NCBI GenBank assembly: GCA_964594475.1
Contig: CAZQMI010000001.1
Span: forward strand, 2,524 to 65,551
Direction of reading: 5' to 3'
Source of the DNA: an uncultured Thermoplasmatales archaeon
GTDB lineage: Archaea; Thermoplasmatota; E2; DHVEG-1
DNA: 63,028 bases
Part shown: in pieces, positions 1 through 63,028 of the stretch
How the letters are laid out: every line of letters starts with the position of its first letter
Numbering within the stretch: the first letter of the stretch is position 1
Position numbers and translations under genes: made by a program
Notes under the pieces: generated by a model
Told to the model about the DNA's origin: nothing
The model's database searches: none
The model's input: the letters and a program-made list of their open reading frames with translations, nothing else

Positions 1-924
1 ATTACCCGCAACTGTCTTAGCCTTATCAACCTTTCGTTTGGACTTTTCTATATTAGACCGTTTACGAAACTTCTGACCATCCTTAACCTCTACTATAAAA
101 TCGTCTATTATAAAATCTGGTAGATACGTCAAGTTCTCAAACGTCAAAAGAAACGGCTCATACTTCCAGGTTACCCCAATTATATCCAGCAAGAATGCAG
201 TTACGCATTCAGCAATTGATCTAAAAGGAAATGTTCTTCGTAAGTTAATATCCGTATAGTAGCATCTACAAATACTTTTACTACTTGATTTTGGCTCATT
301 CAATCTTCTGGCATACTCTATTCGTTCTTCCTTAGTCATAGAGGCAAACCTCTTCTTCATCTTATCAGACATCATACTTCGAAACTCATCTGATTTGAAG
401 TGATTATGCATATGAGGGAATTTTTTATGCGCCTCTCTTAAAGACTCAGACAACTTACGTTTTCTTTCCGGGTTGTTTTTATATTGTTCCTTTAACATCT
501 TGCTATGTTTTGCTTTCTTCTCTTTAGTCCAAGACTTCTTATTCTTGACTGCTATCATTTTCCTTTTACGTTTACCTTCCTTACTGCTATAAAACTTCCT
601 TACAGAAGCAATCCTTTTATTGTTAGTCTCTTCATTATGACTGGCTTCATGTAGTTTTTTAACAAACTCTGGGTCTTCCCTAAGCCGTTTCATTTGTTTT
701 GAAGCAGCAGCCTTAACATTAGAAGAAAACTTGTTATCCTTCCACTGTTTTAATATCCTGTCTCTATCGCAGTCTCTTTTATAGTCGGAAGACAATGAAT
801 CTTCTCCATACTTTTTCTTATATTCTTTTGTAGTTAGACCGTGTGTTTTAAGATGATTCCAAGTTATCATACTAAACTGTTGGCCACAAACTTCACAGGT
901 TACTCTATAGTAATCATAGGCCAT
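1..924 (-). CDS. Homing-endonuclease-like protein with a MucR/Ros-type C2H2 zinc finger, basic NUMOD-like repeats and a TnsA/Vsr-like PD-(D/E)XK nuclease. The 3' end runs off the window.
   Basis: Absent from the supplied ORF track because there is no stop in the window. Hand translation from ATG at 924 gives MAYDYYRVTCEVCGQQFSMITWNHLKTHGLTTKEYKKKYG... All 308 codons down to position 1 are open. The C-terminal part reads ...WKYEPFLLTFENLTYLPDFIIDDFIVEVKDG (E..PD..EVK nuclease motif). It is a paralog of 57850..59154. Confidence 0.6.
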   Translation of the reverse strand, partial: MAYDYYRVTCEVCGQQFSMITWNHLKTHGLTTKEYKKKYGEDSLSSDYKRDCDRDRILKQWKDNKFSSNVKAAASKQMKRLREDPEFVKKLHEASHNEETNNKRIASVRKFYSSKEGKRKRKMIAVKNKKSWTKEKKAKHSKMLKEQYKNNPERKRKLSESLREAHKKFPHMHNHFKSDEFRSMMSDKMKKRFASMTKEERIEYARRLNEPKSSSKSICRCYYTDINLRRTFPFRSIAECVTAFLLDIIGVTWKYEPFLLTFENLTYLPDFIIDDFIVEVKDGQKFRKRSNIEKSKRKVDKAKTVAGN

Positions 925-1237
925 CTTCCATCTCCTTAATAGCAACAATATCATCTGTTTCTGTTAGTTCATCAAGGCGAACCCACTCATATTCAATTAC
1001 CTTTTCACCTCTTCTAACAAGAAACAGATGGTCCTCCGTAGCCCAGATTACTTCACCTGACTCTAATTCAATTTCAAAACACTCTTTAATACCTCTAAAA
1101 ATAGAGCCATCACATCCCTTATAACATTTTTTATTATCAACATTACGTGATAATACGGTGCAAGGAACACCCTCTAACTCCTTTATTTCTATATCTCCAT
1201 GTTCTTTGGTTGTAACAACGGTATCTTCATCAACACA
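1..1237 (-). mobile_element. Split-intein N-fragment (917..1237) plus a free-standing endonuclease gene, interrupting the terminase-like ATPase gene (a 'fractured gene' arrangement)
   Basis: The host-protein sequence ...SNELHALSQDLVS is followed by CVDEDTVVTTKEHGDIEIKELEG...WATEDHLFLV... This has Cys1 and a TxxH block B. A stop follows 107 aa after the Cys. The endonuclease ATG overlaps that stop (ATGGCCTATGA). Confidence 0.55.
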
Positions 1238-1972
1238 CGAGACGAGATCCTGGGATAAAGCGTGCAGTTCATTAGAACCAGCACGAAGGTTAACTCCACC
1301 TGGAAAATCTACGACAAGACCTTTATAGTCTCTGTCCTCTCTAACGTTGTATATGTCTCTAAAGAAAGGGGACTGCTTCAGGAAACTAATGCACTTTTTG
1401 TAACTACCCAACTGTACATTATCCTTGGTTACGGCATAGATACCGTATGTAAGTGTAGTACCTGCCATCTGGTGGTAAAACTCTTGAGGGTTCTTAAGAC
1501 ATGCCGTACAAGCTATCTTGTATAACAATAGCAACAAAGAGAATACCGTCTTACCTGCACCAATAGGACCAGTAGAGATAACTGTTTTTACTTTATTGTT
1601 GGGGTTAGCACACTCTACGAAGGCTTCTCTCCAGTAAGGAAACAAATCCTTCGTTACAGAGTTCATGTAATAATCGTCGTCTAAGAATTGCTCAGGAGAG
1701 GGAGGCGCTCGGTTGTAATCAATCTCGTGTATAGTCTGCCAGAGAATTCTGTCCTCAGTCTTACATGCCTCTTGCAAAATACGTATAACATACGCACGCT
1801 CTTCAGGATTCAAAGACAACAAGAGATCCTTACCTCGGGACTTCACCTCTTCGAGAAGATTGTTTCTTTTTTCTTCTCTTCTTTTTTGGTACTCTTCCGA
1901 GTTTTGAGCTCTTAGTCTTTTTCTTTCGTTCAGGCTCGACCACCTCAGCATCAACGGGTTGTTCCTCTTCAA
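914..1972 (-). CDS. P-loop ATPase, probably the N-terminal fragment of the terminase large subunit, fused to a split-intein N-fragment
   Basis: Walker A motif VISTGPIGAGKT is preceded by PSPEQFLDDDYYMN..LFPYWREAF. The last 107 aa look like a Hint N-fragment. The start is uncertain: ATG 1972 overlaps the upstream gene by 143 nt, whereas in-frame TTG 1822 follows an AAGGA and would remove the overlap. Confidence 0.55.
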   Translation of the reverse strand: MKRNNPLMLRWSSLNERKRLRAQNSEEYQKRREEKRNNLLEEVKSRGKDLLLSLNPEERAYVIRILQEACKTEDRILWQTIHEIDYNRAPPSPEQFLDDDYYMNSVTKDLFPYWREAFVECANPNNKVKTVISTGPIGAGKTVFSLLLLLYKIACTACLKNPQEFYHQMAGTTLTYGIYAVTKDNVQLGSYKKCISFLKQSPFFRDIYNVREDRDYKGLVVDFPGGVNLRAGSNELHALSQDLVSCVDEDTVVTTKEHGDIEIKELEGVPCTVLSRNVDNKKCYKGCDGSIFRGIKECFEIELESGEVIWATEDHLFLVRRGEKVIEYEWVRLDELTETDDIVAIKEMEDGL

Positions 1973-2624
1973 TAGTTCTTAGTTCAGACAATAACGAAGA
2001 AACTGTATTACGTATTCGTTCTCTAGAAAACGTATCCAACTTTTCGAGATCTTGTTTGGATTTGCTAACGTCTGTTTTCTTAGTTTGATCTAGGTTAAGC
2101 AGTTCTTTTATCAATTCTGGTACAGGAGGAGAGGTAGACTTGCCTTCTATAAAGTCAGTTATCTGCACTAAGTGTTTTTGAATCAATTCAAATAACTTCA
2201 ACAAGTCCTTAGGAGCGAGTTTGGTTATTACTTCCGGATGAAATAAAACTTGCTCAGTGAATCCTGCTGCTTCAAGATACTTTGAAAGACGACGGGATTG
2301 GTGAGACGCAACAGCTTGCATGAGAACATCTATTTTAGCTGCTTGGTTCGGAATGCTTTTTCGTAACTCGGACAAAAAATCGGGGTCTACTTCCTGCCCG
2401 GAAGCGATGTTGTTGGCTAACTGGCTAACAATTTGTTGTGACTTTGGCTTCGAGAACACAAAAGTGTCCGGAAGCTTCGGTTTATCATCTGATGATGGCT
2501 TGCTGTTCTCTCGTTCGGCTTGCTTCTTCTCTTTGTCCTTATTCTTCTTGCGTGCCTTAGAGAACTTCTTAGCCTTACGCTTGCCACGTTTAACTCGCTT
2601 CATGTTATTTTTCTTCTTTGCCAT
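1830..2624 (-). CDS. Basic hypothetical protein directly upstream of the terminase-like gene. A small-terminase role is only a positional guess.
   Basis: 264-aa ORF. N-terminus MAKKKNNMKRVKRGKRKAKKFSKARKKNKDKEKK, with a helical C-terminal part. Confidence 0.45.
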   Translation of the reverse strand: MAKKKNNMKRVKRGKRKAKKFSKARKKNKDKEKKQAERENSKPSSDDKPKLPDTFVFSKPKSQQIVSQLANNIASGQEVDPDFLSELRKSIPNQAAKIDVLMQAVASHQSRRLSKYLEAAGFTEQVLFHPEVITKLAPKDLLKLFELIQKHLVQITDFIEGKSTSPPVPELIKELLNLDQTKKTDVSKSKQDLEKLDTFSRERIRNTVSSLLSELRTIEEEQPVDAEVVEPERKKKTKSSKLGRVPKKKRRKKKQSSRRGEVPR

Positions 2625-2961
2625 AAATCACCGAATGAAGTTCCTTGAATATATTTACAACTTCTGTCTGTGAGATGTCGTATCTTCTTGCCAAGTAATC
2701 TACTTGAAGGTCAGTATAGTTGTTAACTAAAGCAAGATAAATAGCTGTGTCTCTAATAATACGCTTAAGCAGACCTTTGTCTGGCACCTTAATAGTGGTA
2801 CCCGCAAATATGTCTAAGAATTTGAATAGCTTCTCTCTGCCAAATATTTCAAACAACTCTGGAATTAATGTACCCTCAGATCTGTACAGCAATATTATGC
2901 GTAAGGCATTGACTCGCTTCTCGTCTTTCGGGTTGACTATATTAATTTCTTCCGGTATCAT
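2605..2961 (-). CDS. Small HTH protein, Mor-like transcription activator candidate
   Basis: LFEIFGREKLFKFLDIFAGTTIKVPDKGLLKRIIRDTAIY...YLARRYDISQTEVVNIFKEL resembles the Mor-family layout. Confidence 0.4.
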   Translation of the reverse strand: MIPEEINIVNPKDEKRVNALRIILLYRSEGTLIPELFEIFGREKLFKFLDIFAGTTIKVPDKGLLKRIIRDTAIYLALVNNYTDLQVDYLARRYDISQTEVVNIFKELHSVIYGKEEK

Positions 2962-3622
2962 AGTATTCTGCCAACTTGTTCGAAATGAATAAAGAATTAC
3001 TAAATTTCTTGTAGTACTTATATAGAAGACTTCTTATGATAACTCTCGTATAGTCCCTTAAAAATCTCGCTGAGTGTTTCGTCCTCTTCTTGTAATAATG
3101 AGAGACTTTAATCTTCTTTCCGGACAAAGCTGCCTCCAACATGTGCAGACAGCATTTACGGTCTACTCCCTTAAATCTAAGTCTCCGCTTGAATGCCTTA
3201 CGCATAATTTCAGGCAGCTCTTCTTCTATAAAGATCTTATCGTCAACATCCTTGACTGTTCTCGGATTATTGAAGATGTGGTTTATACGATAGGCATCCT
3301 CTAAATACAGATTACGCTCTATCGGTATACTTATCACCTGTCCCCAGTATCTCCGGCAGACACAAATGTACTTCTTGTAATAGTATTCCCACAGCTTTCT
3401 TCTATGATCGAATACGGCATTGCCTCTCTTCAAACTTCGATACGTAGCTACAAAGCAATCGTTGATTACCGCATCCAAATCAAAGAACTTGTATTTGAAT
3501 CTTGTAGCAACTGAACTGGCTAGAGGGGTGAGCGAGAGACAAGTCCGTAGCAGATAAGGCTCTAGGCCTGTCTCTTTATATTGTTTGTAAGCCTGGAATG
3601 CGGTTTCATCATGAGTGGGCAT
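2942..3622 (-). CDS. Divergent sigma-factor-like protein (region-2-like)
   Basis: DLDAVINDCFVATYRSLKRG...LWEYYYKKY parallels region 2 of the clearer sigma-like ORF at 7924..8988. Confidence 0.35.
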   Translation of the reverse strand: MPTHDETAFQAYKQYKETGLEPYLLRTCLSLTPLASSVATRFKYKFFDLDAVINDCFVATYRSLKRGNAVFDHRRKLWEYYYKKYICVCRRYWGQVISIPIERNLYLEDAYRINHIFNNPRTVKDVDDKIFIEEELPEIMRKAFKRRLRFKGVDRKCCLHMLEAALSGKKIKVSHYYKKRTKHSARFLRDYTRVIIRSLLYKYYKKFSNSLFISNKLAEYYDTGRN

Positions 3623-3628
3623 TCTCTG

Positions 3629-4093
3629 TTAAACACCACCAAAGGTAGGTCCCTTCCCGGGTCCGGGTTTGTTGTCACCTACTTTGCCTTCACTTTGTGC
3701 GACTGAGCCTCGCTTCCTTTGGCCCAATTTGATAATGCCGTCCATAACCTTGGACATACTACCGCTTAGTTCACTCAATTCCAACTTATCCATAATGCTG
3801 CGTAAGGAAAGCTGATTCAAAAAGAGGCCCATAGCTGCAAGCTGTATGTCTGGCTCTGTAGTCTGTAAAGGATCCATGCTAATGATTACACCCGACGTGT
3901 TAACTTGTATCATTCTTGATAACTCTTCTCGTGGCTCAGTATTGACCTTAGCATATTTGTCTTCAAGACTGTTGACAAACTCTTTCATGTCTTTTGTGCC
4001 AAAGATGAATTTATCTTCTCTTGCATCCAAAACTATCCGAGTAAGTTTGGTAATACCTTGCTGTTCTAACGCCTTGGATCTATCTTTAGCCAT
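3629..4093 (-). CDS. Hypothetical protein
   Basis: 154-aa ORF packed tightly against its neighbours (upstream stop at 4097, start at 4093). No recognisable motif. Confidence 0.5.
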   Translation of the reverse strand: MAKDRSKALEQQGITKLTRIVLDAREDKFIFGTKDMKEFVNSLEDKYAKVNTEPREELSRMIQVNTSGVIISMDPLQTTEPDIQLAAMGLFLNQLSLRSIMDKLELSELSGSMSKVMDGIIKLGQRKRGSVAQSEGKVGDNKPGPGKGPTFGGV

Positions 4094-4096
4094 TAT

Positions 4097-5086
4097 CTAT
4101 TTCTCCTTCGGTTCTGTCGTTCCACTTTCCTTTGCTTCCGTATTCTCTGCTTCTGCCTCTTCGACATCGGGGGATTCATTACCTTCATCGCTAGATGCAG
4201 ATACGGATCCAGTTCCTGTTGCGTCTTCTTGTCCTCCACCTTCTTTATCTCCTCCATCATCTCCGTCGCCCACCACTTCGCTTTCTTGGTCTTGTACTTC
4301 AGATTCAGTATTGGCTTGCCCTTCGGACCCAACGATGTTTTTGACAGCAGAATTGATAGCCTGTTCTGCTCTTGATTTGAATTGTCCACTCTTCTGTGCC
4401 TCCTCGTATTGCTTCTGCAATTGATTCATATATTGAGATCTACGTTCTTGTAAAAAGTTAAGAGCACATTTCTGGGCTGTGTCATCGTTGAGAGACAACA
4501 CCAAGAATTGCTCTTCTGGTCCAACCGTAGATGCCACCAGCTTGGATTCCCACTCCTCTTGACTCATAGATATCTTGAGCTGTTTGTGGTGTCTTGGAAT
4601 ATCCTTCTTACGAATAACAATGAATTCGTTACGAGGATCTGGCAACGATCTTCGTTCCGTATTAAACTCACAAGAATAACAAGGGAGGATCAACTTAGAA
4701 TATCTCTCTTTGTTGACCATTCTGATTTTATTACGGCAGGTCTTGTAGAATGTACACTTTTTCTCCGGCTCTACCTTGATGTCACTATACTTCAGGCCTC
4801 GTTTTTTGAACTCCTCTATGAGTAACTCCTTGGATCTTCTCAACTGCTCGACAGCTTGTTTTGTATCTTCAATCTTCTTCTCGTCTTCTTTCGGTCTCTT
4901 TGCAGTAAGTTCAGTCAGCCTCTTTTCCGAATAGTCCAGCTTAAACAGAATATCCTTTAATGCAAAACGCAATTGAGGATCAGGTACTGCCTTTAACTTA
5001 TCTTCATCTGAAGGGTCTAACTTATTCTTATCCTTGTTCTTGAATTCCTCAGTAAGTTCTTCTTTAATCTTGTTCTTCTCATCCAT
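4097..5086 (-). CDS. Hypothetical protein with a Cys cluster and an acidic C-terminal tail
   Basis: 329-aa ORF. Contains CTFYKTCRN...LPCYSCEF and a Glu/Asp/Gly-rich tail. Confidence 0.55.
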   Translation of the reverse strand: MDEKNKIKEELTEEFKNKDKNKLDPSDEDKLKAVPDPQLRFALKDILFKLDYSEKRLTELTAKRPKEDEKKIEDTKQAVEQLRRSKELLIEEFKKRGLKYSDIKVEPEKKCTFYKTCRNKIRMVNKERYSKLILPCYSCEFNTERRSLPDPRNEFIVIRKKDIPRHHKQLKISMSQEEWESKLVASTVGPEEQFLVLSLNDDTAQKCALNFLQERRSQYMNQLQKQYEEAQKSGQFKSRAEQAINSAVKNIVGSEGQANTESEVQDQESEVVGDGDDGGDKEGGGQEDATGTGSVSASSDEGNESPDVEEAEAENTEAKESGTTEPKEK

Positions 5087-5095
5087 CAGTCTCTC

Positions 5096-7597
5096 CTAAA
5101 TTGAACAATCAACATGAAGGCAATTCGGGTTCACGCACTTGAGGCAACCTTCTTCAGGCAGTGCAGTAAAGTGTAGGCACTTAGGACATCTCTTTGCACC
5201 TTCTATGTGCTGGACTTCCTGTTTGTCTATACTGAACCGTCTTAAAACTTGGCCTAAGAGATCTGGCAAGCTGGTCACCATAACTGGCTTCTTGTCTGTA
5301 CTGAGTATACGTATACGCTCCGTACGCCCGGATGGTGCTCCAATAAGATCTTTGCAAATATTCTGTATAGGTATACGGTACTTCTGAATGTCCTTGGAAA
5401 TACGCTTAGTCAAGGACTCCGCAAATGAGCGAGTATCAGCATCGCAGTTATTTATAGTAACAAATATCTCCATGATCTCTTCATTGTGGCTATTGATGGT
5501 TATATAAACATCCTGGCCGTTAAAGATATACCGGAGCGTCTTTCCCTCCAAAGCCTGGGGTCTCTTTATACGTTCACTCTTCGTGTCCTTTTTATCTTTG
5601 TTTTCCTTACCAGTAGACAGAGGAGTTTCATCCAGAGAACCATAACGGTATATCGTGAGTCCCTTGAGATTTTTCTGATGCGCATATTTGACTATTTCTT
5701 TAACTTCTTCCACCTTGGTGGATTCAGGTAAGTTAATAGTCGAAGAAATAGATAGGCTACAAAAATCTTGAAACGCACTTTGCATTTCTATGCGATCTTT
5801 CCAATTCAAGTTGTGGGCAGTAACAAAGCAGTCAAAATCCTTGTCCAGTTCAAAGTTATCTTTTATCTCTTCCGTCAACACACCACCAGAGTTCTTGATC
5901 TCTTCTAAGAGTTCAGCTTTCTCATCAAGATCATCCGCAAAGTATTCTGTACAAAAACTGTTGAATTCCGGATCTGTAAACGTCATTTCTCCGCCAGTAG
6001 ACAAATGGCGTTTATAGTGTAAGGAAAATACAGGTTCCATACCTCCGGAGAAAGAATCTGATACAATACCCGTGTTTCCGGTGGGAGCAATACAGGAGAT
6101 GTACATATTACGAACACCCACCTGTTTTATCAGGTTTATAAGATTTTGCCACCTGGCTACTTGGTTTGGAGACTTATTGGCAAACTTGGAAAGCAATGTC
6201 AACAGAGCGTTTGCATTCTCCTTTACTGACCAAGCCTCACATGGACCCCAAGCCTCGGCTAAATTGGCAGAAGCTTCAAACCCAGATAAAGTTACTTCCT
6301 CCATGATTATTCTTGCCAAGTGCTGTGACTCTGGGGAGCCATACCGGATACCTAACTTAAATAACAGTTCTCCGAACCCACTAATACCCAGTCCAATAGG
6401 GGCACAAAATTGAGTATTACTACGGAAACCTTCATCGGGAAACGAAGATAGGAAGGCGTTCTCAGCCAAGAAAGGAATCATTAGTTTTGTCAATTGACGC
6501 AGCAACAGAATGAAATCTTCGTAATTGGGGTCTTCCCCTATATCTCGAGATAGCTGATAGAGATTGATTGATGCTAAGTTACAGGAAGTCGAAGGAGGCA
6601 AGGGCACTTCACCACAAGGATTCGTAGAGACTATGTCCCCGAGTGACACCGTTGTATTGCTCCTATTGATAGCGCTCTGAAATAACCAACCTGGGTCTCC
6701 CGTAGCCCATGATTGTTTACACTGCTGGTCAAACAGGTCTCTCGCTCGCACGCTTTTGTACACTACGTCTCTCCAACGTAGGTCCCACATGTCGTCATCT
6801 TCAACAGCCTTCAAAAACTTGTCACTTAACAGCACAGACAGATTCATACCTGTATAGTTCTCTCTATCCGGATTGTCTTTGCTCTTGCAAGAAATAAAAT
6901 CCGGAAGGTCAGGATGGTTATCATACATACAGGTCATGATTGCAGCCCTGCGTTTACCTGCGGATTTAACTACAATTCCCGTCTCGTTGAAGATACTCAT
7001 AAAAGAAAGCGGACCCGACGAACCACTCTCTCCTTGAAAGTGAAGGCCACCATCACCGATAGAGGCTCCCTTTGGACGAAGTTGACCAATATTGTTACCT
7101 ATACCCGCACCTTCTTTGAAGACAGAAACACACCGGCCTATCTCTGCGGAGATACTGGTCATTGAATCTTGTAAGTCACCTACGAAGCACGCAAACAGGT
7201 TGGCTCGGTCTTTCTTAGGATCAGCATTGTAGTAAGTAGGGGAATTAAACGTAAACAATTTGTGACGTTGTGCCTTCATTAACATATCAAAGACTTCAGT
7301 ACTACCTGAAGACTTAACATTGCGAAGTCTCTTGGAATTGCGGCGATAGAAGTCAGATACTCGTTTGAATATTTCTTCCGGGTCACTCTCGATAAAGTTT
7401 CCATCCAAGTCTTTCTTAAAATAATGAGTCTTCATGACACGAAGAGCTGTTTCCGAATACTCAGGGCTTGGACTTTCCAGTAAAGATTCTAACTCTTTAC
7501 TGTCCAGCCTCACAATCGGGTCACGTTTTACCGGTGCGGTTCTTGACTTAGACTTGGTTGTCTTCTTGGTCGATTTTTTCTTTTTCTTCTTTGCCAT
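5096..7597 (-). CDS. nrdJ: Ribonucleotide reductase, class II (adenosylcobalamin-dependent, NrdJ-like), with a lysine-rich N-terminal tail
   Basis: Motifs: GPLSFMSIFNETGIVVKSAGKRRAAIMTCMYDNHPDLPDFI; the active-site loop TNPCGEVPLPPSTSCNLASINL; and a C-terminal Cys cluster CPKCLHF..CLKCVNPNC. AGGAGTGG lies 6 nt before the ATG that starts MAKKKKKKSTKKTTKSKSR. Confidence 0.85.
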   Translation of the reverse strand: MAKKKKKKSTKKTTKSKSRTAPVKRDPIVRLDSKELESLLESPSPEYSETALRVMKTHYFKKDLDGNFIESDPEEIFKRVSDFYRRNSKRLRNVKSSGSTEVFDMLMKAQRHKLFTFNSPTYYNADPKKDRANLFACFVGDLQDSMTSISAEIGRCVSVFKEGAGIGNNIGQLRPKGASIGDGGLHFQGESGSSGPLSFMSIFNETGIVVKSAGKRRAAIMTCMYDNHPDLPDFISCKSKDNPDRENYTGMNLSVLLSDKFLKAVEDDDMWDLRWRDVVYKSVRARDLFDQQCKQSWATGDPGWLFQSAINRSNTTVSLGDIVSTNPCGEVPLPPSTSCNLASINLYQLSRDIGEDPNYEDFILLLRQLTKLMIPFLAENAFLSSFPDEGFRSNTQFCAPIGLGISGFGELLFKLGIRYGSPESQHLARIIMEEVTLSGFEASANLAEAWGPCEAWSVKENANALLTLLSKFANKSPNQVARWQNLINLIKQVGVRNMYISCIAPTGNTGIVSDSFSGGMEPVFSLHYKRHLSTGGEMTFTDPEFNSFCTEYFADDLDEKAELLEEIKNSGGVLTEEIKDNFELDKDFDCFVTAHNLNWKDRIEMQSAFQDFCSLSISSTINLPESTKVEEVKEIVKYAHQKNLKGLTIYRYGSLDETPLSTGKENKDKKDTKSERIKRPQALEGKTLRYIFNGQDVYITINSHNEEIMEIFVTINNCDADTRSFAESLTKRISKDIQKYRIPIQNICKDLIGAPSGRTERIRILSTDKKPVMVTSLPDLLGQVLRRFSIDKQEVQHIEGAKRCPKCLHFTALPEEGCLKCVNPNCLHVDCSI

Positions 7598-7736
7598 CTA
7601 TTCCACTCCTATTCGACAAAAGATCTTGGCAGGATGATGTAAAGCCACAATTGGTACACAGGAATTTACAACCCCTTCTTATTTCTAAAAGAGTATTACA
7701 ATCAGGACACGTTATGCCGTTCAAACTATTCGGCAA
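7548..7736 (-). CDS. Small zinc-ribbon protein (TTG start)
   Basis: ITCPDCNTLLEIRRGCKFLCTNCG. The 3' end overlaps the nrdJ 5' end by 50 nt. Confidence 0.35.
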   Translation of the reverse strand: MPNSLNGITCPDCNTLLEIRRGCKFLCTNCGFTSSCQDLLSNRSGIDGKEEKEKIDQEDNQV

Positions 7737-7896
7737 GATATTCCTTTACTTCAAACTCAGGTCTCTTTCCTGATTCTTCCAACGGCTTATTTTTTGAGTT
7801 AGCCTGTTGTACAGCCTCATTGTAATCTGCAGTTGGCGTTGATACAGTAACACCGTTGCTATTTCTAACTACCCATTTCTTCTCATTGCCTGACAT
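7726..7896 (-). CDS. Small hypothetical protein (56 aa, below the ORF-track cutoff)
   Basis: Hand translation MSGNEKKWVVRNSNGVTVSTPTADYNEAVQQANSKNKPLEESGKRPEFEVKEYLAE. A GGAG lies 6 nt upstream of the ATG. Confidence 0.35.
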   Translation of the reverse strand: MSGNEKKWVVRNSNGVTVSTPTADYNEAVQQANSKNKPLEESGKRPEFEVKEYLAE

Positions 7897-7923
7897 AACT
7901 TTCTCCTATAAACATAAATAACT

Positions 7924-8988
7924 TTAGTCTTCGTCTTTCGTATCTTCTCCGTCTTTGTCATCATCTAACAGGGACGAGCAAAGACTTGACGATTCGTAAT
8001 TCTCTCCAAGCACTGAACTGACAGATAGTTTGTCATGGTTAGCCTTATCGCCTATCAATGACAACATTTGATCATAGATCTTCTTAGCTCTGCGCTTAGA
8101 TACCTTGTTAGCCTTAGCTATAGCTTCAACTTCATCTGGAGACATAAGGTCATGCATCTGTTCAAATATTGATATTTTCTTTTGGAACTTCTCTATCTTC
8201 TTAAGGGACGGAAACCTAACCGAGATACCTCCGAACACAGCCATTAACTTGTTAGTATTCTCTCTTCCAATCAAGTTAGCAATGCGAGGCAAATGAGTTC
8301 TTGAAGCTGAGTCCCATAAAGAAATAGCGTCCACATTTTTATTAAGAAATACTTCAAGAAAAGCAATGCGCAAACACACTCTTAAATGATGGTACAAGAA
8401 GGAGCACTCTACAAGTTCTCTGTCAAACATATAAGATGCCGTAACCGCTAATCGTTTTCGGTTACGTACAAAGATACCTTCCTTGAAAGCCTGTAAGTAA
8501 AAGTGTAATATCTTTTGAGACTCCCTGTCAAAATAGGGTATAGTTGCGTTTCGTATGACTTCTTTTATATCCATATTGTTGTCTAACTGGTCCATCTTTA
8601 GTTCAGACTCACAATCCTCCAAGGAGTCTTCCAACTCGGAATAACTGCCCATACCCCTGATTGATAATTTGTGTATTTGAGACCTAAGAAAGTTGCCTAC
8701 GCATGCTGTAAGATAGCTAAATAATCTGCTACCTCTACCAGGCTCATAGTCATCGAGTATTTGAGGCAACTTGACAACAGCATCATTGATAAGGTCTTCT
8801 GGATCCTCAATGGGATTGGGCATAGACCGGTAGGCTTTAACGGCAAGACTTTTGATTAATGGAAGAGACTTATCCACGATCTCGTGGAAGAGTTTTACGT
8901 CATAAGATTCTTTCCATTTTTCAACCAGTGCATATACTTGTTCCTCATTGAATAGATTTTTGCTTTTCTTTTTTCTTTTACGTGGCAT
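7924..8988 (-). CDS. Phage sigma-factor-like protein
   Basis: Region-2-like EDLINDAVVKLPQILDDYEPGRGSRLFSYLTACVGNFLRSQIHK. C-terminal HTH-like DEVEAIAKANKVSKRRAKKIYDQM. Confidence 0.6.
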   Translation of the reverse strand: MPRKRKKKSKNLFNEEQVYALVEKWKESYDVKLFHEIVDKSLPLIKSLAVKAYRSMPNPIEDPEDLINDAVVKLPQILDDYEPGRGSRLFSYLTACVGNFLRSQIHKLSIRGMGSYSELEDSLEDCESELKMDQLDNNMDIKEVIRNATIPYFDRESQKILHFYLQAFKEGIFVRNRKRLAVTASYMFDRELVECSFLYHHLRVCLRIAFLEVFLNKNVDAISLWDSASRTHLPRIANLIGRENTNKLMAVFGGISVRFPSLKKIEKFQKKISIFEQMHDLMSPDEVEAIAKANKVSKRRAKKIYDQMLSLIGDKANHDKLSVSSVLGENYESSSLCSSLLDDDKDGEDTKDED

Positions 8989-9605
8989 TATACACTCTTG
9001 TTAAGTTCTTCGAGTCCAGTTGCAAGTATCCATACAGCGTCCGCTTCATCGTCCTTGGAATCATCTATACCTAAGTCTGGAAACTCCTTTTGGGCGGCCT
9101 CTACCATAGCGTCCTTACCTGCATTTCCCTTACCTGTTGCCTTCTTCTTTATTGATCCCACAGAGATACTCAGGTAAGGAATTTCATTTGAATCACAAAA
9201 AGCTAATAGATGACTCTCAAACCCACCGTACACGTGGGCTGCAGCGACACCTTTATGTCTTCTAACCTCTTCATAAAATATCGCTTTTATTTCCCCGGTC
9301 TTCAACAGGTCTTCCAAGGCAGCTTTGAACCGTAAGAAGCGCATACCCATCCCTTGTGTTCGTTTTGTTTTGAAGTTCCAAGTGTCCGTAATAATAGATT
9401 TCCCGTCTTTTACTGCAACACCGCAACTTGTTCCTAAGTCTAATGCTACATAGCGTTCACCAGACTGAGAACTGGGCATGGTGGGATTGTGCTCTTTTTT
9501 ATTCTTCTTGGATTTCTTGGACTTTGTTTTCTTAGACTTCGACTTCTTTGCAGACTTGTTTGTCTGCTTCTTTTTCTTTTTGTTAGACAATGCCTTCCAT
9601 TTCAT
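8988..9605 (-). CDS. RuvC-like Holliday-junction resolvase with a lysine-rich N-terminal tail
   Basis: RYVALDLGTSCGVAV...IFYEEV...DDEADAVWILATG (RNase H-fold acidic residues). ATG 9605 follows a GGAGG; the track start at 9623 is a TTG. The tail reads KKKKKQTNKSAKKSKSKKTKSKKSKKNKK. Confidence 0.75.
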   Translation of the reverse strand: MKWKALSNKKKKKQTNKSAKKSKSKKTKSKKSKKNKKEHNPTMPSSQSGERYVALDLGTSCGVAVKDGKSIITDTWNFKTKRTQGMGMRFLRFKAALEDLLKTGEIKAIFYEEVRRHKGVAAAHVYGGFESHLLAFCDSNEIPYLSISVGSIKKKATGKGNAGKDAMVEAAQKEFPDLGIDDSKDDEADAVWILATGLEELNKSV

Positions 9606-9667
9606 AGTAGTGTAAGCCTCCAAAGAACAAGAACTGCCTCTCCAAATAAAAATGTAGTGTTACAGAT

Positions 9668-11578
9668 TTATGAGATTGAGAGACGAGAAATCCCATCCGT
9701 TTTTGTGCAGGTTAGTATAGAATCAAACTTGTTCTTCATAGCTGACAGATGGCTTATGACAAAAGTTGAATACACGGTTTTGTTATTAAGTTCTTCTAAA
9801 AGCATAGATATGAATCGTTCGCCACCAAAGTCATCTATGTGCGTAGTTACTTCATCAAACCAATCTTGATCAAAACTCCGGTTGGTGCTAACCTTCTGCA
9901 GCGCTTTAAGTATAGCTATATCTATTCGGGTACGCTCGCCACTGCTGTTCCCGTTGTAGATGTCTGAACCGTATTCGTTGATTGCCTTAACCTCAATCTT
10001 CTCACGAACCACACCCGCCCTAACTTTGGTCTGCATGTCGAAGTCTATGCGGATTGAACCGTCCGTTAGTTCACGAGAATAATCGTTAGCAATTTTGTTG
10101 AGCTTCGGTTTTATCTTATTGATAATGTACGATTTCAATCCAGCGGAACCAAATCCCTTTTCCCAAAATTCGAGTAGAGCTTTCCCTTCTTCTATCTTTT
10201 CCAATTCTTTTTCTTGAACAGCCCTTACCTTTTGATGTTTCGTAATCTTTTTCTTGAGATCATCTATTACTTCCTGGTAAACCAGCTTCGCCTTACTTGC
10301 CTTTTTGATCTCTTTATCTATATTCTTAATCTCATTGGTGACTACCTTAATGTCTGATTTGGTATCATTGATGTCATCCTTGAGTGACTCTATCTTTTTT
10401 GTTATCTTTCCTTCAGCTTCCTCAGACTCTTGTTCCAACTCCGAATACTTCTTGCCTATCTTCTCTTCATTACGCACCAACTCTTCCCGGGGTTCCTTGA
10501 TGGCAATAATATTTTGCTTGTTATCGTACTTGGAGTTTTCTATATGTTCTTTTGCGTCGTCAATCGTATCCTCAGTTACTTTACTTCCGCAAGTAGGACA
10601 CCTACTTCCTATGAGTTTTTCTGAAGAGGACAACAGTTTGTTAAGTCTCTCAATCTCGTTTTCTGAAGATCTGATACTGAGATCTAATTCTTCCTTAGCC
10701 TTCTGGTTAGTATCAAGTTCCCTCTCTATGTCAGTCATCTTGTCAGAATACGATTCTTGAATTTCTGCCAGCTCCTCTTCTTTCTTCTTTTTCTTCTTGG
10801 TAAAGTCCTCCTTTTTGTTCTCCAGTTCTTCCAGTTTCTCTTCCTTTTGGTGCTTACTATCTTCCAGTTCTTGTAGATTGGATTGCGCCTCTTCTTTTTC
10901 TTCTTTTAGTTTCTCCTCTTTGTTCTTAATATCGTCTTCCAATTCTTCTATACTACCATCTATAGACTCTATCTTATATTCCAATTGGTCTATAGAAGAA
11001 CTTAAATCCTTGAGTCTGGTCTTTACTTCCTTATAACACTTCTCCAATATCTCCAGACCCAATATCTTATTAACTATTTCATTACGGTCTTTCTCTCTTG
11101 CAGAAGCAAAAGCTACAACCTTGTCGACCGCAAATATATTGGTGTTCAAAAAAGCATCATAACTGGTGTTGAGGAGAGAATTGATATCCTTTTGAGTCTC
11201 CCTCTTACTACGCTTAGAGACGTCTGGTTCGTTGTCTATATAAAGGGAAACACCTTCTTTACTTCTGTGTATCTTATACTGATGATCTCCATCCTTTACG
11301 TAAACAGTGGCATGGTAATCCTTACACTTCTTCAACTTCCCTTTTCTGCGTTCATTGCGTATAAAATCTCTTTTGGAGTCTCCATACCGTATGGTTCTCC
11401 CGAAGAGGCCCCACAGTATTATTTCCAAGAGGTTGGTCTTACCGGCTCCGTTACTGGAAGATCCACTTTTGTCTTCATTGACTCCTATAATAAGATTCAG
11501 ACCGGGCAGTTTTTCTAAATCGACATCCAAGTGTTCGTAAGTAAGTATGTTCTTTGATTCTACTCTGGAAATAATCAT
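9668..11578 (-). CDS. SbcC/Rad50-like ATPase (T4 gp46-like)
   Basis: Walker A SSSNGAGKTNLLE, a long coiled coil, the zinc hook CPTCGS, and the ABC signature NSSGERTRIDIAIL. Confidence 0.9.
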   Translation of the reverse strand: MIISRVESKNILTYEHLDVDLEKLPGLNLIIGVNEDKSGSSSNGAGKTNLLEIILWGLFGRTIRYGDSKRDFIRNERRKGKLKKCKDYHATVYVKDGDHQYKIHRSKEGVSLYIDNEPDVSKRSKRETQKDINSLLNTSYDAFLNTNIFAVDKVVAFASAREKDRNEIVNKILGLEILEKCYKEVKTRLKDLSSSIDQLEYKIESIDGSIEELEDDIKNKEEKLKEEKEEAQSNLQELEDSKHQKEEKLEELENKKEDFTKKKKKKEEELAEIQESYSDKMTDIERELDTNQKAKEELDLSIRSSENEIERLNKLLSSSEKLIGSRCPTCGSKVTEDTIDDAKEHIENSKYDNKQNIIAIKEPREELVRNEEKIGKKYSELEQESEEAEGKITKKIESLKDDINDTKSDIKVVTNEIKNIDKEIKKASKAKLVYQEVIDDLKKKITKHQKVRAVQEKELEKIEEGKALLEFWEKGFGSAGLKSYIINKIKPKLNKIANDYSRELTDGSIRIDFDMQTKVRAGVVREKIEVKAINEYGSDIYNGNSSGERTRIDIAILKALQKVSTNRSFDQDWFDEVTTHIDDFGGERFISMLLEELNNKTVYSTFVISHLSAMKNKFDSILTCTKTDGISRLSIS

Positions 11579-11580
11579 TA

Positions 11581-12663
11581 TTAGCTCACCGAATCAATTA
11601 TCTCTTGACCTAAGTTTATTAGTTGATTAGACTCGTCTTCCTCAAAATCAAAACTTTTAACGTAAGGAGCAATGTTATCCTTCATCGAGTTAGAAGTGGA
11701 AATAGATAGGGAAGACTCCTCCTTATCTTCTTCTACCTCTTCAGGATCTTCGGGGGTTAGAACTCTAACGTTACGACCTAATTCCTGATCCTTGAGTTTA
11801 TCTGCTTCCTTTTTGTCATCTGGTTGTATCTTTATGAAATCCCTTTTCTTGCTAACTTCATCTAATTCATCAAATTCTTTTGGGGTCAACAACCTGAACT
11901 TAGGACCGTCTACTTCTATAACCGAATAAGAACCGTCTTCAGAATCCACTTCAAAAAAGACTTTTTCATCTTCTCTCTCATCCCAATTAGTCTGCAGAGG
12001 GCTACCAATATAGTAAACGTTATCTGCTACCTGTTGTGGCTTATGGTAGTGACCAAGCAGGCATAGATCATACTTGTCTGGTCTTAACTTACTGCTATTA
12101 ATGGGAGATTTTATTCTACGCTCCGAAACACCAATCAGAGCATCGGACAAACCAACGTGGGCTAAGAGAAGTTTGTATCCGCTAACGTCATTAACCTTAC
12201 GTTTCATCACGTTGAGGCTATTCACCAACTTCAGTCTGTTCTCAGTGAATGGTATGCAAAAGATATCCAGACCAGTACCATCTCCGTCTTCGCCAAGGGA
12301 AATGTGTTCTGGTTTATCTATTATGCGAGCAAACGACTCAAAAGGTCTGAGACTATGATACTTAGCACTGCGTATAGCATAGTCATGATTACCGAGTATC
12401 AGTATAACTTCAATTCCGTCTTTGTGAAACTTATAGAGCTCAGAAGAAACACCGTCGAGTACATCTATAGAAATTTTGTCTTGGCTCTCGTATATATCTC
12501 CAGCAATAATAAATGTAGAAGCACCTACAGAGAGACAATGTTCTCTCATAGAAGAAATTGCACTAAGTATAGCCTCTAATCTATTACTACGTCCGGACTC
12601 TGTAATATAAGAGAACTGATTGAAGTCATGAGCGTGTATATCCGCAGTTATTACAGCTTTCAT
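11581..12663 (-). CDS. SbcD/Mre11-like nuclease (T4 gp47-like)
   Basis: Calcineurin-type phosphoesterase motifs: ITADIHAHD, IIAGDIYE, ILGNHD, LAHVG, LLGHYH. I prefer ATG 12663, just after the FEN stop, over the track start at 12708. Confidence 0.9.
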   Translation of the reverse strand: MKAVITADIHAHDFNQFSYITESGRSNRLEAILSAISSMREHCLSVGASTFIIAGDIYESQDKISIDVLDGVSSELYKFHKDGIEVILILGNHDYAIRSAKYHSLRPFESFARIIDKPEHISLGEDGDGTGLDIFCIPFTENRLKLVNSLNVMKRKVNDVSGYKLLLAHVGLSDALIGVSERRIKSPINSSKLRPDKYDLCLLGHYHKPQQVADNVYYIGSPLQTNWDEREDEKVFFEVDSEDGSYSVIEVDGPKFRLLTPKEFDELDEVSKKRDFIKIQPDDKKEADKLKDQELGRNVRVLTPEDPEEVEEDKEESSLSISTSNSMKDNIAPYVKSFDFEEDESNQLINLGQEIIDSVS

Positions 12664-12665
12664 TT

Positions 12666-13610
12666 CTAAGGAGAACTCCTTGCAAGATGTTGAAAGGGTC
12701 TTATCCAAGAACCGATTTCAGTTATTATAGAAAAGAATTCCCACCGCTTACAAATGTTCACAAAGGCATCTTTATCGAGTTCCGCATCTATACTGTCCAC
12801 TGCGTTATACACAGCGTTAACTGTTTCGATATTGGACATTATGCCTTTCAAATCCATGACTTCCCAAAATAAGTTTAACGTATCACGCTGTGTTACAATC
12901 TTTTTACAAACAGCCTTGTTGCTCGACTTGACACGCTCAACTAAAGCATCTATGGAAGCTATCCCGTCCACTAAACCACTTGCTGTTTTAGCGCCACATC
13001 CTTTTATTCCGGGTATGTTATCTGAACTGTCTCCCTTGAGGGTTCTATAAAGTAACCAAGACTCCAACGAGATTCCATCTTCCAATTTCTCTATCGTCTT
13101 CGTAATGGACTCAAAGTTGTCCGTGTTGACTACTGTCTCTCTCTGGGTAAGATAAACTTCTACGTTATCATCAACCAGCTGCAAAAAGTCTTTATCATTA
13201 GATGCTATAGTAACCTTGTGGTCCTTCTTATAAGCATGAGACAACACAGCTACGCAGTCATCTGACTCTACTCCGTCGCCAACTACTACAGGAATGCCTA
13301 AAACGTAGAGACCATCATAGAGTTCAGTCATTTGTCTATTAAACTCTTTACGGTTCAACTTATCTTCCTCAGTCATCTCCGCTTCTCTATGCTTCTTGTA
13401 CTCTGGGTATAGGCGTCTTCGGCGTGCACTTTTTGTCTTATCGAAACAGACAAATAGCAGGTCAGGCTTAAACTTATCTACGAGTGCCTTAACGGATCTC
13501 AACGTACCATATATAGCACCGGTGCCCAATCCCGCACGGGTAGATAAGTTTACCATGTAGTAGGAGGACCAAGCAACACCTTGGCCTTCAATAATTAGGC
13601 ATCTCTTCAT
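12666..13610 (-). CDS. 5'-3' exonuclease / flap endonuclease (PIN + H3TH; T4 RNase H / PolA N-domain type)
   Basis: FVCFDKTKSARRRRLYPEYKKHR, IASNDKDFLQLV, LKGDSSDNIPGIKGCGAKTA. Confidence 0.9.
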   Translation of the reverse strand: MKRCLIIEGQGVAWSSYYMVNLSTRAGLGTGAIYGTLRSVKALVDKFKPDLLFVCFDKTKSARRRRLYPEYKKHREAEMTEEDKLNRKEFNRQMTELYDGLYVLGIPVVVGDGVESDDCVAVLSHAYKKDHKVTIASNDKDFLQLVDDNVEVYLTQRETVVNTDNFESITKTIEKLEDGISLESWLLYRTLKGDSSDNIPGIKGCGAKTASGLVDGIASIDALVERVKSSNKAVCKKIVTQRDTLNLFWEVMDLKGIMSNIETVNAVYNAVDSIDAELDKDAFVNICKRWEFFSIITEIGSWIRPFQHLARSSP

Positions 13611-14083
13611 GCTAATATATCCGGAACACTTTCATCGAACCAGTGATAAGGACCTTCGTTACCTGCTATCTGGAGACAATCAACAAAGTCTTCCACATCA
13701 TGTTTAGTAGTCTTTCTGTAGTGCTTAGAGTCGGGATCACAACCTTCCGGATGTATGTGGGATAGTTCATGATACAATAGCATCTTGATCCCTTTTAACT
13801 CTGAATCATCAAAGGCTTCTTCAGCCTCCAACCGGTCGTAGTTTACCTCAATAATATAGCAAAGGTCCCCCAATAGCGCACTGTATGGAGATCTGACGGG
13901 ACGGCACTTACCCATCATGCGATTATTGGCTTTACCGAATACACTTATAACAGTAAAGTTTTCAGACGTAATCTCCCCAAACTTCTCAGGGTACTTTTCG
14001 ATGATTTTTACGGCCAGTTCATACAACTCAGTATTAACTTCCGGTGGATTCTTTTTCTTCTTTTTCTTCGTATCGTCTGACAT
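13607..14083 (-). CDS. Putative phage metallopeptidase (HExxH)
   Basis: MLLYHELSHIHPEG...TKHDVEDF. N-terminus MSDDTKKKKKKNPP. Confidence 0.5.
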   Translation of the reverse strand: MSDDTKKKKKKNPPEVNTELYELAVKIIEKYPEKFGEITSENFTVISVFGKANNRMMGKCRPVRSPYSALLGDLCYIIEVNYDRLEAEEAFDDSELKGIKMLLYHELSHIHPEGCDPDSKHYRKTTKHDVEDFVDCLQIAGNEGPYHWFDESVPDILA

Positions 14084-14325
14084 TATTCTTGTCCTTTCCG
14101 AGCCTGTTCAACGGGAGAGTTCAAGGCGCTCTCAAACTTGTCTACCACGTTTTCCCAACGTCTGAGAGACATCCTTATGGTAAAGAACTGAGTAATCAGC
14201 TTATTGATAAGAAGACACAGACCCAAAATACCTGCCATAGAGGCCCACGCAGTACCAAAGAAATAAGCTACTACTCCAACAATTATAAACACAATAATAA
14301 ATAAGGGGTCAACTTTCATGATCAA
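14083..14325 (-). CDS. Small membrane protein
   Basis: Two hydrophobic helices: LFIIVFIIVGVVAYFFG and MAGILGLCLLINKLI. Confidence 0.4.
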   Translation of the reverse strand: MIMKVDPLFIIVFIIVGVVAYFFGTAWASMAGILGLCLLINKLITQFFTIRMSLRRWENVVDKFESALNSPVEQARKGQE

Positions 14326-14512
14326 CTCCTAACTGGTTACTATTCTCCTCAAAAACCTCAAGTATAGCCTTCTTCTTGGACTCTTTCTTGTTCATGATGC
14401 CTCTAACCAGTGTCTTTACATACTTACCCTTTTCCCCAGAGAACTTGGATGATAACAACTTAAGGACTTTTTCACCCTTCATGAGTGTTCTCCTGATTCT
14501 ACCTGGTTCCAT
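14309..14512 (-). CDS. Hypothetical protein
   Basis: 67-aa ORF that fits the operon packing. No motif recognised. Confidence 0.3.
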   Translation of the reverse strand: MEPGRIRRTLMKGEKVLKLLSSKFSGEKGKYVKTLVRGIMNKKESKKKAILEVFEENSNQLGVDHES

Positions 14513-14712
14513 TTAGAAGGGCTAATTAATACAGTGGCAGTATTGCCGTCCTCCAGATCCGCTAATACATCAGTTATTGAAGTGTTACCCGCTCCTAGGT
14601 CAATCAACCTGTCTCTTAGGGCTCGCTCTGTTTTGCACCTCTTTGGATCCAAGACGCCTCTAAAATCCGATATTTGGTAAGACACTCGTTTGGTAACTTT
14701 GACTTCAAACAT
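14479..14712 (-). CDS. Hypothetical protein
   Basis: 77-aa ORF. Its start abuts the stop of the RecA-like gene. Confidence 0.3.
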   Translation of the reverse strand: MFEVKVTKRVSYQISDFRGVLDPKRCKTERALRDRLIDLGAGNTSITDVLADLEDGNTATVLISPSKWNQVESGEHS

Positions 14713-16139
14713 TAATCATCCTCCTCTGACTCTTCACGTGCCGATTCTTCTTCATCCGACCTAAAGAAGGCTTCTTCAATTTCGTCCGCATGCCTCTTAT
14801 AATATTCCGGCCAGGTCTCCTCTGTAAAATAATCGTCTTCGATACCAATTATTCTACGTCCATTGTTACCAGCAGATTCCGTCATGTTCTTTTCCTTCAG
14901 GTAAAGTAGAGCACTACGTTCAGCACTTATACCAGCTTCATCGAACATGATGGGAAATCGGGCTCTTTGGAAAGGTGGAACCCCAAAAATTTTGTTCTTG
15001 ACTGTCTCCGCTTCTATAAGAATGCCATCCACCTTTTGTTTAGCCCGCTTTGCTGCTGCTTTAGTTTTGGATTTTTTCTCTATATCCTTTCCTTTTTTAA
15101 GTTTTACTTTACCAACCTTCTTCAAAGAAATACGTATGGTAGAGTAAAAGCGTATGGCCTTCCCACCAAAGGTCTCATAGTCTTCTGAACCTCGAGCGTT
15201 TTGTTCATTGACTTTAGAGCGCAGCTGGTTCAACAATGCAATAGATACTCCAGTGTCTGCTATCTTCCTTCTGATCTTTCGTAGAGCACGGGATATGATT
15301 ATAGCCTGTTTAGAATACTGTTGCTGTCCTACATCTGCTTTCTGTTCCACATCCGTAGTAGTTGCTGCTACACTATCCCAACCGAATATCACAGGACGTT
15401 CAGGGTCTTCCTTTTTGATAACGTCCACCATAGTCTCTATCTCAGTAAATATGTCTTCAACAGTATCCGCAGGAGAATAGAGTATGTCATCGAGAGGGTC
15501 TGGGTGATCAGGATTCTCTTCTCTTTTTAACAGCCAATCATCCAGAGAGGAAGCCACATCCTTATAAAGATCAGTCTGTTCTATCAGTTTTTGTCTGAGC
15601 CTATGCTTCTCTAAAGCTGTCTCTGGTTCGAACATGACTGCAATACCATTTTTACGTAGACAGTCCACTATAAGTTCTTCAAGTATGGCTGTCTTTCCAC
15701 TACCTTCCCACCCAAAGATCTCAATAATCCTCCCCTTGGGCGCTCCCTTGGATGCCCCTCCTCCACAAATCTTATCCAACCAGGGAATACCAAACGAAAA
15801 GAAACCTTTAATATTAGAATAAACTTCAGAGGACAGAGCATATATTGCGGACGCACTCTTCTGCTTCTTATTAACCTCGGAGACCATCTTGCTCTTCAGT
15901 TTATCCTGCGTGTTTTGGGACTTCTTTTTCTTGCCCGTGCTTCCCTTCTTACGTTTCTTATTCACGGGCTTCTTGTTAGGTTTATCTTCTGTGGTCTTCT
16001 TAGTGGGTCTATTGGAATCATCGGAGGTAGTCAACCCAGACTCAGCCAAGTTCTTAGCTGCTATCTTTTTCGAAGAAGACTTCTTCCGTGATTTGTTGTT
16101 TGGTCCAGATTGTCCTCGTTTAGACATACTCTTAGCCAT
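14712..16139 (-). CDS. RecA/UvsX-like recombinase with a ~100-aa lysine-rich N-terminal extension
   Basis: GRIIEIFGWEGSGKTAILEE (Walker A), IFGWDSVAATTT (Walker B), and QAIIISRALRKIRRKIADTGVSIALLNQLRSKV, which is RecA-like (compare QARLMSQALRKL..INQIR). Confidence 0.85.
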   Translation of the reverse strand: MAKSMSKRGQSGPNNKSRKKSSSKKIAAKNLAESGLTTSDDSNRPTKKTTEDKPNKKPVNKKRKKGSTGKKKKSQNTQDKLKSKMVSEVNKKQKSASAIYALSSEVYSNIKGFFSFGIPWLDKICGGGASKGAPKGRIIEIFGWEGSGKTAILEELIVDCLRKNGIAVMFEPETALEKHRLRQKLIEQTDLYKDVASSLDDWLLKREENPDHPDPLDDILYSPADTVEDIFTEIETMVDVIKKEDPERPVIFGWDSVAATTTDVEQKADVGQQQYSKQAIIISRALRKIRRKIADTGVSIALLNQLRSKVNEQNARGSEDYETFGGKAIRFYSTIRISLKKVGKVKLKKGKDIEKKSKTKAAAKRAKQKVDGILIEAETVKNKIFGVPPFQRARFPIMFDEAGISAERSALLYLKEKNMTESAGNNGRRIIGIEDDYFTEETWPEYYKRHADEIEEAFFRSDEEESAREESEEDD

Positions 16140-16407
16140 CGGTGTCCTCCATATCGTCCAACCGGTTCAATAGATCTTCAGCATACTGATCTATGTGGTC
16201 ATGATCTGTGACTTCACTTAGCTCCGAAAGGCACTCCAGGCATTCTCTCATCCACATCTTCTCTATAGACTTTTGAAGTTCTTCAAAGACTTCTTCCTCA
16301 TTATCCTCATCAGAAAGTTCAGCCTCCAATAATACTTTGGGCTTCAAAAAATGCTGTCCGATGTTTAGAGAGATACCCCTCTGGAGCTGGATAGTTTTTA
16401 TTTTCAT
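16132..16407 (-). CDS. Acidic hypothetical protein
   Basis: 91-aa ORF. Its stop overlaps the recombinase start (ATGGCTAA). Confidence 0.4.
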   Translation of the reverse strand: MKIKTIQLQRGISLNIGQHFLKPKVLLEAELSDEDNEEEVFEELQKSIEKMWMRECLECLSELSEVTDHDHIDQYAEDLLNRLDDMEDTDG

Positions 16408-16417
16408 TATTGCCTCA

Positions 16418-16460
16418 CGATAAATAACCCAGAGTGACTGTTAGTGACACCCTGGGTTAT
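16418..16460 (-). terminator. Hairpin plus U-rich tract after the SSB gene
   Basis: ATAACCCAG (16424..16432) pairs with CTGGGTTAT (16452..16460). On the minus strand it is followed by TTATTTAT. Confidence 0.55.
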
Positions 16461-16474
16461 GTTAAATTGCCAGA

Positions 16475-17263
16475 TTACTTCTTGTTGAGTTTGCTTCTGA
16501 TTCGACTCTTGAGGTCACCTTTCTTACCAGACTTTCCTTTGGAAGTGGAAGACTTCTTGGTTTTCTTCTCTTCTTCTTCCTGGTTGTCCTCTTCCTCTTC
16601 GTCTTCCTGGTCATCCGGATCCTCTTCACCTTCCAGAGCAGCCTTCAGTTCTTCATAAGTAACCGCATCTACAAAACTCTCGAGGTCAGGTGCCTGACCA
16701 AGGAAGTCCTCTACTTCCTTCTCTTCCGCATCCGGGAGAAGAGGGGATTGTTTCGGCCTGGGTGAAGCATCATATTCGGAAGACTTGCCCGAACCTTCTC
16801 GCTCAAACTTGTAGTCCCGACCTTCAAAGGGATCCAGGATATCTTCGTAGTCTTCGTCAAGGAAATCCCGGGTAAGCACGTCGATGATGGCTTTAGGGGA
16901 GCGATACGGACGAATGGTGGGCTTAGAATCTGAACGGTCAACAAGAAGAATAATCCACTTTCTTCCTGCGCTGAGGTCCTTGGCCAGCTCTTTGTCTTCC
17001 TTCTCACTGGAGTCACGGAGTTCTTCCACGGTCTCACAGACGGGGCATGCTTCTCCGTTGGTAATCTTAGGGCACGTATAGTACCGGTCGTTAAGGTAAT
17101 GCTGACCTACTTCTTTGAAGAAAAAGTCTTCAGGATCTTTGGAGGGGAGCACACGAACAATCTTGGATTCACCATCTTTGATTTTGAACCAGTTGCCTCC
17201 GCTCTTCAACTTTTCACGGTACTTCTTTAATTTTGCCAGAACTTTCTTGTTGGGTTTACTCAT
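16475..17263 (-). CDS. T4 gp32-like single-stranded DNA-binding protein
   Basis: KIVRVLPSK (compare gp32 VIRFLPSK), the zinc site YYTCPKITNGEACPVCE, and an acidic DPDDQEDEEEEDNQEEEE segment followed by a basic tail. Confidence 0.8.
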   Translation of the reverse strand: MSKPNKKVLAKLKKYREKLKSGGNWFKIKDGESKIVRVLPSKDPEDFFFKEVGQHYLNDRYYTCPKITNGEACPVCETVEELRDSSEKEDKELAKDLSAGRKWIILLVDRSDSKPTIRPYRSPKAIIDVLTRDFLDEDYEDILDPFEGRDYKFEREGSGKSSEYDASPRPKQSPLLPDAEEKEVEDFLGQAPDLESFVDAVTYEELKAALEGEEDPDDQEDEEEEDNQEEEEKKTKKSSTSKGKSGKKGDLKSRIRSKLNKK

Positions 17264-17317
17264 GATTAAGTCTCCATAAATTTTGCCTGTTAGCGTCGGT
17301 TTTGGATATCTTTTGAG

Positions 17318-17848
17318 CTATGTTTGCTCCCAATCCTTGCGCTTGTTGGCGTTTATTGACATTAACATCGCACGTCTCTGTTCCATTGCTGCCTTAGCAG
17401 CAAACAATAATCCCACCTGTGCTTTTGCTTCTCGGTACCGCTCTTCAGCGTCGAGCACATCCTCTTCTAAGGACACAGCATTGTTCAACGCTTTCTCAGT
17501 ACCCTTGCCACCATACTTCTTGTCGTATTCACCTCCTTTCAATCTAAAATATACAGATGCCCTAATGTTCTCCAACTCCTGTTCCAATCTATCTTTCTTA
17601 GCCATAGCCAACTCACAACATGTAGCTATGAAGCCAAAGTTTACTGACTGGGTTTGCATAGCTTCCAGCAAATTGTTTTCATCAATCTTCAACTGTTGAG
17701 TTAGATCTATCTCGAATTCCTTGTCTTTCAAACTAACTGATAGTTTGGTAAATTCCGCAGCTTTGGAGTCACCGGACACTCCGATTAGTCCTTGGTCCTT
17801 ACCAATTGATGATTTATTTTTAAGTCTTCTGAACGTTGTCTTTGCCAT
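17318..17848 (-). CDS. UvsY-like recombination mediator candidate
   Basis: Position next to the gp32-like gene, similar size and helical pattern (KKDRLEQELENIRASVYFRLKGG...EERYREAKAQVGLLFAAKAAMEQRRAML). The resemblance to T4 UvsY is loose. Confidence 0.4.
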   Translation of the reverse strand: MAKTTFRRLKNKSSIGKDQGLIGVSGDSKAAEFTKLSVSLKDKEFEIDLTQQLKIDENNLLEAMQTQSVNFGFIATCCELAMAKKDRLEQELENIRASVYFRLKGGEYDKKYGGKGTEKALNNAVSLEEDVLDAEERYREAKAQVGLLFAAKAAMEQRRAMLMSINANKRKDWEQT

Positions 17849-17887
17849 AAATCCTCCAAACTAAGAGAACCCCATCCCTAATAATTT

Positions 17888-26001: not shown

Positions 26002-26817
26002 TTACTTCTTCGTGCTCTTGGAAGAAGACTTCGACTTCGGAGTCGTAGCAGCCTTCTTCATGCTCTTGGATTTGCTGGCTCCTTTGCTGGCAGCCTTGGC
26101 ACGCTTCTTGGCGTTACGCTGTTTCGTTTTCTTGGACTTGACCGGTTTGTCCAGTACCACCAGGTTCTTGCTCTTTCCCTTCTCATCTTTCTCGAGACTG
26201 AGATGGTGCCGCACGACCGCTTTGTCATCAACCGGCTCTCCAACAGTCTTGGCCAGCTTCGTGGCGATCTCCACTGCGTCTTTGGGCACGGACTGCTTCT
26301 TACCGAGTCCGTCGACCATTTTGATCTTGTGTCCGGTAAAGTTGTACGGCCACTTCCGGATGCCCTTGACAACGGCTTTCACATGACGGTACTTGATACC
26401 ACCAGTAAGGGTTGTTTCTTTGCTTTCCGTTTTCGTCTGCTTTGTGCTCTTGCTCATCTTTGTTCCTCCTCTCGACCGGGATTTAGTTTCTACTTCAACA
26501 CCATAGATTGTTTGAGATGTCACCTTTCTACATTTTTCTCTGTCCGGACATCTCTTACACTCTCTCGAACTTTCGAAAAAGTTACGCCCAAAACACTCCT
26601 CTTTTTCACCTCCTTTCGGAAGAAGATCTTTTATTCCTAAATCTTTCAATTTGTTCTTAGCGAACACTGACAACTGAGACAGATAGTCCGGCTTGGCTTT
26701 GTTTATAGCCTTACGAATTGCTTTAAGCGCAAGTTCTGACTCAACGGTAGTCGTAAAAGCTAAACCGAGTTCTCTACCAAGTAGAATAATATCATTGTCA
26801 ACCACAACGTCCTCCAT
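26002..26817 (-). CDS. Hypothetical DNA-binding-like protein with the same Cys motif as 24810..25910 and a histone-H1-like K/S/A tail
   Basis: ECFGRNFFESSRECKRCPDREKCRKVT. C-terminus KSKKTKQRNAKKRAKAASKGASKSKSMKKAATTPKSKSSSKSTKK. Confidence 0.6.
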   Translation of the reverse strand: MEDVVVDNDIILLGRELGLAFTTTVESELALKAIRKAINKAKPDYLSQLSVFAKNKLKDLGIKDLLPKGGEKEECFGRNFFESSRECKRCPDREKCRKVTSQTIYGVEVETKSRSRGGTKMSKSTKQTKTESKETTLTGGIKYRHVKAVVKGIRKWPYNFTGHKIKMVDGLGKKQSVPKDAVEIATKLAKTVGEPVDDKAVVRHHLSLEKDEKGKSKNLVVLDKPVKSKKTKQRNAKKRAKAASKGASKSKSMKKAATTPKSKSSSKSTKK

Positions 26818-26837
26818 TCTGCAAGTATAGAACTCTT

Positions 26838-27515
26838 TTATCTTGAAATGTCAAGTTCAAAATTCAGTCCGACCTGCCAATCCGGAAAAATCTGGTGACA
26901 AGAATCCTGTATCTCTCGAATACATTCTCGAATGGAACTCCGTGATTCACCAAAATACTCTGACAGTGTAGCAACCAACTTAGGCTTCTCGTATGCAGTA
27001 AAACCGGAAACCTGGTTCAGATGCTTCTTACGGAGTTTATGAACAACCAGCAGTTTATGAAACGCAGGATCAGGATCGGTTATCTGCTTCAAGATTGCCA
27101 CCGACAGAGGCGTCAACATAAACTTCAGTTCTTCAATCTGCTCTTTGAATACGATGAGATCAAAGGCACTTTCTACTTCAGTATATTCCTGAGTAAGGTC
27201 TATAAAGCTGGAAGTCTCTTCTGTTTCAAGAGCAGAAAAGTTAACTTCTTCTTGCCTCTTGTCTCTGTTATACCACTTCTCCAAAAGAGAGATCATGTGT
27301 CTTTTAACAGCTGTGGCATAACTTCTCAGGAAGCATTCCTTTTTGTGCTTACCTTTAACAATATACTCAGCCAGTTTTTCCAAACACTCGGCACGCAACT
27401 CTTCTCTGTTAAGAAAAGAATTGTACCGACGGTTAAACTTTTTAGAGTATATGTTAATTATCTTTTGTACTTCTTTTGCTTCATCCGGTTCCAAAATGGA
27501 AGATAAATCGATCAT
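26838..27515 (-). CDS. Sigma-factor-like protein
   Basis: EELRAECLEKLAEYIVKGKHKKECFLRSYATAVKRHMISLLEK (region-2-like). C-terminal HTH-like LSEYFGESRSSIRECIREI. I prefer ATG 27515, downstream of GTGAGGAGGG, over the GTG at 27530. Confidence 0.45.
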   Translation of the reverse strand: MIDLSSILEPDEAKEVQKIINIYSKKFNRRYNSFLNREELRAECLEKLAEYIVKGKHKKECFLRSYATAVKRHMISLLEKWYNRDKRQEEVNFSALETEETSSFIDLTQEYTEVESAFDLIVFKEQIEELKFMLTPLSVAILKQITDPDPAFHKLLVVHKLRKKHLNQVSGFTAYEKPKLVATLSEYFGESRSSIRECIREIQDSCHQIFPDWQVGLNFELDISR

Positions 27516-27865
27516 CCTTGCCCTCCTCACACGAAATCTATTTTTATCTTTAGTAGGTATGTTATTAAATTTTACTAACTAATAACTTTTAAGCAAGGAA
27601 AAAATCAAAAGTATTTTCGACTTCAAAACGAACCGGACGGTGCGCAATGGAAATTTTACGCAGGTCGAACTTGTCCAACGTCGAAACAAAATTATTATCA
27701 ACCTCCAATATTCATCACCTCCTCTGTCACAATATGGTTTTTAGGGATATCTTAAATTAACTTAGAAGCCATTTTAGCCAAAACCTGTCGACTCTAAGAT
27801 AATTATAACCTCAACAGTATAAAAAACCGAGCGTCTGATCTCAGAATGACCAGGATAGGCTTATT

Positions 27866-28585
27866 TTAGCAGTCAACCAGGCAGTTGGGGTCGTCTCCGG
27901 AGCCGACTTGGTCGCTGAGTCCAATATAGTCAGCCTCCTGGTAACCTATAGATTCAGCCATAGCGTCTACGGATAACCTTCTCGACCGGCCCTCCTTCAA
28001 AGTCCAGTCTGATAAGAAGTCATCTATCTTGGCCAGCTTGTCAGCGACAACCAACTCGAACTTGCCTTCCCAACCCTCGACATCCTGTTGCTTCAACTCC
28101 TTAAACCGCTCTCCCAATCTATGGACTGCACCCATAGAGTAAGACTTACGAAGTCTCTTTTCTGTAAATCTATTACGGGACATCTTTTTGATCGTAGAGC
28201 GTAAGTAACGATACATCTCTACTGCCACTCTTACATCAGCTTCATGTCCAATAAACTGGATGTTCTTCCTCCTGTTACTCTTGCCAGGTATCTTACAGGC
28301 CAGTATCACAGATCGTACTGGTACATACTCTGACATGGTGTTAGCAAGGTAGCCTTCCCATGTCTTTACTCTTTTGTTATAGTTTGCGGCCTTAGTGACG
28401 ATTGCTTCTTCGGGCTCATCTTTTCTACCTTTTACATCAGAGATACTGAGGTCATACTTAGCCAACAAAGTTCTGGCCATTTTGGCAGCGGTCACTGCCT
28501 CTTCTTCAGAAGGATTGTTCTCAGACAAGCTGAGTATCTTTTTGATGCGGTCAAGCACTTTGTCCAGCTTACTCTCGACAGACAT
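27866..28585 (-). CDS. DUF2786-like protein
   Basis: LDRIKKILSLSENNPSEEEAVTAAKMARTLLAKYDLS matches the DUF2786 N-terminal pattern. Confidence 0.55.
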   Translation of the reverse strand: MSVESKLDKVLDRIKKILSLSENNPSEEEAVTAAKMARTLLAKYDLSISDVKGRKDEPEEAIVTKAANYNKRVKTWEGYLANTMSEYVPVRSVILACKIPGKSNRRKNIQFIGHEADVRVAVEMYRYLRSTIKKMSRNRFTEKRLRKSYSMGAVHRLGERFKELKQQDVEGWEGKFELVVADKLAKIDDFLSDWTLKEGRSRRLSVDAMAESIGYQEADYIGLSDQVGSGDDPNCLVDC

Positions 28586-28606
28586 ATTATCCTCCTAAAA
28601 GGAAAG

Positions 28607-29149
28607 TTATTCGATTCCACGTTTGGCCTTCTCGTATTCCCACATACTTTCCGAGTACTCCTTCCACCGGGCAGCTTCCATCTCCATTGCTCTACGGTTG
28701 GCTGCTTTCTCTTTTTCTTCCTTTGCTTTGACCATAGCCTCTTTGATAAAGTCCTCTCTGGTATTTGGATCGATCCATGGCGCAGTACTACCAATACCCC
28801 AGAGCGCAATAAGAACCAATGCTGCTATCCTGATGCGTTTGCGTTTTGTGGTTTCCGGCTTGATACGCCACACAAAATAGAAGGCCGCCAGAGATATATA
28901 GATAAACAGCATAGGACGAACGATCACAGGCCGGTATCCAACCCCATACCATTCTTCACCCACGAATGATGCAATAATCACTGTGGATAAAGCAAAGATA
29001 GTATAGTTGAAATACCACCGGTAATCTTTGAGAAAGGTACCGAAAGATGAACTCTCCATTTTTTCCGCACGTTTCTTCGCTTCTTCGTTTCCGTTTTCTC
29101 CCTGTTTTTTGTAATAATTGATCCTTGAATTATAAAGTAAACTAAGCAT
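28607..29149 (-). CDS. Membrane protein (about 3 TM helices)
   Basis: FNYTIFALSTVIIASFVG, MLFIYISLAAFYFVW, IAALVLIALWGIG. An AAGGAG SD is present. Confidence 0.5.
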   Translation of the reverse strand: MLSLLYNSRINYYKKQGENGNEEAKKRAEKMESSSFGTFLKDYRWYFNYTIFALSTVIIASFVGEEWYGVGYRPVIVRPMLFIYISLAAFYFVWRIKPETTKRKRIRIAALVLIALWGIGSTAPWIDPNTREDFIKEAMVKAKEEKEKAANRRAMEMEAARWKEYSESMWEYEKAKRGIE

Positions 29150-29426
29150 TTTGTTCTCTCCTTAAACTGCAAATGATGCACCAACCTCTCCTCTCTGCTT
29201 CTTCCGGGGTCATGTTACCCATACGGCAACAATCAACTTCTTCAACAAGCAGGTCCAAGAACCCGTCTGGAGAATTATCAGAGACGATGTTGGGCAATTT
29301 AGATTTTGTTTTGGCTACAACTGACACAATGAAAAAACCAACGAACTTGGAAACGTTGGCTCTCACTCTTTTGTCACTGCTCTTATTCAATCGATATCGC
29401 TTTACTTTAACCCTCCTCTTCGCCAT
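29142..29426 (-). CDS. Hypothetical basic protein
   Basis: 94-aa ORF with a GGGAGGAG SD. Confidence 0.4.
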   Translation of the reverse strand: MAKRRVKVKRYRLNKSSDKRVRANVSKFVGFFIVSVVAKTKSKLPNIVSDNSPDGFLDLLVEEVDCCRMGNMTPEEAERRGWCIICSLRREQNA

Positions 29427-29703
29427 TGGCTCCTCCCTCCCTCATATCTTTTTTACGTCTGGCTTCCATCTTAGCCAACTCCAAAACCGGAGCAATAAAA
29501 TTGGCATTGGCTGCTATACCACTCGAGATAATTTGGCTTAGCAGTTGTTCTCGAGTACCCGGATATATCCTTTCCAAAAGTTCCAGGGTTACGGCATCAG
29601 TACCATCCAGATCAAACTGAACAGAAGTATGGAAGTGTTCACCTCGATCGTGTCGAAGAATAAGGTCGCTCAGTTCATCAAAGTCTATTTGTTTGAACGG
29701 CAT
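29407..29703 (-). CDS. Hypothetical protein, first gene after a 219-nt intergenic region
   Basis: 98-aa ORF with a GGAGAC SD. Confidence 0.4.
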   Translation of the reverse strand: MPFKQIDFDELSDLILRHDRGEHFHTSVQFDLDGTDAVTLELLERIYPGTREQLLSQIISSGIAANANFIAPVLELAKMEARRKKDMREGGANGEEEG

Positions 29704-29840
29704 AATTGTCTCCAGTAAGCAAAATAAAAGTGGGAGGCTCTGCTCGCCACGGCAACCCCTCGGCTAGCTTCAACAACATGAGATAAGTACCTCAGTCTCC
29801 ACCTCCGAGTTGTAAACTCAACACCAATTTATTGTCGGCG

Positions 29841-29874
29841 CATGACAATATAAGTCACATGACAATATAAGTGC
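29841..29874. repeat. Two tandem 17-nt repeats (CATGACAATATAAGT + 2 nt), plus an inverted ATTGTC copy at 29831..29836
   Basis: Read directly from the sequence. It sits about 140-170 nt upstream of the minus-strand gene that starts at 29703. Confidence 0.85.
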
Positions 29875-29922
29875 TGTACACGGTCGCTCGTATCCTCCCA
29901 TAGGCTCCAATATCAATTTGTA

Positions 29923-30987
29923 TTAACCCGTAACAAACTTGCGTATCTGTTTCTCAACATCACTGAGGGAAGAGAGAAGGTCTTTGGACTTGTCCTCCAT
30001 GTAAGAGGCATAGGCTTCCACCTTCGTCCTGATCTTCAAAACTTCCTTGAGCCGATTGCTCACCGTCGACTCGATACGGCTGCTCTCTCCATCCAGTTTG
30101 GACACTTTCCGGTTGAGATCTTCCATAAGACTTTCCGCTTCACTGACCAACGCCCTCCTGAGAGCACGACGGCTGTTCGTACCTTCAGGCATCGGGACAA
30201 AGTCAAACACGCTGTTGCCCGGAACCAGTTCGAAGAGGTTCATCATCTTCTCGCCGATTTCTTTTCCACAGTAAGGAACAAAGTAAACACCACCGGCCTT
30301 CCTCATGCGGATGAGGTCAGCTTCATTGTTAAAGGTCCGCTTGACAAACTTCCGGAACTCGGTAGTGGTATAAGTTTCCGATGTTTCTTTGAACAACTTA
30401 ATTACATCTTTGCGCAGCTTCTGATCATCTGACACAACGAACTCTTCAGGTATCTTACCTTTACGAAGAGGATCCTTCGCGATAGCAACTCTCGACTTGT
30501 ACTTGAAAGATACCTTGGAGTCAACGGTTTCGTCATACTTGTCGTCCGAGAGTTCTCTCTCATCGATCTGGTAGAGTATCTTGACAGGATCTTCCTCAAC
30601 CAGAGTAAGGGTCTCCTCTTTGACCAACTGGTCCAGAGCACGGTGGAAGGCGGTACTGGGTCCAATCTCATGAGCGTATTGTTCCCAGCCTTCCACGTTG
30701 ACCTTCTTGAGTATTTCCAGGAACTTCCTTCGGGAGACACACACGGATTCACAGTCCCAGTAAGCCCAGTACCCGAGGATACCATCACCGGTAGCAGAGA
30801 GAGCCTTGTTCTTCAACTCGATCCTCTTGCGTTCATTCTCTTCACGCTTTGCCCGTTTCTCCTTACGGGTGAGTTTGGTGGCATCCTTCTCTTTGTCCGA
30901 GGACGGCTTACGCTTCTTAGTTGCATCCTTGGTGGACTTCTTAGTTGTCGTCGATTTCTTGATACTGCCTTTCTTTTTTGCGGCCAT
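29923..30987 (-). CDS. Hypothetical protein with a lysine-rich N-terminus. Third gene of the RavA/ViaA-like cluster.
   Basis: 354-aa ORF. MAAKKKGSIKKSTTTKKSTKDATKKRKPSSDKEKD..., conserved-looking RMRKAGGVYFVPYCG, and a C-terminal coiled coil. GTGAGGAGGG leader. Confidence 0.6.
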   Translation of the reverse strand: MAAKKKGSIKKSTTTKKSTKDATKKRKPSSDKEKDATKLTRKEKRAKREENERKRIELKNKALSATGDGILGYWAYWDCESVCVSRRKFLEILKKVNVEGWEQYAHEIGPSTAFHRALDQLVKEETLTLVEEDPVKILYQIDERELSDDKYDETVDSKVSFKYKSRVAIAKDPLRKGKIPEEFVVSDDQKLRKDVIKLFKETSETYTTTEFRKFVKRTFNNEADLIRMRKAGGVYFVPYCGKEIGEKMMNLFELVPGNSVFDFVPMPEGTNSRRALRRALVSEAESLMEDLNRKVSKLDGESSRIESTVSNRLKEVLKIRTKVEAYASYMEDKSKDLLSSLSDVEKQIRKFVTG

Positions 30988-31002
30988 TTGATTCCCTCCT
31001 CA

Positions 31003-32388
31003 CTAAATAGAGAATAAGTTTTTGTATTGTTCGTCACTAACCTTCTGCACAGTAGGTATAACTGCACACAGGTCCGATATGTCTTTGACTGAGTCCTTAA
31101 ACTTCTGTAGTAATCCTCCTTCCTCATGTTCGCTGCTTATTAAAAAGGAATGTAAACTGAACCCAATTTTGCGCTTGCGTGCAAGAAACTTGGACTTCCA
31201 GTCTAAGGTCAAGGGTGCGAACCCATCAGTCACCAGTAGCATATCTGGCTTCTTCGATGTATCTTGGGACCTCTCCACTACTGAAGCAGCACGGGACAGA
31301 GGATACATGAAGTCGGTACCTCCACAGGGGAAGAACTTGAGAAGGTCTATGATGTTCTTTCCAACGACCTTACCTGATTCAAGCAGCTTTCTATCAAACA
31401 TAACACCAGCATTGAACAAAATAGCATGCAAATCTCTATGTTGTTCTTTGCATAATTTGTGCAGTGTTAGCAAGACTGCTTTGGACCAGGTAAACTTATC
31501 GTCTGCCAGCATAGAAAACGATACGTCTATCATAACAACTACTGGACCCTTCTCAAGAGGCTCCGTACCACCACGTAGTTTGTACTGCATGAGTTTGCCT
31601 TCTACAAAGTCCATACAGAACTGTCGCTTGTTACGCTTCATCTTTATAAACTCCGACGGCAACAAACGGTGTATATCACGTCCTGTACCAACTTCGTATA
31701 ACTCATCTACTCCGTGAGTCAACTTACTATCCTGTGCCTTACGTGCGGACGTCTCCATCTGTCCCGTCATCTTGATCATCTTCATGACTTCAGGATTTTG
31801 GCGGATCATTCTTGACAGCGTCAGCAACTCGGCTTCGTCAACGTCCGGACTCTCTAAGGGAGAGGCCTGGGAACCAGCCAACAGTCCTGCGGCTATTTCA
31901 AGGCTGTCCGTATATTTCTGGGCATCCTTAGTTGCCGTGTTTATAAGCAACCGCAGTTCAGTGGCTGAGTCGGAATTGACGTCATCAATATCTGTACCGT
32001 GCTGGCTCATCTCAGACAGGTAACTCATACCACGCTGAGAATTGCGCATAAGGCTGTCAACAATCTTACTGGACAGGGTCCAGGCAGCAACCGCAGACGT
32101 CTTCTGATTGAACTTGGATTTAGACCGGAGTTCTTCCACTTCATCTGTCAACCGGAAGCCTTCAACCAGGTTAGCAATGGAAGGGTCTCCATCAAACTGG
32201 CCGTTTACTCGAGGCTTCGATTTGTAAAGAAGGCTATAGAACTCTTGTCCCAAGTTCTTCACCCAATCTTCGGAGAGTGAAGTATCCGTATGCTTGGATG
32301 GTTTCAACTCCAAGGACAGATCTTTAGTCGAGTCTTCAAAAGCAAGACGGTCGAACTCATCCCTAACTATATAGTTTGAATTGTCCAT
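31003..32388 (-). CDS. von Willebrand factor A domain protein (ViaA-like)
   Basis: C-terminal VWA domain with a MIDAS-like VVVMIDVSFSM, plus ...CGGTDF... and LLVTDGFA. Confidence 0.8.
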   Translation of the reverse strand: MDNSNYIVRDEFDRLAFEDSTKDLSLELKPSKHTDTSLSEDWVKNLGQEFYSLLYKSKPRVNGQFDGDPSIANLVEGFRLTDEVEELRSKSKFNQKTSAVAAWTLSSKIVDSLMRNSQRGMSYLSEMSQHGTDIDDVNSDSATELRLLINTATKDAQKYTDSLEIAAGLLAGSQASPLESPDVDEAELLTLSRMIRQNPEVMKMIKMTGQMETSARKAQDSKLTHGVDELYEVGTGRDIHRLLPSEFIKMKRNKRQFCMDFVEGKLMQYKLRGGTEPLEKGPVVVMIDVSFSMLADDKFTWSKAVLLTLHKLCKEQHRDLHAILFNAGVMFDRKLLESGKVVGKNIIDLLKFFPCGGTDFMYPLSRAASVVERSQDTSKKPDMLLVTDGFAPLTLDWKSKFLARKRKIGFSLHSFLISSEHEEGGLLQKFKDSVKDISDLCAVIPTVQKVSDEQYKNLFSI

Positions 32389-32391
32389 AGG

Positions 32392-33510
32392 TCATACCCT
32401 CACTAACTTCTCGGAAAGGTCCTTGAGGTGCTTATCGATCTTAGACAACAGGTCTTTGAGCGCCGGAGACTGGGAATCGGCATACGACACCTTGATTCGA
32501 TTGCGTATGTCCTTAACCTTCGCAATTACTTCAGCACATTCATCCTGGGAATTGTAGGAGCCCGCATTAAGAACACTTTGCAGTTCGTTGCTGAAATCCA
32601 AAGCCACCTTAGCAGCTGGGTCAGCAATATCGAGAACAATGGACGTTACCTTATTGATCTGATCTTCAGTTACCCACAGAACATCTTTGAGGATAAAGAG
32701 GTCCTTACGAGTGACTGCTCCTTTACGCTCACAAAGGAAAGCATAAGCACGGAGAAGATTTTCGGCTTGTCTCCATTTACGATCGGACACCCGTATGTTC
32801 TCAGCGTTGAGTCTGGTACGCAATTGAAGTAAGTCCTTAATAACTTCATCTGGTATGTGCATAGACAGCGCCTCTTTCTGGACTGCCCTCAGTTCTTCGA
32901 AGGTGATCTTCGGTACGTCCTTGGCATCGATGGGTGACATATTCAAAAGCTGAAAGAAGTTCTCATTGGAAACATAGTCCACTTTGAACTTAAATGCAAT
33001 CCGGTCGTAGATAGCACCCAGTTCATCGCCTTCTGGGAACTCATTTGATGCACAGATCATGGACACCAGTGGTACCCGCATTTCCTTCGTACCATTCCGG
33101 TAAATGCGTTCATTGGTAATCTTGAGCAGCGCATTATTGATAGCGCTGTTAGCCTTCCAGATTTCGTCCAGGAACAGTATGTTAGACTCCGGGATCATCC
33201 CCTCAGTCTTTCTTTCGTAAACGTCTTCTTCGTCCATCTTCTTGACGCTTATCTGACCGAAAAGGTCTTCCGGTGCCGTAAACTTGTTCATGAGATATCC
33301 AAAGTATCGTGAACCTTCAACGGAAGCACACACGCACTCAGCGAGTATGCTCTTGGCCGTACCGGGAGGACCAATCATGAACACGTGCTCACTGGCAATA
33401 AGACCTACCAGACAGCCTCGTATCTCGTCCTCCCGCTCAATCAACTTTTCATTCAACCAGTCCCTTATGTCAGACAACTTCTTTCTGGTCTTACCTAAAG
33501 TAATAGACAT
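32392..33510 (-). CDS. MoxR-family AAA+ ATPase (RavA-like)
   Basis: EHVFMIGPPGTAKSILAE, YLMNKFTAPEDLFG, ILFLDEIWKANSAINNALLKITNERIYRNG, ASNEFPEGDELGAIYDR. These align closely with the E. coli RavA motifs as I recall them. Confidence 0.9.
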   Translation of the reverse strand: MSITLGKTRKKLSDIRDWLNEKLIEREDEIRGCLVGLIASEHVFMIGPPGTAKSILAECVCASVEGSRYFGYLMNKFTAPEDLFGQISVKKMDEEDVYERKTEGMIPESNILFLDEIWKANSAINNALLKITNERIYRNGTKEMRVPLVSMICASNEFPEGDELGAIYDRIAFKFKVDYVSNENFFQLLNMSPIDAKDVPKITFEELRAVQKEALSMHIPDEVIKDLLQLRTRLNAENIRVSDRKWRQAENLLRAYAFLCERKGAVTRKDLFILKDVLWVTEDQINKVTSIVLDIADPAAKVALDFSNELQSVLNAGSYNSQDECAEVIAKVKDIRNRIKVSYADSQSPALKDLLSKIDKHLKDLSEKLVRV

Positions 33511-33537
33511 CGTTCCCTCCTCACAGTTAGTTTTTGT

Positions 33538-36130
<2,593 letters not shown>

Positions 36131-36237
36131 ACCTAATCCCTCCTCACATAACAATTCGATGAATGGCTGCCATCGTCAGGCCTGAACAACCACGCTCAGA
36201 CGACTGGGAGAAATCACCGCTCCCAGTTTCGGCGGTA

Positions 36238-36627
36238 CTAAACAGACTGACTGAGTACCTGGTTGATTCGCGACATCGGAAACTTGTAGATGCTGCCAGA
36301 AGAGTCCTTGGCCAGCACCGGATACTTCCGAGCCCGTGGTTTGATGCCACAGATAGTAAACGACTTGCCTCGGCTGTCAAACGTGCGACCGTAGTCCTCC
36401 GGAGACAGCCCCAGAGCCGGTGCGTACCGATTGAACTCTTCCCGCTCTTTGTCGAAGTCTTCCCCATCAACCGTTGTCGGTGTGGCCAGGATTTTCATCG
36501 TGGCCTCGGTATGGGAGTACCGTATGTTACCACTAACTTCAAACCGCACATCTTCCATACCGATGTTATTCAGAGCCTCGGAAACAGCTTCACGGATTTC
36601 CTTAACTTTCGATTTCGTAAAACGCAT
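36238..36627 (-). CDS. Hypothetical protein
   Basis: 129-aa ORF with a TGTGAGGAGGACGTTATG leader. An antisense 167-aa plus-strand ORF was rejected. Confidence 0.5.
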   Translation of the reverse strand: MRFTKSKVKEIREAVSEALNNIGMEDVRFEVSGNIRYSHTEATMKILATPTTVDGEDFDKEREEFNRYAPALGLSPEDYGRTFDSRGKSFTICGIKPRARKYPVLAKDSSGSIYKFPMSRINQVLSQSV

Positions 36628-36664
36628 AACGTCCTCCTCACAATAAAAGGGTCAACATTAAAAT

Positions 36665-36688
36665 GAAGTCATGGCCACGCATGACTTC
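36665..36688 (-). terminator. Perfect 9-bp hairpin (GAAGTCATG/CATGACTTC), a possible attenuator or terminator
   Basis: Read directly from the sequence. On the minus strand it is followed by ATTTTAAT. It lies between two minus-strand genes. Confidence 0.4.
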
Positions 36689-36745
36689 AACGACCAGATG
36701 AACAACACCAACAGTATCGACAAGATACCGGACTGCAGGAAACGC

Positions 36746-37729
36746 TTAATCTTCTTCTGTCTTGGAGTCAGTTTCATTGAAAAACTCCTCCTTGGCGAAA
36801 TTGTTAACCAGTTCGTAAAACCGGTTGAGTTGATCAGCGGTCAAGTTGGGTAAGCCATCGTAAGCAACCCTGTAGCTTTCCCCGTCTCTCGTAATAGCCG
36901 TCATGTCAAGGTTAGTCTCCCCGCTCTCACCGACGTACACTTTGTAACCGTCTTTACGATAACCATGCCTACCCAAACGTTTGACGAGGTTCGCGTCGTA
37001 TTTCTGCAGGTGGACCACGTTGCTCTTGATGTTATCCCCAACCTGGTTCTCTTTTTCCTGGCGGAGTTTCGCAGCAGACATTCTCAACTCCTCTTCTTCG
37101 ATCAGTTCATCAAACTTCTTGATCAGCTTCTCTGCGATCTTTTTGTAATCAACCTTATCCGCATACAGGTCGGACATAACCTTCCGGTAGTCCTTGTTGT
37201 CCGTCCCAGGTACGTAACCCTCACGCTTAACAAACAGGTAGCGAGAGTAATCGTGGTAATGGTGACGCATTCTGTTGCGAGCACTGCTTTTGACCGTGCA
37301 GTTGTACGTAGCTTCGAAGGCAACCTCTGTATCATTAATGGTTGCCGTACGGATGAGTTTGTAACTCGGTACCGAACTGGTAGACCGGTCGGCCTCACCC
37401 TTAGCAACAACGGAGTATTCGTTACCAGACTTATCCTGCCGGTTCAATTCTTTCAGCAGTGCTTCCCAACGCTTCTTGTACTGCTTGGACTGAGCCATAC
37501 GTTGCTCCCACCGAGTACAATAGGAGCACTGTTTCTGCGAACCGATGATGGCGTGCTCTCCACACTCCGGACAGTCCCTACGGTTGGCTGCCTGGTAGAA
37601 CTTCTCTTCCTCAATGCGACTCATGCCGTACTTTTCCATCTCCCCCAGCAGAGCGTTCAGTTCGTTTGTTTCGTAGTTGAGCGCCGCCTTCTTTACCTCT
37701 CCTATACTTACCATTGAAGTACCGTTCAT
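36746..37729 (-). CDS. Hypothetical zinc-ribbon protein
   Basis: CPECGEHAIIGSQKQCSYC. I prefer ATG 37729, downstream of TGTGAGGAGGG, over the track start at 37819. Confidence 0.55.
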   Translation of the reverse strand: MNGTSMVSIGEVKKAALNYETNELNALLGEMEKYGMSRIEEEKFYQAANRRDCPECGEHAIIGSQKQCSYCTRWEQRMAQSKQYKKRWEALLKELNRQDKSGNEYSVVAKGEADRSTSSVPSYKLIRTATINDTEVAFEATYNCTVKSSARNRMRHHYHDYSRYLFVKREGYVPGTDNKDYRKVMSDLYADKVDYKKIAEKLIKKFDELIEEEELRMSAAKLRQEKENQVGDNIKSNVVHLQKYDANLVKRLGRHGYRKDGYKVYVGESGETNLDMTAITRDGESYRVAYDGLPNLTADQLNRFYELVNNFAKEEFFNETDSKTEED

Positions 37730-37754
37730 TGTCTTTCCCTCCTCACAAAATATA

Positions 37755-37871
37755 TCAACCGAAAATAGGCCGGGAGAATCCATCCGTAAGGACTCCCAGC
37801 AAATAAAACCAACCGGCAAATGCTAAGCCGGTCAGTATACCATATATAATTTCTTTCACCGTTTGTTTCAT
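37755..37871 (-). CDS. Small membrane peptide (38 aa, below the ORF-track cutoff)
   Basis: Hand translation MKQTVKEIIYGILTGLAFAGWFYLLGVLTDGFSRPIFG. An AAGGAG lies 7 nt upstream. Confidence 0.4.
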   Translation of the reverse strand: MKQTVKEIIYGILTGLAFAGWFYLLGVLTDGFSRPIFG

Positions 37872-37888
37872 GGTGTTACTCCTTAACG

Positions 37889-38509
37889 TTATTTTTTCGA
37901 CTTGCGGACAACCCCTTTCTTCTTTTTGGTGGAAGCCTTCTTGGTTGCCGTCTTCTTCTTGGCGGGAGCCTTCTTAGGTGTCGTTTTCTTTTTAGAAGTG
38001 GTAGCTTTGGCCTTCTTCGTCTTCTCTCCCTTGCTCGGCTTGCTGTTGGCTGAGTCGGCCAGTTCCTTTTCGGCTCTCTCCATAATTTGCTTGCCCTTGT
38101 TGGAGCCACTGCCCCACTTTCCCGTAACCAGAATGCGTATGTAGTCCAGACCCTTGTCCTTGTGTCGCTTAATAAAGTCACCAACAGGGTCATCGCTTTT
38201 CTTGATCGGTTCGTGCGCCGGAATATCAATGTCCTCAAAGTCGTACTTTACTGGTCCGTTCTTACGTCGCTCTTCCCGGGCACGCTGTTTCTCTTCCTGC
38301 TCCTTTTGACGCTTGGCTATCCGGTCGGCCTTCCGCTTCTTCTTATATTCCTTGACGGAGAGGCCAGCCTTCTTGGCTTCCGCAGCTAACCGAGCCTTGC
38401 GCTTCTCTCGCTTCTGCTTCTTGAACTCTGCCACGGTTATGCCCAACTCCTCGGCCTTCTTCTCCAACCGTGCTTGCCGTTTGGCTCTTCGTTCAGCTAA
38501 ACCAGCCAT
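37889..38509 (-). CDS. Highly basic protein with a histone-H1-like C-terminal tail
   Basis: I prefer ATG 38509, after GGAAGGAGG. Duplicated GITVAEFKKQKREKRKA / GLSVKEYKKKRKA. Tail KKAKATTSKKKTTPKKAPAKKKTATKKASTKKKKG. Confidence 0.55.
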   Translation of the reverse strand: MAGLAERRAKRQARLEKKAEELGITVAEFKKQKREKRKARLAAEAKKAGLSVKEYKKKRKADRIAKRQKEQEEKQRAREERRKNGPVKYDFEDIDIPAHEPIKKSDDPVGDFIKRHKDKGLDYIRILVTGKWGSGSNKGKQIMERAEKELADSANSKPSKGEKTKKAKATTSKKKTTPKKAPAKKKTATKKASTKKKKGVVRKSKK

Positions 38510-38578
38510 CAAAATCCTCCTTCCTATAAGTTTCGAGGTAACAACTTTTAGAACCGTGCACAAGACGTTTCTGTTGCA

Positions 38579-38920
38579 TCATTCCACAATAAGATGCTTC
38601 TCCGTTTTGGTGTTGCTCTTTCGGTTCTCCAGCTGCCGAGCCTTCTTCTCTCCAGCAACCTTGACGAACTCCGCACGCCAGTCCACGCTGGTCTTCTCTA
38701 TAACACGCACCGCCACGTTGAGTTTGCCCTCCTCGACTTCCACTTCGTCCTTGGAAGCCAACGGCAATATGACGTTGCGGAGCGCCTTCTTTAGGCTCCG
38801 GGCGTTACGTAGACGGTTAGCCGTCCGCTTGTACTCCTTCAAAATTCCTTGGGTCAACTGCCCCTTGGAATTAGTAACTGACTCCTTTATTTCTGGAGCC
38901 TTCTTTCTTCGTTTAGCCAT
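38579..38920 (-). CDS. Basic hypothetical protein
   Basis: 113-aa ORF with a TGTGAGGAGGACGTTATG leader. Confidence 0.5.
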   Translation of the reverse strand: MAKRRKKAPEIKESVTNSKGQLTQGILKEYKRTANRLRNARSLKKALRNVILPLASKDEVEVEEGKLNVAVRVIEKTSVDWRAEFVKVAGEKKARQLENRKSNTKTEKHLIVE

Positions 38921-38941
38921 AACGTCCTCCTCACAAAAGAT

Positions 38942-39397
38942 TCATTTCGCAGTTGCTTCTTCCAAAATCTTGACAGCAGATTCAAACGCTTCCTGGACAT
39001 GATCATCGGAAAACCGAAATTTACCGTCACCGCACCGTTGAGATTTGATTACGGCTTCTATCCGGCTGACCAGTTCTTTGTTGTGCATTAAACGGTCGTT
39101 GACCGCTTTTCTCTTGGCGAGTTCTTTCTCGACTTCTCCTTTGTCGAACTCAAGCCGCTGTGCTCTCCACTCCGACGAACCTTTTTCTTCAAAGGTACCG
39201 CTCTTGCGTTTTGTGTAAACGGTCTCCGAGCACCGGTCATTAATAAGTCCGGTTACTTCGTTACTGAGTCCGGTTACGATTTTCGACTTGGTTATTTTCT
39301 TGATGACCTCAGTGTGGTACTGCGTACCGTAATGAGAACTCCGGCTAATAAAGATTTCGTCTCCTACTTTATAGTCATCATATTCTCTCTGTGCCAT
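38942..39397 (-). CDS. Hypothetical protein
   Basis: 151-aa ORF with an AGGAGAC SD. First gene after the ~1 kb non-coding region. Confidence 0.5.
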   Translation of the reverse strand: MAQREYDDYKVGDEIFISRSSHYGTQYHTEVIKKITKSKIVTGLSNEVTGLINDRCSETVYTKRKSGTFEEKGSSEWRAQRLEFDKGEVEKELAKRKAVNDRLMHNKELVSRIEAVIKSQRCGDGKFRFSDDHVQEAFESAVKILEEATAK

Positions 39398-39427
39398 TTC
39401 AAGTCTCCTAAAATAAAAGTGAGTTGA

Positions 39428-39489
39428 TATAAAAACAAGAATGTCTACTCCGACGTCTATAGCTGAGCAAGCCTATAGGCGTCGGGTAG
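39428..39489 (-). terminator. Stem-loop plus T-rich tract
   Basis: CTACTCCGACG (39445..39455) pairs with CGTCGGGTAG (39480..39489), with one bulge. On the minus strand it is followed by ACATTCTTGTTTTTAT. Confidence 0.45.
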
Positions 39490-39622
39490 AAACTCTCAGC
39501 AAAAATTTTCCTATGCGCAGGGTTACTATCTCTCTGGACAGCATCCTGATCAGCCTTGTTAGGCCCACGCACACCGTGGCACCATACTCAACTCCGTTTA
39601 AGACAATCCTGTGACCTCTTTA

Positions 39623-39672
39623 TTCACGGCTCCCGGTCGGCCGTTGTCGTAACGCTTTTATTTTGCCGAGAT
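39623..39672. repeat. ~50-nt direct repeat, copy A
   Basis: TTCACGGCTCCCGGTCGGCCGTTGTCGTAACGCTTTTATTTTGCCGAGAT. Contains the hairpin ACGGC/GCCGT. Confidence 0.9.
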
Positions 39673-39835
39673 CGATATTAGCAGTCACTAAAAATTGTCC
39701 TTACTACTCCATGCTCTTTTCGGAGCTTTCGCATGCCCGATAGGGTTGCGCTCAGGATTAATCCCCTGCCGACTTCAACGGTGGTGTCCCTATTCTAAGC
39801 CAGTACCGTCTTGTTCCCTCACCAGCCCGATTTGG

Positions 39836-39884
39836 TTCACGGCTCCCGGTCAGCCGTTGGCTAAGCGTTTTATTTTGCCGAGAT
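39836..39884. repeat. ~50-nt direct repeat, copy B, 213 nt downstream of copy A
   Basis: TTCACGGCTCCCGGTCAGCCGTTGGCTAAGCGTTTTATTTTGCCGAGAT. About 85% identical to copy A. Confidence 0.9.
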
Positions 39885-40192
39885 TTTTCTTGGTATCGGA
39901 CCGTTCAGAGGTATCAAGAGGACGTGACGTCGATCCCCACCGAACCTGTCTGCGGACGTCCGTGCCCGTAATCCGCCGTATTCGCTAAGGAGGCTCCGTA
40001 TTTTTTGTGAGGGGTTCTCGGCTCCGCTTCCTCATGAGCCCTGCGCCGCCTTAACTTTCCGGTATAAATTTGTAAAAGAGCAGTGGCTTTTTCAACCACA
40101 ATTATTATACTTCTTTTCTCGAGAATCACAAGGGGCAAAATGAGATTTCTCATAAGTTTTTTAGCAGAAATGCCCAAAAAGTCGTAAGTTTA

Positions 40193-40242
40193 GGTAAAAT
40201 AATAGGTTACGAGATCAGAAATTTGGGGTAAAAATTAGGTTA
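40193..40242. repeat. Pair of AT-rich direct repeats: GGTAAAATAATAGGTTA and GGTAAAAATTAGGTTA
   Basis: Read directly from the sequence, at 40193..40209 and 40227..40242. Confidence 0.8.
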
Positions 40243-40288
40243 TACCACTACTGCAGTGAGACTTTTGTCGTCAGAAAAGGCCGAAAAA

Positions 40289-40388
40289 CCACCTATTTTT
40301 CCTATAAAAGGTTGGTTTTTAACGACTTATGGCGTCTCAAAGCCACCACTCTATGGTATAAATGGTTGGTTTTTAGGGGTTTATGGCG
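40289..40388. repeat. Two 46-nt direct repeats with a 54-nt period, iteron-like
   Basis: CCACC..TATAAA(A/T)GGTTGGTTTTTA..TTATGGCG at 40289..40334 and 40343..40388. 34 of 46 positions are identical by hand alignment. Confidence 0.8.
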
Positions 40389-40438
40389 GTTTTTGGTGTT
40401 CTTTTGGACCCCTGCAGCAGACCGTAAAGCGCCCAAAA

Positions 40439-41416
40439 TTACCTAAAAATCGTCCGTATTTTTTGGGTGAGCGACGGTCGGCTACGTCTGCTTAGAAGTG
40501 CCCTAATTTGGTCCTTATTTTGGTTAGGATCGCCTGACTCTAAGACGACTACGTTTACGTCCCGGAGCCCTCGTAAAGCATCGGCTATATCGAAGGTTTT
40601 ATCCGTGGCGTCATCGTCCATCATTATCGTAAACCGGCTGGCCGGAAGTTCCAAAAGAGTAGACAGCTGGTAATCACTAAGTTCCTTGCCGAAGAGGGCA
40701 CAACAATTATCGCCCGTTGTTAATGCGTCCATCATCCCCTCAACGACGATTACTTCCGGATAGTTCTTAACTGAATCATAGTTGTATATCCAACGCTCTT
40801 TTCCGAACTCGCATTCTTCAAGAGACGGGTTTAACTTTCGGTTGTCATTACCGACACCACGTGTAACAAAGTAGACCGGAAAGTTATTTTTGTAAACGGG
40901 GAAGATCAGCATATGTCGGTACCGGCCTTCCATAGCATAGCCTATACGGTGTTGCCTTATCAGTTTATTCGTTACGCCTCTCTTCTTCAGATACCGTTTT
41001 GCCTTACGGGCAAACCATGTATTAGATTCATCCAGGCTCTTATATTCTTCTGGGAGATCTATACTATCCCACTTGGTGCTGGAAAAGATGTCTTCGCTAC
41101 TGAACCGGCTTAGTTTCTCTTCTACTATCTGGGAAATGCTCCTCCCATCTCTTATGGTAGCCTTGCCAAGACCCGAGAGTAAACTCTTGTCGAAGTTAGG
41201 TCCGAATAAGTCTATAAAGAAGGGGGCGAGATAGTTGGCTTTATACTCACAACGGAAGCAGTGAACCAATCCTTTATCGAGATTTACGTATAGCTTCCTG
41301 TAATCTTTATTCCGTCCTATACGTTGCTTACAAAAAGGGCAAACAAATATCAAGTCACCCTTGTTGTTGCTTTCCGGTTCCCCCAGAGTGTTAGTTAATA
41401 TATTCTCGATAGACAT
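40439..41416 (-). CDS. DNA primase (zinc ribbon + TOPRIM)
   Basis: FVCPFCKQRIG...LVHCFRCEY, and TOPRIM motifs VIVVEGMMDALT and IMMDDDATDK. Confidence 0.85.
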   Translation of the reverse strand: MSIENILTNTLGEPESNNKGDLIFVCPFCKQRIGRNKDYRKLYVNLDKGLVHCFRCEYKANYLAPFFIDLFGPNFDKSLLSGLGKATIRDGRSISQIVEEKLSRFSSEDIFSSTKWDSIDLPEEYKSLDESNTWFARKAKRYLKKRGVTNKLIRQHRIGYAMEGRYRHMLIFPVYKNNFPVYFVTRGVGNDNRKLNPSLEECEFGKERWIYNYDSVKNYPEVIVVEGMMDALTTGDNCCALFGKELSDYQLSTLLELPASRFTIMMDDDATDKTFDIADALRGLRDVNVVVLESGDPNQNKDQIRALLSRRSRPSLTQKIRTIFR

Positions 41417-41499
41417 CGGATGTCACTAATTCCCTTGTACGTTTGAACTCTTCCATAATAGTGCGCAGTTTAAACCGTATGCTGATACCAATAAGACTG

Positions 41500-42954
41500 T
41501 TAGGTCTTCTTGACACGTTTCTTCTTAACACGGCTGGATGCTTTGGATATTCTACCTCTCTTAGCTTTCTCATTGTTCTCTTCATCTTCGTTAAGTGTTA
41601 TCTCCGCATCAACAAAATCTTCGGTTCGAGGCTCTCTTAGTGACAACGTATGTATGGATGCTAAGTCTTTATTTATCTTGCAATCCATAACCAAAAACAT
41701 TCGATCATCTCTACTTAAAGCTACAAATAAGCGTAACTTGTTCTGCAAATCTTCTTTCTTCGTCTGACATAATGTTATCATAAAGTCACATATGGTTGTT
41801 TTCTCGTGCGCTTCTGATGTACCACTGGAATCTATAGTCTTCTTGTCCTTCTTCGCTCTGTTTGCTTGATCAGCTGTCCAGATTGGAATGTTAAGTTCTC
41901 CGGCTAAGCCTCTCAGGTCAGTATAAATGGAAGCATAATCATGACGAGGATCATGTTTGGATCTAAACCGGGGCTTCATAATGTTAGAATAATCTACCAC
42001 CACAAGGTCAGGAATGAAGTCCTCAGCTTCCAACATGGCAAGGTGTGCTCTAAGATCGTCAACAGTTGCAGTCTTTGTGGGGTATTGCTTAATTACAAGG
42101 TCTCCTCCAATAACCGACTTGTACTTCTTCTCCACACGCTTCTTAAATTCTTCAGGGTGATTACGTATAAACTTCTTGTTCTTACCAGCCAATCGGCAGT
42201 CCAGTCTGGTCAAATATTTGTTCTCTGACATCTCTAATGTATACAGGACAACTTTTTTATTGTTTGGTGCACGTATAGCACCTAAAGCTATATTCAAAAG
42301 AACAATGGACTTACCAGACTTTTCCGGACCCATAACAACGTTGAGGGTCCCAGCAGAAGGCCCAGAGCCACCCATTGCCCGATCCAAATGAGCCTGTCCA
42401 GTAGAAACAGAGTTCGACAACTCCGGGTAGACGATCATGTCTATTCGTTCTTCCAACCCGGACAACTGTCTCTGACCAATGTTGGTAAAATCTGCGCCAA
42501 CGTTCATCGCTTCTTCAACAAGTTCTCTTACCCTAACTCGGTAATCTACATCTGTTTTATTATCTAATAATTGAGCACCTGTTACTATAGCATTTTCCAA
42601 AGCCGCATCTTGAGCGAATAATATAATCCGGTCGATAACAAACTGGTGGTCTGAAAGATTAGATTTATATATGGCCTTTATCTCATCATAGTAGGCTGAC
42701 ATAGCATCACTATCAGTGGAGGGCACAAAGTCACCAACGCAAGTTTCTAAAGACTCTTGGCTAATGGCAACCTTGTATTTCTGCAAAGACAAGAGTGCCC
42801 TACAGATTACTTGGTGTATATGACTGGGAAAGTACTCTGGTTTGATTATAGAACCATACTGGACCAGAGCCCGAGGGAATGCGGCCAACACCGCAAGAAT
42901 TTTGCGGCAAAATGTATCGCTAAATTCATACTCGCTCAAAGGTGCTCCCCCCAA
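41500..42954 (-). CDS. DnaB-like replicative helicase
   Basis: Walker A VVMGPEKSGKSIVLLN, VVVDYSNIM, a RecA-like C-terminal domain and a DnaB-like N-terminal domain. TTG start. Lysine-rich C-terminal tail KASSRVKKKRVKKT. Confidence 0.85.
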   Translation of the reverse strand: MGGAPLSEYEFSDTFCRKILAVLAAFPRALVQYGSIIKPEYFPSHIHQVICRALLSLQKYKVAISQESLETCVGDFVPSTDSDAMSAYYDEIKAIYKSNLSDHQFVIDRIILFAQDAALENAIVTGAQLLDNKTDVDYRVRVRELVEEAMNVGADFTNIGQRQLSGLEERIDMIVYPELSNSVSTGQAHLDRAMGGSGPSAGTLNVVMGPEKSGKSIVLLNIALGAIRAPNNKKVVLYTLEMSENKYLTRLDCRLAGKNKKFIRNHPEEFKKRVEKKYKSVIGGDLVIKQYPTKTATVDDLRAHLAMLEAEDFIPDLVVVDYSNIMKPRFRSKHDPRHDYASIYTDLRGLAGELNIPIWTADQANRAKKDKKTIDSSGTSEAHEKTTICDFMITLCQTKKEDLQNKLRLFVALSRDDRMFLVMDCKINKDLASIHTLSLREPRTEDFVDAEITLNEDEENNEKAKRGRISKASSRVKKKRVKKT

Positions 42955-43898
42955 CGTTTACCTAAGTGGTCTGGCAATTGAGAACCTTCCGACTGAGCAA
43001 GGCTGTGGGGGATCTTTGAGTGCTTGATTTCTTCTGGTAACATAGATATTCTCAAAAACAAAAAGTTGCTTATTGACCACCAGTAACTAAATGGGTCAGT
43101 TGTTAACAACCAATCTTCTATTTCCAGGCCTTCATAACTAAATGGGACCCATATGTGTAAAACGCAAATAGTTGAATTAGATCTGGCCTGTCTCAACTTC
43201 TCTAAGAAGTTAGAACGATAAGCGTTAGAATCTTCATACCTAAGTGTCTGCTCAATAAGTTCAAGTCTCTCTTCCCTCAAGTCATCTATGTAGTCTTCCA
43301 ACTGGATTTCATCTCTAAAGAAAGACATCCAACTTTCACCTGCAAATTCTATAATGTCTTCCATAATACGTGCAGTGGAAACTTCAAGGCCGGACATCCT
43401 ATTCTGTATTAAGTTTTGACCAAACTCTTTTTCTGATACAGAAATATCTGAATATAGTTCCTGGTATCCTAATATAGATTCTACGGTATCAGAAGAAACG
43501 GAATGTCCATGATCTCTAACTGACTTGGTTACATTCCAAAACCTTTCCAAGGCTTTATCACTTACGAGCATCTTAGGATGAAATTTAAGATGCTTCTTAA
43601 CCATAGTATCATGAAGCACTGACATTTGTACAGTCAAGTAGGACTCGGGGTCTATCAAGTGTTTAGTAAGTATTCTACTCAACTTCTGGAATGTCTCCTG
43701 GATAGACTCACTGCCTCTAAAGAAGAAGTCTTTTATCTCTTTGACGAATATCTTCTTGTGTATCTTTTGGTACATCTTAAACAGTTTTTTGGCACTGGTA
43801 GGTTCATACTCCTGTTGGACGGTTGGTTTAGGTTTGATATCACCGTAAGCTACTTCTTCCAACTTAACTTTCTTGGATGTCAAACTCTTCGCTTTCAT
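42936..43898 (-). CDS. Hypothetical protein
   Basis: 320-aa ORF with no motif recognised. Confidence 0.5.
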   Translation of the reverse strand: MKAKSLTSKKVKLEEVAYGDIKPKPTVQQEYEPTSAKKLFKMYQKIHKKIFVKEIKDFFFRGSESIQETFQKLSRILTKHLIDPESYLTVQMSVLHDTMVKKHLKFHPKMLVSDKALERFWNVTKSVRDHGHSVSSDTVESILGYQELYSDISVSEKEFGQNLIQNRMSGLEVSTARIMEDIIEFAGESWMSFFRDEIQLEDYIDDLREERLELIEQTLRYEDSNAYRSNFLEKLRQARSNSTICVLHIWVPFSYEGLEIEDWLLTTDPFSYWWSISNFLFLRISMLPEEIKHSKIPHSLAQSEGSQLPDHLGKRWGEHL

Positions 43899-45537
43899 AG
43901 TCCTCTAATCTCTGTAGACTTGCTTCAAGTGTGTTCGGATGTTGAAAGTCAATAAAGTCTATAATAACAACAGTGTTATCTTCTTTCTTCTTACGTAACC
44001 CTCTTCCTACTCTTTGTAAATTTTTGTCATAGCTTTTCGAAGCAGCTGCTATAATCATAGCTCTAATATCAGGAGCATCTACTCCTTCATCAAAGATGCT
44101 GGTGGCTATCAGTATATCAAGATTACCGCAAGATAAATCTTCTCTCGCTTCTATTCTTTCTTGTGGTGTGGTATCTCCAAATATAAACTTGGCTTCTAAT
44201 CCGGCATTGATCAGTTTGTGTTCTAACAACCTGCCATGAACCTTTTTCTTAACGATAGCCAAAGTTGGTTTATCATCGTGACTAAATTGAAGTGACCACT
44301 CCAGTATAGCTTGGTTGCGAGGCTCGTAGTCAACTATGGCTCTATCATAGTAGCACTCTGTAACGATATAATCGGAGAGCACCATATTCTGAGAACCGTT
44401 AGCCTCTATCAAAGATTTGCCCGTTGGCTTGCCCTTCTTCACTTCCCTTTTTAGAAATATTCCAGATGTCCATCCACCTGACTCAGTCAAAATTTTGCAT
44501 GGGGTACGTGGATTAGGTTGCATGCCTAAAGACTTCAAATCTACATCTTTTTCATGCTCACCGATAGACTCCAAATGAATAATTGGTCGAGCAGAATAAC
44601 CTTGTTCAATCAGGAATTTATTAGAAACTGTCGATAATACCTTACCAGTTATTGACATCAATTCTAAGTTTCGTAGCCCCTCTATACCCTGCCTATTGAG
44701 CGCTGTACCACTCAACCCATATCGAAAGGAAGCATGGCACTTGTTAGATATCTCTTTCCATGTATTGCTACGAGTATGATGGCATTCGTCTAACACCAAA
44801 ATGGTAGTATCCTTGAGCAGCTTTCTACACTTTGCATTATCCTTTTTCTTCTTTGAACGTAATCTACTTGCTATGGTTTGTGCAGTAGCTACAATAACTT
44901 TCTTGTCTGACTCAAAGTGTCCATGACCCACCAGCCCAACATCTGCAAGAGGCCATCTCTTTAGTATCCTCTCCTTGGTTTGATATAAGAGGTCAAGATT
45001 GTTAACTAACAGTATAGACTTGCTTTCGCCAGATACCTCTTCCAGAAATAGAGTAATAAACTTAATGATACTTATAGCTATCTCTGTTTTTCCTGAGTTG
45101 GTGGCACAATGAGCTATGCCTCTATTTTCCCGGAGCATGTCTCTTGCAGCTTTGACCTGATACTCACGTAGGGTTATGCCCTCAAGAAAATTTTCATCCA
45201 CAAGATCTAGCAAACTCTCATCTATATCTATTCTTCTTTTAGAAGGTATGATATCAATGTCAAAGTCTTCTATACCATTTTTCTTTAACAGATCTGGTAG
45301 TACCCGCAAAAGACCACTGGGGAATTGATTAGAAGGTCTCTTGAGAAAGTGAATTTTACCGTCCCAAGTATTAGCCCAGGCCTGATGCTTCTTGAATGCA
45401 TTAAATTTGATTTGTTTTGCTTTAGGATGTTTTACTGAAAGAGCACGGTCTAATAATGCAAGATCCCCATCTACCAGAGAAGAATAAATAGTTCCTTCTT
45501 TGATCTTAAAATACGCATTATTTTTCGTATCTTTCAT
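43864..45537 (-). CDS. SF2 DEAD/DEAH-box DNA helicase (UvsW/RecG-type role possible)
   Basis: Motif I CATNSGKTEIAI, motif II LVLDECHH, motif III SGTALNR, motif V TSIFDEGVDAPD, motif VI QRVGRGLR. Confidence 0.85.
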   Translation of the reverse strand: MKDTKNNAYFKIKEGTIYSSLVDGDLALLDRALSVKHPKAKQIKFNAFKKHQAWANTWDGKIHFLKRPSNQFPSGLLRVLPDLLKKNGIEDFDIDIIPSKRRIDIDESLLDLVDENFLEGITLREYQVKAARDMLRENRGIAHCATNSGKTEIAISIIKFITLFLEEVSGESKSILLVNNLDLLYQTKERILKRWPLADVGLVGHGHFESDKKVIVATAQTIASRLRSKKKKDNAKCRKLLKDTTILVLDECHHTRSNTWKEISNKCHASFRYGLSGTALNRQGIEGLRNLELMSITGKVLSTVSNKFLIEQGYSARPIIHLESIGEHEKDVDLKSLGMQPNPRTPCKILTESGGWTSGIFLKREVKKGKPTGKSLIEANGSQNMVLSDYIVTECYYDRAIVDYEPRNQAILEWSLQFSHDDKPTLAIVKKKVHGRLLEHKLINAGLEAKFIFGDTTPQERIEAREDLSCGNLDILIATSIFDEGVDAPDIRAMIIAAASKSYDKNLQRVGRGLRKKKEDNTVVIIDFIDFQHPNTLEASLQRLEDYESEEFDIQES

Positions 45538-46240
45538 GTTGGTCTTTCAGTCTTGGTTCTAATTTCTTCTTTAGCCAAGAATCATCAACTGGTTGTTTGG
45601 TAAGTATAGCTACAACCTTACACAGATGTTCCGGCCATGCTTGAACGCCACTGAAGAACCAATCAATTGGAATGTCTACTACTGACATAAGTTTGTCTAC
45701 TCTTATACCCACACTTTCCAAAGAGTATTCTCTCATTTTTGGATTGTTGCATTTACCATTTGGATCAGTTTTGAAGACACAAGTTTTGCAACCTCTGCAG
45801 TTACCTGCCCAGAGTAAGAAAGACTTCTGTTCCAACTCATCACTGACAGGTCTAACTATTCTCTTCATAGCTGCAGTAAAAACGAAGTCCCACCACTTCA
45901 CAACATAGAACCATTTAGGCTGACGTCTCTCCCTGCCTGTCTTCTTATCTATACCGAGAACTGTTTTTATTGGAGCGTTGAGCGTTTCGAATTTGATGTA
46001 AAAAACAAGAGAGTTAGGAAAAACAGTTTCCAGTCTTTGTATTCGAGGACTACGTGGAGGACAACCACCATTCTTTCCGAAATTTGTGCACTTCTTACAA
46101 GCATTACGAGTAGAGATGAGGTCTCGAGGCACCATTGTAGTAGGTAATTGGAAGAACCCAAAGTCATACAAGTAATCTTTAGGATCCTTCTTATTTACAC
46201 TAATCAGGTTATCTTTTATAATAGTATGTGTTATTTCCAT
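45518..46240 (-). CDS. Predicted metal-binding protein (DUF2284-like)
   Basis: CKKCTNFGKNGGCPP and CRGCKTCVFKTDPNGKCNNP...SLESVGIRV resemble the DUF2284 Cys pattern. I prefer ATG 46240 over the TTG at 46273. Confidence 0.45.
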   Translation of the reverse strand: MEITHTIIKDNLISVNKKDPKDYLYDFGFFQLPTTMVPRDLISTRNACKKCTNFGKNGGCPPRSPRIQRLETVFPNSLVFYIKFETLNAPIKTVLGIDKKTGRERRQPKWFYVVKWWDFVFTAAMKRIVRPVSDELEQKSFLLWAGNCRGCKTCVFKTDPNGKCNNPKMREYSLESVGIRVDKLMSVVDIPIDWFFSGVQAWPEHLCKVVAILTKQPVDDSWLKKKLEPRLKDQHERYEK

Positions 46241-46570
46241 ATAGTAAGCACTCACGTAATAGTGTGGTAACAAGAGATAAGAACTTCATACCGTTCAAAT
46301 GTGGTGTGTGTTTTTAGTATTAAAAATCAAGTAAAATACATAGCGGAAACGTCTTCATGGAATTTCTTCAGTGTGAAAAATCGTATGGCATTGATCTTAC
46401 GATCAAAAGACAGGAGAGATAAAACGACACACGCAGGATCTTGTTTCCTCGCGTGCACGCACGCACGTAGAGAGTAACATTCGTTACTCTTCTTGTTATT
46501 ATTATATTATTCAGGAAACTTGAATGAGATAACTTATAACTAATAAATAATAACCTGAATTAAATAAAAG

Positions 46571-46632
46571 TTGAAGGTCGATGTTGAACGTGTACAGGCG
46601 GACATTGAACGTGGCACGGTGAACGTTGAACG
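46571..46632. repeat. Cluster of 4-5 (T/G)TGAACG boxes
   Basis: TTGAACG at 46584, 46605 and 46626; GTGAACG at 46619; a degenerate TTGAAGG at 46571. Spacings are 21, 14 and 7 nt. The cluster sits next to an AT-rich tract (46491..46570) bounded by the inverted repeat ATTCAGG/CCTGAAT. Confidence 0.8.
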
Positions 46633-46933
46633 ATGTGACTGGAAGAATCTGGAAAAAGTCCTGTGGAATTGAAGAACCAAGATAATGCTATCGCAAAGTG
46701 AGAGTTTGCAACGTGGGTTATAAAGTTTCTTCGTGTCCGTTTTGCAAGATTATTTTAACTCAGCACTGTTCTTTTCAAACACAACCGAAGATAGATAAAA
46801 TGTTATTGCCAGCTAACTTTACGGATTTTGTTTGTTTGGGGTTGTTTGCTTAGTGTTAGGTGAGCCATGCGGAGTTTGGTCCGCAGTGGTGGTCAAGTTT
46901 ATTTCTTTTTATTTTTTGTCGGGAGGTTTGCTT

Positions 46934-47290
46934 ATGGCAGCCAAGAAGAAAAGTAGCAAGAAGAGCAGCAAGAAGTCCAAAGATACAGGGACTCGGAAGA
47001 TTGACATCGTGAGAGCGATTGCAAACAAGCTGGATTACAGCAAAAACGATGTCAAAGCAGTTATTGATGAGCACCTCAACCTGATTCATGATAAGCTCAT
47101 GAACTGCGAAGAAGTCAGCCTATCCGGTGTAGGAAGCTTCAAGGTACGCAATCGTAAAGCACGTACCGGCTTCAACCCAATCACCAAGGAAAAGATTCCG
47201 ATTCCGGCTCGGCCTGCAATCAAGTTCAAACTTTCCAAGGACATTCGCAAGGCCCTCAAAGAAAAAACCGTAGAGGGAGAAGAAGAATAG
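46934..47290 (+). CDS. HU/IHF-family DNA-binding protein with a lysine-rich N-terminal tail
   Basis: LSGVGSFKVRNRKARTGFNPITKEKIPIPARPAIKFKLSKDIRKAL is a classic HU arm. A GGGAGG SD precedes ATG 46934. The track ORF starts further upstream, at 46832. Confidence 0.85.
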   Translation: MAAKKKSSKKSSKKSKDTGTRKIDIVRAIANKLDYSKNDVKAVIDEHLNLIHDKLMNCEEVSLSGVGSFKVRNRKARTGFNPITKEKIPIPARPAIKFKLSKDIRKALKEKTVEGEEE

Positions 47291-47316
47291 AGCTTGATTA
47301 GCTGCTCTTTATTACT

Positions 47317-47396
47317 GGCAAGTGGAGCCCGCTGTTCACCTTCTCTCGACCGGGAAGATACTTCGAACTTTCGCTCCACTTGCCTTTTTTCTTTTT
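47317..47396 (+). terminator. Long-stem terminator or attenuator after the HU gene
   Basis: 12-bp perfect stem GGCAAGTGGAGC/GCTCCACTTGCC with a 44-nt loop that has an inner CCCG/CGGG stem. It is followed by TTTTTTCTTTTT. Confidence 0.7.
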
Positions 47397-47409
47397 ACCA
47401 GGAGCTATA

Positions 47410-48132
47410 ATGTCGGAAGAATCTAAAGTTGATTCTATAAGTGTTGTTGGTAGTGTTGATTCTTCAGAAAAGACCAGAGAGGATTTGCTCAAAGAACTTT
47501 CAGCACCTTCGTGCGTCACTAAGCCTCCGAAGGTAACCATCTCATCTCGTAAGGGGGATGTCCCTGACTCCGTAAAGAAGACTATTTATATAGGTGGGGA
47601 ACAGAGCAAAGACACCAAACAAAAGCCAGTACCAGAGCCCACCCAAGAACCTCAGGAAGAACCACCAGATATACCGGCACCCAATGATGTCAGTAGCTAT
47701 GATATCCCGTCTTCTAAGGACTTTGAAGCACCAACACAGCCACAACAAAAAGAGTCTAAGATTGAAACGAAACCAAAACCTGATGCTATAGAACCATCAG
47801 AGCCAAAAACTGAATCATCTGTAGAACCAGACTTCCAAAACAAGCACCAAATCATATTGTCCGCTACTGACACAGACGCTTCTCTCGAAAGAAAGAATAA
47901 GATATTCAAAAAGCAAAGCAATTTCAAAGTAGATGTGGAGTCAGATGTTAATCTTGGATTTAATCCTTACTCAGATATTTGCTCCACTCTTGGCTTTCTT
48001 ATCCAAGGATTGCACGAAGATCTACGAAGTCTTGAGTCTGGTAGTTATAATTTCAAACTTCACATAGAGAAGGTGGACCATGCCGAAACGAAAGAAGATA
48101 TCCAAGAAAGACACAAACCAGAAGCAGACTAA
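47410..48132 (+). CDS. Hypothetical protein, Pro/Glu/Lys-rich in the middle
   Basis: An AGGAG SD precedes ATG 47410 (MSEESKVD...). Confidence 0.5.
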   Translation: MSEESKVDSISVVGSVDSSEKTREDLLKELSAPSCVTKPPKVTISSRKGDVPDSVKKTIYIGGEQSKDTKQKPVPEPTQEPQEEPPDIPAPNDVSSYDIPSSKDFEAPTQPQQKESKIETKPKPDAIEPSEPKTESSVEPDFQNKHQIILSATDTDASLERKNKIFKKQSNFKVDVESDVNLGFNPYSDICSTLGFLIQGLHEDLRSLESGSYNFKLHIEKVDHAETKEDIQERHKPEAD

Positions 48133-48508
48133 GGACAAAGGAAGAGAAGACTTGTTTACCACAGAGAACCTCGTACGATATCTTGTAGACCACAAGCAGT
48201 ACCAAGTACGAGAAGCACGAATGATAGTACGGGACTTTCTTGAAGTAATCGATGAACAACTTATTCAAGGTAAGGATATTCTCTTCAAAGGGCACTTTTC
48301 TATACGAAAGAAATCTCTCAACTCCCGTATTGTATCTCATGGTATAATACGTAAGAATAATCCAACCATACCTCTTTCAGATCGTATTATACTACCTCGC
48401 AGATACTCATACAAGGTTTATCCATCTTCGAACCTTAAAGAAGATATGAAGAAGCACAAGCAGTTAAAGTCGGAAGACTTTGGTACTATGTTGTCAGACC
48501 AAAAGTGA
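48080..48508 (+). CDS. Divergent second HU/IHF-like protein
   Basis: LVRYLVDHKQYQVREARMIVRDFLEVIDEQLIQGKDILFKGHFSIRKK follows the HU helix-helix-beta pattern. N-terminus MPKRKKISKKDTNQKQTKDKG. Confidence 0.45.
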   Translation: MPKRKKISKKDTNQKQTKDKGREDLFTTENLVRYLVDHKQYQVREARMIVRDFLEVIDEQLIQGKDILFKGHFSIRKKSLNSRIVSHGIIRKNNPTIPLSDRIILPRRYSYKVYPSSNLKEDMKKHKQLKSEDFGTMLSDQK

Positions 48509-49097
48509 AGTCATCTATAAGAGGTGGGCAGCTTTGATCATGTGCTAACGGTGTAGCAATGTAATCCTTGTCTACAGATTTGAACATGACAGTAACCATA
48601 TTATAGTTTCCCTTTATAAACATGTCTTGAACCTCTCTGCTGCACCTTTCTTTTTTCATCCTTTCAAATAATACCTTAACTGGTACCCGCAACCGCTTAG
48701 CCTGGTTAGCTGTGGTTAGCTCAGGGTCTTCAGACAGACCAGCGTACAAGGAAAGTAGCCTCGGTGCGGAAGACTTGCTTATAACCAAACAGGGCGCTTG
48801 CACAAAGTTAACTCCATAAACACTTCGAACAATCCAATGACAGTCATCAACTACTTCACGTATGTTAATGAACTCTCCGAACCGTATAACCAGATCCATC
48901 TCTTGAACATCAACATCATAATCTTCCTGTGTAGCATTATTAGAAAGAAAGATGTCTTCGCATTTAGACAAATGCTGTTTTGTTAACGAGTGTCCTGTAC
49001 GTTCAAACTTAGTCTCTTGCTTGATAAGACGATCTATGTCAGGTACCGTTACGTCTTCAACAAGAGAGTTAAGTGCTTCCGAGATTTGATTTTTCAA
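48486..49097 (-). CDS. Hypothetical protein (TTG start)
   Basis: 203-aa ORF. Its stop overlaps, convergently, the plus-strand gene that ends at 48508. Confidence 0.45.
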   Translation of the reverse strand: MKNQISEALNSLVEDVTVPDIDRLIKQETKFERTGHSLTKQHLSKCEDIFLSNNATQEDYDVDVQEMDLVIRFGEFINIREVVDDCHWIVRSVYGVNFVQAPCLVISKSSAPRLLSLYAGLSEDPELTTANQAKRLRVPVKVLFERMKKERCSREVQDMFIKGNYNMVTVMFKSVDKDYIATPLAHDQSCPPLIDDFTFGLTT

Positions 49098-49920
49098 TTT
49101 CTTCTTTCTTACGTAGCTTAGCTATGTGTTTTTTCTTGAGTTCTCGTATCAACTTTTTGGTTGACTCATCTTCACGGTTGTTCAAACAACTATCGAGATA
49201 CTTTAGTGCTTCCTCTTTTCCTTTGCGTAACTTACCATCTTTTTCTTTCTTGATATCCTCTTTCATGTTATCACGGAAGTCTTGAATTCCGTGTACTATC
49301 TGTCGTGCACCTCCAAATATATGTCGAACTCCACCCAAGAACATACTGAGTAGAGGTATGCCGGTCATGGACTGCAGTACTGCTAACGCTATCAAAATAA
49401 TTATAATAAGTATTATGAATCCCCAAATACCAGAGAACACAGAGGCTTTGAATCCTTCCAACTTTGATTGTGCGGATTTAACCAGTTCATCCTTAGTAGC
49501 TAACTTATGCTTCCACTCCTTTTGTTTCTTCTTATATTCATGTTTTATCTTCTGTGCTTCTTCCAGAGACTTGTTAGTTTCCTCAATAAACTTGTTGAAG
49601 TCTTCTACAGAACTTAGATTATATTCAGAAATGACTGGACCAAGCCACGCCATAATTCTGAACGTAGCTTCCTTGACAAACTTAGCCAGTTCATCTTTTG
49701 GTTTTGTACCCTCATAGTATATTTGCTCAGACTTTTGGTAAGCAGCCGTTGCGGTTGCCTTCAGTTGTTGCTGATCCTTGAAGGACAGAGTCTCTTTCTT
49801 GGGCATGTCTCTCAAGTTATTCTGGTAGACATCTGGCTGTTTTACCTCAAGAATGGAACATCCTGGTACCACACTTAGCAGTACCAGGATGAGGGTTGTT
49901 ATGGTTAGTTTATTGCCCAT
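49069..49920 (-). CDS. Lipoprotein with a coiled-coil region and a C-proximal TM segment
   Basis: I prefer ATG 49920 (MGNKLTITTLILVLLSVVPGC, signal peptide plus lipobox). Later TM segment IWGFIILIIIILIALAVLQ, then a basic tail. Confidence 0.55.
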   Translation of the reverse strand: MGNKLTITTLILVLLSVVPGCSILEVKQPDVYQNNLRDMPKKETLSFKDQQQLKATATAAYQKSEQIYYEGTKPKDELAKFVKEATFRIMAWLGPVISEYNLSSVEDFNKFIEETNKSLEEAQKIKHEYKKKQKEWKHKLATKDELVKSAQSKLEGFKASVFSGIWGFIILIIIILIALAVLQSMTGIPLLSMFLGGVRHIFGGARQIVHGIQDFRDNMKEDIKKEKDGKLRKGKEEALKYLDSCLNNREDESTKKLIRELKKKHIAKLRKKEEIEKSNLGST

Positions 49921-49925
49921 AGTGA

Positions 49926-50354
49926 TCACGCTTTTTTCTTCTTGATTATGAGGACAATATCGATAACAGTCTGGCAAACAATCCAGTTAACAACCAGACT
50001 GAGCGCCCATAGTGGGTGAGCTTTTGCTATGATGGTTGATACACCACCGGTGACCAGTGCTTTCTTGCTACCGAGCAGACCACCCAGCACGTTGGCAATT
50101 CCTTCTTTGAAGCGCTCGGAGAGGCTTTCCGGCAGTTCGCCCGAAGGATCTCTCAGGATACGTGCTACGTCTGTAGCTGCCTGGCAGACCAGCCAAACGT
50201 GGATGGCCACGATAGCCCACTTCGGAAACAGGAAAGCTGCCGCTACTGAAGTACCAGCAGTTACCCAGAACTTCTTACTACCAACTGCACCGCCAACAAC
50301 ATTCTTGATACCGTCAGGTATCTTCTTGACGAGATCTTTAATTTCAAATCCCAT
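49926..50354 (-). CDS. Membrane protein with an internal duplication
   Basis: NVVGGAVGSKKFWVTAGTSV...WLVCQAATDV and NVLGGLLGSKKALVTGGVST...WIVCQTVIDI. ATG 50354 lies 7 nt after GGAGGAG. Confidence 0.5.
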   Translation of the reverse strand: MGFEIKDLVKKIPDGIKNVVGGAVGSKKFWVTAGTSVAAAFLFPKWAIVAIHVWLVCQAATDVARILRDPSGELPESLSERFKEGIANVLGGLLGSKKALVTGGVSTIIAKAHPLWALSLVVNWIVCQTVIDIVLIIKKKKA

Positions 50355-50356
50355 AT

Positions 50357-50851
50357 TCAAACTCCTCCATTAGTGGCTGACATTACTTGGTTATACCTCT
50401 CTTCTCCATTACGAAAAGAGGTCTGAACTCTCTCAGCGAGAGACTGCAAATTATCTAATTTACTTCTTCCTTCTTCTGAAACTATACTGTCAAATTCTCT
50501 TACTTTATTTGCGAGTTGTACTATCGGAGTATCTTTAGGTATGTAGGTCAAACAGTTAATGCCATCCTCTAATGCATCCCGAATGATATTAAAGTCGGCT
50601 GCCGTGTAAAGAATGACGGGCGTCTTGACTCCCTCTTTACGAAGTTCATATAAGAACTCTATACCACCACGCTTGTTACCTGGCATCATGACGTCCAGTA
50701 TAAGCAAGTCGAATTCTTCTCGGTTTACTGCGTCTCTTGCTTCAGCTACTGAACTAACAGCTTCAATCTTCTCGATTACATCTGTCTTTGATAAAAACTT
50801 TGATATGATCCGTCGTTGAGGAGGGCTGTCTTCCAGAAATAATACCCGCAT
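50357..50851 (-). CDS. Stand-alone response-regulator receiver (CheY-like REC) domain protein
   Basis: MRVLFLEDS, the phospho-acceptor context FDLLILDVMMPG, PVILYTA and YIPKD are all present. No output domain. Confidence 0.85.
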   Translation of the reverse strand: MRVLFLEDSPPQRRIISKFLSKTDVIEKIEAVSSVAEARDAVNREEFDLLILDVMMPGNKRGGIEFLYELRKEGVKTPVILYTAADFNIIRDALEDGINCLTYIPKDTPIVQLANKVREFDSIVSEEGRSKLDNLQSLAERVQTSFRNGEERYNQVMSATNGGV

Positions 50852-50852
50852 T

Positions 50853-51251
50853 TTAGCCACCTAACATATTGAGTAGTGCGTAAACCACCAAAGAACCTAA
50901 TACAAATGACGCTAACGACACAATGAATGTTGCCAGATGTTTACGCAAAAAAGATTTATCGTCTTTGCTGTCCTTAACAAATTTTTGAACCTCTTTAACC
51001 TCGTTTTCCAATTTATGAGTCGCTTTGAACCTGTCGTAATATGGACAATTAGATCTGTCTCTTGCACATGTCCTGTCCACATCCTTGTCCAATTGGTCTA
51101 ATTTAGCACCAATCTTTGCATGTAGATCTGCTTGTTCCTCCGCTATTGAGTTCACTTTGGAATATAGCTGTTCTATCTGCGTAGGTATGTTTTGAAGAAT
51201 GCCTGTTAGAATTCCTAACCGCTCTTCTATAGTTTGATATTTTTCTGACAT
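50853..51251 (-). CDS. Coiled-coil protein with a C-terminal TM anchor
   Basis: C-terminus LATFIVSLASFVLGSLVVYALLNML. Confidence 0.45.
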   Translation of the reverse strand: MSEKYQTIEERLGILTGILQNIPTQIEQLYSKVNSIAEEQADLHAKIGAKLDQLDKDVDRTCARDRSNCPYYDRFKATHKLENEVKEVQKFVKDSKDDKSFLRKHLATFIVSLASFVLGSLVVYALLNMLGG

Positions 51252-51266
51252 TCCAATTGACCATTA

Positions 51267-51312
51267 TAATAAAAGACCCACTTACCAAATAAAATTACAG
51301 GTAAGTGGGTCT
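51267..51312 (-). terminator. Rho-independent terminator
   Basis: 13-bp perfect stem AGACCCACTTACC/GGTAAGTGGGTCT. On the minus strand it is followed by TTTTATTAT. Confidence 0.8.
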
Positions 51313-51328
51313 GAACAATAAGTTATTG

Positions 51329-52198
51329 TTATTCTTCTTCGACAGTAGAGAACTCAAACTGCGACATGAAGCTGTCTCTCAAGATACTGTAAGAAGCAGC
51401 TTCCGTGATTTCCTTGGCAACCTTTTTGGCTACAAGTTCAGTCTCACTGGTAACGGAACTGACCTTGACCACATAGCCAGCAACCTTAACCAGATCGTCT
51501 TCCTGAACACCATCAGCAACAAAGGAACCAGAGCTGTCCGTAATGGTAACTCCATCGGATGCTATAGTACAAGTACCAGAAGAAACTTCCTCAGGAGAAA
51601 GAGGAACTTCAAGATTATCTTTCATGATCTTGTCAAGTTGATCTTCCGCAAGATTTGTCTTTCGTTCTTCAACGATAACATCTGAAGCTTCCATTTCAGT
51701 AGGATCAGACAGAATGTTACCTTCTTCATCAATACGGCCATTCTTTTTACGAAGAAGATCTTTCTGTTCATCAAGAGTACGTTGAGGATCGGGTGCTTCT
51801 TCGCCTTCCTGCGGATGGTTATACTCGTCACATGCTTGCTGAGCCTGGTCATCCGTGAACCCACGTACACTGTCAATACGTGCCTGTACTTCATCAGCAG
51901 TTGGGTTAAGCACCTCACTACGATCCAGAACGAACTTTGATTCTTCGTCCGGATCAGTGTAGCTCTCAACTGCAGAGAGATTGCCTTTGAGTGTTGTCAA
52001 CTTGGATTCCTGTGCATCCATATCAAGTCTTGCAGGTGCACAAGACTTGTCATAGTTACGAGCAATGTGATCTGCCGCTGCGGTAATAACCGCATTGGTA
52101 CCGGAAGGCACGTCAGCAGACCCATAGTTTTTGTCCGGATCTTCCGGACGCATTGGGGTGCAAGAAACGCCATCATATGAAACCGTAAGAATACCCAT
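51329..52198 (-). CDS. Acidic hypothetical protein, probably virion-associated and highly expressed
   Basis: 289-aa ORF with a GGAGG SD, followed by a strong terminator. Confidence 0.5.
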   Translation of the reverse strand: MGILTVSYDGVSCTPMRPEDPDKNYGSADVPSGTNAVITAAADHIARNYDKSCAPARLDMDAQESKLTTLKGNLSAVESYTDPDEESKFVLDRSEVLNPTADEVQARIDSVRGFTDDQAQQACDEYNHPQEGEEAPDPQRTLDEQKDLLRKKNGRIDEEGNILSDPTEMEASDVIVEERKTNLAEDQLDKIMKDNLEVPLSPEEVSSGTCTIASDGVTITDSSGSFVADGVQEDDLVKVAGYVVKVSSVTSETELVAKKVAKEITEAASYSILRDSFMSQFEFSTVEEE

Positions 52199-52239
52199 TT
52201 GTTTATACCTCCGTTAAGAGTTATCGTTAAAGTGATTTG

Positions 52240-53214
52240 TTATGCTATCTCGGCTGTCCATGCAACAAACGGTGCAGCAATACTAATGTTAGCTGCTACA
52301 GAAGTTCTTTGCATTTCAATTCGGCAACCTCGTGCGTCTATACCACTGGTTGTTGGGTTGTTCCAATTTGATACAGGGTCGTTAAGTATGGTATTTGTCC
52401 CAAGCTCAGCAATTTGATACAAGTCACCAAAGTTTGAACCATAACCTGCAGACACCGAGGGCGTACCCGCCATAACTGTACTAAAATCTAACTGGGCACG
52501 ACAATACATGCTACCAGCAGTGCTTCTCAGAGGCAAGTATACTCTGTCCAAACTACCAGTCTGATAATACCGCTCGCACCGTTGTAAGTCCTCGGCGTAG
52601 GGGACGAAACAATCTTGCGGTGGGTTTCTATATGCTCCCGAAAGTTCACGGAAGTTATGAACCCAAAACTCGAACTCTCCGTCAGCATCTAAAGTAATAC
52701 CAATATAAGCCTCTCTATCGAAGGCAAAGGCACGAGTTTTATAAACACGTACGGCTTCAAAGTTACTGTTTCCCAGTCCTGTGCCTCGTCCAATTTTACA
52801 GCGCACATCTTTGGAATATGTTAGTGTATCGTTTACAGTATCCCATCGTGGAGAGACGTTAAAACGCAGTTGCCCTTTAACAAGATACAATTGGCAAGCA
52901 GCTGTTAGAGCCGAACGATTATATTGATCTTCAATAGTGCTCCGTCCAAATAGCTCCTTATCCCTGTTCTCCAAGGATATGCTTTGACCTTTCCTACCGT
53001 GACCTCGAAAAAGTATAGCATCACCGTTGAAGTCAGCTTCTACATAATCAATACCTTGTGAGTCCACCTTCCAACAATCACAAAGATAGTCACCCACTTT
53101 ACAAGGTGCCCAGGTACTAAAGTTACCACGCTGATCAATGCGAAAGGCACCATTGGTTGTGAGATTACACTTGTTAATAATATCCTCAAAACCATTCACT
53201 AAATTCAAACTCAT
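52240..53214 (-). CDS. Tail-fiber / receptor-binding-like protein
   Basis: NGAFRIDQRGNF..., ...DCWKVD..., and EDLQRCERYYQ resemble a recurrent phage fiber family (the QRG / DRW / C.RYY pattern). ATG 53214 follows an AAGGAG. Confidence 0.45.
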   Translation of the reverse strand: MSLNLVNGFEDIINKCNLTTNGAFRIDQRGNFSTWAPCKVGDYLCDCWKVDSQGIDYVEADFNGDAILFRGHGRKGQSISLENRDKELFGRSTIEDQYNRSALTAACQLYLVKGQLRFNVSPRWDTVNDTLTYSKDVRCKIGRGTGLGNSNFEAVRVYKTRAFAFDREAYIGITLDADGEFEFWVHNFRELSGAYRNPPQDCFVPYAEDLQRCERYYQTGSLDRVYLPLRSTAGSMYCRAQLDFSTVMAGTPSVSAGYGSNFGDLYQIAELGTNTILNDPVSNWNNPTTSGIDARGCRIEMQRTSVAANISIAAPFVAWTAEIA

Positions 53215-53403
53215 AACAAATCTCCTTAACAATCACCAGTCATCGTTGTTTTTCCCACCGGAGAACCCTTCTCCGATTTCGTCCAGACTGGATTCACTAA
53301 GTATTTCAATCTTCCAGTATACTAATAATTACCATCAGTAGACCAAGAAGAATTCCAACTATCGAGATAACCAAAAGCACATAAGCTATAATCGTTCTCC
53401 TGG

Positions 53404-53508
53404 TTATTTTGAATCATCCTTCATAAGCAGAATAACCCAGCAAACTATGCCTATGAATAAAAAGCAGGAGTAGACCGCTATGGCCCACTCCCGCTCAGTG
53501 AGATGCAT
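53404..53508 (-). CDS. Tiny membrane peptide (34 aa, below the ORF-track cutoff)
   Basis: Hand translation MHLTEREWAIAVYSCFLFIGIVCWVILLMKDDSK. The ATG immediately follows the tail-fiber stop. Confidence 0.25.
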   Translation of the reverse strand: MHLTEREWAIAVYSCFLFIGIVCWVILLMKDDSK

Positions 53509-53509
53509 C

Positions 53510-56500
53510 TTACCGTACCAGAGGACGTCCAAGCAGATTTACCATTTGTGTGTGTAACTGTCTGGTTGCCTCACCGTTTTTCAATGCTGGACCTGCAACC
53601 AAACCCATAAACAATTCTTTGTTCTTCTCACCGATATTACCAACCAGTGTCCCGATTCGTCCGTTACCAGGAGCAGTGTTCGTTGGGTAAACTGGCATAC
53701 GACGTTTACCAAATAAACCATATAAAGGATCACTGGATGATATAATCGCATCATTACTGTTATCGTATATATAATTCAGCCCAGAAAGGCTAATATATTC
53801 ATTTGCCCTCGGTTTAGAATTAAGAGACAATGAAGAACCATCATGTGCATCAAAGGTAATCGGTACATACTCTTTGAATTTATCCCACGTTGGAAATAAA
53901 TCCCCTGGAGCAAAGAGGGGTTCTGTGGCTAATGAGAAATCAACACTATCTATGCTATAGTATTTGTTAAGCCACAAAGACGCAAAAACATCTCTGTATT
54001 CTCTCGGAAAGGTATTAGTCGCAGGCTTTCCAGAAAGACCAAGAGTACTCATTATACCTGTATCTGGAATGTACTTCAATAAGTATGTCAACGTCATATT
54101 TGGACTACTGCCACCGAGACGACTCCAATCCTGCTGAAGAGCACGAGCCTCGTAGTAGACCAACACGTCGTCATCAGCGGTCGGAGCAAAGTTCATTGTT
54201 CCGGTTGTGCTGTAAGCGCCTACAAGACTTGTGCCAGTGTTAGCAGTGTCCTGCATGGAGAGGACACAGTGTATAATTCTCCGATACGATCCGTCGTAAT
54301 CTACATACCATGCTTTATAAGCAGAGTCCTCTTTAATAACAGATAGGGCATAGGAGGGTCTGTTATCAGTGCCTTCATTCTGTTTATCAATAAAGATCTT
54401 AGGACGTGCCCAGTATTTACCGTCAGTAGAAAAGGTATACAGCAGGGACGTATGGCCAGCACTATTACTAACAATATACCACATTTTATATACAGATCCA
54501 TCTTTGATGACACGAGGACGTTGAGCGTTATTTGTATCATAAGTACCTTCAGAGCCACTATCGACAACCAGCTGGAAGTTAGACCAACTGATACCGTCAG
54601 ACGAATCAGCATAAAGTATTCTGTAACCACTACCGTCATTACCTGTATACCACATACGGTAAGTAGATCCGTCCTTGATTACTGTCGGATACATAGAATG
54701 GGTCGTATCATAGGTACCTTCTGAACTAATATCAACAACCATTTGAAAGCTAGACCAGGTAATACCATCACTGGACGTACAATAGATGACCCTAAAGTTA
54801 CCGCTTGCGTCTCTTCCGGAGTACCACATTTTGTACGTGGTTCCATCTTTGATAACAGAAGGACTATGAGCACTAAGCACATCATAAGTACCTTCAGAGC
54901 CACTATCGACAACCATCTGGTGATTAGTCCAGGTCAGACCATCAGAAGACTCTGCATACATTATACGCCAGTCAGAACCATCACTACCAGCATACCACAT
55001 CTTGTATGTGGAACCATCTTTGATGACAGAGGGTGACCAAACCAAATTAGTATCATAGGTACCTTCCTCATTGACACTTACCACTGCACCACGCTTTACA
55101 AACCCTGCAGTACAAGTAGCTTTGGTATGCGTATCAGGCACACCGGCATAGTTATCACCAACAGTAGGGTCAATGGGTGAACCAAACGGATGGAAGTCCT
55201 GCCCATCACCCGGAAGAACCTGCGTACCGTTGATGCGGAACTCGGTTCGCTTGATGCTGTTCAGACCATCGTACGCCGAAGAGTGGTCATCGTAAGGCAC
55301 ACGAGACAGGAAACCGGAGCCAGGCTGAAAGTACAGGTAAGAATTGATGTAGACAGCCTTGCCGGAATGGAGGTCGTAGCCTTCACCGACGTACTCAAGA
55401 TCACCAGCAGAACCACCTGTTCCCTGGCCAAAATCCGGGAACCTGTAGCCCACATAGTCTGCATTATTGACATTCCACGAAGCCGGACCGGTACCAGAAA
55501 CTTTATTCCAAGTACCAGTATTAGGTACAGTAGCTCCGGTGAAGTAACCACTATACCAAACCTCATTCGTAGCATCAGCAGGAGCACCGTTGACAGTTAC
55601 TTGAACACCGTTAGGTGCTTGGTAAACATCTCCGTTTCCTAAGGTTTGAGGTGATCCACTATTACCAAAACGCAAGTATGTTTCTTGCTCGATAACAGCA
55701 GAAATACTATCGCCAGTCAAACCAGAAAAGGTAGCAAAGACCTTCGTACCTTTTCCAATTCTATCCATACCACCTGCACCAGAAGCTGTATTATCTTCGT
55801 CGCCCCAGTAAAGATCCGGCGTACGACCAGACCACTGCGGACGATTACTGTTTGAACCATCGTTGGCTACAAGGTCCGTAGCGTCCATAGACAGGGTGTG
55901 CGTTGCAGACGTGTATGTAAACGGCTGTGTTGGTGTAACACCATCCGAACTTTCATTCGGGATGTAACCAAACAATGCCTGTTCACCTGGTTGGTCACTG
56001 TAGTAGTTACGCATACCGTCAGGTCTTGCATTAATGGTATTGTTACAAGACAGTCGAAGCACAACGTCCCAGCTTGAATCAAAGGAAGAGTTCTTGATAC
56101 CTTCAGCACGAAGCAACTTGGTGCCGTAGATATCCAGATCAGCAAATGCACCATTACCATCTGGGTCTTCTTTGTACTGCTCCCAACTGGTTTTGAGATC
56201 TGACTTCAACAGTTGCTGAAGTGTTTCTTCATAGATACTTTTCAGATCACTCCAACCATCCGGAGATACACGGTGACGAAGATCAACAATATCACGTTCA
56301 TTGACTTCATCATAATACAGATCGTCAGGTCGACCAGAAGTACCAGAACTGATAGAACCAGCACCGTTCATGTTGCCAGCCTTATCCCATGCAGTACTGT
56401 TACGGCGATGTACAGCACAGACAGGTATTGCGTAGGCAAACCCATCAAGAGAAAGACCAGAAATGGTAGACATCGCTGTAGAAGAATCAGTGTAACCGCC

Positions 56501-57673
56501 ACCCAGGAACATACCAGAATCAAGCTGAGTGGATCCCGGTACATCTGCACTACCTTGAGCGTATAAGATACCTTCCGCTCCGGTAGCTGCTCCTGCGGCC
56601 GGACGTGAAGCCAACTGTCCTTGTGGTCTGAAATAATTGCCAGATGAATCTTTGAGACCAGCTGTAACCAGATCATTGCCTCCAACAACTGAGGGATCAA
56701 CATCGCTCAACGGTACCAACCGCCAACGTACCTGAAAGAACTTGCCGTCGGATGTCATACCTACATTGTTTCTTTCATCCTTGACAAAGTCAGCAATATT
56801 GGTGTCATCAGCAGCCAGGTAATAACCATGCTCATCTGAAGAGGCAAGATACGCAGGATAGTTACCACCAGACTGATCAGTGTTGGCCAGTGTAAAGCTG
56901 GTACCACCCATAGTAACGGAAGACTCATCGAAGTTCACGTTACCAAACGGGAAGAAGACATCATCACTTGCGCCTGGTTCCACTTCTTCTTTCCAGGCTT
57001 CAAGAACAACCATGTCTTGACGAGCACCACTGGAAGGGGCGTCAGGAAGATTGATGATGTTGTTTGCGTATTTGGACGGACGGCTCTCAAGAGTAAGCGT
57101 ATAGCCGTTGACGTTCACCTTCATTGGGTTACTAACAAGATAAATATTGTTAGCGTCACCGGTCTCAACGCTGTCATGTGGACGTACGTTCAAAGAACCA
57201 CGTACTCTGTTTCGGTTGGCACTTTCATTGGCACCACCGGAATAAAGAGCGGAGTCAAGTTCTACAATTTCACCTACACTCATGTATCCATAAGTGGAGT
57301 CTTCTCCACCATACGGAGGCAACCAACCACTTGGACATTGTGCTCTGAACATTCTTGCACGAGACTCAAGTGAGGTAGCCGTTACCTGCTCAATCTCCGT
57401 AATGTCTGGAGCAGTTTTGAGTGTACCATCTTCATTGATTGAAACATCAAGTCGGCTGTCAAGATCAGCTACTGAACCACGTGCATCGTTCAGCCAATCT
57501 ATGACTGTATCCAACTTGCTTTCCAGAAGATTGTCACGGTGAGCTAAGTTCCGGTGCGGCCTGTTAGCATTGACGTAATAGACTGCGTCAGTAGCCACCA
57601 GGTAATCAATATCACCAGAATTATAGTCAACCGCACCCGCATCTGGTAGATTAGGTTTGGTAATGTCAGCCAT
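53510..57673 (-). CDS. Large tail fiber / tailspike with a five-blade Asp-box (BNR) beta-propeller domain
   Basis: 1387 aa. Five tandem ~58-aa units of EGTYD..SPSVIKDG(S/T)TYKMWY.G.DGS..RI.Y..SSDG(L/I)(T/S)W, where SxDGxxW is the Asp-box. AGAGGAGG SD. Confidence 0.8.
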   Translation of the reverse strand: MADITKPNLPDAGAVDYNSGDIDYLVATDAVYYVNANRPHRNLAHRDNLLESKLDTVIDWLNDARGSVADLDSRLDVSINEDGTLKTAPDITEIEQVTATSLESRARMFRAQCPSGWLPPYGGEDSTYGYMSVGEIVELDSALYSGGANESANRNRVRGSLNVRPHDSVETGDANNIYLVSNPMKVNVNGYTLTLESRPSKYANNIINLPDAPSSGARQDMVVLEAWKEEVEPGASDDVFFPFGNVNFDESSVTMGGTSFTLANTDQSGGNYPAYLASSDEHGYYLAADDTNIADFVKDERNNVGMTSDGKFFQVRWRLVPLSDVDPSVVGGNDLVTAGLKDSSGNYFRPQGQLASRPAAGAATGAEGILYAQGSADVPGSTQLDSGMFLGGGYTDSSTAMSTISGLSLDGFAYAIPVCAVHRRNSTAWDKAGNMNGAGSISSGTSGRPDDLYYDEVNERDIVDLRHRVSPDGWSDLKSIYEETLQQLLKSDLKTSWEQYKEDPDGNGAFADLDIYGTKLLRAEGIKNSSFDSSWDVVLRLSCNNTINARPDGMRNYYSDQPGEQALFGYIPNESSDGVTPTQPFTYTSATHTLSMDATDLVANDGSNSNRPQWSGRTPDLYWGDEDNTASGAGGMDRIGKGTKVFATFSGLTGDSISAVIEQETYLRFGNSGSPQTLGNGDVYQAPNGVQVTVNGAPADATNEVWYSGYFTGATVPNTGTWNKVSGTGPASWNVNNADYVGYRFPDFGQGTGGSAGDLEYVGEGYDLHSGKAVYINSYLYFQPGSGFLSRVPYDDHSSAYDGLNSIKRTEFRINGTQVLPGDGQDFHPFGSPIDPTVGDNYAGVPDTHTKATCTAGFVKRGAVVSVNEEGTYDTNLVWSPSVIKDGSTYKMWYAGSDGSDWRIMYAESSDGLTWTNHQMVVDSGSEGTYDVLSAHSPSVIKDGTTYKMWYSGRDASGNFRVIYCTSSDGITWSSFQMVVDISSEGTYDTTHSMYPTVIKDGSTYRMWYTGNDGSGYRILYADSSDGISWSNFQLVVDSGSEGTYDTNNAQRPRVIKDGSVYKMWYIVSNSAGHTSLLYTFSTDGKYWARPKIFIDKQNEGTDNRPSYALSVIKEDSAYKAWYVDYDGSYRRIIHCVLSMQDTANTGTSLVGAYSTTGTMNFAPTADDDVLVYYEARALQQDWSRLGGSSPNMTLTYLLKYIPDTGIMSTLGLSGKPATNTFPREYRDVFASLWLNKYYSIDSVDFSLATEPLFAPGDLFPTWDKFKEYVPITFDAHDGSSLSLNSKPRANEYISLSGLNYIYDNSNDAIISSSDPLYGLFGKRRMPVYPTNTAPGNGRIGTLVGNIGEKNKELFMGLVAGPALKNGEATRQLHTQMVNLLGRPLVR

Positions 57674-57849
57674 AACCTGATTCCTCCTCTAACAAAAAGT
57701 AAGTTCGAAGTCTTGAGCAGGGATGCCCACAGGTGTGATCCCAACTTTAACTACTACAAAAACAAAAACAGTTTTGTGCTGCGTATGTACGCAACATGAA
57801 GGGTCGGTAAAAATTACTTGTTTGGTAAAATGAAATTGAATTGGTAGGC

Positions 57850-59154
57850 TTAAGAACTCGCTTGTTTTGCTCTAAACGATTTGATTAAACTGTACTTATC
57901 CTTAGTATTATCGAAAATATCTTTATCTGACCAGACTTGAAATTCCCAACCTTTTGATTTACAAAATGCTTTCGCGAATGCAAATTTTGCTTGATTCTTT
58001 GGTGTATTGGTCTTTCTTCTTGGTTTGACCTCTACTACTATCTTCTGACCACCCCTTATAGTAACCAAGAGATCCGGCGTATACTCTTTATCTTCACCAT
58101 CTAGTTCATAGACAATTTGAAACGGTTGAGCTTCAAAGTCAACAACAGAATCATCTCCATCTAACTTAATAAATGCGCCGAGCTCAAGTGAAGAATCATG
58201 CCAGCATTCTCTACCTGTCTTTTCTGATGTATACCAGCCTCGAAGATATAGCTTAGACCCTCCGTGCTTTATCTTATCGCTCATCCGATCACGGCAGACT
58301 TGTTTACCTTCAGGTGTACTGTAGAATTCTTTCATTTTATCACGAGCACGAGCCTTCTTTTCTGGGTTATCCCAGTATTGTTCACGTGTCTTCTCGTATT
58401 GTTTCCTTCTACCCTCAGGTGTATTGTAAAAGACCCTTAATGACTTAGACAAGTTTGACAGAGCTTTTGGAGTGTGAGCTTGCGCAACTCTTTGTTCTGT
58501 TAGACCTTCAATTTCTTTGGCACCCAGCTTGCAGGCCTTGCTGTGCTTCTTTCTTGAATCTTTACTGAACATCGGTACGTCATTACCAAGACACCGACGG
58601 TAATAAGCTGGTGAAACAGAGTGGGCATGCATCAAGTGATACTCAATATGGTCAAAAGATTTACCACAAATCTGGCAAACTACTTTGTTACCTTCATAGA
58701 GTGAATAAGTTCTCTTAATCTTTATTTCGTTTTTGCACTCTTTTGAAGTAATTTTAATATCATGGGGTATAAAGTCCCTAAACTTACCATCAATAGCAAT
58801 CTTCCTTCGCTTCATTCTGAGTGATATTGATTCAGTTGGAGCCTCAAACTTGTCCTTGTATTCCTTGGTTGTTATATTATGGTCGGGTCTTCTAAGGTGT
58901 CCTCTTGTGGCTATTTTATCTAATGCTTCACCGCAGATTTGGCAAATTGCTTTTCCGTCTTTTGTGTAAAATCCTTTTCGTTTGTGCCCTTCTATCTCTT
59001 TTTGCAACGCTCTCTGTTTACGTAACCTTTTACGAGCAGCTTTATTTCTCTTCTTATGAATCAAGCCATTGTCATCAATTTTGCTCAACGGTGACAATGG
59101 CTTGAACTTGGACAAAATGCCCATGGTTCTTACTCTTAGAATAGGATTTTCCAT
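57850..59154 (-). CDS. Free-standing homing-endonuclease-like protein: two MucR/Ros-type zinc fingers, basic repeats and a TnsA-like PD-(D/E)XK nuclease
   Basis: ICQICGEALDKIATRGHLRRPDHNITTKEYKDKF; VCQICGKSFDHIEYHLMHAH; repeats FYNTPEGRRKQ and FYSTPEGKQ. C-terminus FEAQPFQIVYELDGEDKEYTPDLLVTIRGGQKIVVEVKPRRK. ATG 59124 is an alternative start. Confidence 0.6.
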   Translation of the reverse strand: MENPILRVRTMGILSKFKPLSPLSKIDDNGLIHKKRNKAARKRLRKQRALQKEIEGHKRKGFYTKDGKAICQICGEALDKIATRGHLRRPDHNITTKEYKDKFEAPTESISLRMKRRKIAIDGKFRDFIPHDIKITSKECKNEIKIKRTYSLYEGNKVVCQICGKSFDHIEYHLMHAHSVSPAYYRRCLGNDVPMFSKDSRKKHSKACKLGAKEIEGLTEQRVAQAHTPKALSNLSKSLRVFYNTPEGRRKQYEKTREQYWDNPEKKARARDKMKEFYSTPEGKQVCRDRMSDKIKHGGSKLYLRGWYTSEKTGRECWHDSSLELGAFIKLDGDDSVVDFEAQPFQIVYELDGEDKEYTPDLLVTIRGGQKIVVEVKPRRKTNTPKNQAKFAFAKAFCKSKGWEFQVWSDKDIFDNTKDKYSLIKSFRAKQASS

Positions 59155-59660
59155 TTAAACAGAAACGCAAAGTCACTGCTCTTGGTGATCAATCCGAATG
59201 TTTTCCGAGCGAAAAGAACATTGTCATCAGTCCAAAGACCGACTTCAGAAAGGCCCTGACCGTTTGCTTCACTCTCAGTCAGTTCTGATTCGAACCTAAC
59301 TGTGGTGGCATTCGGGAAGTCGTATGTTACTGTCTTTTTACCAGGAGGACTGATTTCACTGCTGAGACCAGTGTCACTTGAAGTCGGAGGTATAGGGTTG
59401 GAGGGATTCAATGGATCATGACCACCAGTACCCCAAGACATCTTGGTAACATAACGCTCGCCAGCTGCGTTAGAATCACCAGCAATAAGTCGGGACATGT
59501 TTTCTCGGGCAAGGTCCACTACCAAGTTACTATCGGCTGCTAAGACCTTCGTTTCCCCTGTGTGAACATTTTTGGCAATGATCTCTACCTCACCTTTCGG
59601 TTTGCGGAAGATGTCTCGAATACCCTTGCCTCTTTGTGGCTTCTTTGGTTTTTCGTTCAT
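59136..59660 (-). CDS. Hypothetical protein, probably virion-associated
   Basis: 174-aa ORF with an AGGAGA SD. No confident family call. Confidence 0.5.
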   Translation of the reverse strand: MNEKPKKPQRGKGIRDIFRKPKGEVEIIAKNVHTGETKVLAADSNLVVDLARENMSRLIAGDSNAAGERYVTKMSWGTGGHDPLNPSNPIPPTSSDTGLSSEISPPGKKTVTYDFPNATTVRFESELTESEANGQGLSEVGLWTDDNVLFARKTFGLITKSSDFAFLFKWKILF

Positions 59661-59674
59661 TTAGGTATCTCCTA

Positions 59675-59956
59675 TTATAAACCTACAACCGTCACTTTGT
59701 ACTGATTAGAAGACGGCACGTCGTTTGAATCAAAAGTTATCCTGACTTGATTGCCAGTACCATCTGGATCTTTTTCGATTTTGGGTGCGACAATGACTTT
59801 GGAACTGTTTTCTGAAACTTCCACCACACATTGGCTTGTATCTATGTCATCTGGTTCTAAGGTAAAGACGTAGCTGGTGCCATCGCCAATATCCTCTGAA
59901 TGAACCAGGGCGGCTTTTCTTAGCAATCTGGTAGTGCTTAAAACTCCTCCGACCAT
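59675..59956 (-). CDS. Hypothetical small protein
   Basis: I prefer ATG 59956 over the TTG at 59983. Confidence 0.4.
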   Translation of the reverse strand: MVGGVLSTTRLLRKAALVHSEDIGDGTSYVFTLEPDDIDTSQCVVEVSENSSKVIVAPKIEKDPDGTGNQVRITFDSNDVPSSNQYKVTVVGL

Positions 59957-60012
59957 CAACAATATCCTTGAATAATTTGACAATAAAAATTACAGTCTTG
60001 CTTGCTGCATCT

Positions 60013-61074
60013 CTATTTCTTATTAGAGTCAGCAATTTTTGAATAAAGTCTTCCTAATGAATTTACTGTCTCTTGGTAATCAAATGATTCTTTGGCTTGG
60101 TCACTTAGCTTCGTAGCAAGATCTTCCTTCTTATTCAAATCCTTCTTACACAACTCTAATGCTTTTTTAATATCCTGTGGGTTACTAAAATCAGCTGTAT
60201 AGTCAGTGTAAGTTTTTCCTTTCATCGTTATTACTGGAGTACCACAAGCTGCTGATTCCCTTACAATACGGCTTTCTTCTCTGACTGGTGAAACAACAAC
60301 ATCAAGGGCACGGTAAACTTTGTCCATACCAACTACTCTCTCATAGATGCCACCGACGAGACCCGGACATGTACGCTGTACAGCACAGATAGTTCTATCC
60401 CAAAGAACATCTCTTTTTTCTTCTCTTGGTATACTGAAAAAGTGTAGCCTTACATCATCGTTGTCTTCGTAAAACAGTCTAACACCTGAAATAACCCTGA
60501 ACGGATCCTTCCAATATGTTTCTCTCCAAGAATCACAGAACCCTATATTAAACTTACCAGGGTTCTTCAGTTCTATTGGCTCGCCTTCCATCTTATATTT
60601 TTCAAGATCAACACAAGAAGGTACATAGCTGACGTTATCTCCGAGGTAAGTCTTCCATACTTCAACGTGCCTTTCCCACAGTGTAACAAAGTGAACCTTC
60701 GGACTTTTATTCTGAGCATACAGTAACAGAGTTGAGAATCCCCTGTCACCTTTTTCATGTCCAAACACTTCGCTGTAAAATACATATTCAGGAGCTCCGT
60801 GTAACATACAGATGACAGGAGCTTTTCCAAATACCTCTTGCGGGATAACGCTGTGAAGTACATGTAAGTCAGCATTCTCAGACCACTTCAACGGCTTAAT
60901 ATCCACGCCTCGGTCTCTGGCAGCCGTTGTTGAAGGCTCACCATCTGGATACCAACTGGTGTCTATCAAGCAAGAATCATATCCGGCTTCAAGCTCAGCT
61001 GAACAAAGTTCTCTTGTTGTCTCATACATACCACTTTTGTTAGGACCTACGTAACAGAAATGAGCAATCTTCAT
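60013..61074 (-). CDS. Glycosyltransferase (GT-B fold, GT4-like)
   Basis: MKIAHFCYVGPNKSGMYETT N-terminus, and the C-terminal motif SPVREESRIVRESAACGTPVI. ATG 61074 follows GGTGGAG. Confidence 0.7.
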   Translation of the reverse strand: MKIAHFCYVGPNKSGMYETTRELCSAELEAGYDSCLIDTSWYPDGEPSTTAARDRGVDIKPLKWSENADLHVLHSVIPQEVFGKAPVICMLHGAPEYVFYSEVFGHEKGDRGFSTLLLYAQNKSPKVHFVTLWERHVEVWKTYLGDNVSYVPSCVDLEKYKMEGEPIELKNPGKFNIGFCDSWRETYWKDPFRVISGVRLFYEDNDDVRLHFFSIPREEKRDVLWDRTICAVQRTCPGLVGGIYERVVGMDKVYRALDVVVSPVREESRIVRESAACGTPVITMKGKTYTDYTADFSNPQDIKKALELCKKDLNKKEDLATKLSDQAKESFDYQETVNSLGRLYSKIADSNKK

Positions 61075-61123
61075 TGTCTCTCCACCTCTAACTTGGTTAT
61101 GGTTTTTAATCCGATCAGCACCA

Positions 61124-62221
61124 CTATTCAGACTTTGATTCTTCTTTTGCTGTCGCATTATTTTTCGTATCTTCTTTTCTTCTCTCATCTACTTTTACCT
61201 TAGAAGAGTTAATCTTTTCTTCCATGACCATCACCATACGTTCATAGATCCCTAAGTCACCGTATTTCTCTATAGCAAGATCTGAACGTTTCTTCGCCTC
61301 ACCTGTAATTTGACCTAATTCCGACAGTTCAACAACTCGCTCACAATTGTCAACAAACTCTCCCGCAGAGTTAAAGTGAAACGCAATCTCTGGAGGATAC
61401 ACAGCTTGAGAGCCTCTCCAATTATGTACGAATGCCAAACAGCCGGAACAAAGTCCCTCAGCAATAGACACGTGAGTGCCTTCCTCATTAGAGTTTGATA
61501 TGATAACATGCTCATCCTGCAAGAACTCTGGTACCTTGTCGTGTGGAAGAGGATCGTAAATAGTAACAACGTCCTCAAGTTTCCTATCCTCTATAAGATC
61601 CAAGCAGTTCTCATAATACTCAGCGTTACCATAACCAGACCACAATCCTTTATGACCTACAATATCGAGCTTGAACTTGTTGGGATGCATGAGATTGACA
61701 TCAAACATCATCTCAATTAAAGTATACTGACGCTTCTTAGGAACGAAGTTACCCAACATGCAGAGACGGAAGGGAGGTTTCCATCTTCTCTCTGTCCACA
61801 TAAACTTGTTGGTGTCTACAGTGTTCGTCTTGGCTATTACAACTTCCTTGGGTTTGCTCTTACCGCTTCTCTTGTGCATAAACTTATCTAACACATGAGG
61901 TGCAGAAGCAAACAATACGTCTACTTGATCCCACGGAAAGTTCTTATCTGATGTTAACTTATTGTATACTTCAATACGATGCAACCGAGAGAACACCGGC
62001 TTCTTGAATGCATTATTTCTCTGCAAGACTTCAGGTAACGGAGTTTGGCAAAAATCAATAAAGTATGCATCTGCCCACTGCAGAAGCCTCCCCATTTGAA
62101 ATCCATCTTCTCTCTGATTGCCTGTGTCTTTATAGTAAAGAAGCTGATGGCCTCTCTTGGTAAGGGCATCAGCTACAGGCTTAAAGAAAGATAAATTGAG
62201 ACTAAAAATTCCAAACTTCAT
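61124..62221 (-). CDS. Glycosyltransferase-like protein (GT-B type)
   Basis: MKFGIFSLN..., SNSNEEGTHVSIAEGLCSGCLAF (an E..G....EA...G-type motif). I prefer ATG 62221. Confidence 0.55.
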   Translation of the reverse strand: MKFGIFSLNLSFFKPVADALTKRGHQLLYYKDTGNQREDGFQMGRLLQWADAYFIDFCQTPLPEVLQRNNAFKKPVFSRLHRIEVYNKLTSDKNFPWDQVDVLFASAPHVLDKFMHKRSGKSKPKEVVIAKTNTVDTNKFMWTERRWKPPFRLCMLGNFVPKKRQYTLIEMMFDVNLMHPNKFKLDIVGHKGLWSGYGNAEYYENCLDLIEDRKLEDVVTIYDPLPHDKVPEFLQDEHVIISNSNEEGTHVSIAEGLCSGCLAFVHNWRGSQAVYPPEIAFHFNSAGEFVDNCERVVELSELGQITGEAKKRSDLAIEKYGDLGIYERMVMVMEEKINSSKVKVDERRKEDTKNNATAKEESKSE

Positions 62222-62255
62222 TCCACCTACCTCCACCAAAAAGTTAGACTGAGAT

Positions 62256-62287
62256 AAAAATCAGGCTGAGCCTAAGCCCAGCCTGAT
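62256..62287 (-). terminator. Rho-independent terminator
   Basis: 9-bp stem ATCAGGCTG/CAGCCTGAT. On the minus strand it is followed by TTTTTAT. Confidence 0.7.
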
Positions 62288-62447
62288 TAAAAACAATACT
62301 TCTCAACTGGCTTCATGAACAACTTCTGACTAACTGATGGCCGATACAAGCCAACATAGCCGAAGTTGGCCGGTACCGCTAACCAAAGGTTAGATCCAGT
62401 CTATTGAAGTACAGAGACTTGGTGCCATCATACGTTAGCCCCGTACT

Positions 62448-63028
62448 TCAAATCTCGTAGGCTACTGTAATGCTGGAACCAACATAACCTTTACAGGTTA
62501 ATGTATCACCAACATTATCCACCTTACCTACAAGCATGACTGTAAAAGGAAGTGTGTTCATTTCGGTCAGTTTTATCTGACCAGAACGCCATCTTCCCTG
62601 CTTTGTGCTGCCTTCACTGAGCTCATCGGTAAGATCCGCTGAGCCTGTGAGAGTAGCACTGGTACCAGAAACAACAGCCCACTTGGATTTACCAGTGTCG
62701 CCATTACCACCAGATACTTGGCCATTCCAGCCGATGTCTACGTAAGTAAACCGTACTGTTTTGGTATCCGATTCAGGTGACGTGATACTCTTTGATGCCA
62801 TAATGGCAGTATCATTGTAAGCCGTCTGAGTTGAATCAGTCGTATCTTCTTCATCCTCAGAGTTACCATCACCAGTCAGAGTACCAGTGGTCTTATCAAA
62901 GAGCACTTCGTCAAACTGCGCTACCTGTATAGAACCGCCTCCGGATGCAATAGTATCAACTTTCGAATCCAGAGTATTCAAGAGATCTTCGTTTGTATCA
63001 TTCTGAGATTCAACCGTGTCAGTATATC
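62448..63028 (-). CDS. Hypothetical structural-like protein. The 5' end probably lies beyond the window.
   Basis: The reading frame stays open upstream of the track's TTG (62981) to the window edge (...YTDTVESQNDTNEDLLNTLDSK...). It is followed by hairpins and a terminator. Confidence 0.5.
   Translation of the reverse strand, partial: YTDTVESQNDTNEDLLNTLDSKVDTIASGGGSIQVAQFDEVLFDKTTGTLTGDGNSEDEEDTTDSTQTAYNDTAIMASKSITSPESDTKTVRFTYVDIGWNGQVSGGNGDTGKSKWAVVSGTSATLTGSADLTDELSEGSTKQGRWRSGQIKLTEMNTLPFTVMLVGKVDNVGDTLTCKGYVGSSITVAYEI

Follow-up and report, generated by a model that had tools for sequence, protein, structure and literature searches.

Results

Organization of the locus

The analysed stretch of DNA (63,028 nt in full, hereafter the window) begins with two overlapping genes on the minus strand. 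The first encodes residues 1–195 of a predicted phage large terminase subunit (TerL) fused to a 107-aa intein N-fragment (IntN), after which the reading frame closes with a stop codon, and the second is a free-standing gene of homing-endonuclease type. On translation, the ORF of the first gene spans 914..1972 (minus strand) and comprises 352 aa from a TTG codon, including the motif TGPIGAGKT. Both the ORF and this P-loop, as described in the first-pass annotation, are real, but the start is more likely the TTG at 1822, because the preceding gene ends at 1830 and the starts of relatives coincide with this codon. The resulting product of 302 aa (914–1822, minus strand) matches the NCBI gene call (P0001).

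The first gene carries a large-terminase N-extein

The N-extein (195 aa; 1238..1822, minus strand) was delimited using large-terminase relatives, the structure model of one relative, and uninterrupted alleles. It includes the Walker A P-loop GPIGAGKT (1547..1570, minus strand, read directly from the sequence), whose G, I, G, G and K residues do not vary across the family alignments, and it ends at Ser195, just one residue before the Walker B strand. The family comprises 1243 relatives, typically 650–690 aa in length, and the homologues from cultured phages are annotated as terminase large subunit, with portal genes coming next.

Identification of the family required a structure model, as sequence-only searches largely failed: no terminase profile in Pfam or NCBIfam matched the ORF or its full-length relatives, and no sequence in the PDB matched the ORF either by phmmer or with a 40-sequence profile. 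The relatives matched phrog_2 ("terminase large subunit") weakly to moderately (down to E 2e-12) and carry the precomputed Pfam assignment PF27249. An AlphaFold (AF2) model was therefore considered for a full-length relative, P0003, which is 48% identical to the N-extein (E 1e-55; model pLDDT 84.9). When this model was compared to the PDB using Foldseek, every one of the top 30 matches was a large terminase or the ATPase or nuclease domain of one, including the terminases of HK97, D6E, T4 (gp17), T7, P74-26 and G20c (best E 8e-16), and the two-domain fold of an ATPase followed by an RNase H-like nuclease was thus found for the family through P0003. With the P0003 model as its basis, the N-terminal part of the first gene is assigned to the TerL family, in line with the terminase-like ATPase originally proposed. 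A phrog match suggesting a DNA helicase for the 352-aa ORF was discarded, as the matched region is the intein part only.

A 107-aa intein N-fragment follows the N-extein

Directly after ...LHALSQDLVS, the sequence turns into CVDEDTVV...ATEDHLFLV..., and 107 aa run from the Cys to a TGA stop at 914–916 (IntN, 914..1237, minus strand; delimited with intein profiles and DnaE structures). The first residue, Cys1, opens block A (CVDEDTVV), and block B reads ATEDHLF, with the TxxH signature. This switch to an intein had been noticed from the letters alone, and profile searches of the tail bore it out: TIGR01445 (intein_Nterm) matched above its curated cut-off (29.1 vs 24.5 bits), covering model positions 1–83 of 83, and DnaE split-intein structures matched from Cys1 through block B (E 5e-6 to 1e-4), with ATEDH aligned to the ATKDH of the DnaE inteins. 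The Pfam model Intein_splicing matched with E 4.7e-5 at 23.7 bits, under its gathering threshold of 35.8 bits, as expected for half a domain. A profile built from the IntN of other split terminases, with the window sequence excluded, gave E 2.5e-15.

The fragment is colinear with the IntN of Bacillus phages vB_BceM-HSE3 and SP-15, Listeria phage LIS04, a metagenomic locus from IMG/VR (L011), and Npu DnaE. Their ends align, and one shared end position is found in eleven independent sequences. In the window, this end reads ...DDIVAIKEMEDGL, at the canonical split site. The length of 107 aa and the terminating stop codon, already singled out as typical of a split intein, agree with this alignment, by which the IntN is judged to be complete and to end at the canonical split site.

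The second gene encodes a predicted zinc-finger PD-(D/E)XK endonuclease

The endonuclease gene (1..924, minus strand) was recognized by translation, a match to phrog_22215 (E 3e-15), homologues, and a paralogue in the window. Its ORF begins at ATG 924–922, in a frame different from that of the IntN, overlaps the IntN gene by 11 nt, and continues for 308 codons to the window edge; it is missing from the supplied gene track. The ORF of 308+ codons reported in the first-pass annotation is thus real, but its start is not the ATG overlapping the stop codon (917), as that frame reads only MITIE before terminating. A Shine-Dalgarno sequence, AAGGAG (932..937, minus strand, recognized by inspection), lies 7 nt 5' of ATG 924–922 within the coding end of the IntN, so that the endonuclease has a ribosome-binding site of its own, overlapping the end of the first gene, and is made as a separate translation product. 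Its earlier description as a free-standing gene was likewise upheld, and it is not an in-frame intein domain, as stops crowd the intein frame past 914. The 3' end lies beyond the window edge, with the missing part estimated at 15–40 codons; complete members of the family are 307–314 aa long and the window copy already has 308 aa, so its stop is expected no more than a few dozen codons further on.

In predicted order, its domains are a zinc finger of Ros/MucR type, a set of basic helical repeats, and a PD-(D/E)XK nuclease resembling T7 endonuclease I. The zinc finger (residues 7–40, CxxC...H....H; 805..906, minus strand) was found with Pfam ROS_MUCR and a family profile. The proposed MucR type is supported by ligands that are invariant in the endonuclease family and by a match of the family profile to the Ros structure 2jsp (E 1.8e-4), but the Pfam cut-off for ROS_MUCR was narrowly missed (E 1.9e-5, 25.1 bits vs 25.4). 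The nuclease domain, similar to T7 endonuclease I and TnsA, extends from residue 233 onward and is cut by the window edge (1..228, minus strand; family profile, PHROG, and paralogue). Its motifs FRSIAE(239), YLPD(270)F and VE(279)VK(281) align with FRSGLE, YTPDF and VETK of T7 endonuclease I, such that E239, D270, E279 and K281 fall on the active site of the latter in the right order and spacing, which agrees with the PD-(D/E)XK assignment made previously.

Further searches were consistent with this class. A five-member family profile matched T7 endonuclease I (1m0d) over the catalytic motifs (E 1.6e-7), and the PHROG matches of the nuclease were Holliday junction resolvase and endonuclease (E 1e-5 to 2e-4). 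The nuclease domain of the copy at the terminase locus had no Pfam match by itself. A paralogue in the tail module of the window matched Tn7_TnsA-like_N (E 2.7e-18), and the family members from SP-15 and LIS04, colinear homologues that sit inside the terminase loci of these phages, matched Phage_endo_I at E 5e-4, below gathering. An AF2 model of the endonuclease, made from a two-sequence alignment, had a pLDDT of 48, too low for use, and a single-protein search found no relatives in IMG/VR. A Vsr-like (EDxHD) class was considered and rejected: neither Vsr nor I-Bth0305I chains were among the PDB sequence or profile matches at E <= 10, and the motifs are of the T7 endonuclease I type.

Uninterrupted alleles define the insertion point

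Two syntenic metagenomic relatives (L081 and L082; 78% identical) encode an uninterrupted TerL and lack the whole insert. Such uninterrupted alleles in related genomes are a signature of mobility. The empty alleles read ...HALSQDIIS followed by V(L/C)LEEVNF, and in L081 the region around the insertion point is ...CAGGATATCATTTCG continuing directly into GTGCTTCTTGAGGAAGTC.... DNA homology to both relatives stops exactly at the Ser/Cys1 boundary, between Ser195 TCG (1240–1238) and Cys1 TGT (1237–1235) (1235..1240, minus strand), and TCG/TGT is taken from this end of homology to be the insertion point of a mobile element. In the empty alleles this point is followed by Val, which is not a nucleophile, so the +1 residue of the interrupted allele must differ or be shifted by one. 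The insert, as far as it is contained in the window (1–1237), has a G+C content of 35.6%, the minimum of all 1237-bp segments (mean 42.9%, sd 3.2%), and that of the N-extein is 42.2%.

Split and contiguous inteins occur at the same junction in related terminases

Among the best 150 representative relatives, seven consisted of an N-extein and IntN without a C-extein, and 12 had a contiguous intein at the junction. The latter would fit an explanation in which the window also holds a contiguous intein with a nested endonuclease domain and the split is an artefact of a sequencing or assembly error at 914–924, as would the existence of out-of-frame endonuclease ORFs inside contiguous inteins, of which L008 is one example and others have been described (bioRxiv 10.1101/2025.01.02.630785). 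This explanation is nevertheless highly improbable: over the 900 nt past 914 the IntN frame meets dozens of stops, more than any one indel could remedy. The endonuclease is also equipped with a Shine-Dalgarno sequence and ATG of its own, its family is free-standing elsewhere, including the second copy in the window, and the IntN end is the one shared by the eleven independent sequences.

The C-terminal half could be located in several of the split relatives. In L011, the IntN is followed by a GIY-YIG gene and then by an intein C-fragment (IntC) ending ...ISHN before CGFL(DEVNF), with a 1-nt frame discrepancy between IntC and C-extein. In HSE3 (MF418016, gp054–gp056), a 90-aa ORF separates the IntN from an IntC ending ...VVVHN before CAMLDEIEF. 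The IntC of SP-15 (KT624200, SP15_022–026) and LIS04 (OQ999172, LIS04_51–54) both end ...VVVHN before CGLLDEVEF, and both loci contain an endonuclease of the same family as that in the window; in SP-15 an unrelated 230-aa ORF lies between IntN and IntC, and the middle piece in LIS04 has no ordinary start codon. In the split loci the HN/Cys end of the IntC thus leads into hydrophobic residues and then the DE of Walker B. The C half was found within 0.1–1 kb of the IntN or inserted gene in L011, HSE3, LIS04 and SP-15, and in Streptococcus phage GXN1 nothing terminase-like was found within 1.6 kb downstream of the IntN. Housing of the endonuclease genes of SP-15, LIS04 and L011 in group I introns was also considered, but no Rfam match was obtained around them at E <= 0.1; the window itself had no Rfam group I intron at gathering level. 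The literature searched yielded no description of the split TerL in HSE3, SP-15 or LIS04, which are known as database records.

These loci also bear on whether the gene in the window is a decaying terminase pseudogene, its continuity lost through a nonsense mutation or endonuclease insertion, in a phage that is defective or packages its DNA with another enzyme. The frame discrepancy in L011 and the missing start codon in LIS04 would suit such decay, as would a C half that was seen neither in the window nor in the protein database. Decay is nonetheless quite unlikely. Cys1 is retained in the IntN along with both sequence blocks (A and B), and the fragment terminates at the very point seen in functional split inteins. 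The N-extein, at 78% identity to the intact alleles, is free of frameshifts and stops, no second terminase was found in the window, and the same split is present in HSE3, SP-15 and LIS04, all of them cultured phages that form plaques.

The C-terminal half

Profiles of the C-extein and IntC found neither anywhere in the window. This also disposes of a circularly closed genome in which the C half would lie at the other end of the window. The window contains no portal or capsid genes; since 63 kb of the 69-kb contig lack them, the contig must fall short of a complete genome. A search of the protein database with a C-half profile and the C half of L081 returned no protein encoded on the 69,424-bp contig, but little weight attaches to this, since the database also lacks the protein of L081 itself.

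The first-pass annotation had placed the IntC and C-extein just beyond position 1, which the example of GXN1 shows is not guaranteed, its C half not being within 1.6 kb. A related alternative accepts the split intein and places the C half elsewhere in a much larger genome, or has the endonuclease ORF fused into the IntC. GXN1 and the ORF separating the two intein halves of SP-15 both lend themselves to this alternative, as do the absence of a C-extein from the contig in the protein database, the location of the endonuclease 3' end outside the window, and the missing portal and capsid genes, by which the contig is a fragment of a larger genome. It is still considered unlikely, given the 0.1–1 kb distances in L011, HSE3, LIS04 and SP-15, an endonuclease already at the length of its complete family members, whose ORF should end soon, and the separate overlapping ORFs, rather than fusions, found by Dassa et al. 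2009 (PMC2677866).

Discussion

The locus is, with high probability, a fractured TerL gene in which a mobile split intein and a free-standing homing-endonuclease gene are inserted just before Walker B. A second gene beyond the window would then encode an IntC of ~40–45 aa ending in His-Asn, followed by Cys, Ser or Thr and the rest of TerL, in which an hhh(D/E)E Walker B motif (roughly C/x-LLEEVNFRREKDP...) precedes the nuclease domain. Once translated, the intein halves would associate and trans-splice to give a full-length, active terminase, and thanks to the intein the insertion would do no harm despite falling in an essential catalytic motif. In co-infecting relatives whose TerL allele lacks the intein, the endonuclease would cut that allele close to the insertion site, and repair from the interrupted allele would copy the endonuclease gene together with both intein halves, resulting in homing.

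Copies of the endonuclease family have been found between the split-intein halves (window), within the extein, either 4 codons away from the intein (LIS04) or 55 codons upstream of it (SP-15), and in the tail module (window). We tentatively suggest that genes combining a Ros/MucR zinc finger with a T7-endonuclease-I-like nuclease may form an uncharacterised homing family that repeatedly targets the ATPase part of this TerL, that inteins may be split by endonuclease invasion and not by decay of a nested domain, and that the IntN and IntC of the window may represent a new canonically split, trans-splicing terminase intein.

The locus can be described as a well-delimited mobile element that splits an essential phage motor gene at the catalytic Walker B motif, with a known empty allele and an insertion point defined to the base. 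The junction is a hot spot for inteins within a large and poorly annotated terminase family; they are found there in contiguous, mini and split form, and both in metagenomes and in cultured phages. Terminases of this kind will be missed or mislabelled by annotation pipelines, the N half being without a Pfam match and the endonuclease absent from the gene track, and canonical natural split inteins are useful as protein-ligation tools. Current understanding of inteins or of packaging is not altered by the locus. The layout is real, yet already known, as both a fractured terminase and natural split TerL inteins have been described, and the endonuclease type is the only unusual part. Homing endonucleases of PD-(D/E)XK fold are already known, among them the intron-encoded I-Ssp6803I; the type found here lies outside the characterised homing families.

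Comparison with known systems

Fractured genes were described by Dassa, London, Stoddard, Schueler-Furman & Pietrokovski 2009 from metagenomic phage-like loci, including one gp17-like terminase locus, with a layout of an N part and IntN, a free-standing endonuclease gene, and an IntC with the C part (PMC2677866). The window shares this three-part layout as far as it is visible, with one ORF for the N part and IntN and, behind it, an endonuclease gene translated on its own. It further resembles these loci in having an essential phage enzyme as host, an insertion in a conserved catalytic motif, a separate endonuclease ORF overlapping its neighbour, and an intein-less allele in relatives. In contrast, their endonucleases are GIY-YIG or Vsr-like, whereas that of the window is predicted to combine a Ros/MucR zinc finger with a T7-endonuclease-I-like nuclease, and their terminase is T4 gp17-like, whereas that of the window belongs to a different TerL family of ~670 aa from large phages (PF27249).

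AceL-TerL, GOS-TerL and Cat-TerL are natural split terminase inteins (PMC11766414), and like the intein studied here they are naturally split, interrupt phage large-terminase genes, and have Cys or Ser at position 1. They are, however, atypically split (IntN 25–37 aa, IntC 104–115 aa; PMC11766414), unlike the canonical split in the window, with an IntN of 107 aa and an expected IntC of ~40–45 aa. HSE3, SP-15 and LIS04 share the TerL family, an IntN of ~100 aa and a junction of the form ...F before C...HN and then C-x-L-[LD]-[DE]-E before Walker B, although their IntN are just 24–26% identical to that of the window. HSE3 has no endonuclease between the intein halves. In the other two phages it is the N-extein that is interrupted: the endonuclease gene sits 55 codons (SP-15) or 4 codons (LIS04) upstream of the intein instead of lying between IntN and IntC.

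The Npu and Ssp DnaE inteins are the best matches of solved structure for the IntN and share its split position, but they are hosted by a cyanobacterial polymerase gene, with the halves far apart and no associated endonuclease gene. The endonuclease, in turn, has the restriction-endonuclease-like core (E...PD...(E)xK) in common with T7 endonuclease I (gp3), the N-terminal domain of TnsA, and I-Ssp6803I. T7 endonuclease I differs in being a junction resolvase without a zinc finger, and I-Ssp6803I is not detectably related to the endonuclease of the window, for whose family homing is putative.

The interrupted gene and its product

The minus-strand ORF running from TTG 1972 to TGA 914-916 encodes 352 aa, with its first 50 codons overlapping the preceding 264-aa gene, whose end is at 1830. 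Because of this overlap, and because the NCBI call (P0001, 302 aa) starts at TTG 1822 and close relatives start at the equivalent position, the gene was taken as 914-1822; TTG 1822, with AAGGA upstream, is most likely the true start. The first-pass annotation had described a 352-aa ORF with a P-loop, and both the ORF and the motif (GPIGAGKT, 1547-1570, minus strand) are present, but the gene itself is likely the shorter, 302-aa one. The upstream lysine-rich gene (1830-2624, minus strand; 142 nt of overlap with the 352-aa ORF) encodes a protein without family assignment, a homolog of which holds the equivalent place in L081 and L082, two metagenome contigs syntenic with part of the window.

Sequence searches against Pfam, NCBIfam and the PDB gave no terminase match for the N half. 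An exhaustive HMMER search using the 195-aa N-extein as query returned 1243 relatives, mostly 650-690 aa long and matched at about their residues 25-215, all of which carry the precomputed PF27249 and some of which show weak to moderate matches to phrog_2 ("terminase large subunit"). The AlphaFold model of P0003, a full-length relative 48% identical to the N-extein (pLDDT 84.9, pTM 0.77), was compared to the PDB using Foldseek, where the top 30 matches were all solved large terminases or their ATPase/nuclease domains, including HK97 (E 8e-16), D6E, T4 gp17, T7, P74-26 and G20c. Homologs from cultured phages of Maribacter, Rhizobium, Xanthomonas and Vibrio carry the annotation "terminase large subunit", and in several relatives' loci the portal gene is next after the terminase. 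The structural model and the homolog annotation thus identify the host protein, as first proposed, as a predicted large terminase (TerL).

A split-intein N-fragment inserted beside Walker B

After ...GSNELHALSQDLVS the TerL ORF switches to CVDEDTVVTT...IWATEDHLFLV...DDIVAIKEMEDGL, followed by the stop. This 107-aa tail scored 29.1 bits against TIGR01445 (intein_Nterm; curated cut-off 24.5) over the whole model and matched Pfam Intein_splicing (E 4.7e-5), and solved DnaE split inteins align with it from Cys1 through the TxxH block (E 5e-6 to 1e-4). A profile of seven other proteins, limited to their IntN parts and with the window tail left out, recovered the tail at E 2.5e-15 as its sole match in the window. 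In alignment, the tail ends at the canonical split site, as do the IntN of Npu DnaE and those of four cultured phages, and dozens more stops follow in the TerL/IntN frame beyond 914-916. The earlier reading of a switch to an intein N-half of 107 aa that ends in a stop is hence upheld, and judged by its sequence the tail is a complete IntN.

Window positions 900-5100 share synteny with three metagenome contigs (L081-L083), which encode N-exteins 77-78% identical to that of the window. In two of the contigs the terminase is uninterrupted, reading (slash at the junction) ...HALSQDIIS/VLLEEVNFRREKDP... in L081 and ...QDIIS/VCLEEVNF... in L082. DNA homology between the window and such intein-less relatives extends through the Ser codon TCG and breaks off at the Cys1 codon TGT. 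The segment 1-1237, holding endonuclease and IntN, has 35.6% G+C, the minimum among all 1237-bp windows of the 63 kb (mean 42.9%, sd 3.2%), while the N-extein has 42.2%. In uninterrupted relatives the Walker B strand directly follows the junction (e.g. ...NLFG/CILEEMNF and ...NLFG/VLIEEANF); endonuclease and IntN are an insertion into the terminase gene, adjoining Walker B. The residue after the insertion point in the empty alleles is Val, with a Cys one residue further in L082, so that the window allele would owe its +1 nucleophile either to a substitution or to a shift by one residue.

The endonuclease gene

A second minus-strand ORF, in a frame different from that of TerL/IntN, extends from ATG 924-922 to the window edge (308 codons). 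A 308+ codon ORF overlapping the stop had been described; its length to the edge holds, and its start is placed at ATG 924-922, 11 nt inside the TerL-IntN gene, with AAGGAG at 7-nt spacing before the ATG. The ATG within ATGA 917-914 was rejected as start, as it opens a frame of just five codons.

A match to the Ros/MucR zinc finger covers residues 7-40 (E 1.9e-5, 0.3 bit below the Pfam cut-off), phrog_22215 matches the entire protein (E 3e-15), and PHROGs labelled endonuclease or Holliday junction resolvase match the C-terminal part. The protein is colinear with SP15_023 from Bacillus phage SP-15 and with LIS04_52 from Listeria phage LIS04. A profile of five proteins of the family matched T7 endonuclease I over the motifs FRSxLE...YxPDF...VExK (E 1.6e-7) and also a Ros zinc finger structure (E 1.8e-4), and the SP-15 and LIS04 proteins gave weak matches to Pfam Phage_endo_I. 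The putative catalytic residues E239, D270, E279 and K281 are all found in the window copy, from which the edge removes an estimated 15-40 residues of the nuclease domain by comparison with homologs; its AF2 model was too poor for use. These results agree with the MucR-type finger and PD-(D/E)XK nuclease first proposed, and with a nuclease unlike the classical LAGLIDADG, HNH and GIY-YIG types.

A second gene of the family (57850-59154, minus strand, 434 aa) encodes two ROS_MUCR fingers, basic repeats and a Tn7_TnsA-like_N PD-(D/E)XK domain (Pfam E 2.7e-18), and is colinear with gene 1-924 (22% identity, E 2e-9). It lies between a 1387-aa ORF (53510-57673) and a baseplate/tail-collar-like gene (59136-59660); its "head closure" PHROG match is confined to the nuclease domain.

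Split and contiguous inteins in related terminases

Among the 150 best representative relatives of the TerL family, 104 were full length without an intein-N-like segment, 12 had a contiguous intein, mini or large, at or near the junction, 22 had inteins at other sites, seven consisted of N-extein and IntN without C-extein, and five were fragments. The complete split arrangement was visible in four loci. In the IMG/VR locus L011 (IMGVR_UViG_3300028048_000056), an IntN ORF is followed by a GIY-YIG gene, an IntC (...IISHN/CGFL) and, after a 1-nt frame discrepancy, DEVNF...; at 9796-9960 a single T within a TTT run sets the frame of the C-extein (VSFDEVNF...) apart from that of the IntC, which ends in a stop after CGFL, and the cause could be programmed frameshifting, a frameshift of recent origin or an error in sequencing. 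In Bacillus phage vB_BceM-HSE3, gp054 comprises N-extein and IntN, gp055 is a 90-aa ORF, and gp056 comprises IntC (...VVVHN/CAMLDEIEF...) and C-extein, followed by the portal gene. The IntC of both SP-15 and LIS04 reads ...VVVHN/CGLLDEVEF..., and in these two loci a window-family endonuclease interrupts the N-extein itself.

The endonuclease breaks fall after ...HGLG in LIS04 (OQ999172; 2293-4416) and after ...ITLD in SP-15 (KT624200; 1203-4489), with neither intein residues nor an Rfam intron match (E <= 0.1). In LIS04 the piece that follows the break, "YPRDIF + IntN", lacks an ATG, GTG or TTG ahead of its extein residues, and SP-15 carries an additional contiguous intein in the P-loop. HSE3 gp053 (MF418016; 3424-3942), annotated as dCTP deaminase, looks by its sequence to be almost purely a mini-intein (K/CLEANTEIY...CTRDHKF...IYAHN/C) with about a dozen flanking residues per side. 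In the IMG/VR locus L008 (IMGVR_UViG_3300017989_000003; 7827-11249), the terminase ORF is contiguous (1140 aa) and its intein sits a few residues upstream of the window site; the in-frame middle of this intein resembles non-protein sequence, and a 306-aa HNH-type endonuclease ORF lies within it in another frame (8764-9684).

The C half and the genomic context

Profiles for the C-extein and IntC gave no match across the whole window, nor was a second terminase found there. Protein searches with a C-half profile and with the L081 C half returned none from the 69,424-bp source contig, in a database that lacks L081's own protein. We infer that IntC and C-extein would lie just past position 1. Such adjacency is usual and not universal, since Streptococcus phage GXN1 lacks a C half within 1.6 kb of its IntN.

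Window positions of about 2-49 kb hold replication, recombination and nucleotide-metabolism genes (RNR, SbcCD, RuvC-like, UvsX-like, SSB, PolA-type polymerase, thymidylate synthase, methyltransferase, NAD ligase, primase, DnaB and helicase), and 49-63 kb tail-fibre-like and glycosyltransferase genes. The 63-kb window has no recognisable portal, capsid, sheath or tube genes, and because portal and capsid genes are lacking, the source contig is considered a fragment of a larger phage genome; genomes of relatives with this terminase are 110-220 kb. A candidate type II hammerhead ribozyme (Rfam match to RF02276; 36161-36234, minus strand; 43.8 bits vs gathering 37, E 1.2e-5, full-length model) sits in the intergenic gap between the minus-strand ORFs 35732-36154 and 36238-36627.

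Proposed mechanism and comparison with known systems

The locus comprises two separate translation units and a complete IntN, inserted beside Walker B, and relatives carry an intein-less allele; each part of the initial reading of a fractured split-intein terminase that could be tested found support. Established intein biology and the analogous loci suggest that IntN and a downstream IntC would associate and trans-splice to give active TerL, and that the endonuclease may cut empty alleles during mixed infection and be copied in along with both intein halves; similar schemes of homing and collaborative homing have been discussed for phage endonucleases (PMC2677866; PMC10448857). GenBank records of cultured phages already contain the same TerL split without remark, and our literature search found no published description of it in those phages.

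Fractured genes were defined from 26 metagenomic loci by Dassa et al. (2009), including one terminase, T4 gp17-like, and with endonucleases of the GIY-YIG or Vsr-like types (PMC2677866). AceL-TerL, GOS-TerL and Cat-TerL are natural split terminase inteins whose split is atypical (IntN 25-37 aa; PMC11766414), an HNH gene was reported with the split PolB intein of phage MIJ3 (PMC6892783), and in actinophage inteins there are endonucleases encoded out of frame or antisense (bioRxiv 10.1101/2025.01.02.630785). The newest angle here lies in the endonuclease family, whose members recur alongside this terminase. The window locus is alike in kind to the known cases but differs in its terminase family, its canonical split position and its endonuclease type, which is neither GIY-YIG, HNH, LAGLIDADG nor Vsr-like.

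Follow-up and report, generated by a model that had tools for sequence, protein, structure and literature searches.

Anti-termination through boxA and the Nus factors is known from rRNA operons, the nut sites of lambdoid phages, CRISPR leaders (Stringer et al. 2020, as cited in bioRxiv 10.64898/2026.07.09.737519) and a few cellular mRNAs, with Nus-factor targets outside rRNA treated by Baniulyte et al. 2017 (PMC5725501). Nus complexes that depend on boxA shield long non-coding transcripts, such as rRNA and CRISPR arrays, from Rho (PMC12360218; bioRxiv 10.64898/2026.07.09.737519). The rrn version acts on Rho-dependent terminators only, and both boxB and boxC are dispensable for it (PMC2724277). 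As references we use the gamma-proteobacterial boxA consensus GYTCTTTAANA (PMC5725501), the E. coli rrn sequence CAC-UGCUCUUUAACAA-UUUAUC and the lambda nutR boxB (both from PMC2724277, the latter in its Table 1). Here, we describe a near-exact rrn-type boxB-boxA leader in a large non-lambdoid phage without a close relative in the collections searched, where it would head a 0.6-kb untranslated RNA.

The phage DNA analyzed is a stretch of 63,028 nt (hereinafter the window). The phage is not lambdoid and has a T4-style replication module with RecA/UvsX-like, gp32-like, PolA and SbcCD-like genes. Its largest ORF-free gap between same-strand genes (39398-40438, ~1 kb) lies between the primase stop at 40439 and the next minus-strand start at 39397, with all 40 or more flanking genes on the minus strand. 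The only uncovered stretches larger than this are the window edge and a 558-nt divergent region (46274-46831), and two further apparent gaps are occupied by small back-to-back ORFs. An initial annotation of this DNA had noted that the gap contains no convincing ORF and that its segment 39480-40060 is GC-rich against the phage backbone, both of which are borne out. The longest ORFs within the gap reach 97 aa on the plus and 87 aa on the minus strand, and the GC content of the segment is 52.5% as compared to 42.9% for the window, placing it in the top 0.3% of same-size windows, with the mean of the adjoining 33-39 kb already at 49%. A six-frame pseudo-protein search of the gap against 5.8 billion proteins gave no match among the candidates listed. 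Further, an ORF spanning the leader discussed below is similar to its counterpart in a relative (contig L001) only across the 20 codons that spell boxB-boxA and is thus not a protein. The segment is non-coding and most likely transcribed.

A decayed mobile element had been proposed earlier as the alternative origin of the gap, and one or more decayed protein-coding genes would be a related possibility. Such a history would fit a GC content atypical for the phage and finds some support in the 3′ end of the gap, where the first ~54 nt of ORF 24810-25910 recur as a diverged duplicate and, in inverted orientation, as a second copy making up the terminator. There is no sign of a decayed gene though: a Pfam search with all ORFs of the gap returned 0 matches, a codon-usage log-likelihood scan lacks the frame-specific contrast of the flanking genes, and tblastx finds no similarity between the gap and the rest of the window. 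As for a mobile element, the gap had no blastn match in GenBank phages, in the plasmids of PLSDB or in E. coli genomes, and a scan of 185,579 GTDB species genomes for the core of the repeats described below gave single chance matches only. We accordingly give a decayed gene or element only a slight chance.

The comparative evidence comes from few genomes. The primase has two 72%-identical lineages of relatives on short contigs and 26%-identical relatives that lack the gap; L001, with a primase 72% identical to that of the window, is the sole divergent relative found, and it keeps the leader. IMG/VR searches by protein and by alignment recovered no relative, and pattern scans of the same resource (repeat core, A-rich block, boxB-boxA leader, boxA-spacer) gave none or chance matches only, with a JGI metagenome pattern scan returning the L001 contig only. 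The elements on the promoter-proximal side of the gap, in the order of minus-strand transcription, are:

40270-40388, minus strand: two tandem ~50-nt repeats (40285-40334 and 40339-40388), each an A/U-rich hairpin followed by a U run (repeat search, folding)
40235-40262, minus strand: small hairpin CACUGCAGUAGUG, then TGGTATAAC (extended -10-like) and CTAA, kept in all three primase lineages with varying loop bases
40140-40153, minus strand: palindrome ATGAGAAATCTCAT just upstream of the -35 hexamer (alignment to L001 by eye)
40104-40131, minus strand: sigma70-type promoter (TTGTGA, 16 nt, TATAAT) with 10/12 matches in a promoter scan, both hexamers kept in L001
40083-40099, minus strand: boxB-like hairpin GUGGUU-GAAAA-AGCCAC, -7.7 kcal/mol, with an identical GGTTGAAAAAGCC in L001
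40061-40082, minus strand: rrn-type boxA UGCUCUUUUACAA (40082-40070) with CAC before it and spacer AUUUAUACC after it, from alignment to the rrn leader and kept in L001

The first of these is AT-rich (38% GC) and poorly conserved in L001 and L003; its tandem hairpins are possibly a weak end of the helicase-primase operon. The element at 40235-40262, whose exact 15-mer AGTGGTATAACCTAA is unique in the window, may act as a promoter to judge from its extended -10-like sequence. The palindrome at 40140-40153 has the L001 counterpart GTGAGAATTATCAC, with the outer A-T pair replaced by G-C, and is a possible operator or hairpin. The corresponding promoter hexamers in L001 are TGTGAT and TATACT with a diverged spacer; sigma70-like matches in the surrounding 20 kb do not exceed their frequency in shuffled sequence. 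Transcription from this promoter would start at about 40097.

The leader downstream of this promoter closely matches that of the rRNA operons. The boxA UGCUCUUUUACAA agrees at 12/13 positions with E. coli rrn UGCUCUUUAACAA, the agreement extending to the flanking CAC and ACAA-UUUAU, and at 10/11 positions with the gamma-proteobacterial consensus, the deviation being a U for A at position 8. Side by side, the E. coli rrnB P2 leader CACTGCTCTTTAACAATTTATC and the window sequence CACTGCTCTTTTACAAATTTATAC differ by one substitution and one inserted A. The exact string YGCTCTTTWACAA occurs a single time in the 126 kb of both strands, at the boxA position. One-mismatch matches to the 11-nt consensus number 13 in the window, of which only the site at 40082-40070 directly follows a GAAAA hairpin, such hairpins with a 5-bp stem being themselves limited to 3 in the window. 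The arrangement also has the layout of rrnB P2, with the conserved -10 hexamer 5 nt upstream of the boxB-like hairpin; boxA follows the conserved TATAAT by 22 nt on the minus strand and has ~0.6 kb without coding signal downstream. Moreover, the promoter-boxB-boxA-spacer block (~110 nt) is 79% identical to L001, with two identical 13-16-nt runs over boxB and boxA, as against 68% for coding DNA and no alignable similarity for either the flanking intergenic DNA or the body of the gap. The region at 40099-40061 is thus a near copy of the E. coli rrn boxB-boxA anti-terminator, and as such would be expected to load Nus factors.

A simpler account would treat the hairpin and the U-rich tract after it as a terminator, either for the helicase-primase operon or for some small RNA encoded upstream, with the likeness to boxA being fortuitous. 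Indeed, a terminator scan also flagged the leader hairpin with UGCUCUUUU as terminator-like, U-rich tails tend to resemble boxA, and the window has the 13 one-mismatch boxA matches mentioned above. However, the stem is weak, comprising 6 bp with 3 G-C pairs, and the U tract after it is interrupted. Further, a terminator needs neither the CAC before boxA nor the ACAA-UUUAU after it, both of which are shared with E. coli rrn, and a conserved -10 hexamer occupies the rrnB P2 position. We regard it as improbable.

The rrn leader (boxB-boxA-boxC, bound by an rrnTAC of NusA/B/E/G, SuhB and S4) is thus the nearest known counterpart, sharing the promoter, the boxB hairpin, the CAC-boxA-spacer order and a position ahead of a long untranslated RNA. 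The present leader differs in being phage-encoded, in preceding an RNA that is not rRNA, in having UUUU in boxA where rrn has UUUA and in its boxB loop, which is that of lambda nutR, the loop of E. coli rrn being larger; Nus binding is here a prediction. It also has no boxC, as no GU-rich element like that of E. coli (UGUGUGGG) is seen after the spacer. With lambda nutL and nutR, which depend on N, it shares a boxA, a GAAAA-looped boxB hairpin closed by a U-A pair, and a place between an early promoter, which it closely follows, and a terminator that gates downstream genes. However, the order is reversed, boxB lying 5′ of boxA without a spacer between them, and neither Pfam nor PHROGs reveals an N or Q homologue among the ten ORFs nearest the gap. 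A lambda-type nut site was hence rejected, the only lead being the arginine-rich N-terminus of a 206-aa Lys/Arg-rich protein (ORF starting at 38509) encoded two genes downstream, which begins MAGLAERRAKRQARLEKK and resembles an arginine-rich motif. The boxA of CRISPR leaders offers the third parallel in that it heads a long non-coding transcript and counters Rho, but it does so in cells rather than in a phage, and the present locus has neither an array nor cas genes, only two repeats 213 nt apart. A CRISPR array, mini-array or repeat-mimic RNA, for which several repeats of 24-48 nt with spacers of 26-72 nt and a match to a host array would be expected, was also set aside on account of this repeat number and spacing, together with the lack of a real GTDB match, or of any in IMG/VR, for the repeat core.

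The initial annotation had left the strand of its presumed non-coding RNA unresolved. The conserved promoter, the boxB-boxA leader and a minus-strand intrinsic terminator now allow it to be assigned to the minus strand. Consistent with this, the U-G pair of the boxB-like hairpin becomes C-A on the plus strand and can pair only on the minus strand. Downstream of the leader lies the body, which has the following features:

39498-40060, minus strand: GC-rich, ORF-free transcript body of no known family, with no coding signal and no excess folding stability
40014-40040, minus strand: hairpin H0, GGCUC-N11-GAGCC then GAGAAC (alignment by eye, two sequences only)
39836-39884, minus strand: repeat module copy 1, AUCUCGGCAAAAUAAAA ... 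ACGGCU-GACCGGG-AGCCGU-GAAC (repeat search, folding)
39623-39672, minus strand: repeat module copy 2, with the same two conserved blocks and a differing linker of 8-9 nt (repeat search, folding)
39655-39867: 213-nt unit (one repeat period) missing from a natural variant, contig L026

In this body, a rather G-rich RNA of ~0.55 kb if transcribed as proposed, the previously described 50-nt repeats are recovered much as claimed: the two modules share ~86% identity and differ by two 1-nt indels, are spaced at 213/212 nt and have no further copy in the window, where 0 are expected by chance. The suggestion of two tandem RNAs of ~210 nt is not supported, as only ~50 nt are duplicated; since the similarity ends at ~53 nt, neither 213-nt unit is a copy of the other. 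In contig L026 the upstream flank of copy 1 is joined directly to the interior of copy 2, a deletion that takes ~1/3 of the body, and contig L012 from the same sample begins inside copy 2. From the behavior of de Bruijn graphs, breaks at both these places suggest that the full and the 213-nt-deleted forms are both present in sample SRR15425353. SNP-free stretches in the gap, as gauged by strain polymorphism, are no longer than elsewhere.

These repeats invite two other readings of the gap. On the plus strand, each module is an ACGGCU-N7-RGCCGU hairpin followed by a U-rich run, and the hairpin of copy 2 has a U-G pair there that is C-A on the minus strand. An extended -10-like TGATATAAA (39425-39433) could start plus-strand small RNAs of ~230 and 440 nt, with the modules (hairpin, then UUUUAUUUU) as their terminators. 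We consider this very improbable, as no plus-strand promoter passes the scan, the U run begins 12-13 nt after the stem, the folding z-scores of the modules are ~0 and the flanking genes are all on the other strand. Alternatively, the gap might be a DNA-level element (an origin, protein-binding repeats or a recombination site) beside the replication genes. It does adjoin the helicase and primase genes and combines direct repeats with several perfect palindromes and an AT-rich flank containing tandem repeats, and recombination between the repeats occurs in nature. The palindromes had been reported before, and each is indeed present once (CGGACGTCCG at 39953, GACGTGACGTC at 39921 and GGATTAATCC at 39755). 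Yet, the GC skew does not inflect at 40 kb, just two 50-nt repeats at a spacing of 213 nt do not look like iterons, and the conserved part of the locus is the promoter and boxA block rather than the repeats, which makes a DNA-level role highly doubtful.

The body has been proposed to be a structured RNA, for which GOLLD, ROOL, HEARO and similar large RNAs as well as self-splicing introns are the natural comparison, being likewise several hundred nt long, ORF-free, GC-richer and found in phages. However, a scan with Rfam 15, which includes these families and riboswitches, found no match in the gap at gathering thresholds or at E ≤ 10, the best E-value in 39300-40500 being 0.73 with unrelated families, and ARAGORN detected no tRNA or tmRNA; in contrast to the known classes, there is thus no covariance-model match at any threshold, and neither thermodynamics nor comparison points to a conserved fold. 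Within the GC-rich core, z-scores from folding in sliding windows stay at ~0 on both strands; the fold of the whole RNA has z = -2.4, mostly due to the terminator, and whole-RNA folds of the two strands are not discriminating. The 8-mers of the earlier long-range pairings do exist (39515/40039 and 39815/40007, with two of the coordinates having been off by 2-9 nt), but the helices have an ensemble probability of ~1%, and by our estimate chance alone would give ~3 such perfect pairings of 8 bp in 650 nt. In L001 the leader is kept, but no significant alignment is obtained for the first 134 nt of the body, so that conservation in a relative applies to the leader only and covariation in the body cannot be shown.

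On the other side, a large, specifically folded RNA of the ornate or ribozyme kind would suit a body that is GC- and G-rich, ORF-free and preceded by a leader whose rrn counterpart doubles as an RNA-folding chaperone. Compensatory changes are seen in H0, the L001 counterpart of this hairpin being ACCCC-N13-GGGGU then GAGAAC, with three pairs changed on both sides; a two-sequence RNAalifold run is thin, and the automatic alignment mis-registers this hairpin. A GCGAAAGC tetraloop hairpin together with a UAUGG-hairpin-CCUAAC resembles the 11-nt GAAA receptor, albeit by eye and post hoc. Set against the results above and the natural circulation of a form with a 213-nt internal deletion, we judge a folded RNA of this kind to be improbable. 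Given that the body lacks excess folding stability and similarity to L001 and is one-third deleted in the variant, a specific RNA function of the body is conjectural.

The 3′ end of the proposed transcript has these elements:

39427-39497, minus strand: intrinsic terminator, a ~25-bp interrupted stem (39497-39437) then GUUUUUAUAU; -29.9 kcal/mol, z = -4.86, 0/200 shuffles
39480-39501, minus strand: UGCUGAGAGUUUCUACCCGACG, which forms the terminator's 5′ arm and is complementary at 21/22 positions to the ORF 24810-25910 mRNA (codons 2-8)

The terminator-like hairpin that had been noted as closing the region on the minus strand is thereby corroborated as the only exceptional sliding window in the gap. 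It ends ~20 nt before the RBS of the gene for a 151-aa protein, leaving no room for that gene to have its own promoter. Relatives of the 151-aa protein comprise a single close one, belonging to the same near-identical strain, and four remote ones of no informative family; the protein shows no ToxN/AbiQ match and a sub-threshold match to a phage ProQ C-terminal-like domain (E = 0.007). As the repeats are also not tandem, a type III toxin-antitoxin locus, in which tandem ~36-nt repeats would stand directly ahead of a terminator and a ToxN/AbiQ-like gene, was rejected. A DGR, a retron and an integron cassette were likewise rejected: a screen of ~50 larger ORFs (a set that leaves out about a dozen, mostly at 48.5-63 kb) turned up neither a reverse transcriptase nor an integrase, and the differences between the repeat copies include indels and involve all four bases, not adenines only.

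The complementarity of the terminator arm to ORF 24810-25910 (blastn E = 8.7e-4; 1/400 shuffles) is reminiscent of the trans-acting antisense sRNAs of bacteria and phages that lie at 3′ ends or close to terminators, which also pair with the first codons of another mRNA through a segment at or just before a U-tailed terminator. It differs from these in that the segment is mostly buried in a -30 kcal/mol stem and would be part of a 0.67-kb RNA. A sense-orientation copy (39461-39401 versus 25911-25858) is also significant, and the complementarity may therefore be a relic of the duplication at the 3′ end of the gap. Energy-based target ranking with duplexfold does not single out ORF 24810-25910, and this ranking is not discriminating.

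The location of the terminator also bears on whether the locus is purely a leader or timing device. Under this proposal, anti-terminated polymerase would be carried from the early promoter to the downstream operon (the 151-aa gene onward), with the terminator being a gate opened by a phage boxB-binding, N-like factor and the GC-rich body mere filler of foreign or decayed origin. The lack of promoter room ahead of the 151-aa gene, a boxB loop identical to that of lambda nutR and the arginine-rich-motif-like start of the 206-aa protein all speak for it, as does a body that differs from the phage average in GC, is not conserved in L001, is partly deletable and lacks a structure signal. Nonetheless, the boxB-boxA order is that of rrn and not the boxA-spacer-boxB of lambda nut, no N or Q homologue is detected, the candidate arginine-rich protein lies downstream of the very gate it would have to open and 0.55 kb of filler is odd in a tightly packed genome. 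Thus, we see a pure leader as rather unlikely, though a contender to be taken seriously.

On balance, we lean toward reading the gap as a minus-strand transcription unit of the host RNA polymerase that yields a Nus-factor-protected untranslated early transcript, be it a long non-coding RNA, a leader or both. We envisage that transcription from the sigma70-type promoter (40131-40104) begins near 40097 and that the initial ~40 nt of the RNA would form the copy of the rRNA-operon anti-terminator, namely the boxB-like GAAAA hairpin, CAC, boxA UGCUCUUUUACAA and an AUUUAU spacer. By analogy to rrn operons and CRISPR leaders, boxA may recruit NusB/NusE (S10), followed by NusA, NusG and SuhB, to the elongating polymerase. 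The resulting complex would make the polymerase resistant to Rho, for which an untranslated RNA of this length is otherwise predicted to be a target, as it transcribes the next ~0.55 kb of untranslated G-rich RNA with its two 50-nt repeat modules up to the intrinsic terminator at 39497-39427. Since intrinsic terminators are not overcome by complexes of the rrn type, the majority of transcripts should stop there, giving a discrete RNA of ~0.67 kb. Read-through would serve to express the 151-aa gene and its operon, from a fraction of the transcripts or, should the phage provide a boxB-binding factor, from all of them.

A bolder form of this reading would make the locus a new class of phage RNA: a long non-coding RNA whose own synthesis draws on the rRNA anti-termination machinery of the host via its boxB-boxA, and which is modular, with repeat-bounded units gained and lost by recombination, and acts in trans. 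This action might come from terminator-proximal pairing with the start of the ORF 24810-25910 mRNA and/or from its boxA leader titrating NusB/NusE away from host rRNA synthesis. We view this as unlikely, but it furnishes a concrete testable pair in the 3′ segment of the RNA and the translation start of ORF 24810-25910. Conversely, should the body prove to be filler, what is left is a regulatory leader of an ordinary kind, if an unusual one.

The boxA sequence itself hints at the host being a bacterium with an E. coli-like rrn boxA, and the motif provides a sequence handle for other phage non-coding RNAs or leaders. If confirmed, the proposed unit would mean that phages of the virulent type also recruit the host rRNA transcription complex, either to shield long non-coding transcripts from Rho or to time their delayed-early genes.

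A stretch of 1041 nt separates the end of a DnaG-like primase ORF from the next gene, coding for a 151-aa protein. Between neighbouring genes sharing a strand, the window has no longer ORF-free interval, other seeming gaps being occupied by small back-to-back ORFs. All ORFs of at least 100 aa within ~6 kb of it, and nearly all such ORFs window-wide, lie on the minus strand. The initial annotation had recognized a large ORF-free gap past the primase, and this is borne out: its longest ORFs (97 aa on the plus and 87 aa on the minus strand) have no Pfam match, and a codon-usage scan based on the phage's own usage lacks the frame contrast of the flanking genes. These results also speak against an alternative explanation of the region as a decayed gene. 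The GC-richness of 39480-40060 is likewise confirmed at 52.5% as compared to 42.9% for the window (top 0.3% of same-size windows), with the neighbouring 33-39 kb already at 49%. Against the further alternative of a DNA-level element stands the absence of a GC-skew inflection. The two 50-nt repeats are real and unique and the palindromes named earlier all exist, as do the long-range 8-bp pairings; however, by our estimate a 650-nt sequence would hold about three of the latter by chance alone, and each of those proposed has a probability of ~1% in the folding ensemble.

No close relative of the whole phage was found in any collection searched, and for the gap, searches of GenBank phages, plasmids and E. 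coli genomes returned no matching DNA. In a search of 5.8 billion protein clusters, only two relatives of the primase reach 72% identity, each on a short contig from a divergent lineage, L001 and L003, with 490 and 258 nt of sequence beyond the primase, respectively. A 99%-identical strain is present in one sequencing run (SRR15425353), from which the contigs L026 and L012 derive, while IMG/VR, JGI metagenomes and GTDB genomes yielded no further relatives. On aligning the window with L001, coding DNA is 68% identical, and intergenic DNA has diverged apart from two minus-strand blocks. The resulting features are as follows:

40439, minus: end of the DnaG-like primase ORF
40262-40235, minus: conserved block 1, a small hairpin and TGGTATAAC, found in L001 and also L003
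40131-40104, minus: sigma70-type promoter TTGTGA-16-TATAAT, within conserved block 2 (~110 nt; promoter, GAAAA hairpin and boxA; alignment with L001)
40099-40083, minus: hairpin GUGGUU-GAAAA-AGCCAC, within the same ~110-nt block
About 40060-39498, minus: body, the segment of the predicted RNA between boxA leader and terminator
39836-39884 and 39623-39672: 50-nt repeat copies 1 and 2, their likeness ending at about 53 nt
39497-39437, minus: long interrupted hairpin followed by GUUUUUAUAU (-29.9 kcal/mol, z = -4.9)
25885-25911 and 39401-39501: apparent duplication partners, the antisense copy 21/22 identical, the sense copy reaching the RBS of the 151-aa gene
39397, minus: start of the 151-aa gene

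Directly 3′ of the GAAAA hairpin lies UGCUCUUUUACAA-AUUUAUACC, which is, judging by its sequence, an rrn-type boxA; the corresponding E. coli rrn sequence is CAC-UGCUCUUUAACAA-UUUA, and lambda nutR boxB reads AGCCCU-GAAAA-AGGGC (PMC2724277 Table 1). The window's CACTGCTCTTTTACAAATTTATAC aligns with CACTGCTCTTTAACAATTTATC of the E. coli K-12 rrnB P2 leader, its counterpart in L001 being CACCGCTCTTTTACAAAATTATAC. The order of promoter, boxB and boxA is the same as in rrn P2 leaders and differs from that of lambda nut sites. These elements, their order and their conservation are directly observed. Since the likeness between the ORF spanning the leader block and the corresponding ORF of L001 is confined to the 20 codons spelling boxB-boxA, the conservation of the block is not protein-coding. 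One rival explanation is a plain terminator with a boxA likeness arising by chance. Within the window, the degenerate 13-mer YGCTCTTTWACAA has a single occurrence, at the boxA position; 13 sites lie within one mismatch of the 11-nt boxA consensus of gamma-proteobacteria, GYTCTTTAANA (PMC5725501), and this boxA alone among them abuts a GAAAA hairpin. Upstream of the -35 element, L001 has a palindrome (2131-2150; TGTGA-GAATTA-TCACT) which, compared by eye, is close to the CRP-type consensus TGTGA-N6-TCACA; the window's own, TATGA-GAAATC-TCATT, is a weaker likeness.

The proposal of structured RNA(s) stands only in part, and the body offers little to a true structured RNA as a rival explanation. 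The Rfam scan suggested earlier gave no match in the body even at E ≤ 10, its folding z-scores in sliding 150-nt windows are ~0 on both strands, and no significant alignment was obtained for the first 134 nt available in L001 (25/300 shuffles reached the global score). The exception is a hairpin directly 5′ of a conserved GAGAAC, with the window's GGCUC...GAGCC replaced in L001 by ACCCC...GGGGU (by eye, two sequences only). Two further likenesses, noted by eye and post hoc, are UAUGG-hairpin-CCUAAC at 39556-39585 (-), resembling the 11-nt GAAA-tetraloop receptor, and the GAAA tetraloop hairpin GCGAAAGC at 39725-39732 (-). Plus-strand sRNAs with the repeat modules as terminators are another alternative, the U-G pairs of the modules favouring the plus strand; on neither strand do the modules fold better than shuffled sequence.

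L026 tracks the window over 45799-39868, through the 17-mer AUCUCGGCAAAAUAAAA of repeat copy 1 that both copies share, and then continues with 13 nt specific to copy 2, inside which L012 starts. From these chimeric k-mers it follows that some molecules are short of precisely one 213-nt repeat period, and thus about one third of the body can vary or be dispensed with; the ends of the de Bruijn-graph contigs at both repeats suggest that such molecules occur alongside full-length ones. As SNP-free stretches in the gap do not exceed those elsewhere in length, strain polymorphism is uninformative on selection.

Within the gap, folding energy stands out only at the terminator hairpin. Its 5′ arm (minus 39501-39480) is complementary at 21/22 positions to mRNA codons 2-8 of ORF 24810-25910, whose 366-aa product has no family match; an equally strong match anywhere in the window arose in only 1/400 dinucleotide shuffles of the query. 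A second significant alignment, in the sense orientation, joins the stretch 39461-39401 (3′ arm, U tract and RBS region) to the 54 nt with which that ORF begins (0/1000 shuffles). Hence, the terminator appears to stem from inverted duplication of the gene's first ~25 nt and may represent either a relic of recombination or a seed for trans-antisense pairing; target ranking by energy did not single out this complementarity. Since the RBS of the 151-aa gene lies only ~20 nt past the terminator, there is no space for a separate promoter. The gene itself has a 21-nt in-frame indel (39257-39277), giving 151 aa in the window and 144 aa in L012.

The phage encodes a module for replication and nucleotide metabolism of T4 style, together with a putative sigma-like factor of its own; most screened ORFs lack a PHROG family. 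A 354-aa protein (7924-8988, -) that weakly matches Sigma70 region 2 and the Mor activator may be a sigma-like or late-transcription factor. A very Lys/Arg-rich 206-aa protein (37889-38509, -; true start ATG 38509 after GGAGG) has no match in a family search, and its N-terminus MAGLAERRAKRQARLEKK resembles the lambda N-type arginine-rich RNA-binding motif. A type II hammerhead ribozyme (36161-36234, -; RF02276, E = 1.2e-5, 43.8 bits where the gathering threshold is 37) takes up nearly all of the 83 nt separating ORFs 36238-36627 and 35732-36154 and shows no strain differences from L012. ORF 914-1972 (-) has a sub-threshold intein splicing-domain match (residues 261-344, E = 4.7e-5). At 22071-24646 (-), a serine hydroxymethyltransferase gene adjoins a 438-aa thymidylate-synthase-like gene, suggesting by inference a pathway for a modified pyrimidine in phage DNA. 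A 558-nt ORF-free divergent region (46274-46831) separates the minus-strand block from a short plus-strand island (46832-48508) with, among its genes, one for a PHROG 'DNA binding protein'; the scan's top sigma70-like match, TTTACA-17-TATAAT (46194-46222, +), is assigned to the divergent region.

For transcription, Nus loading and function we infer the following scheme. Host RNA polymerase would initiate at ~40097, and the nascent boxB-boxA would bring in NusB/NusE along with the remaining Nus factors, as happens in rrn and CRISPR leaders (PMC12360218; bioRxiv 10.64898/2026.07.09.737519), allowing Rho-resistant transcription of ~0.6 kb of untranslated RNA. Because rrn-type complexes still yield to intrinsic terminators (PMC2724277), the terminator should release a 0.67-kb RNA, with read-through expressing the downstream operon. 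We lean slightly towards this minus-strand transcription unit being real. A pure leader or N-like gate is its rival, and we cannot separate a functional ncRNA from a leader with filler: the lack of conservation and structure in the body and its partial deletion in nature favour the latter, the antisense match and dedicated terminator the former. The most informative feature, lying at the very edge of the region first described, is the rrn-type anti-termination leader in a phage, a known regulatory device in a new variant, joined to a predicted ncRNA that is possibly fast-evolving.
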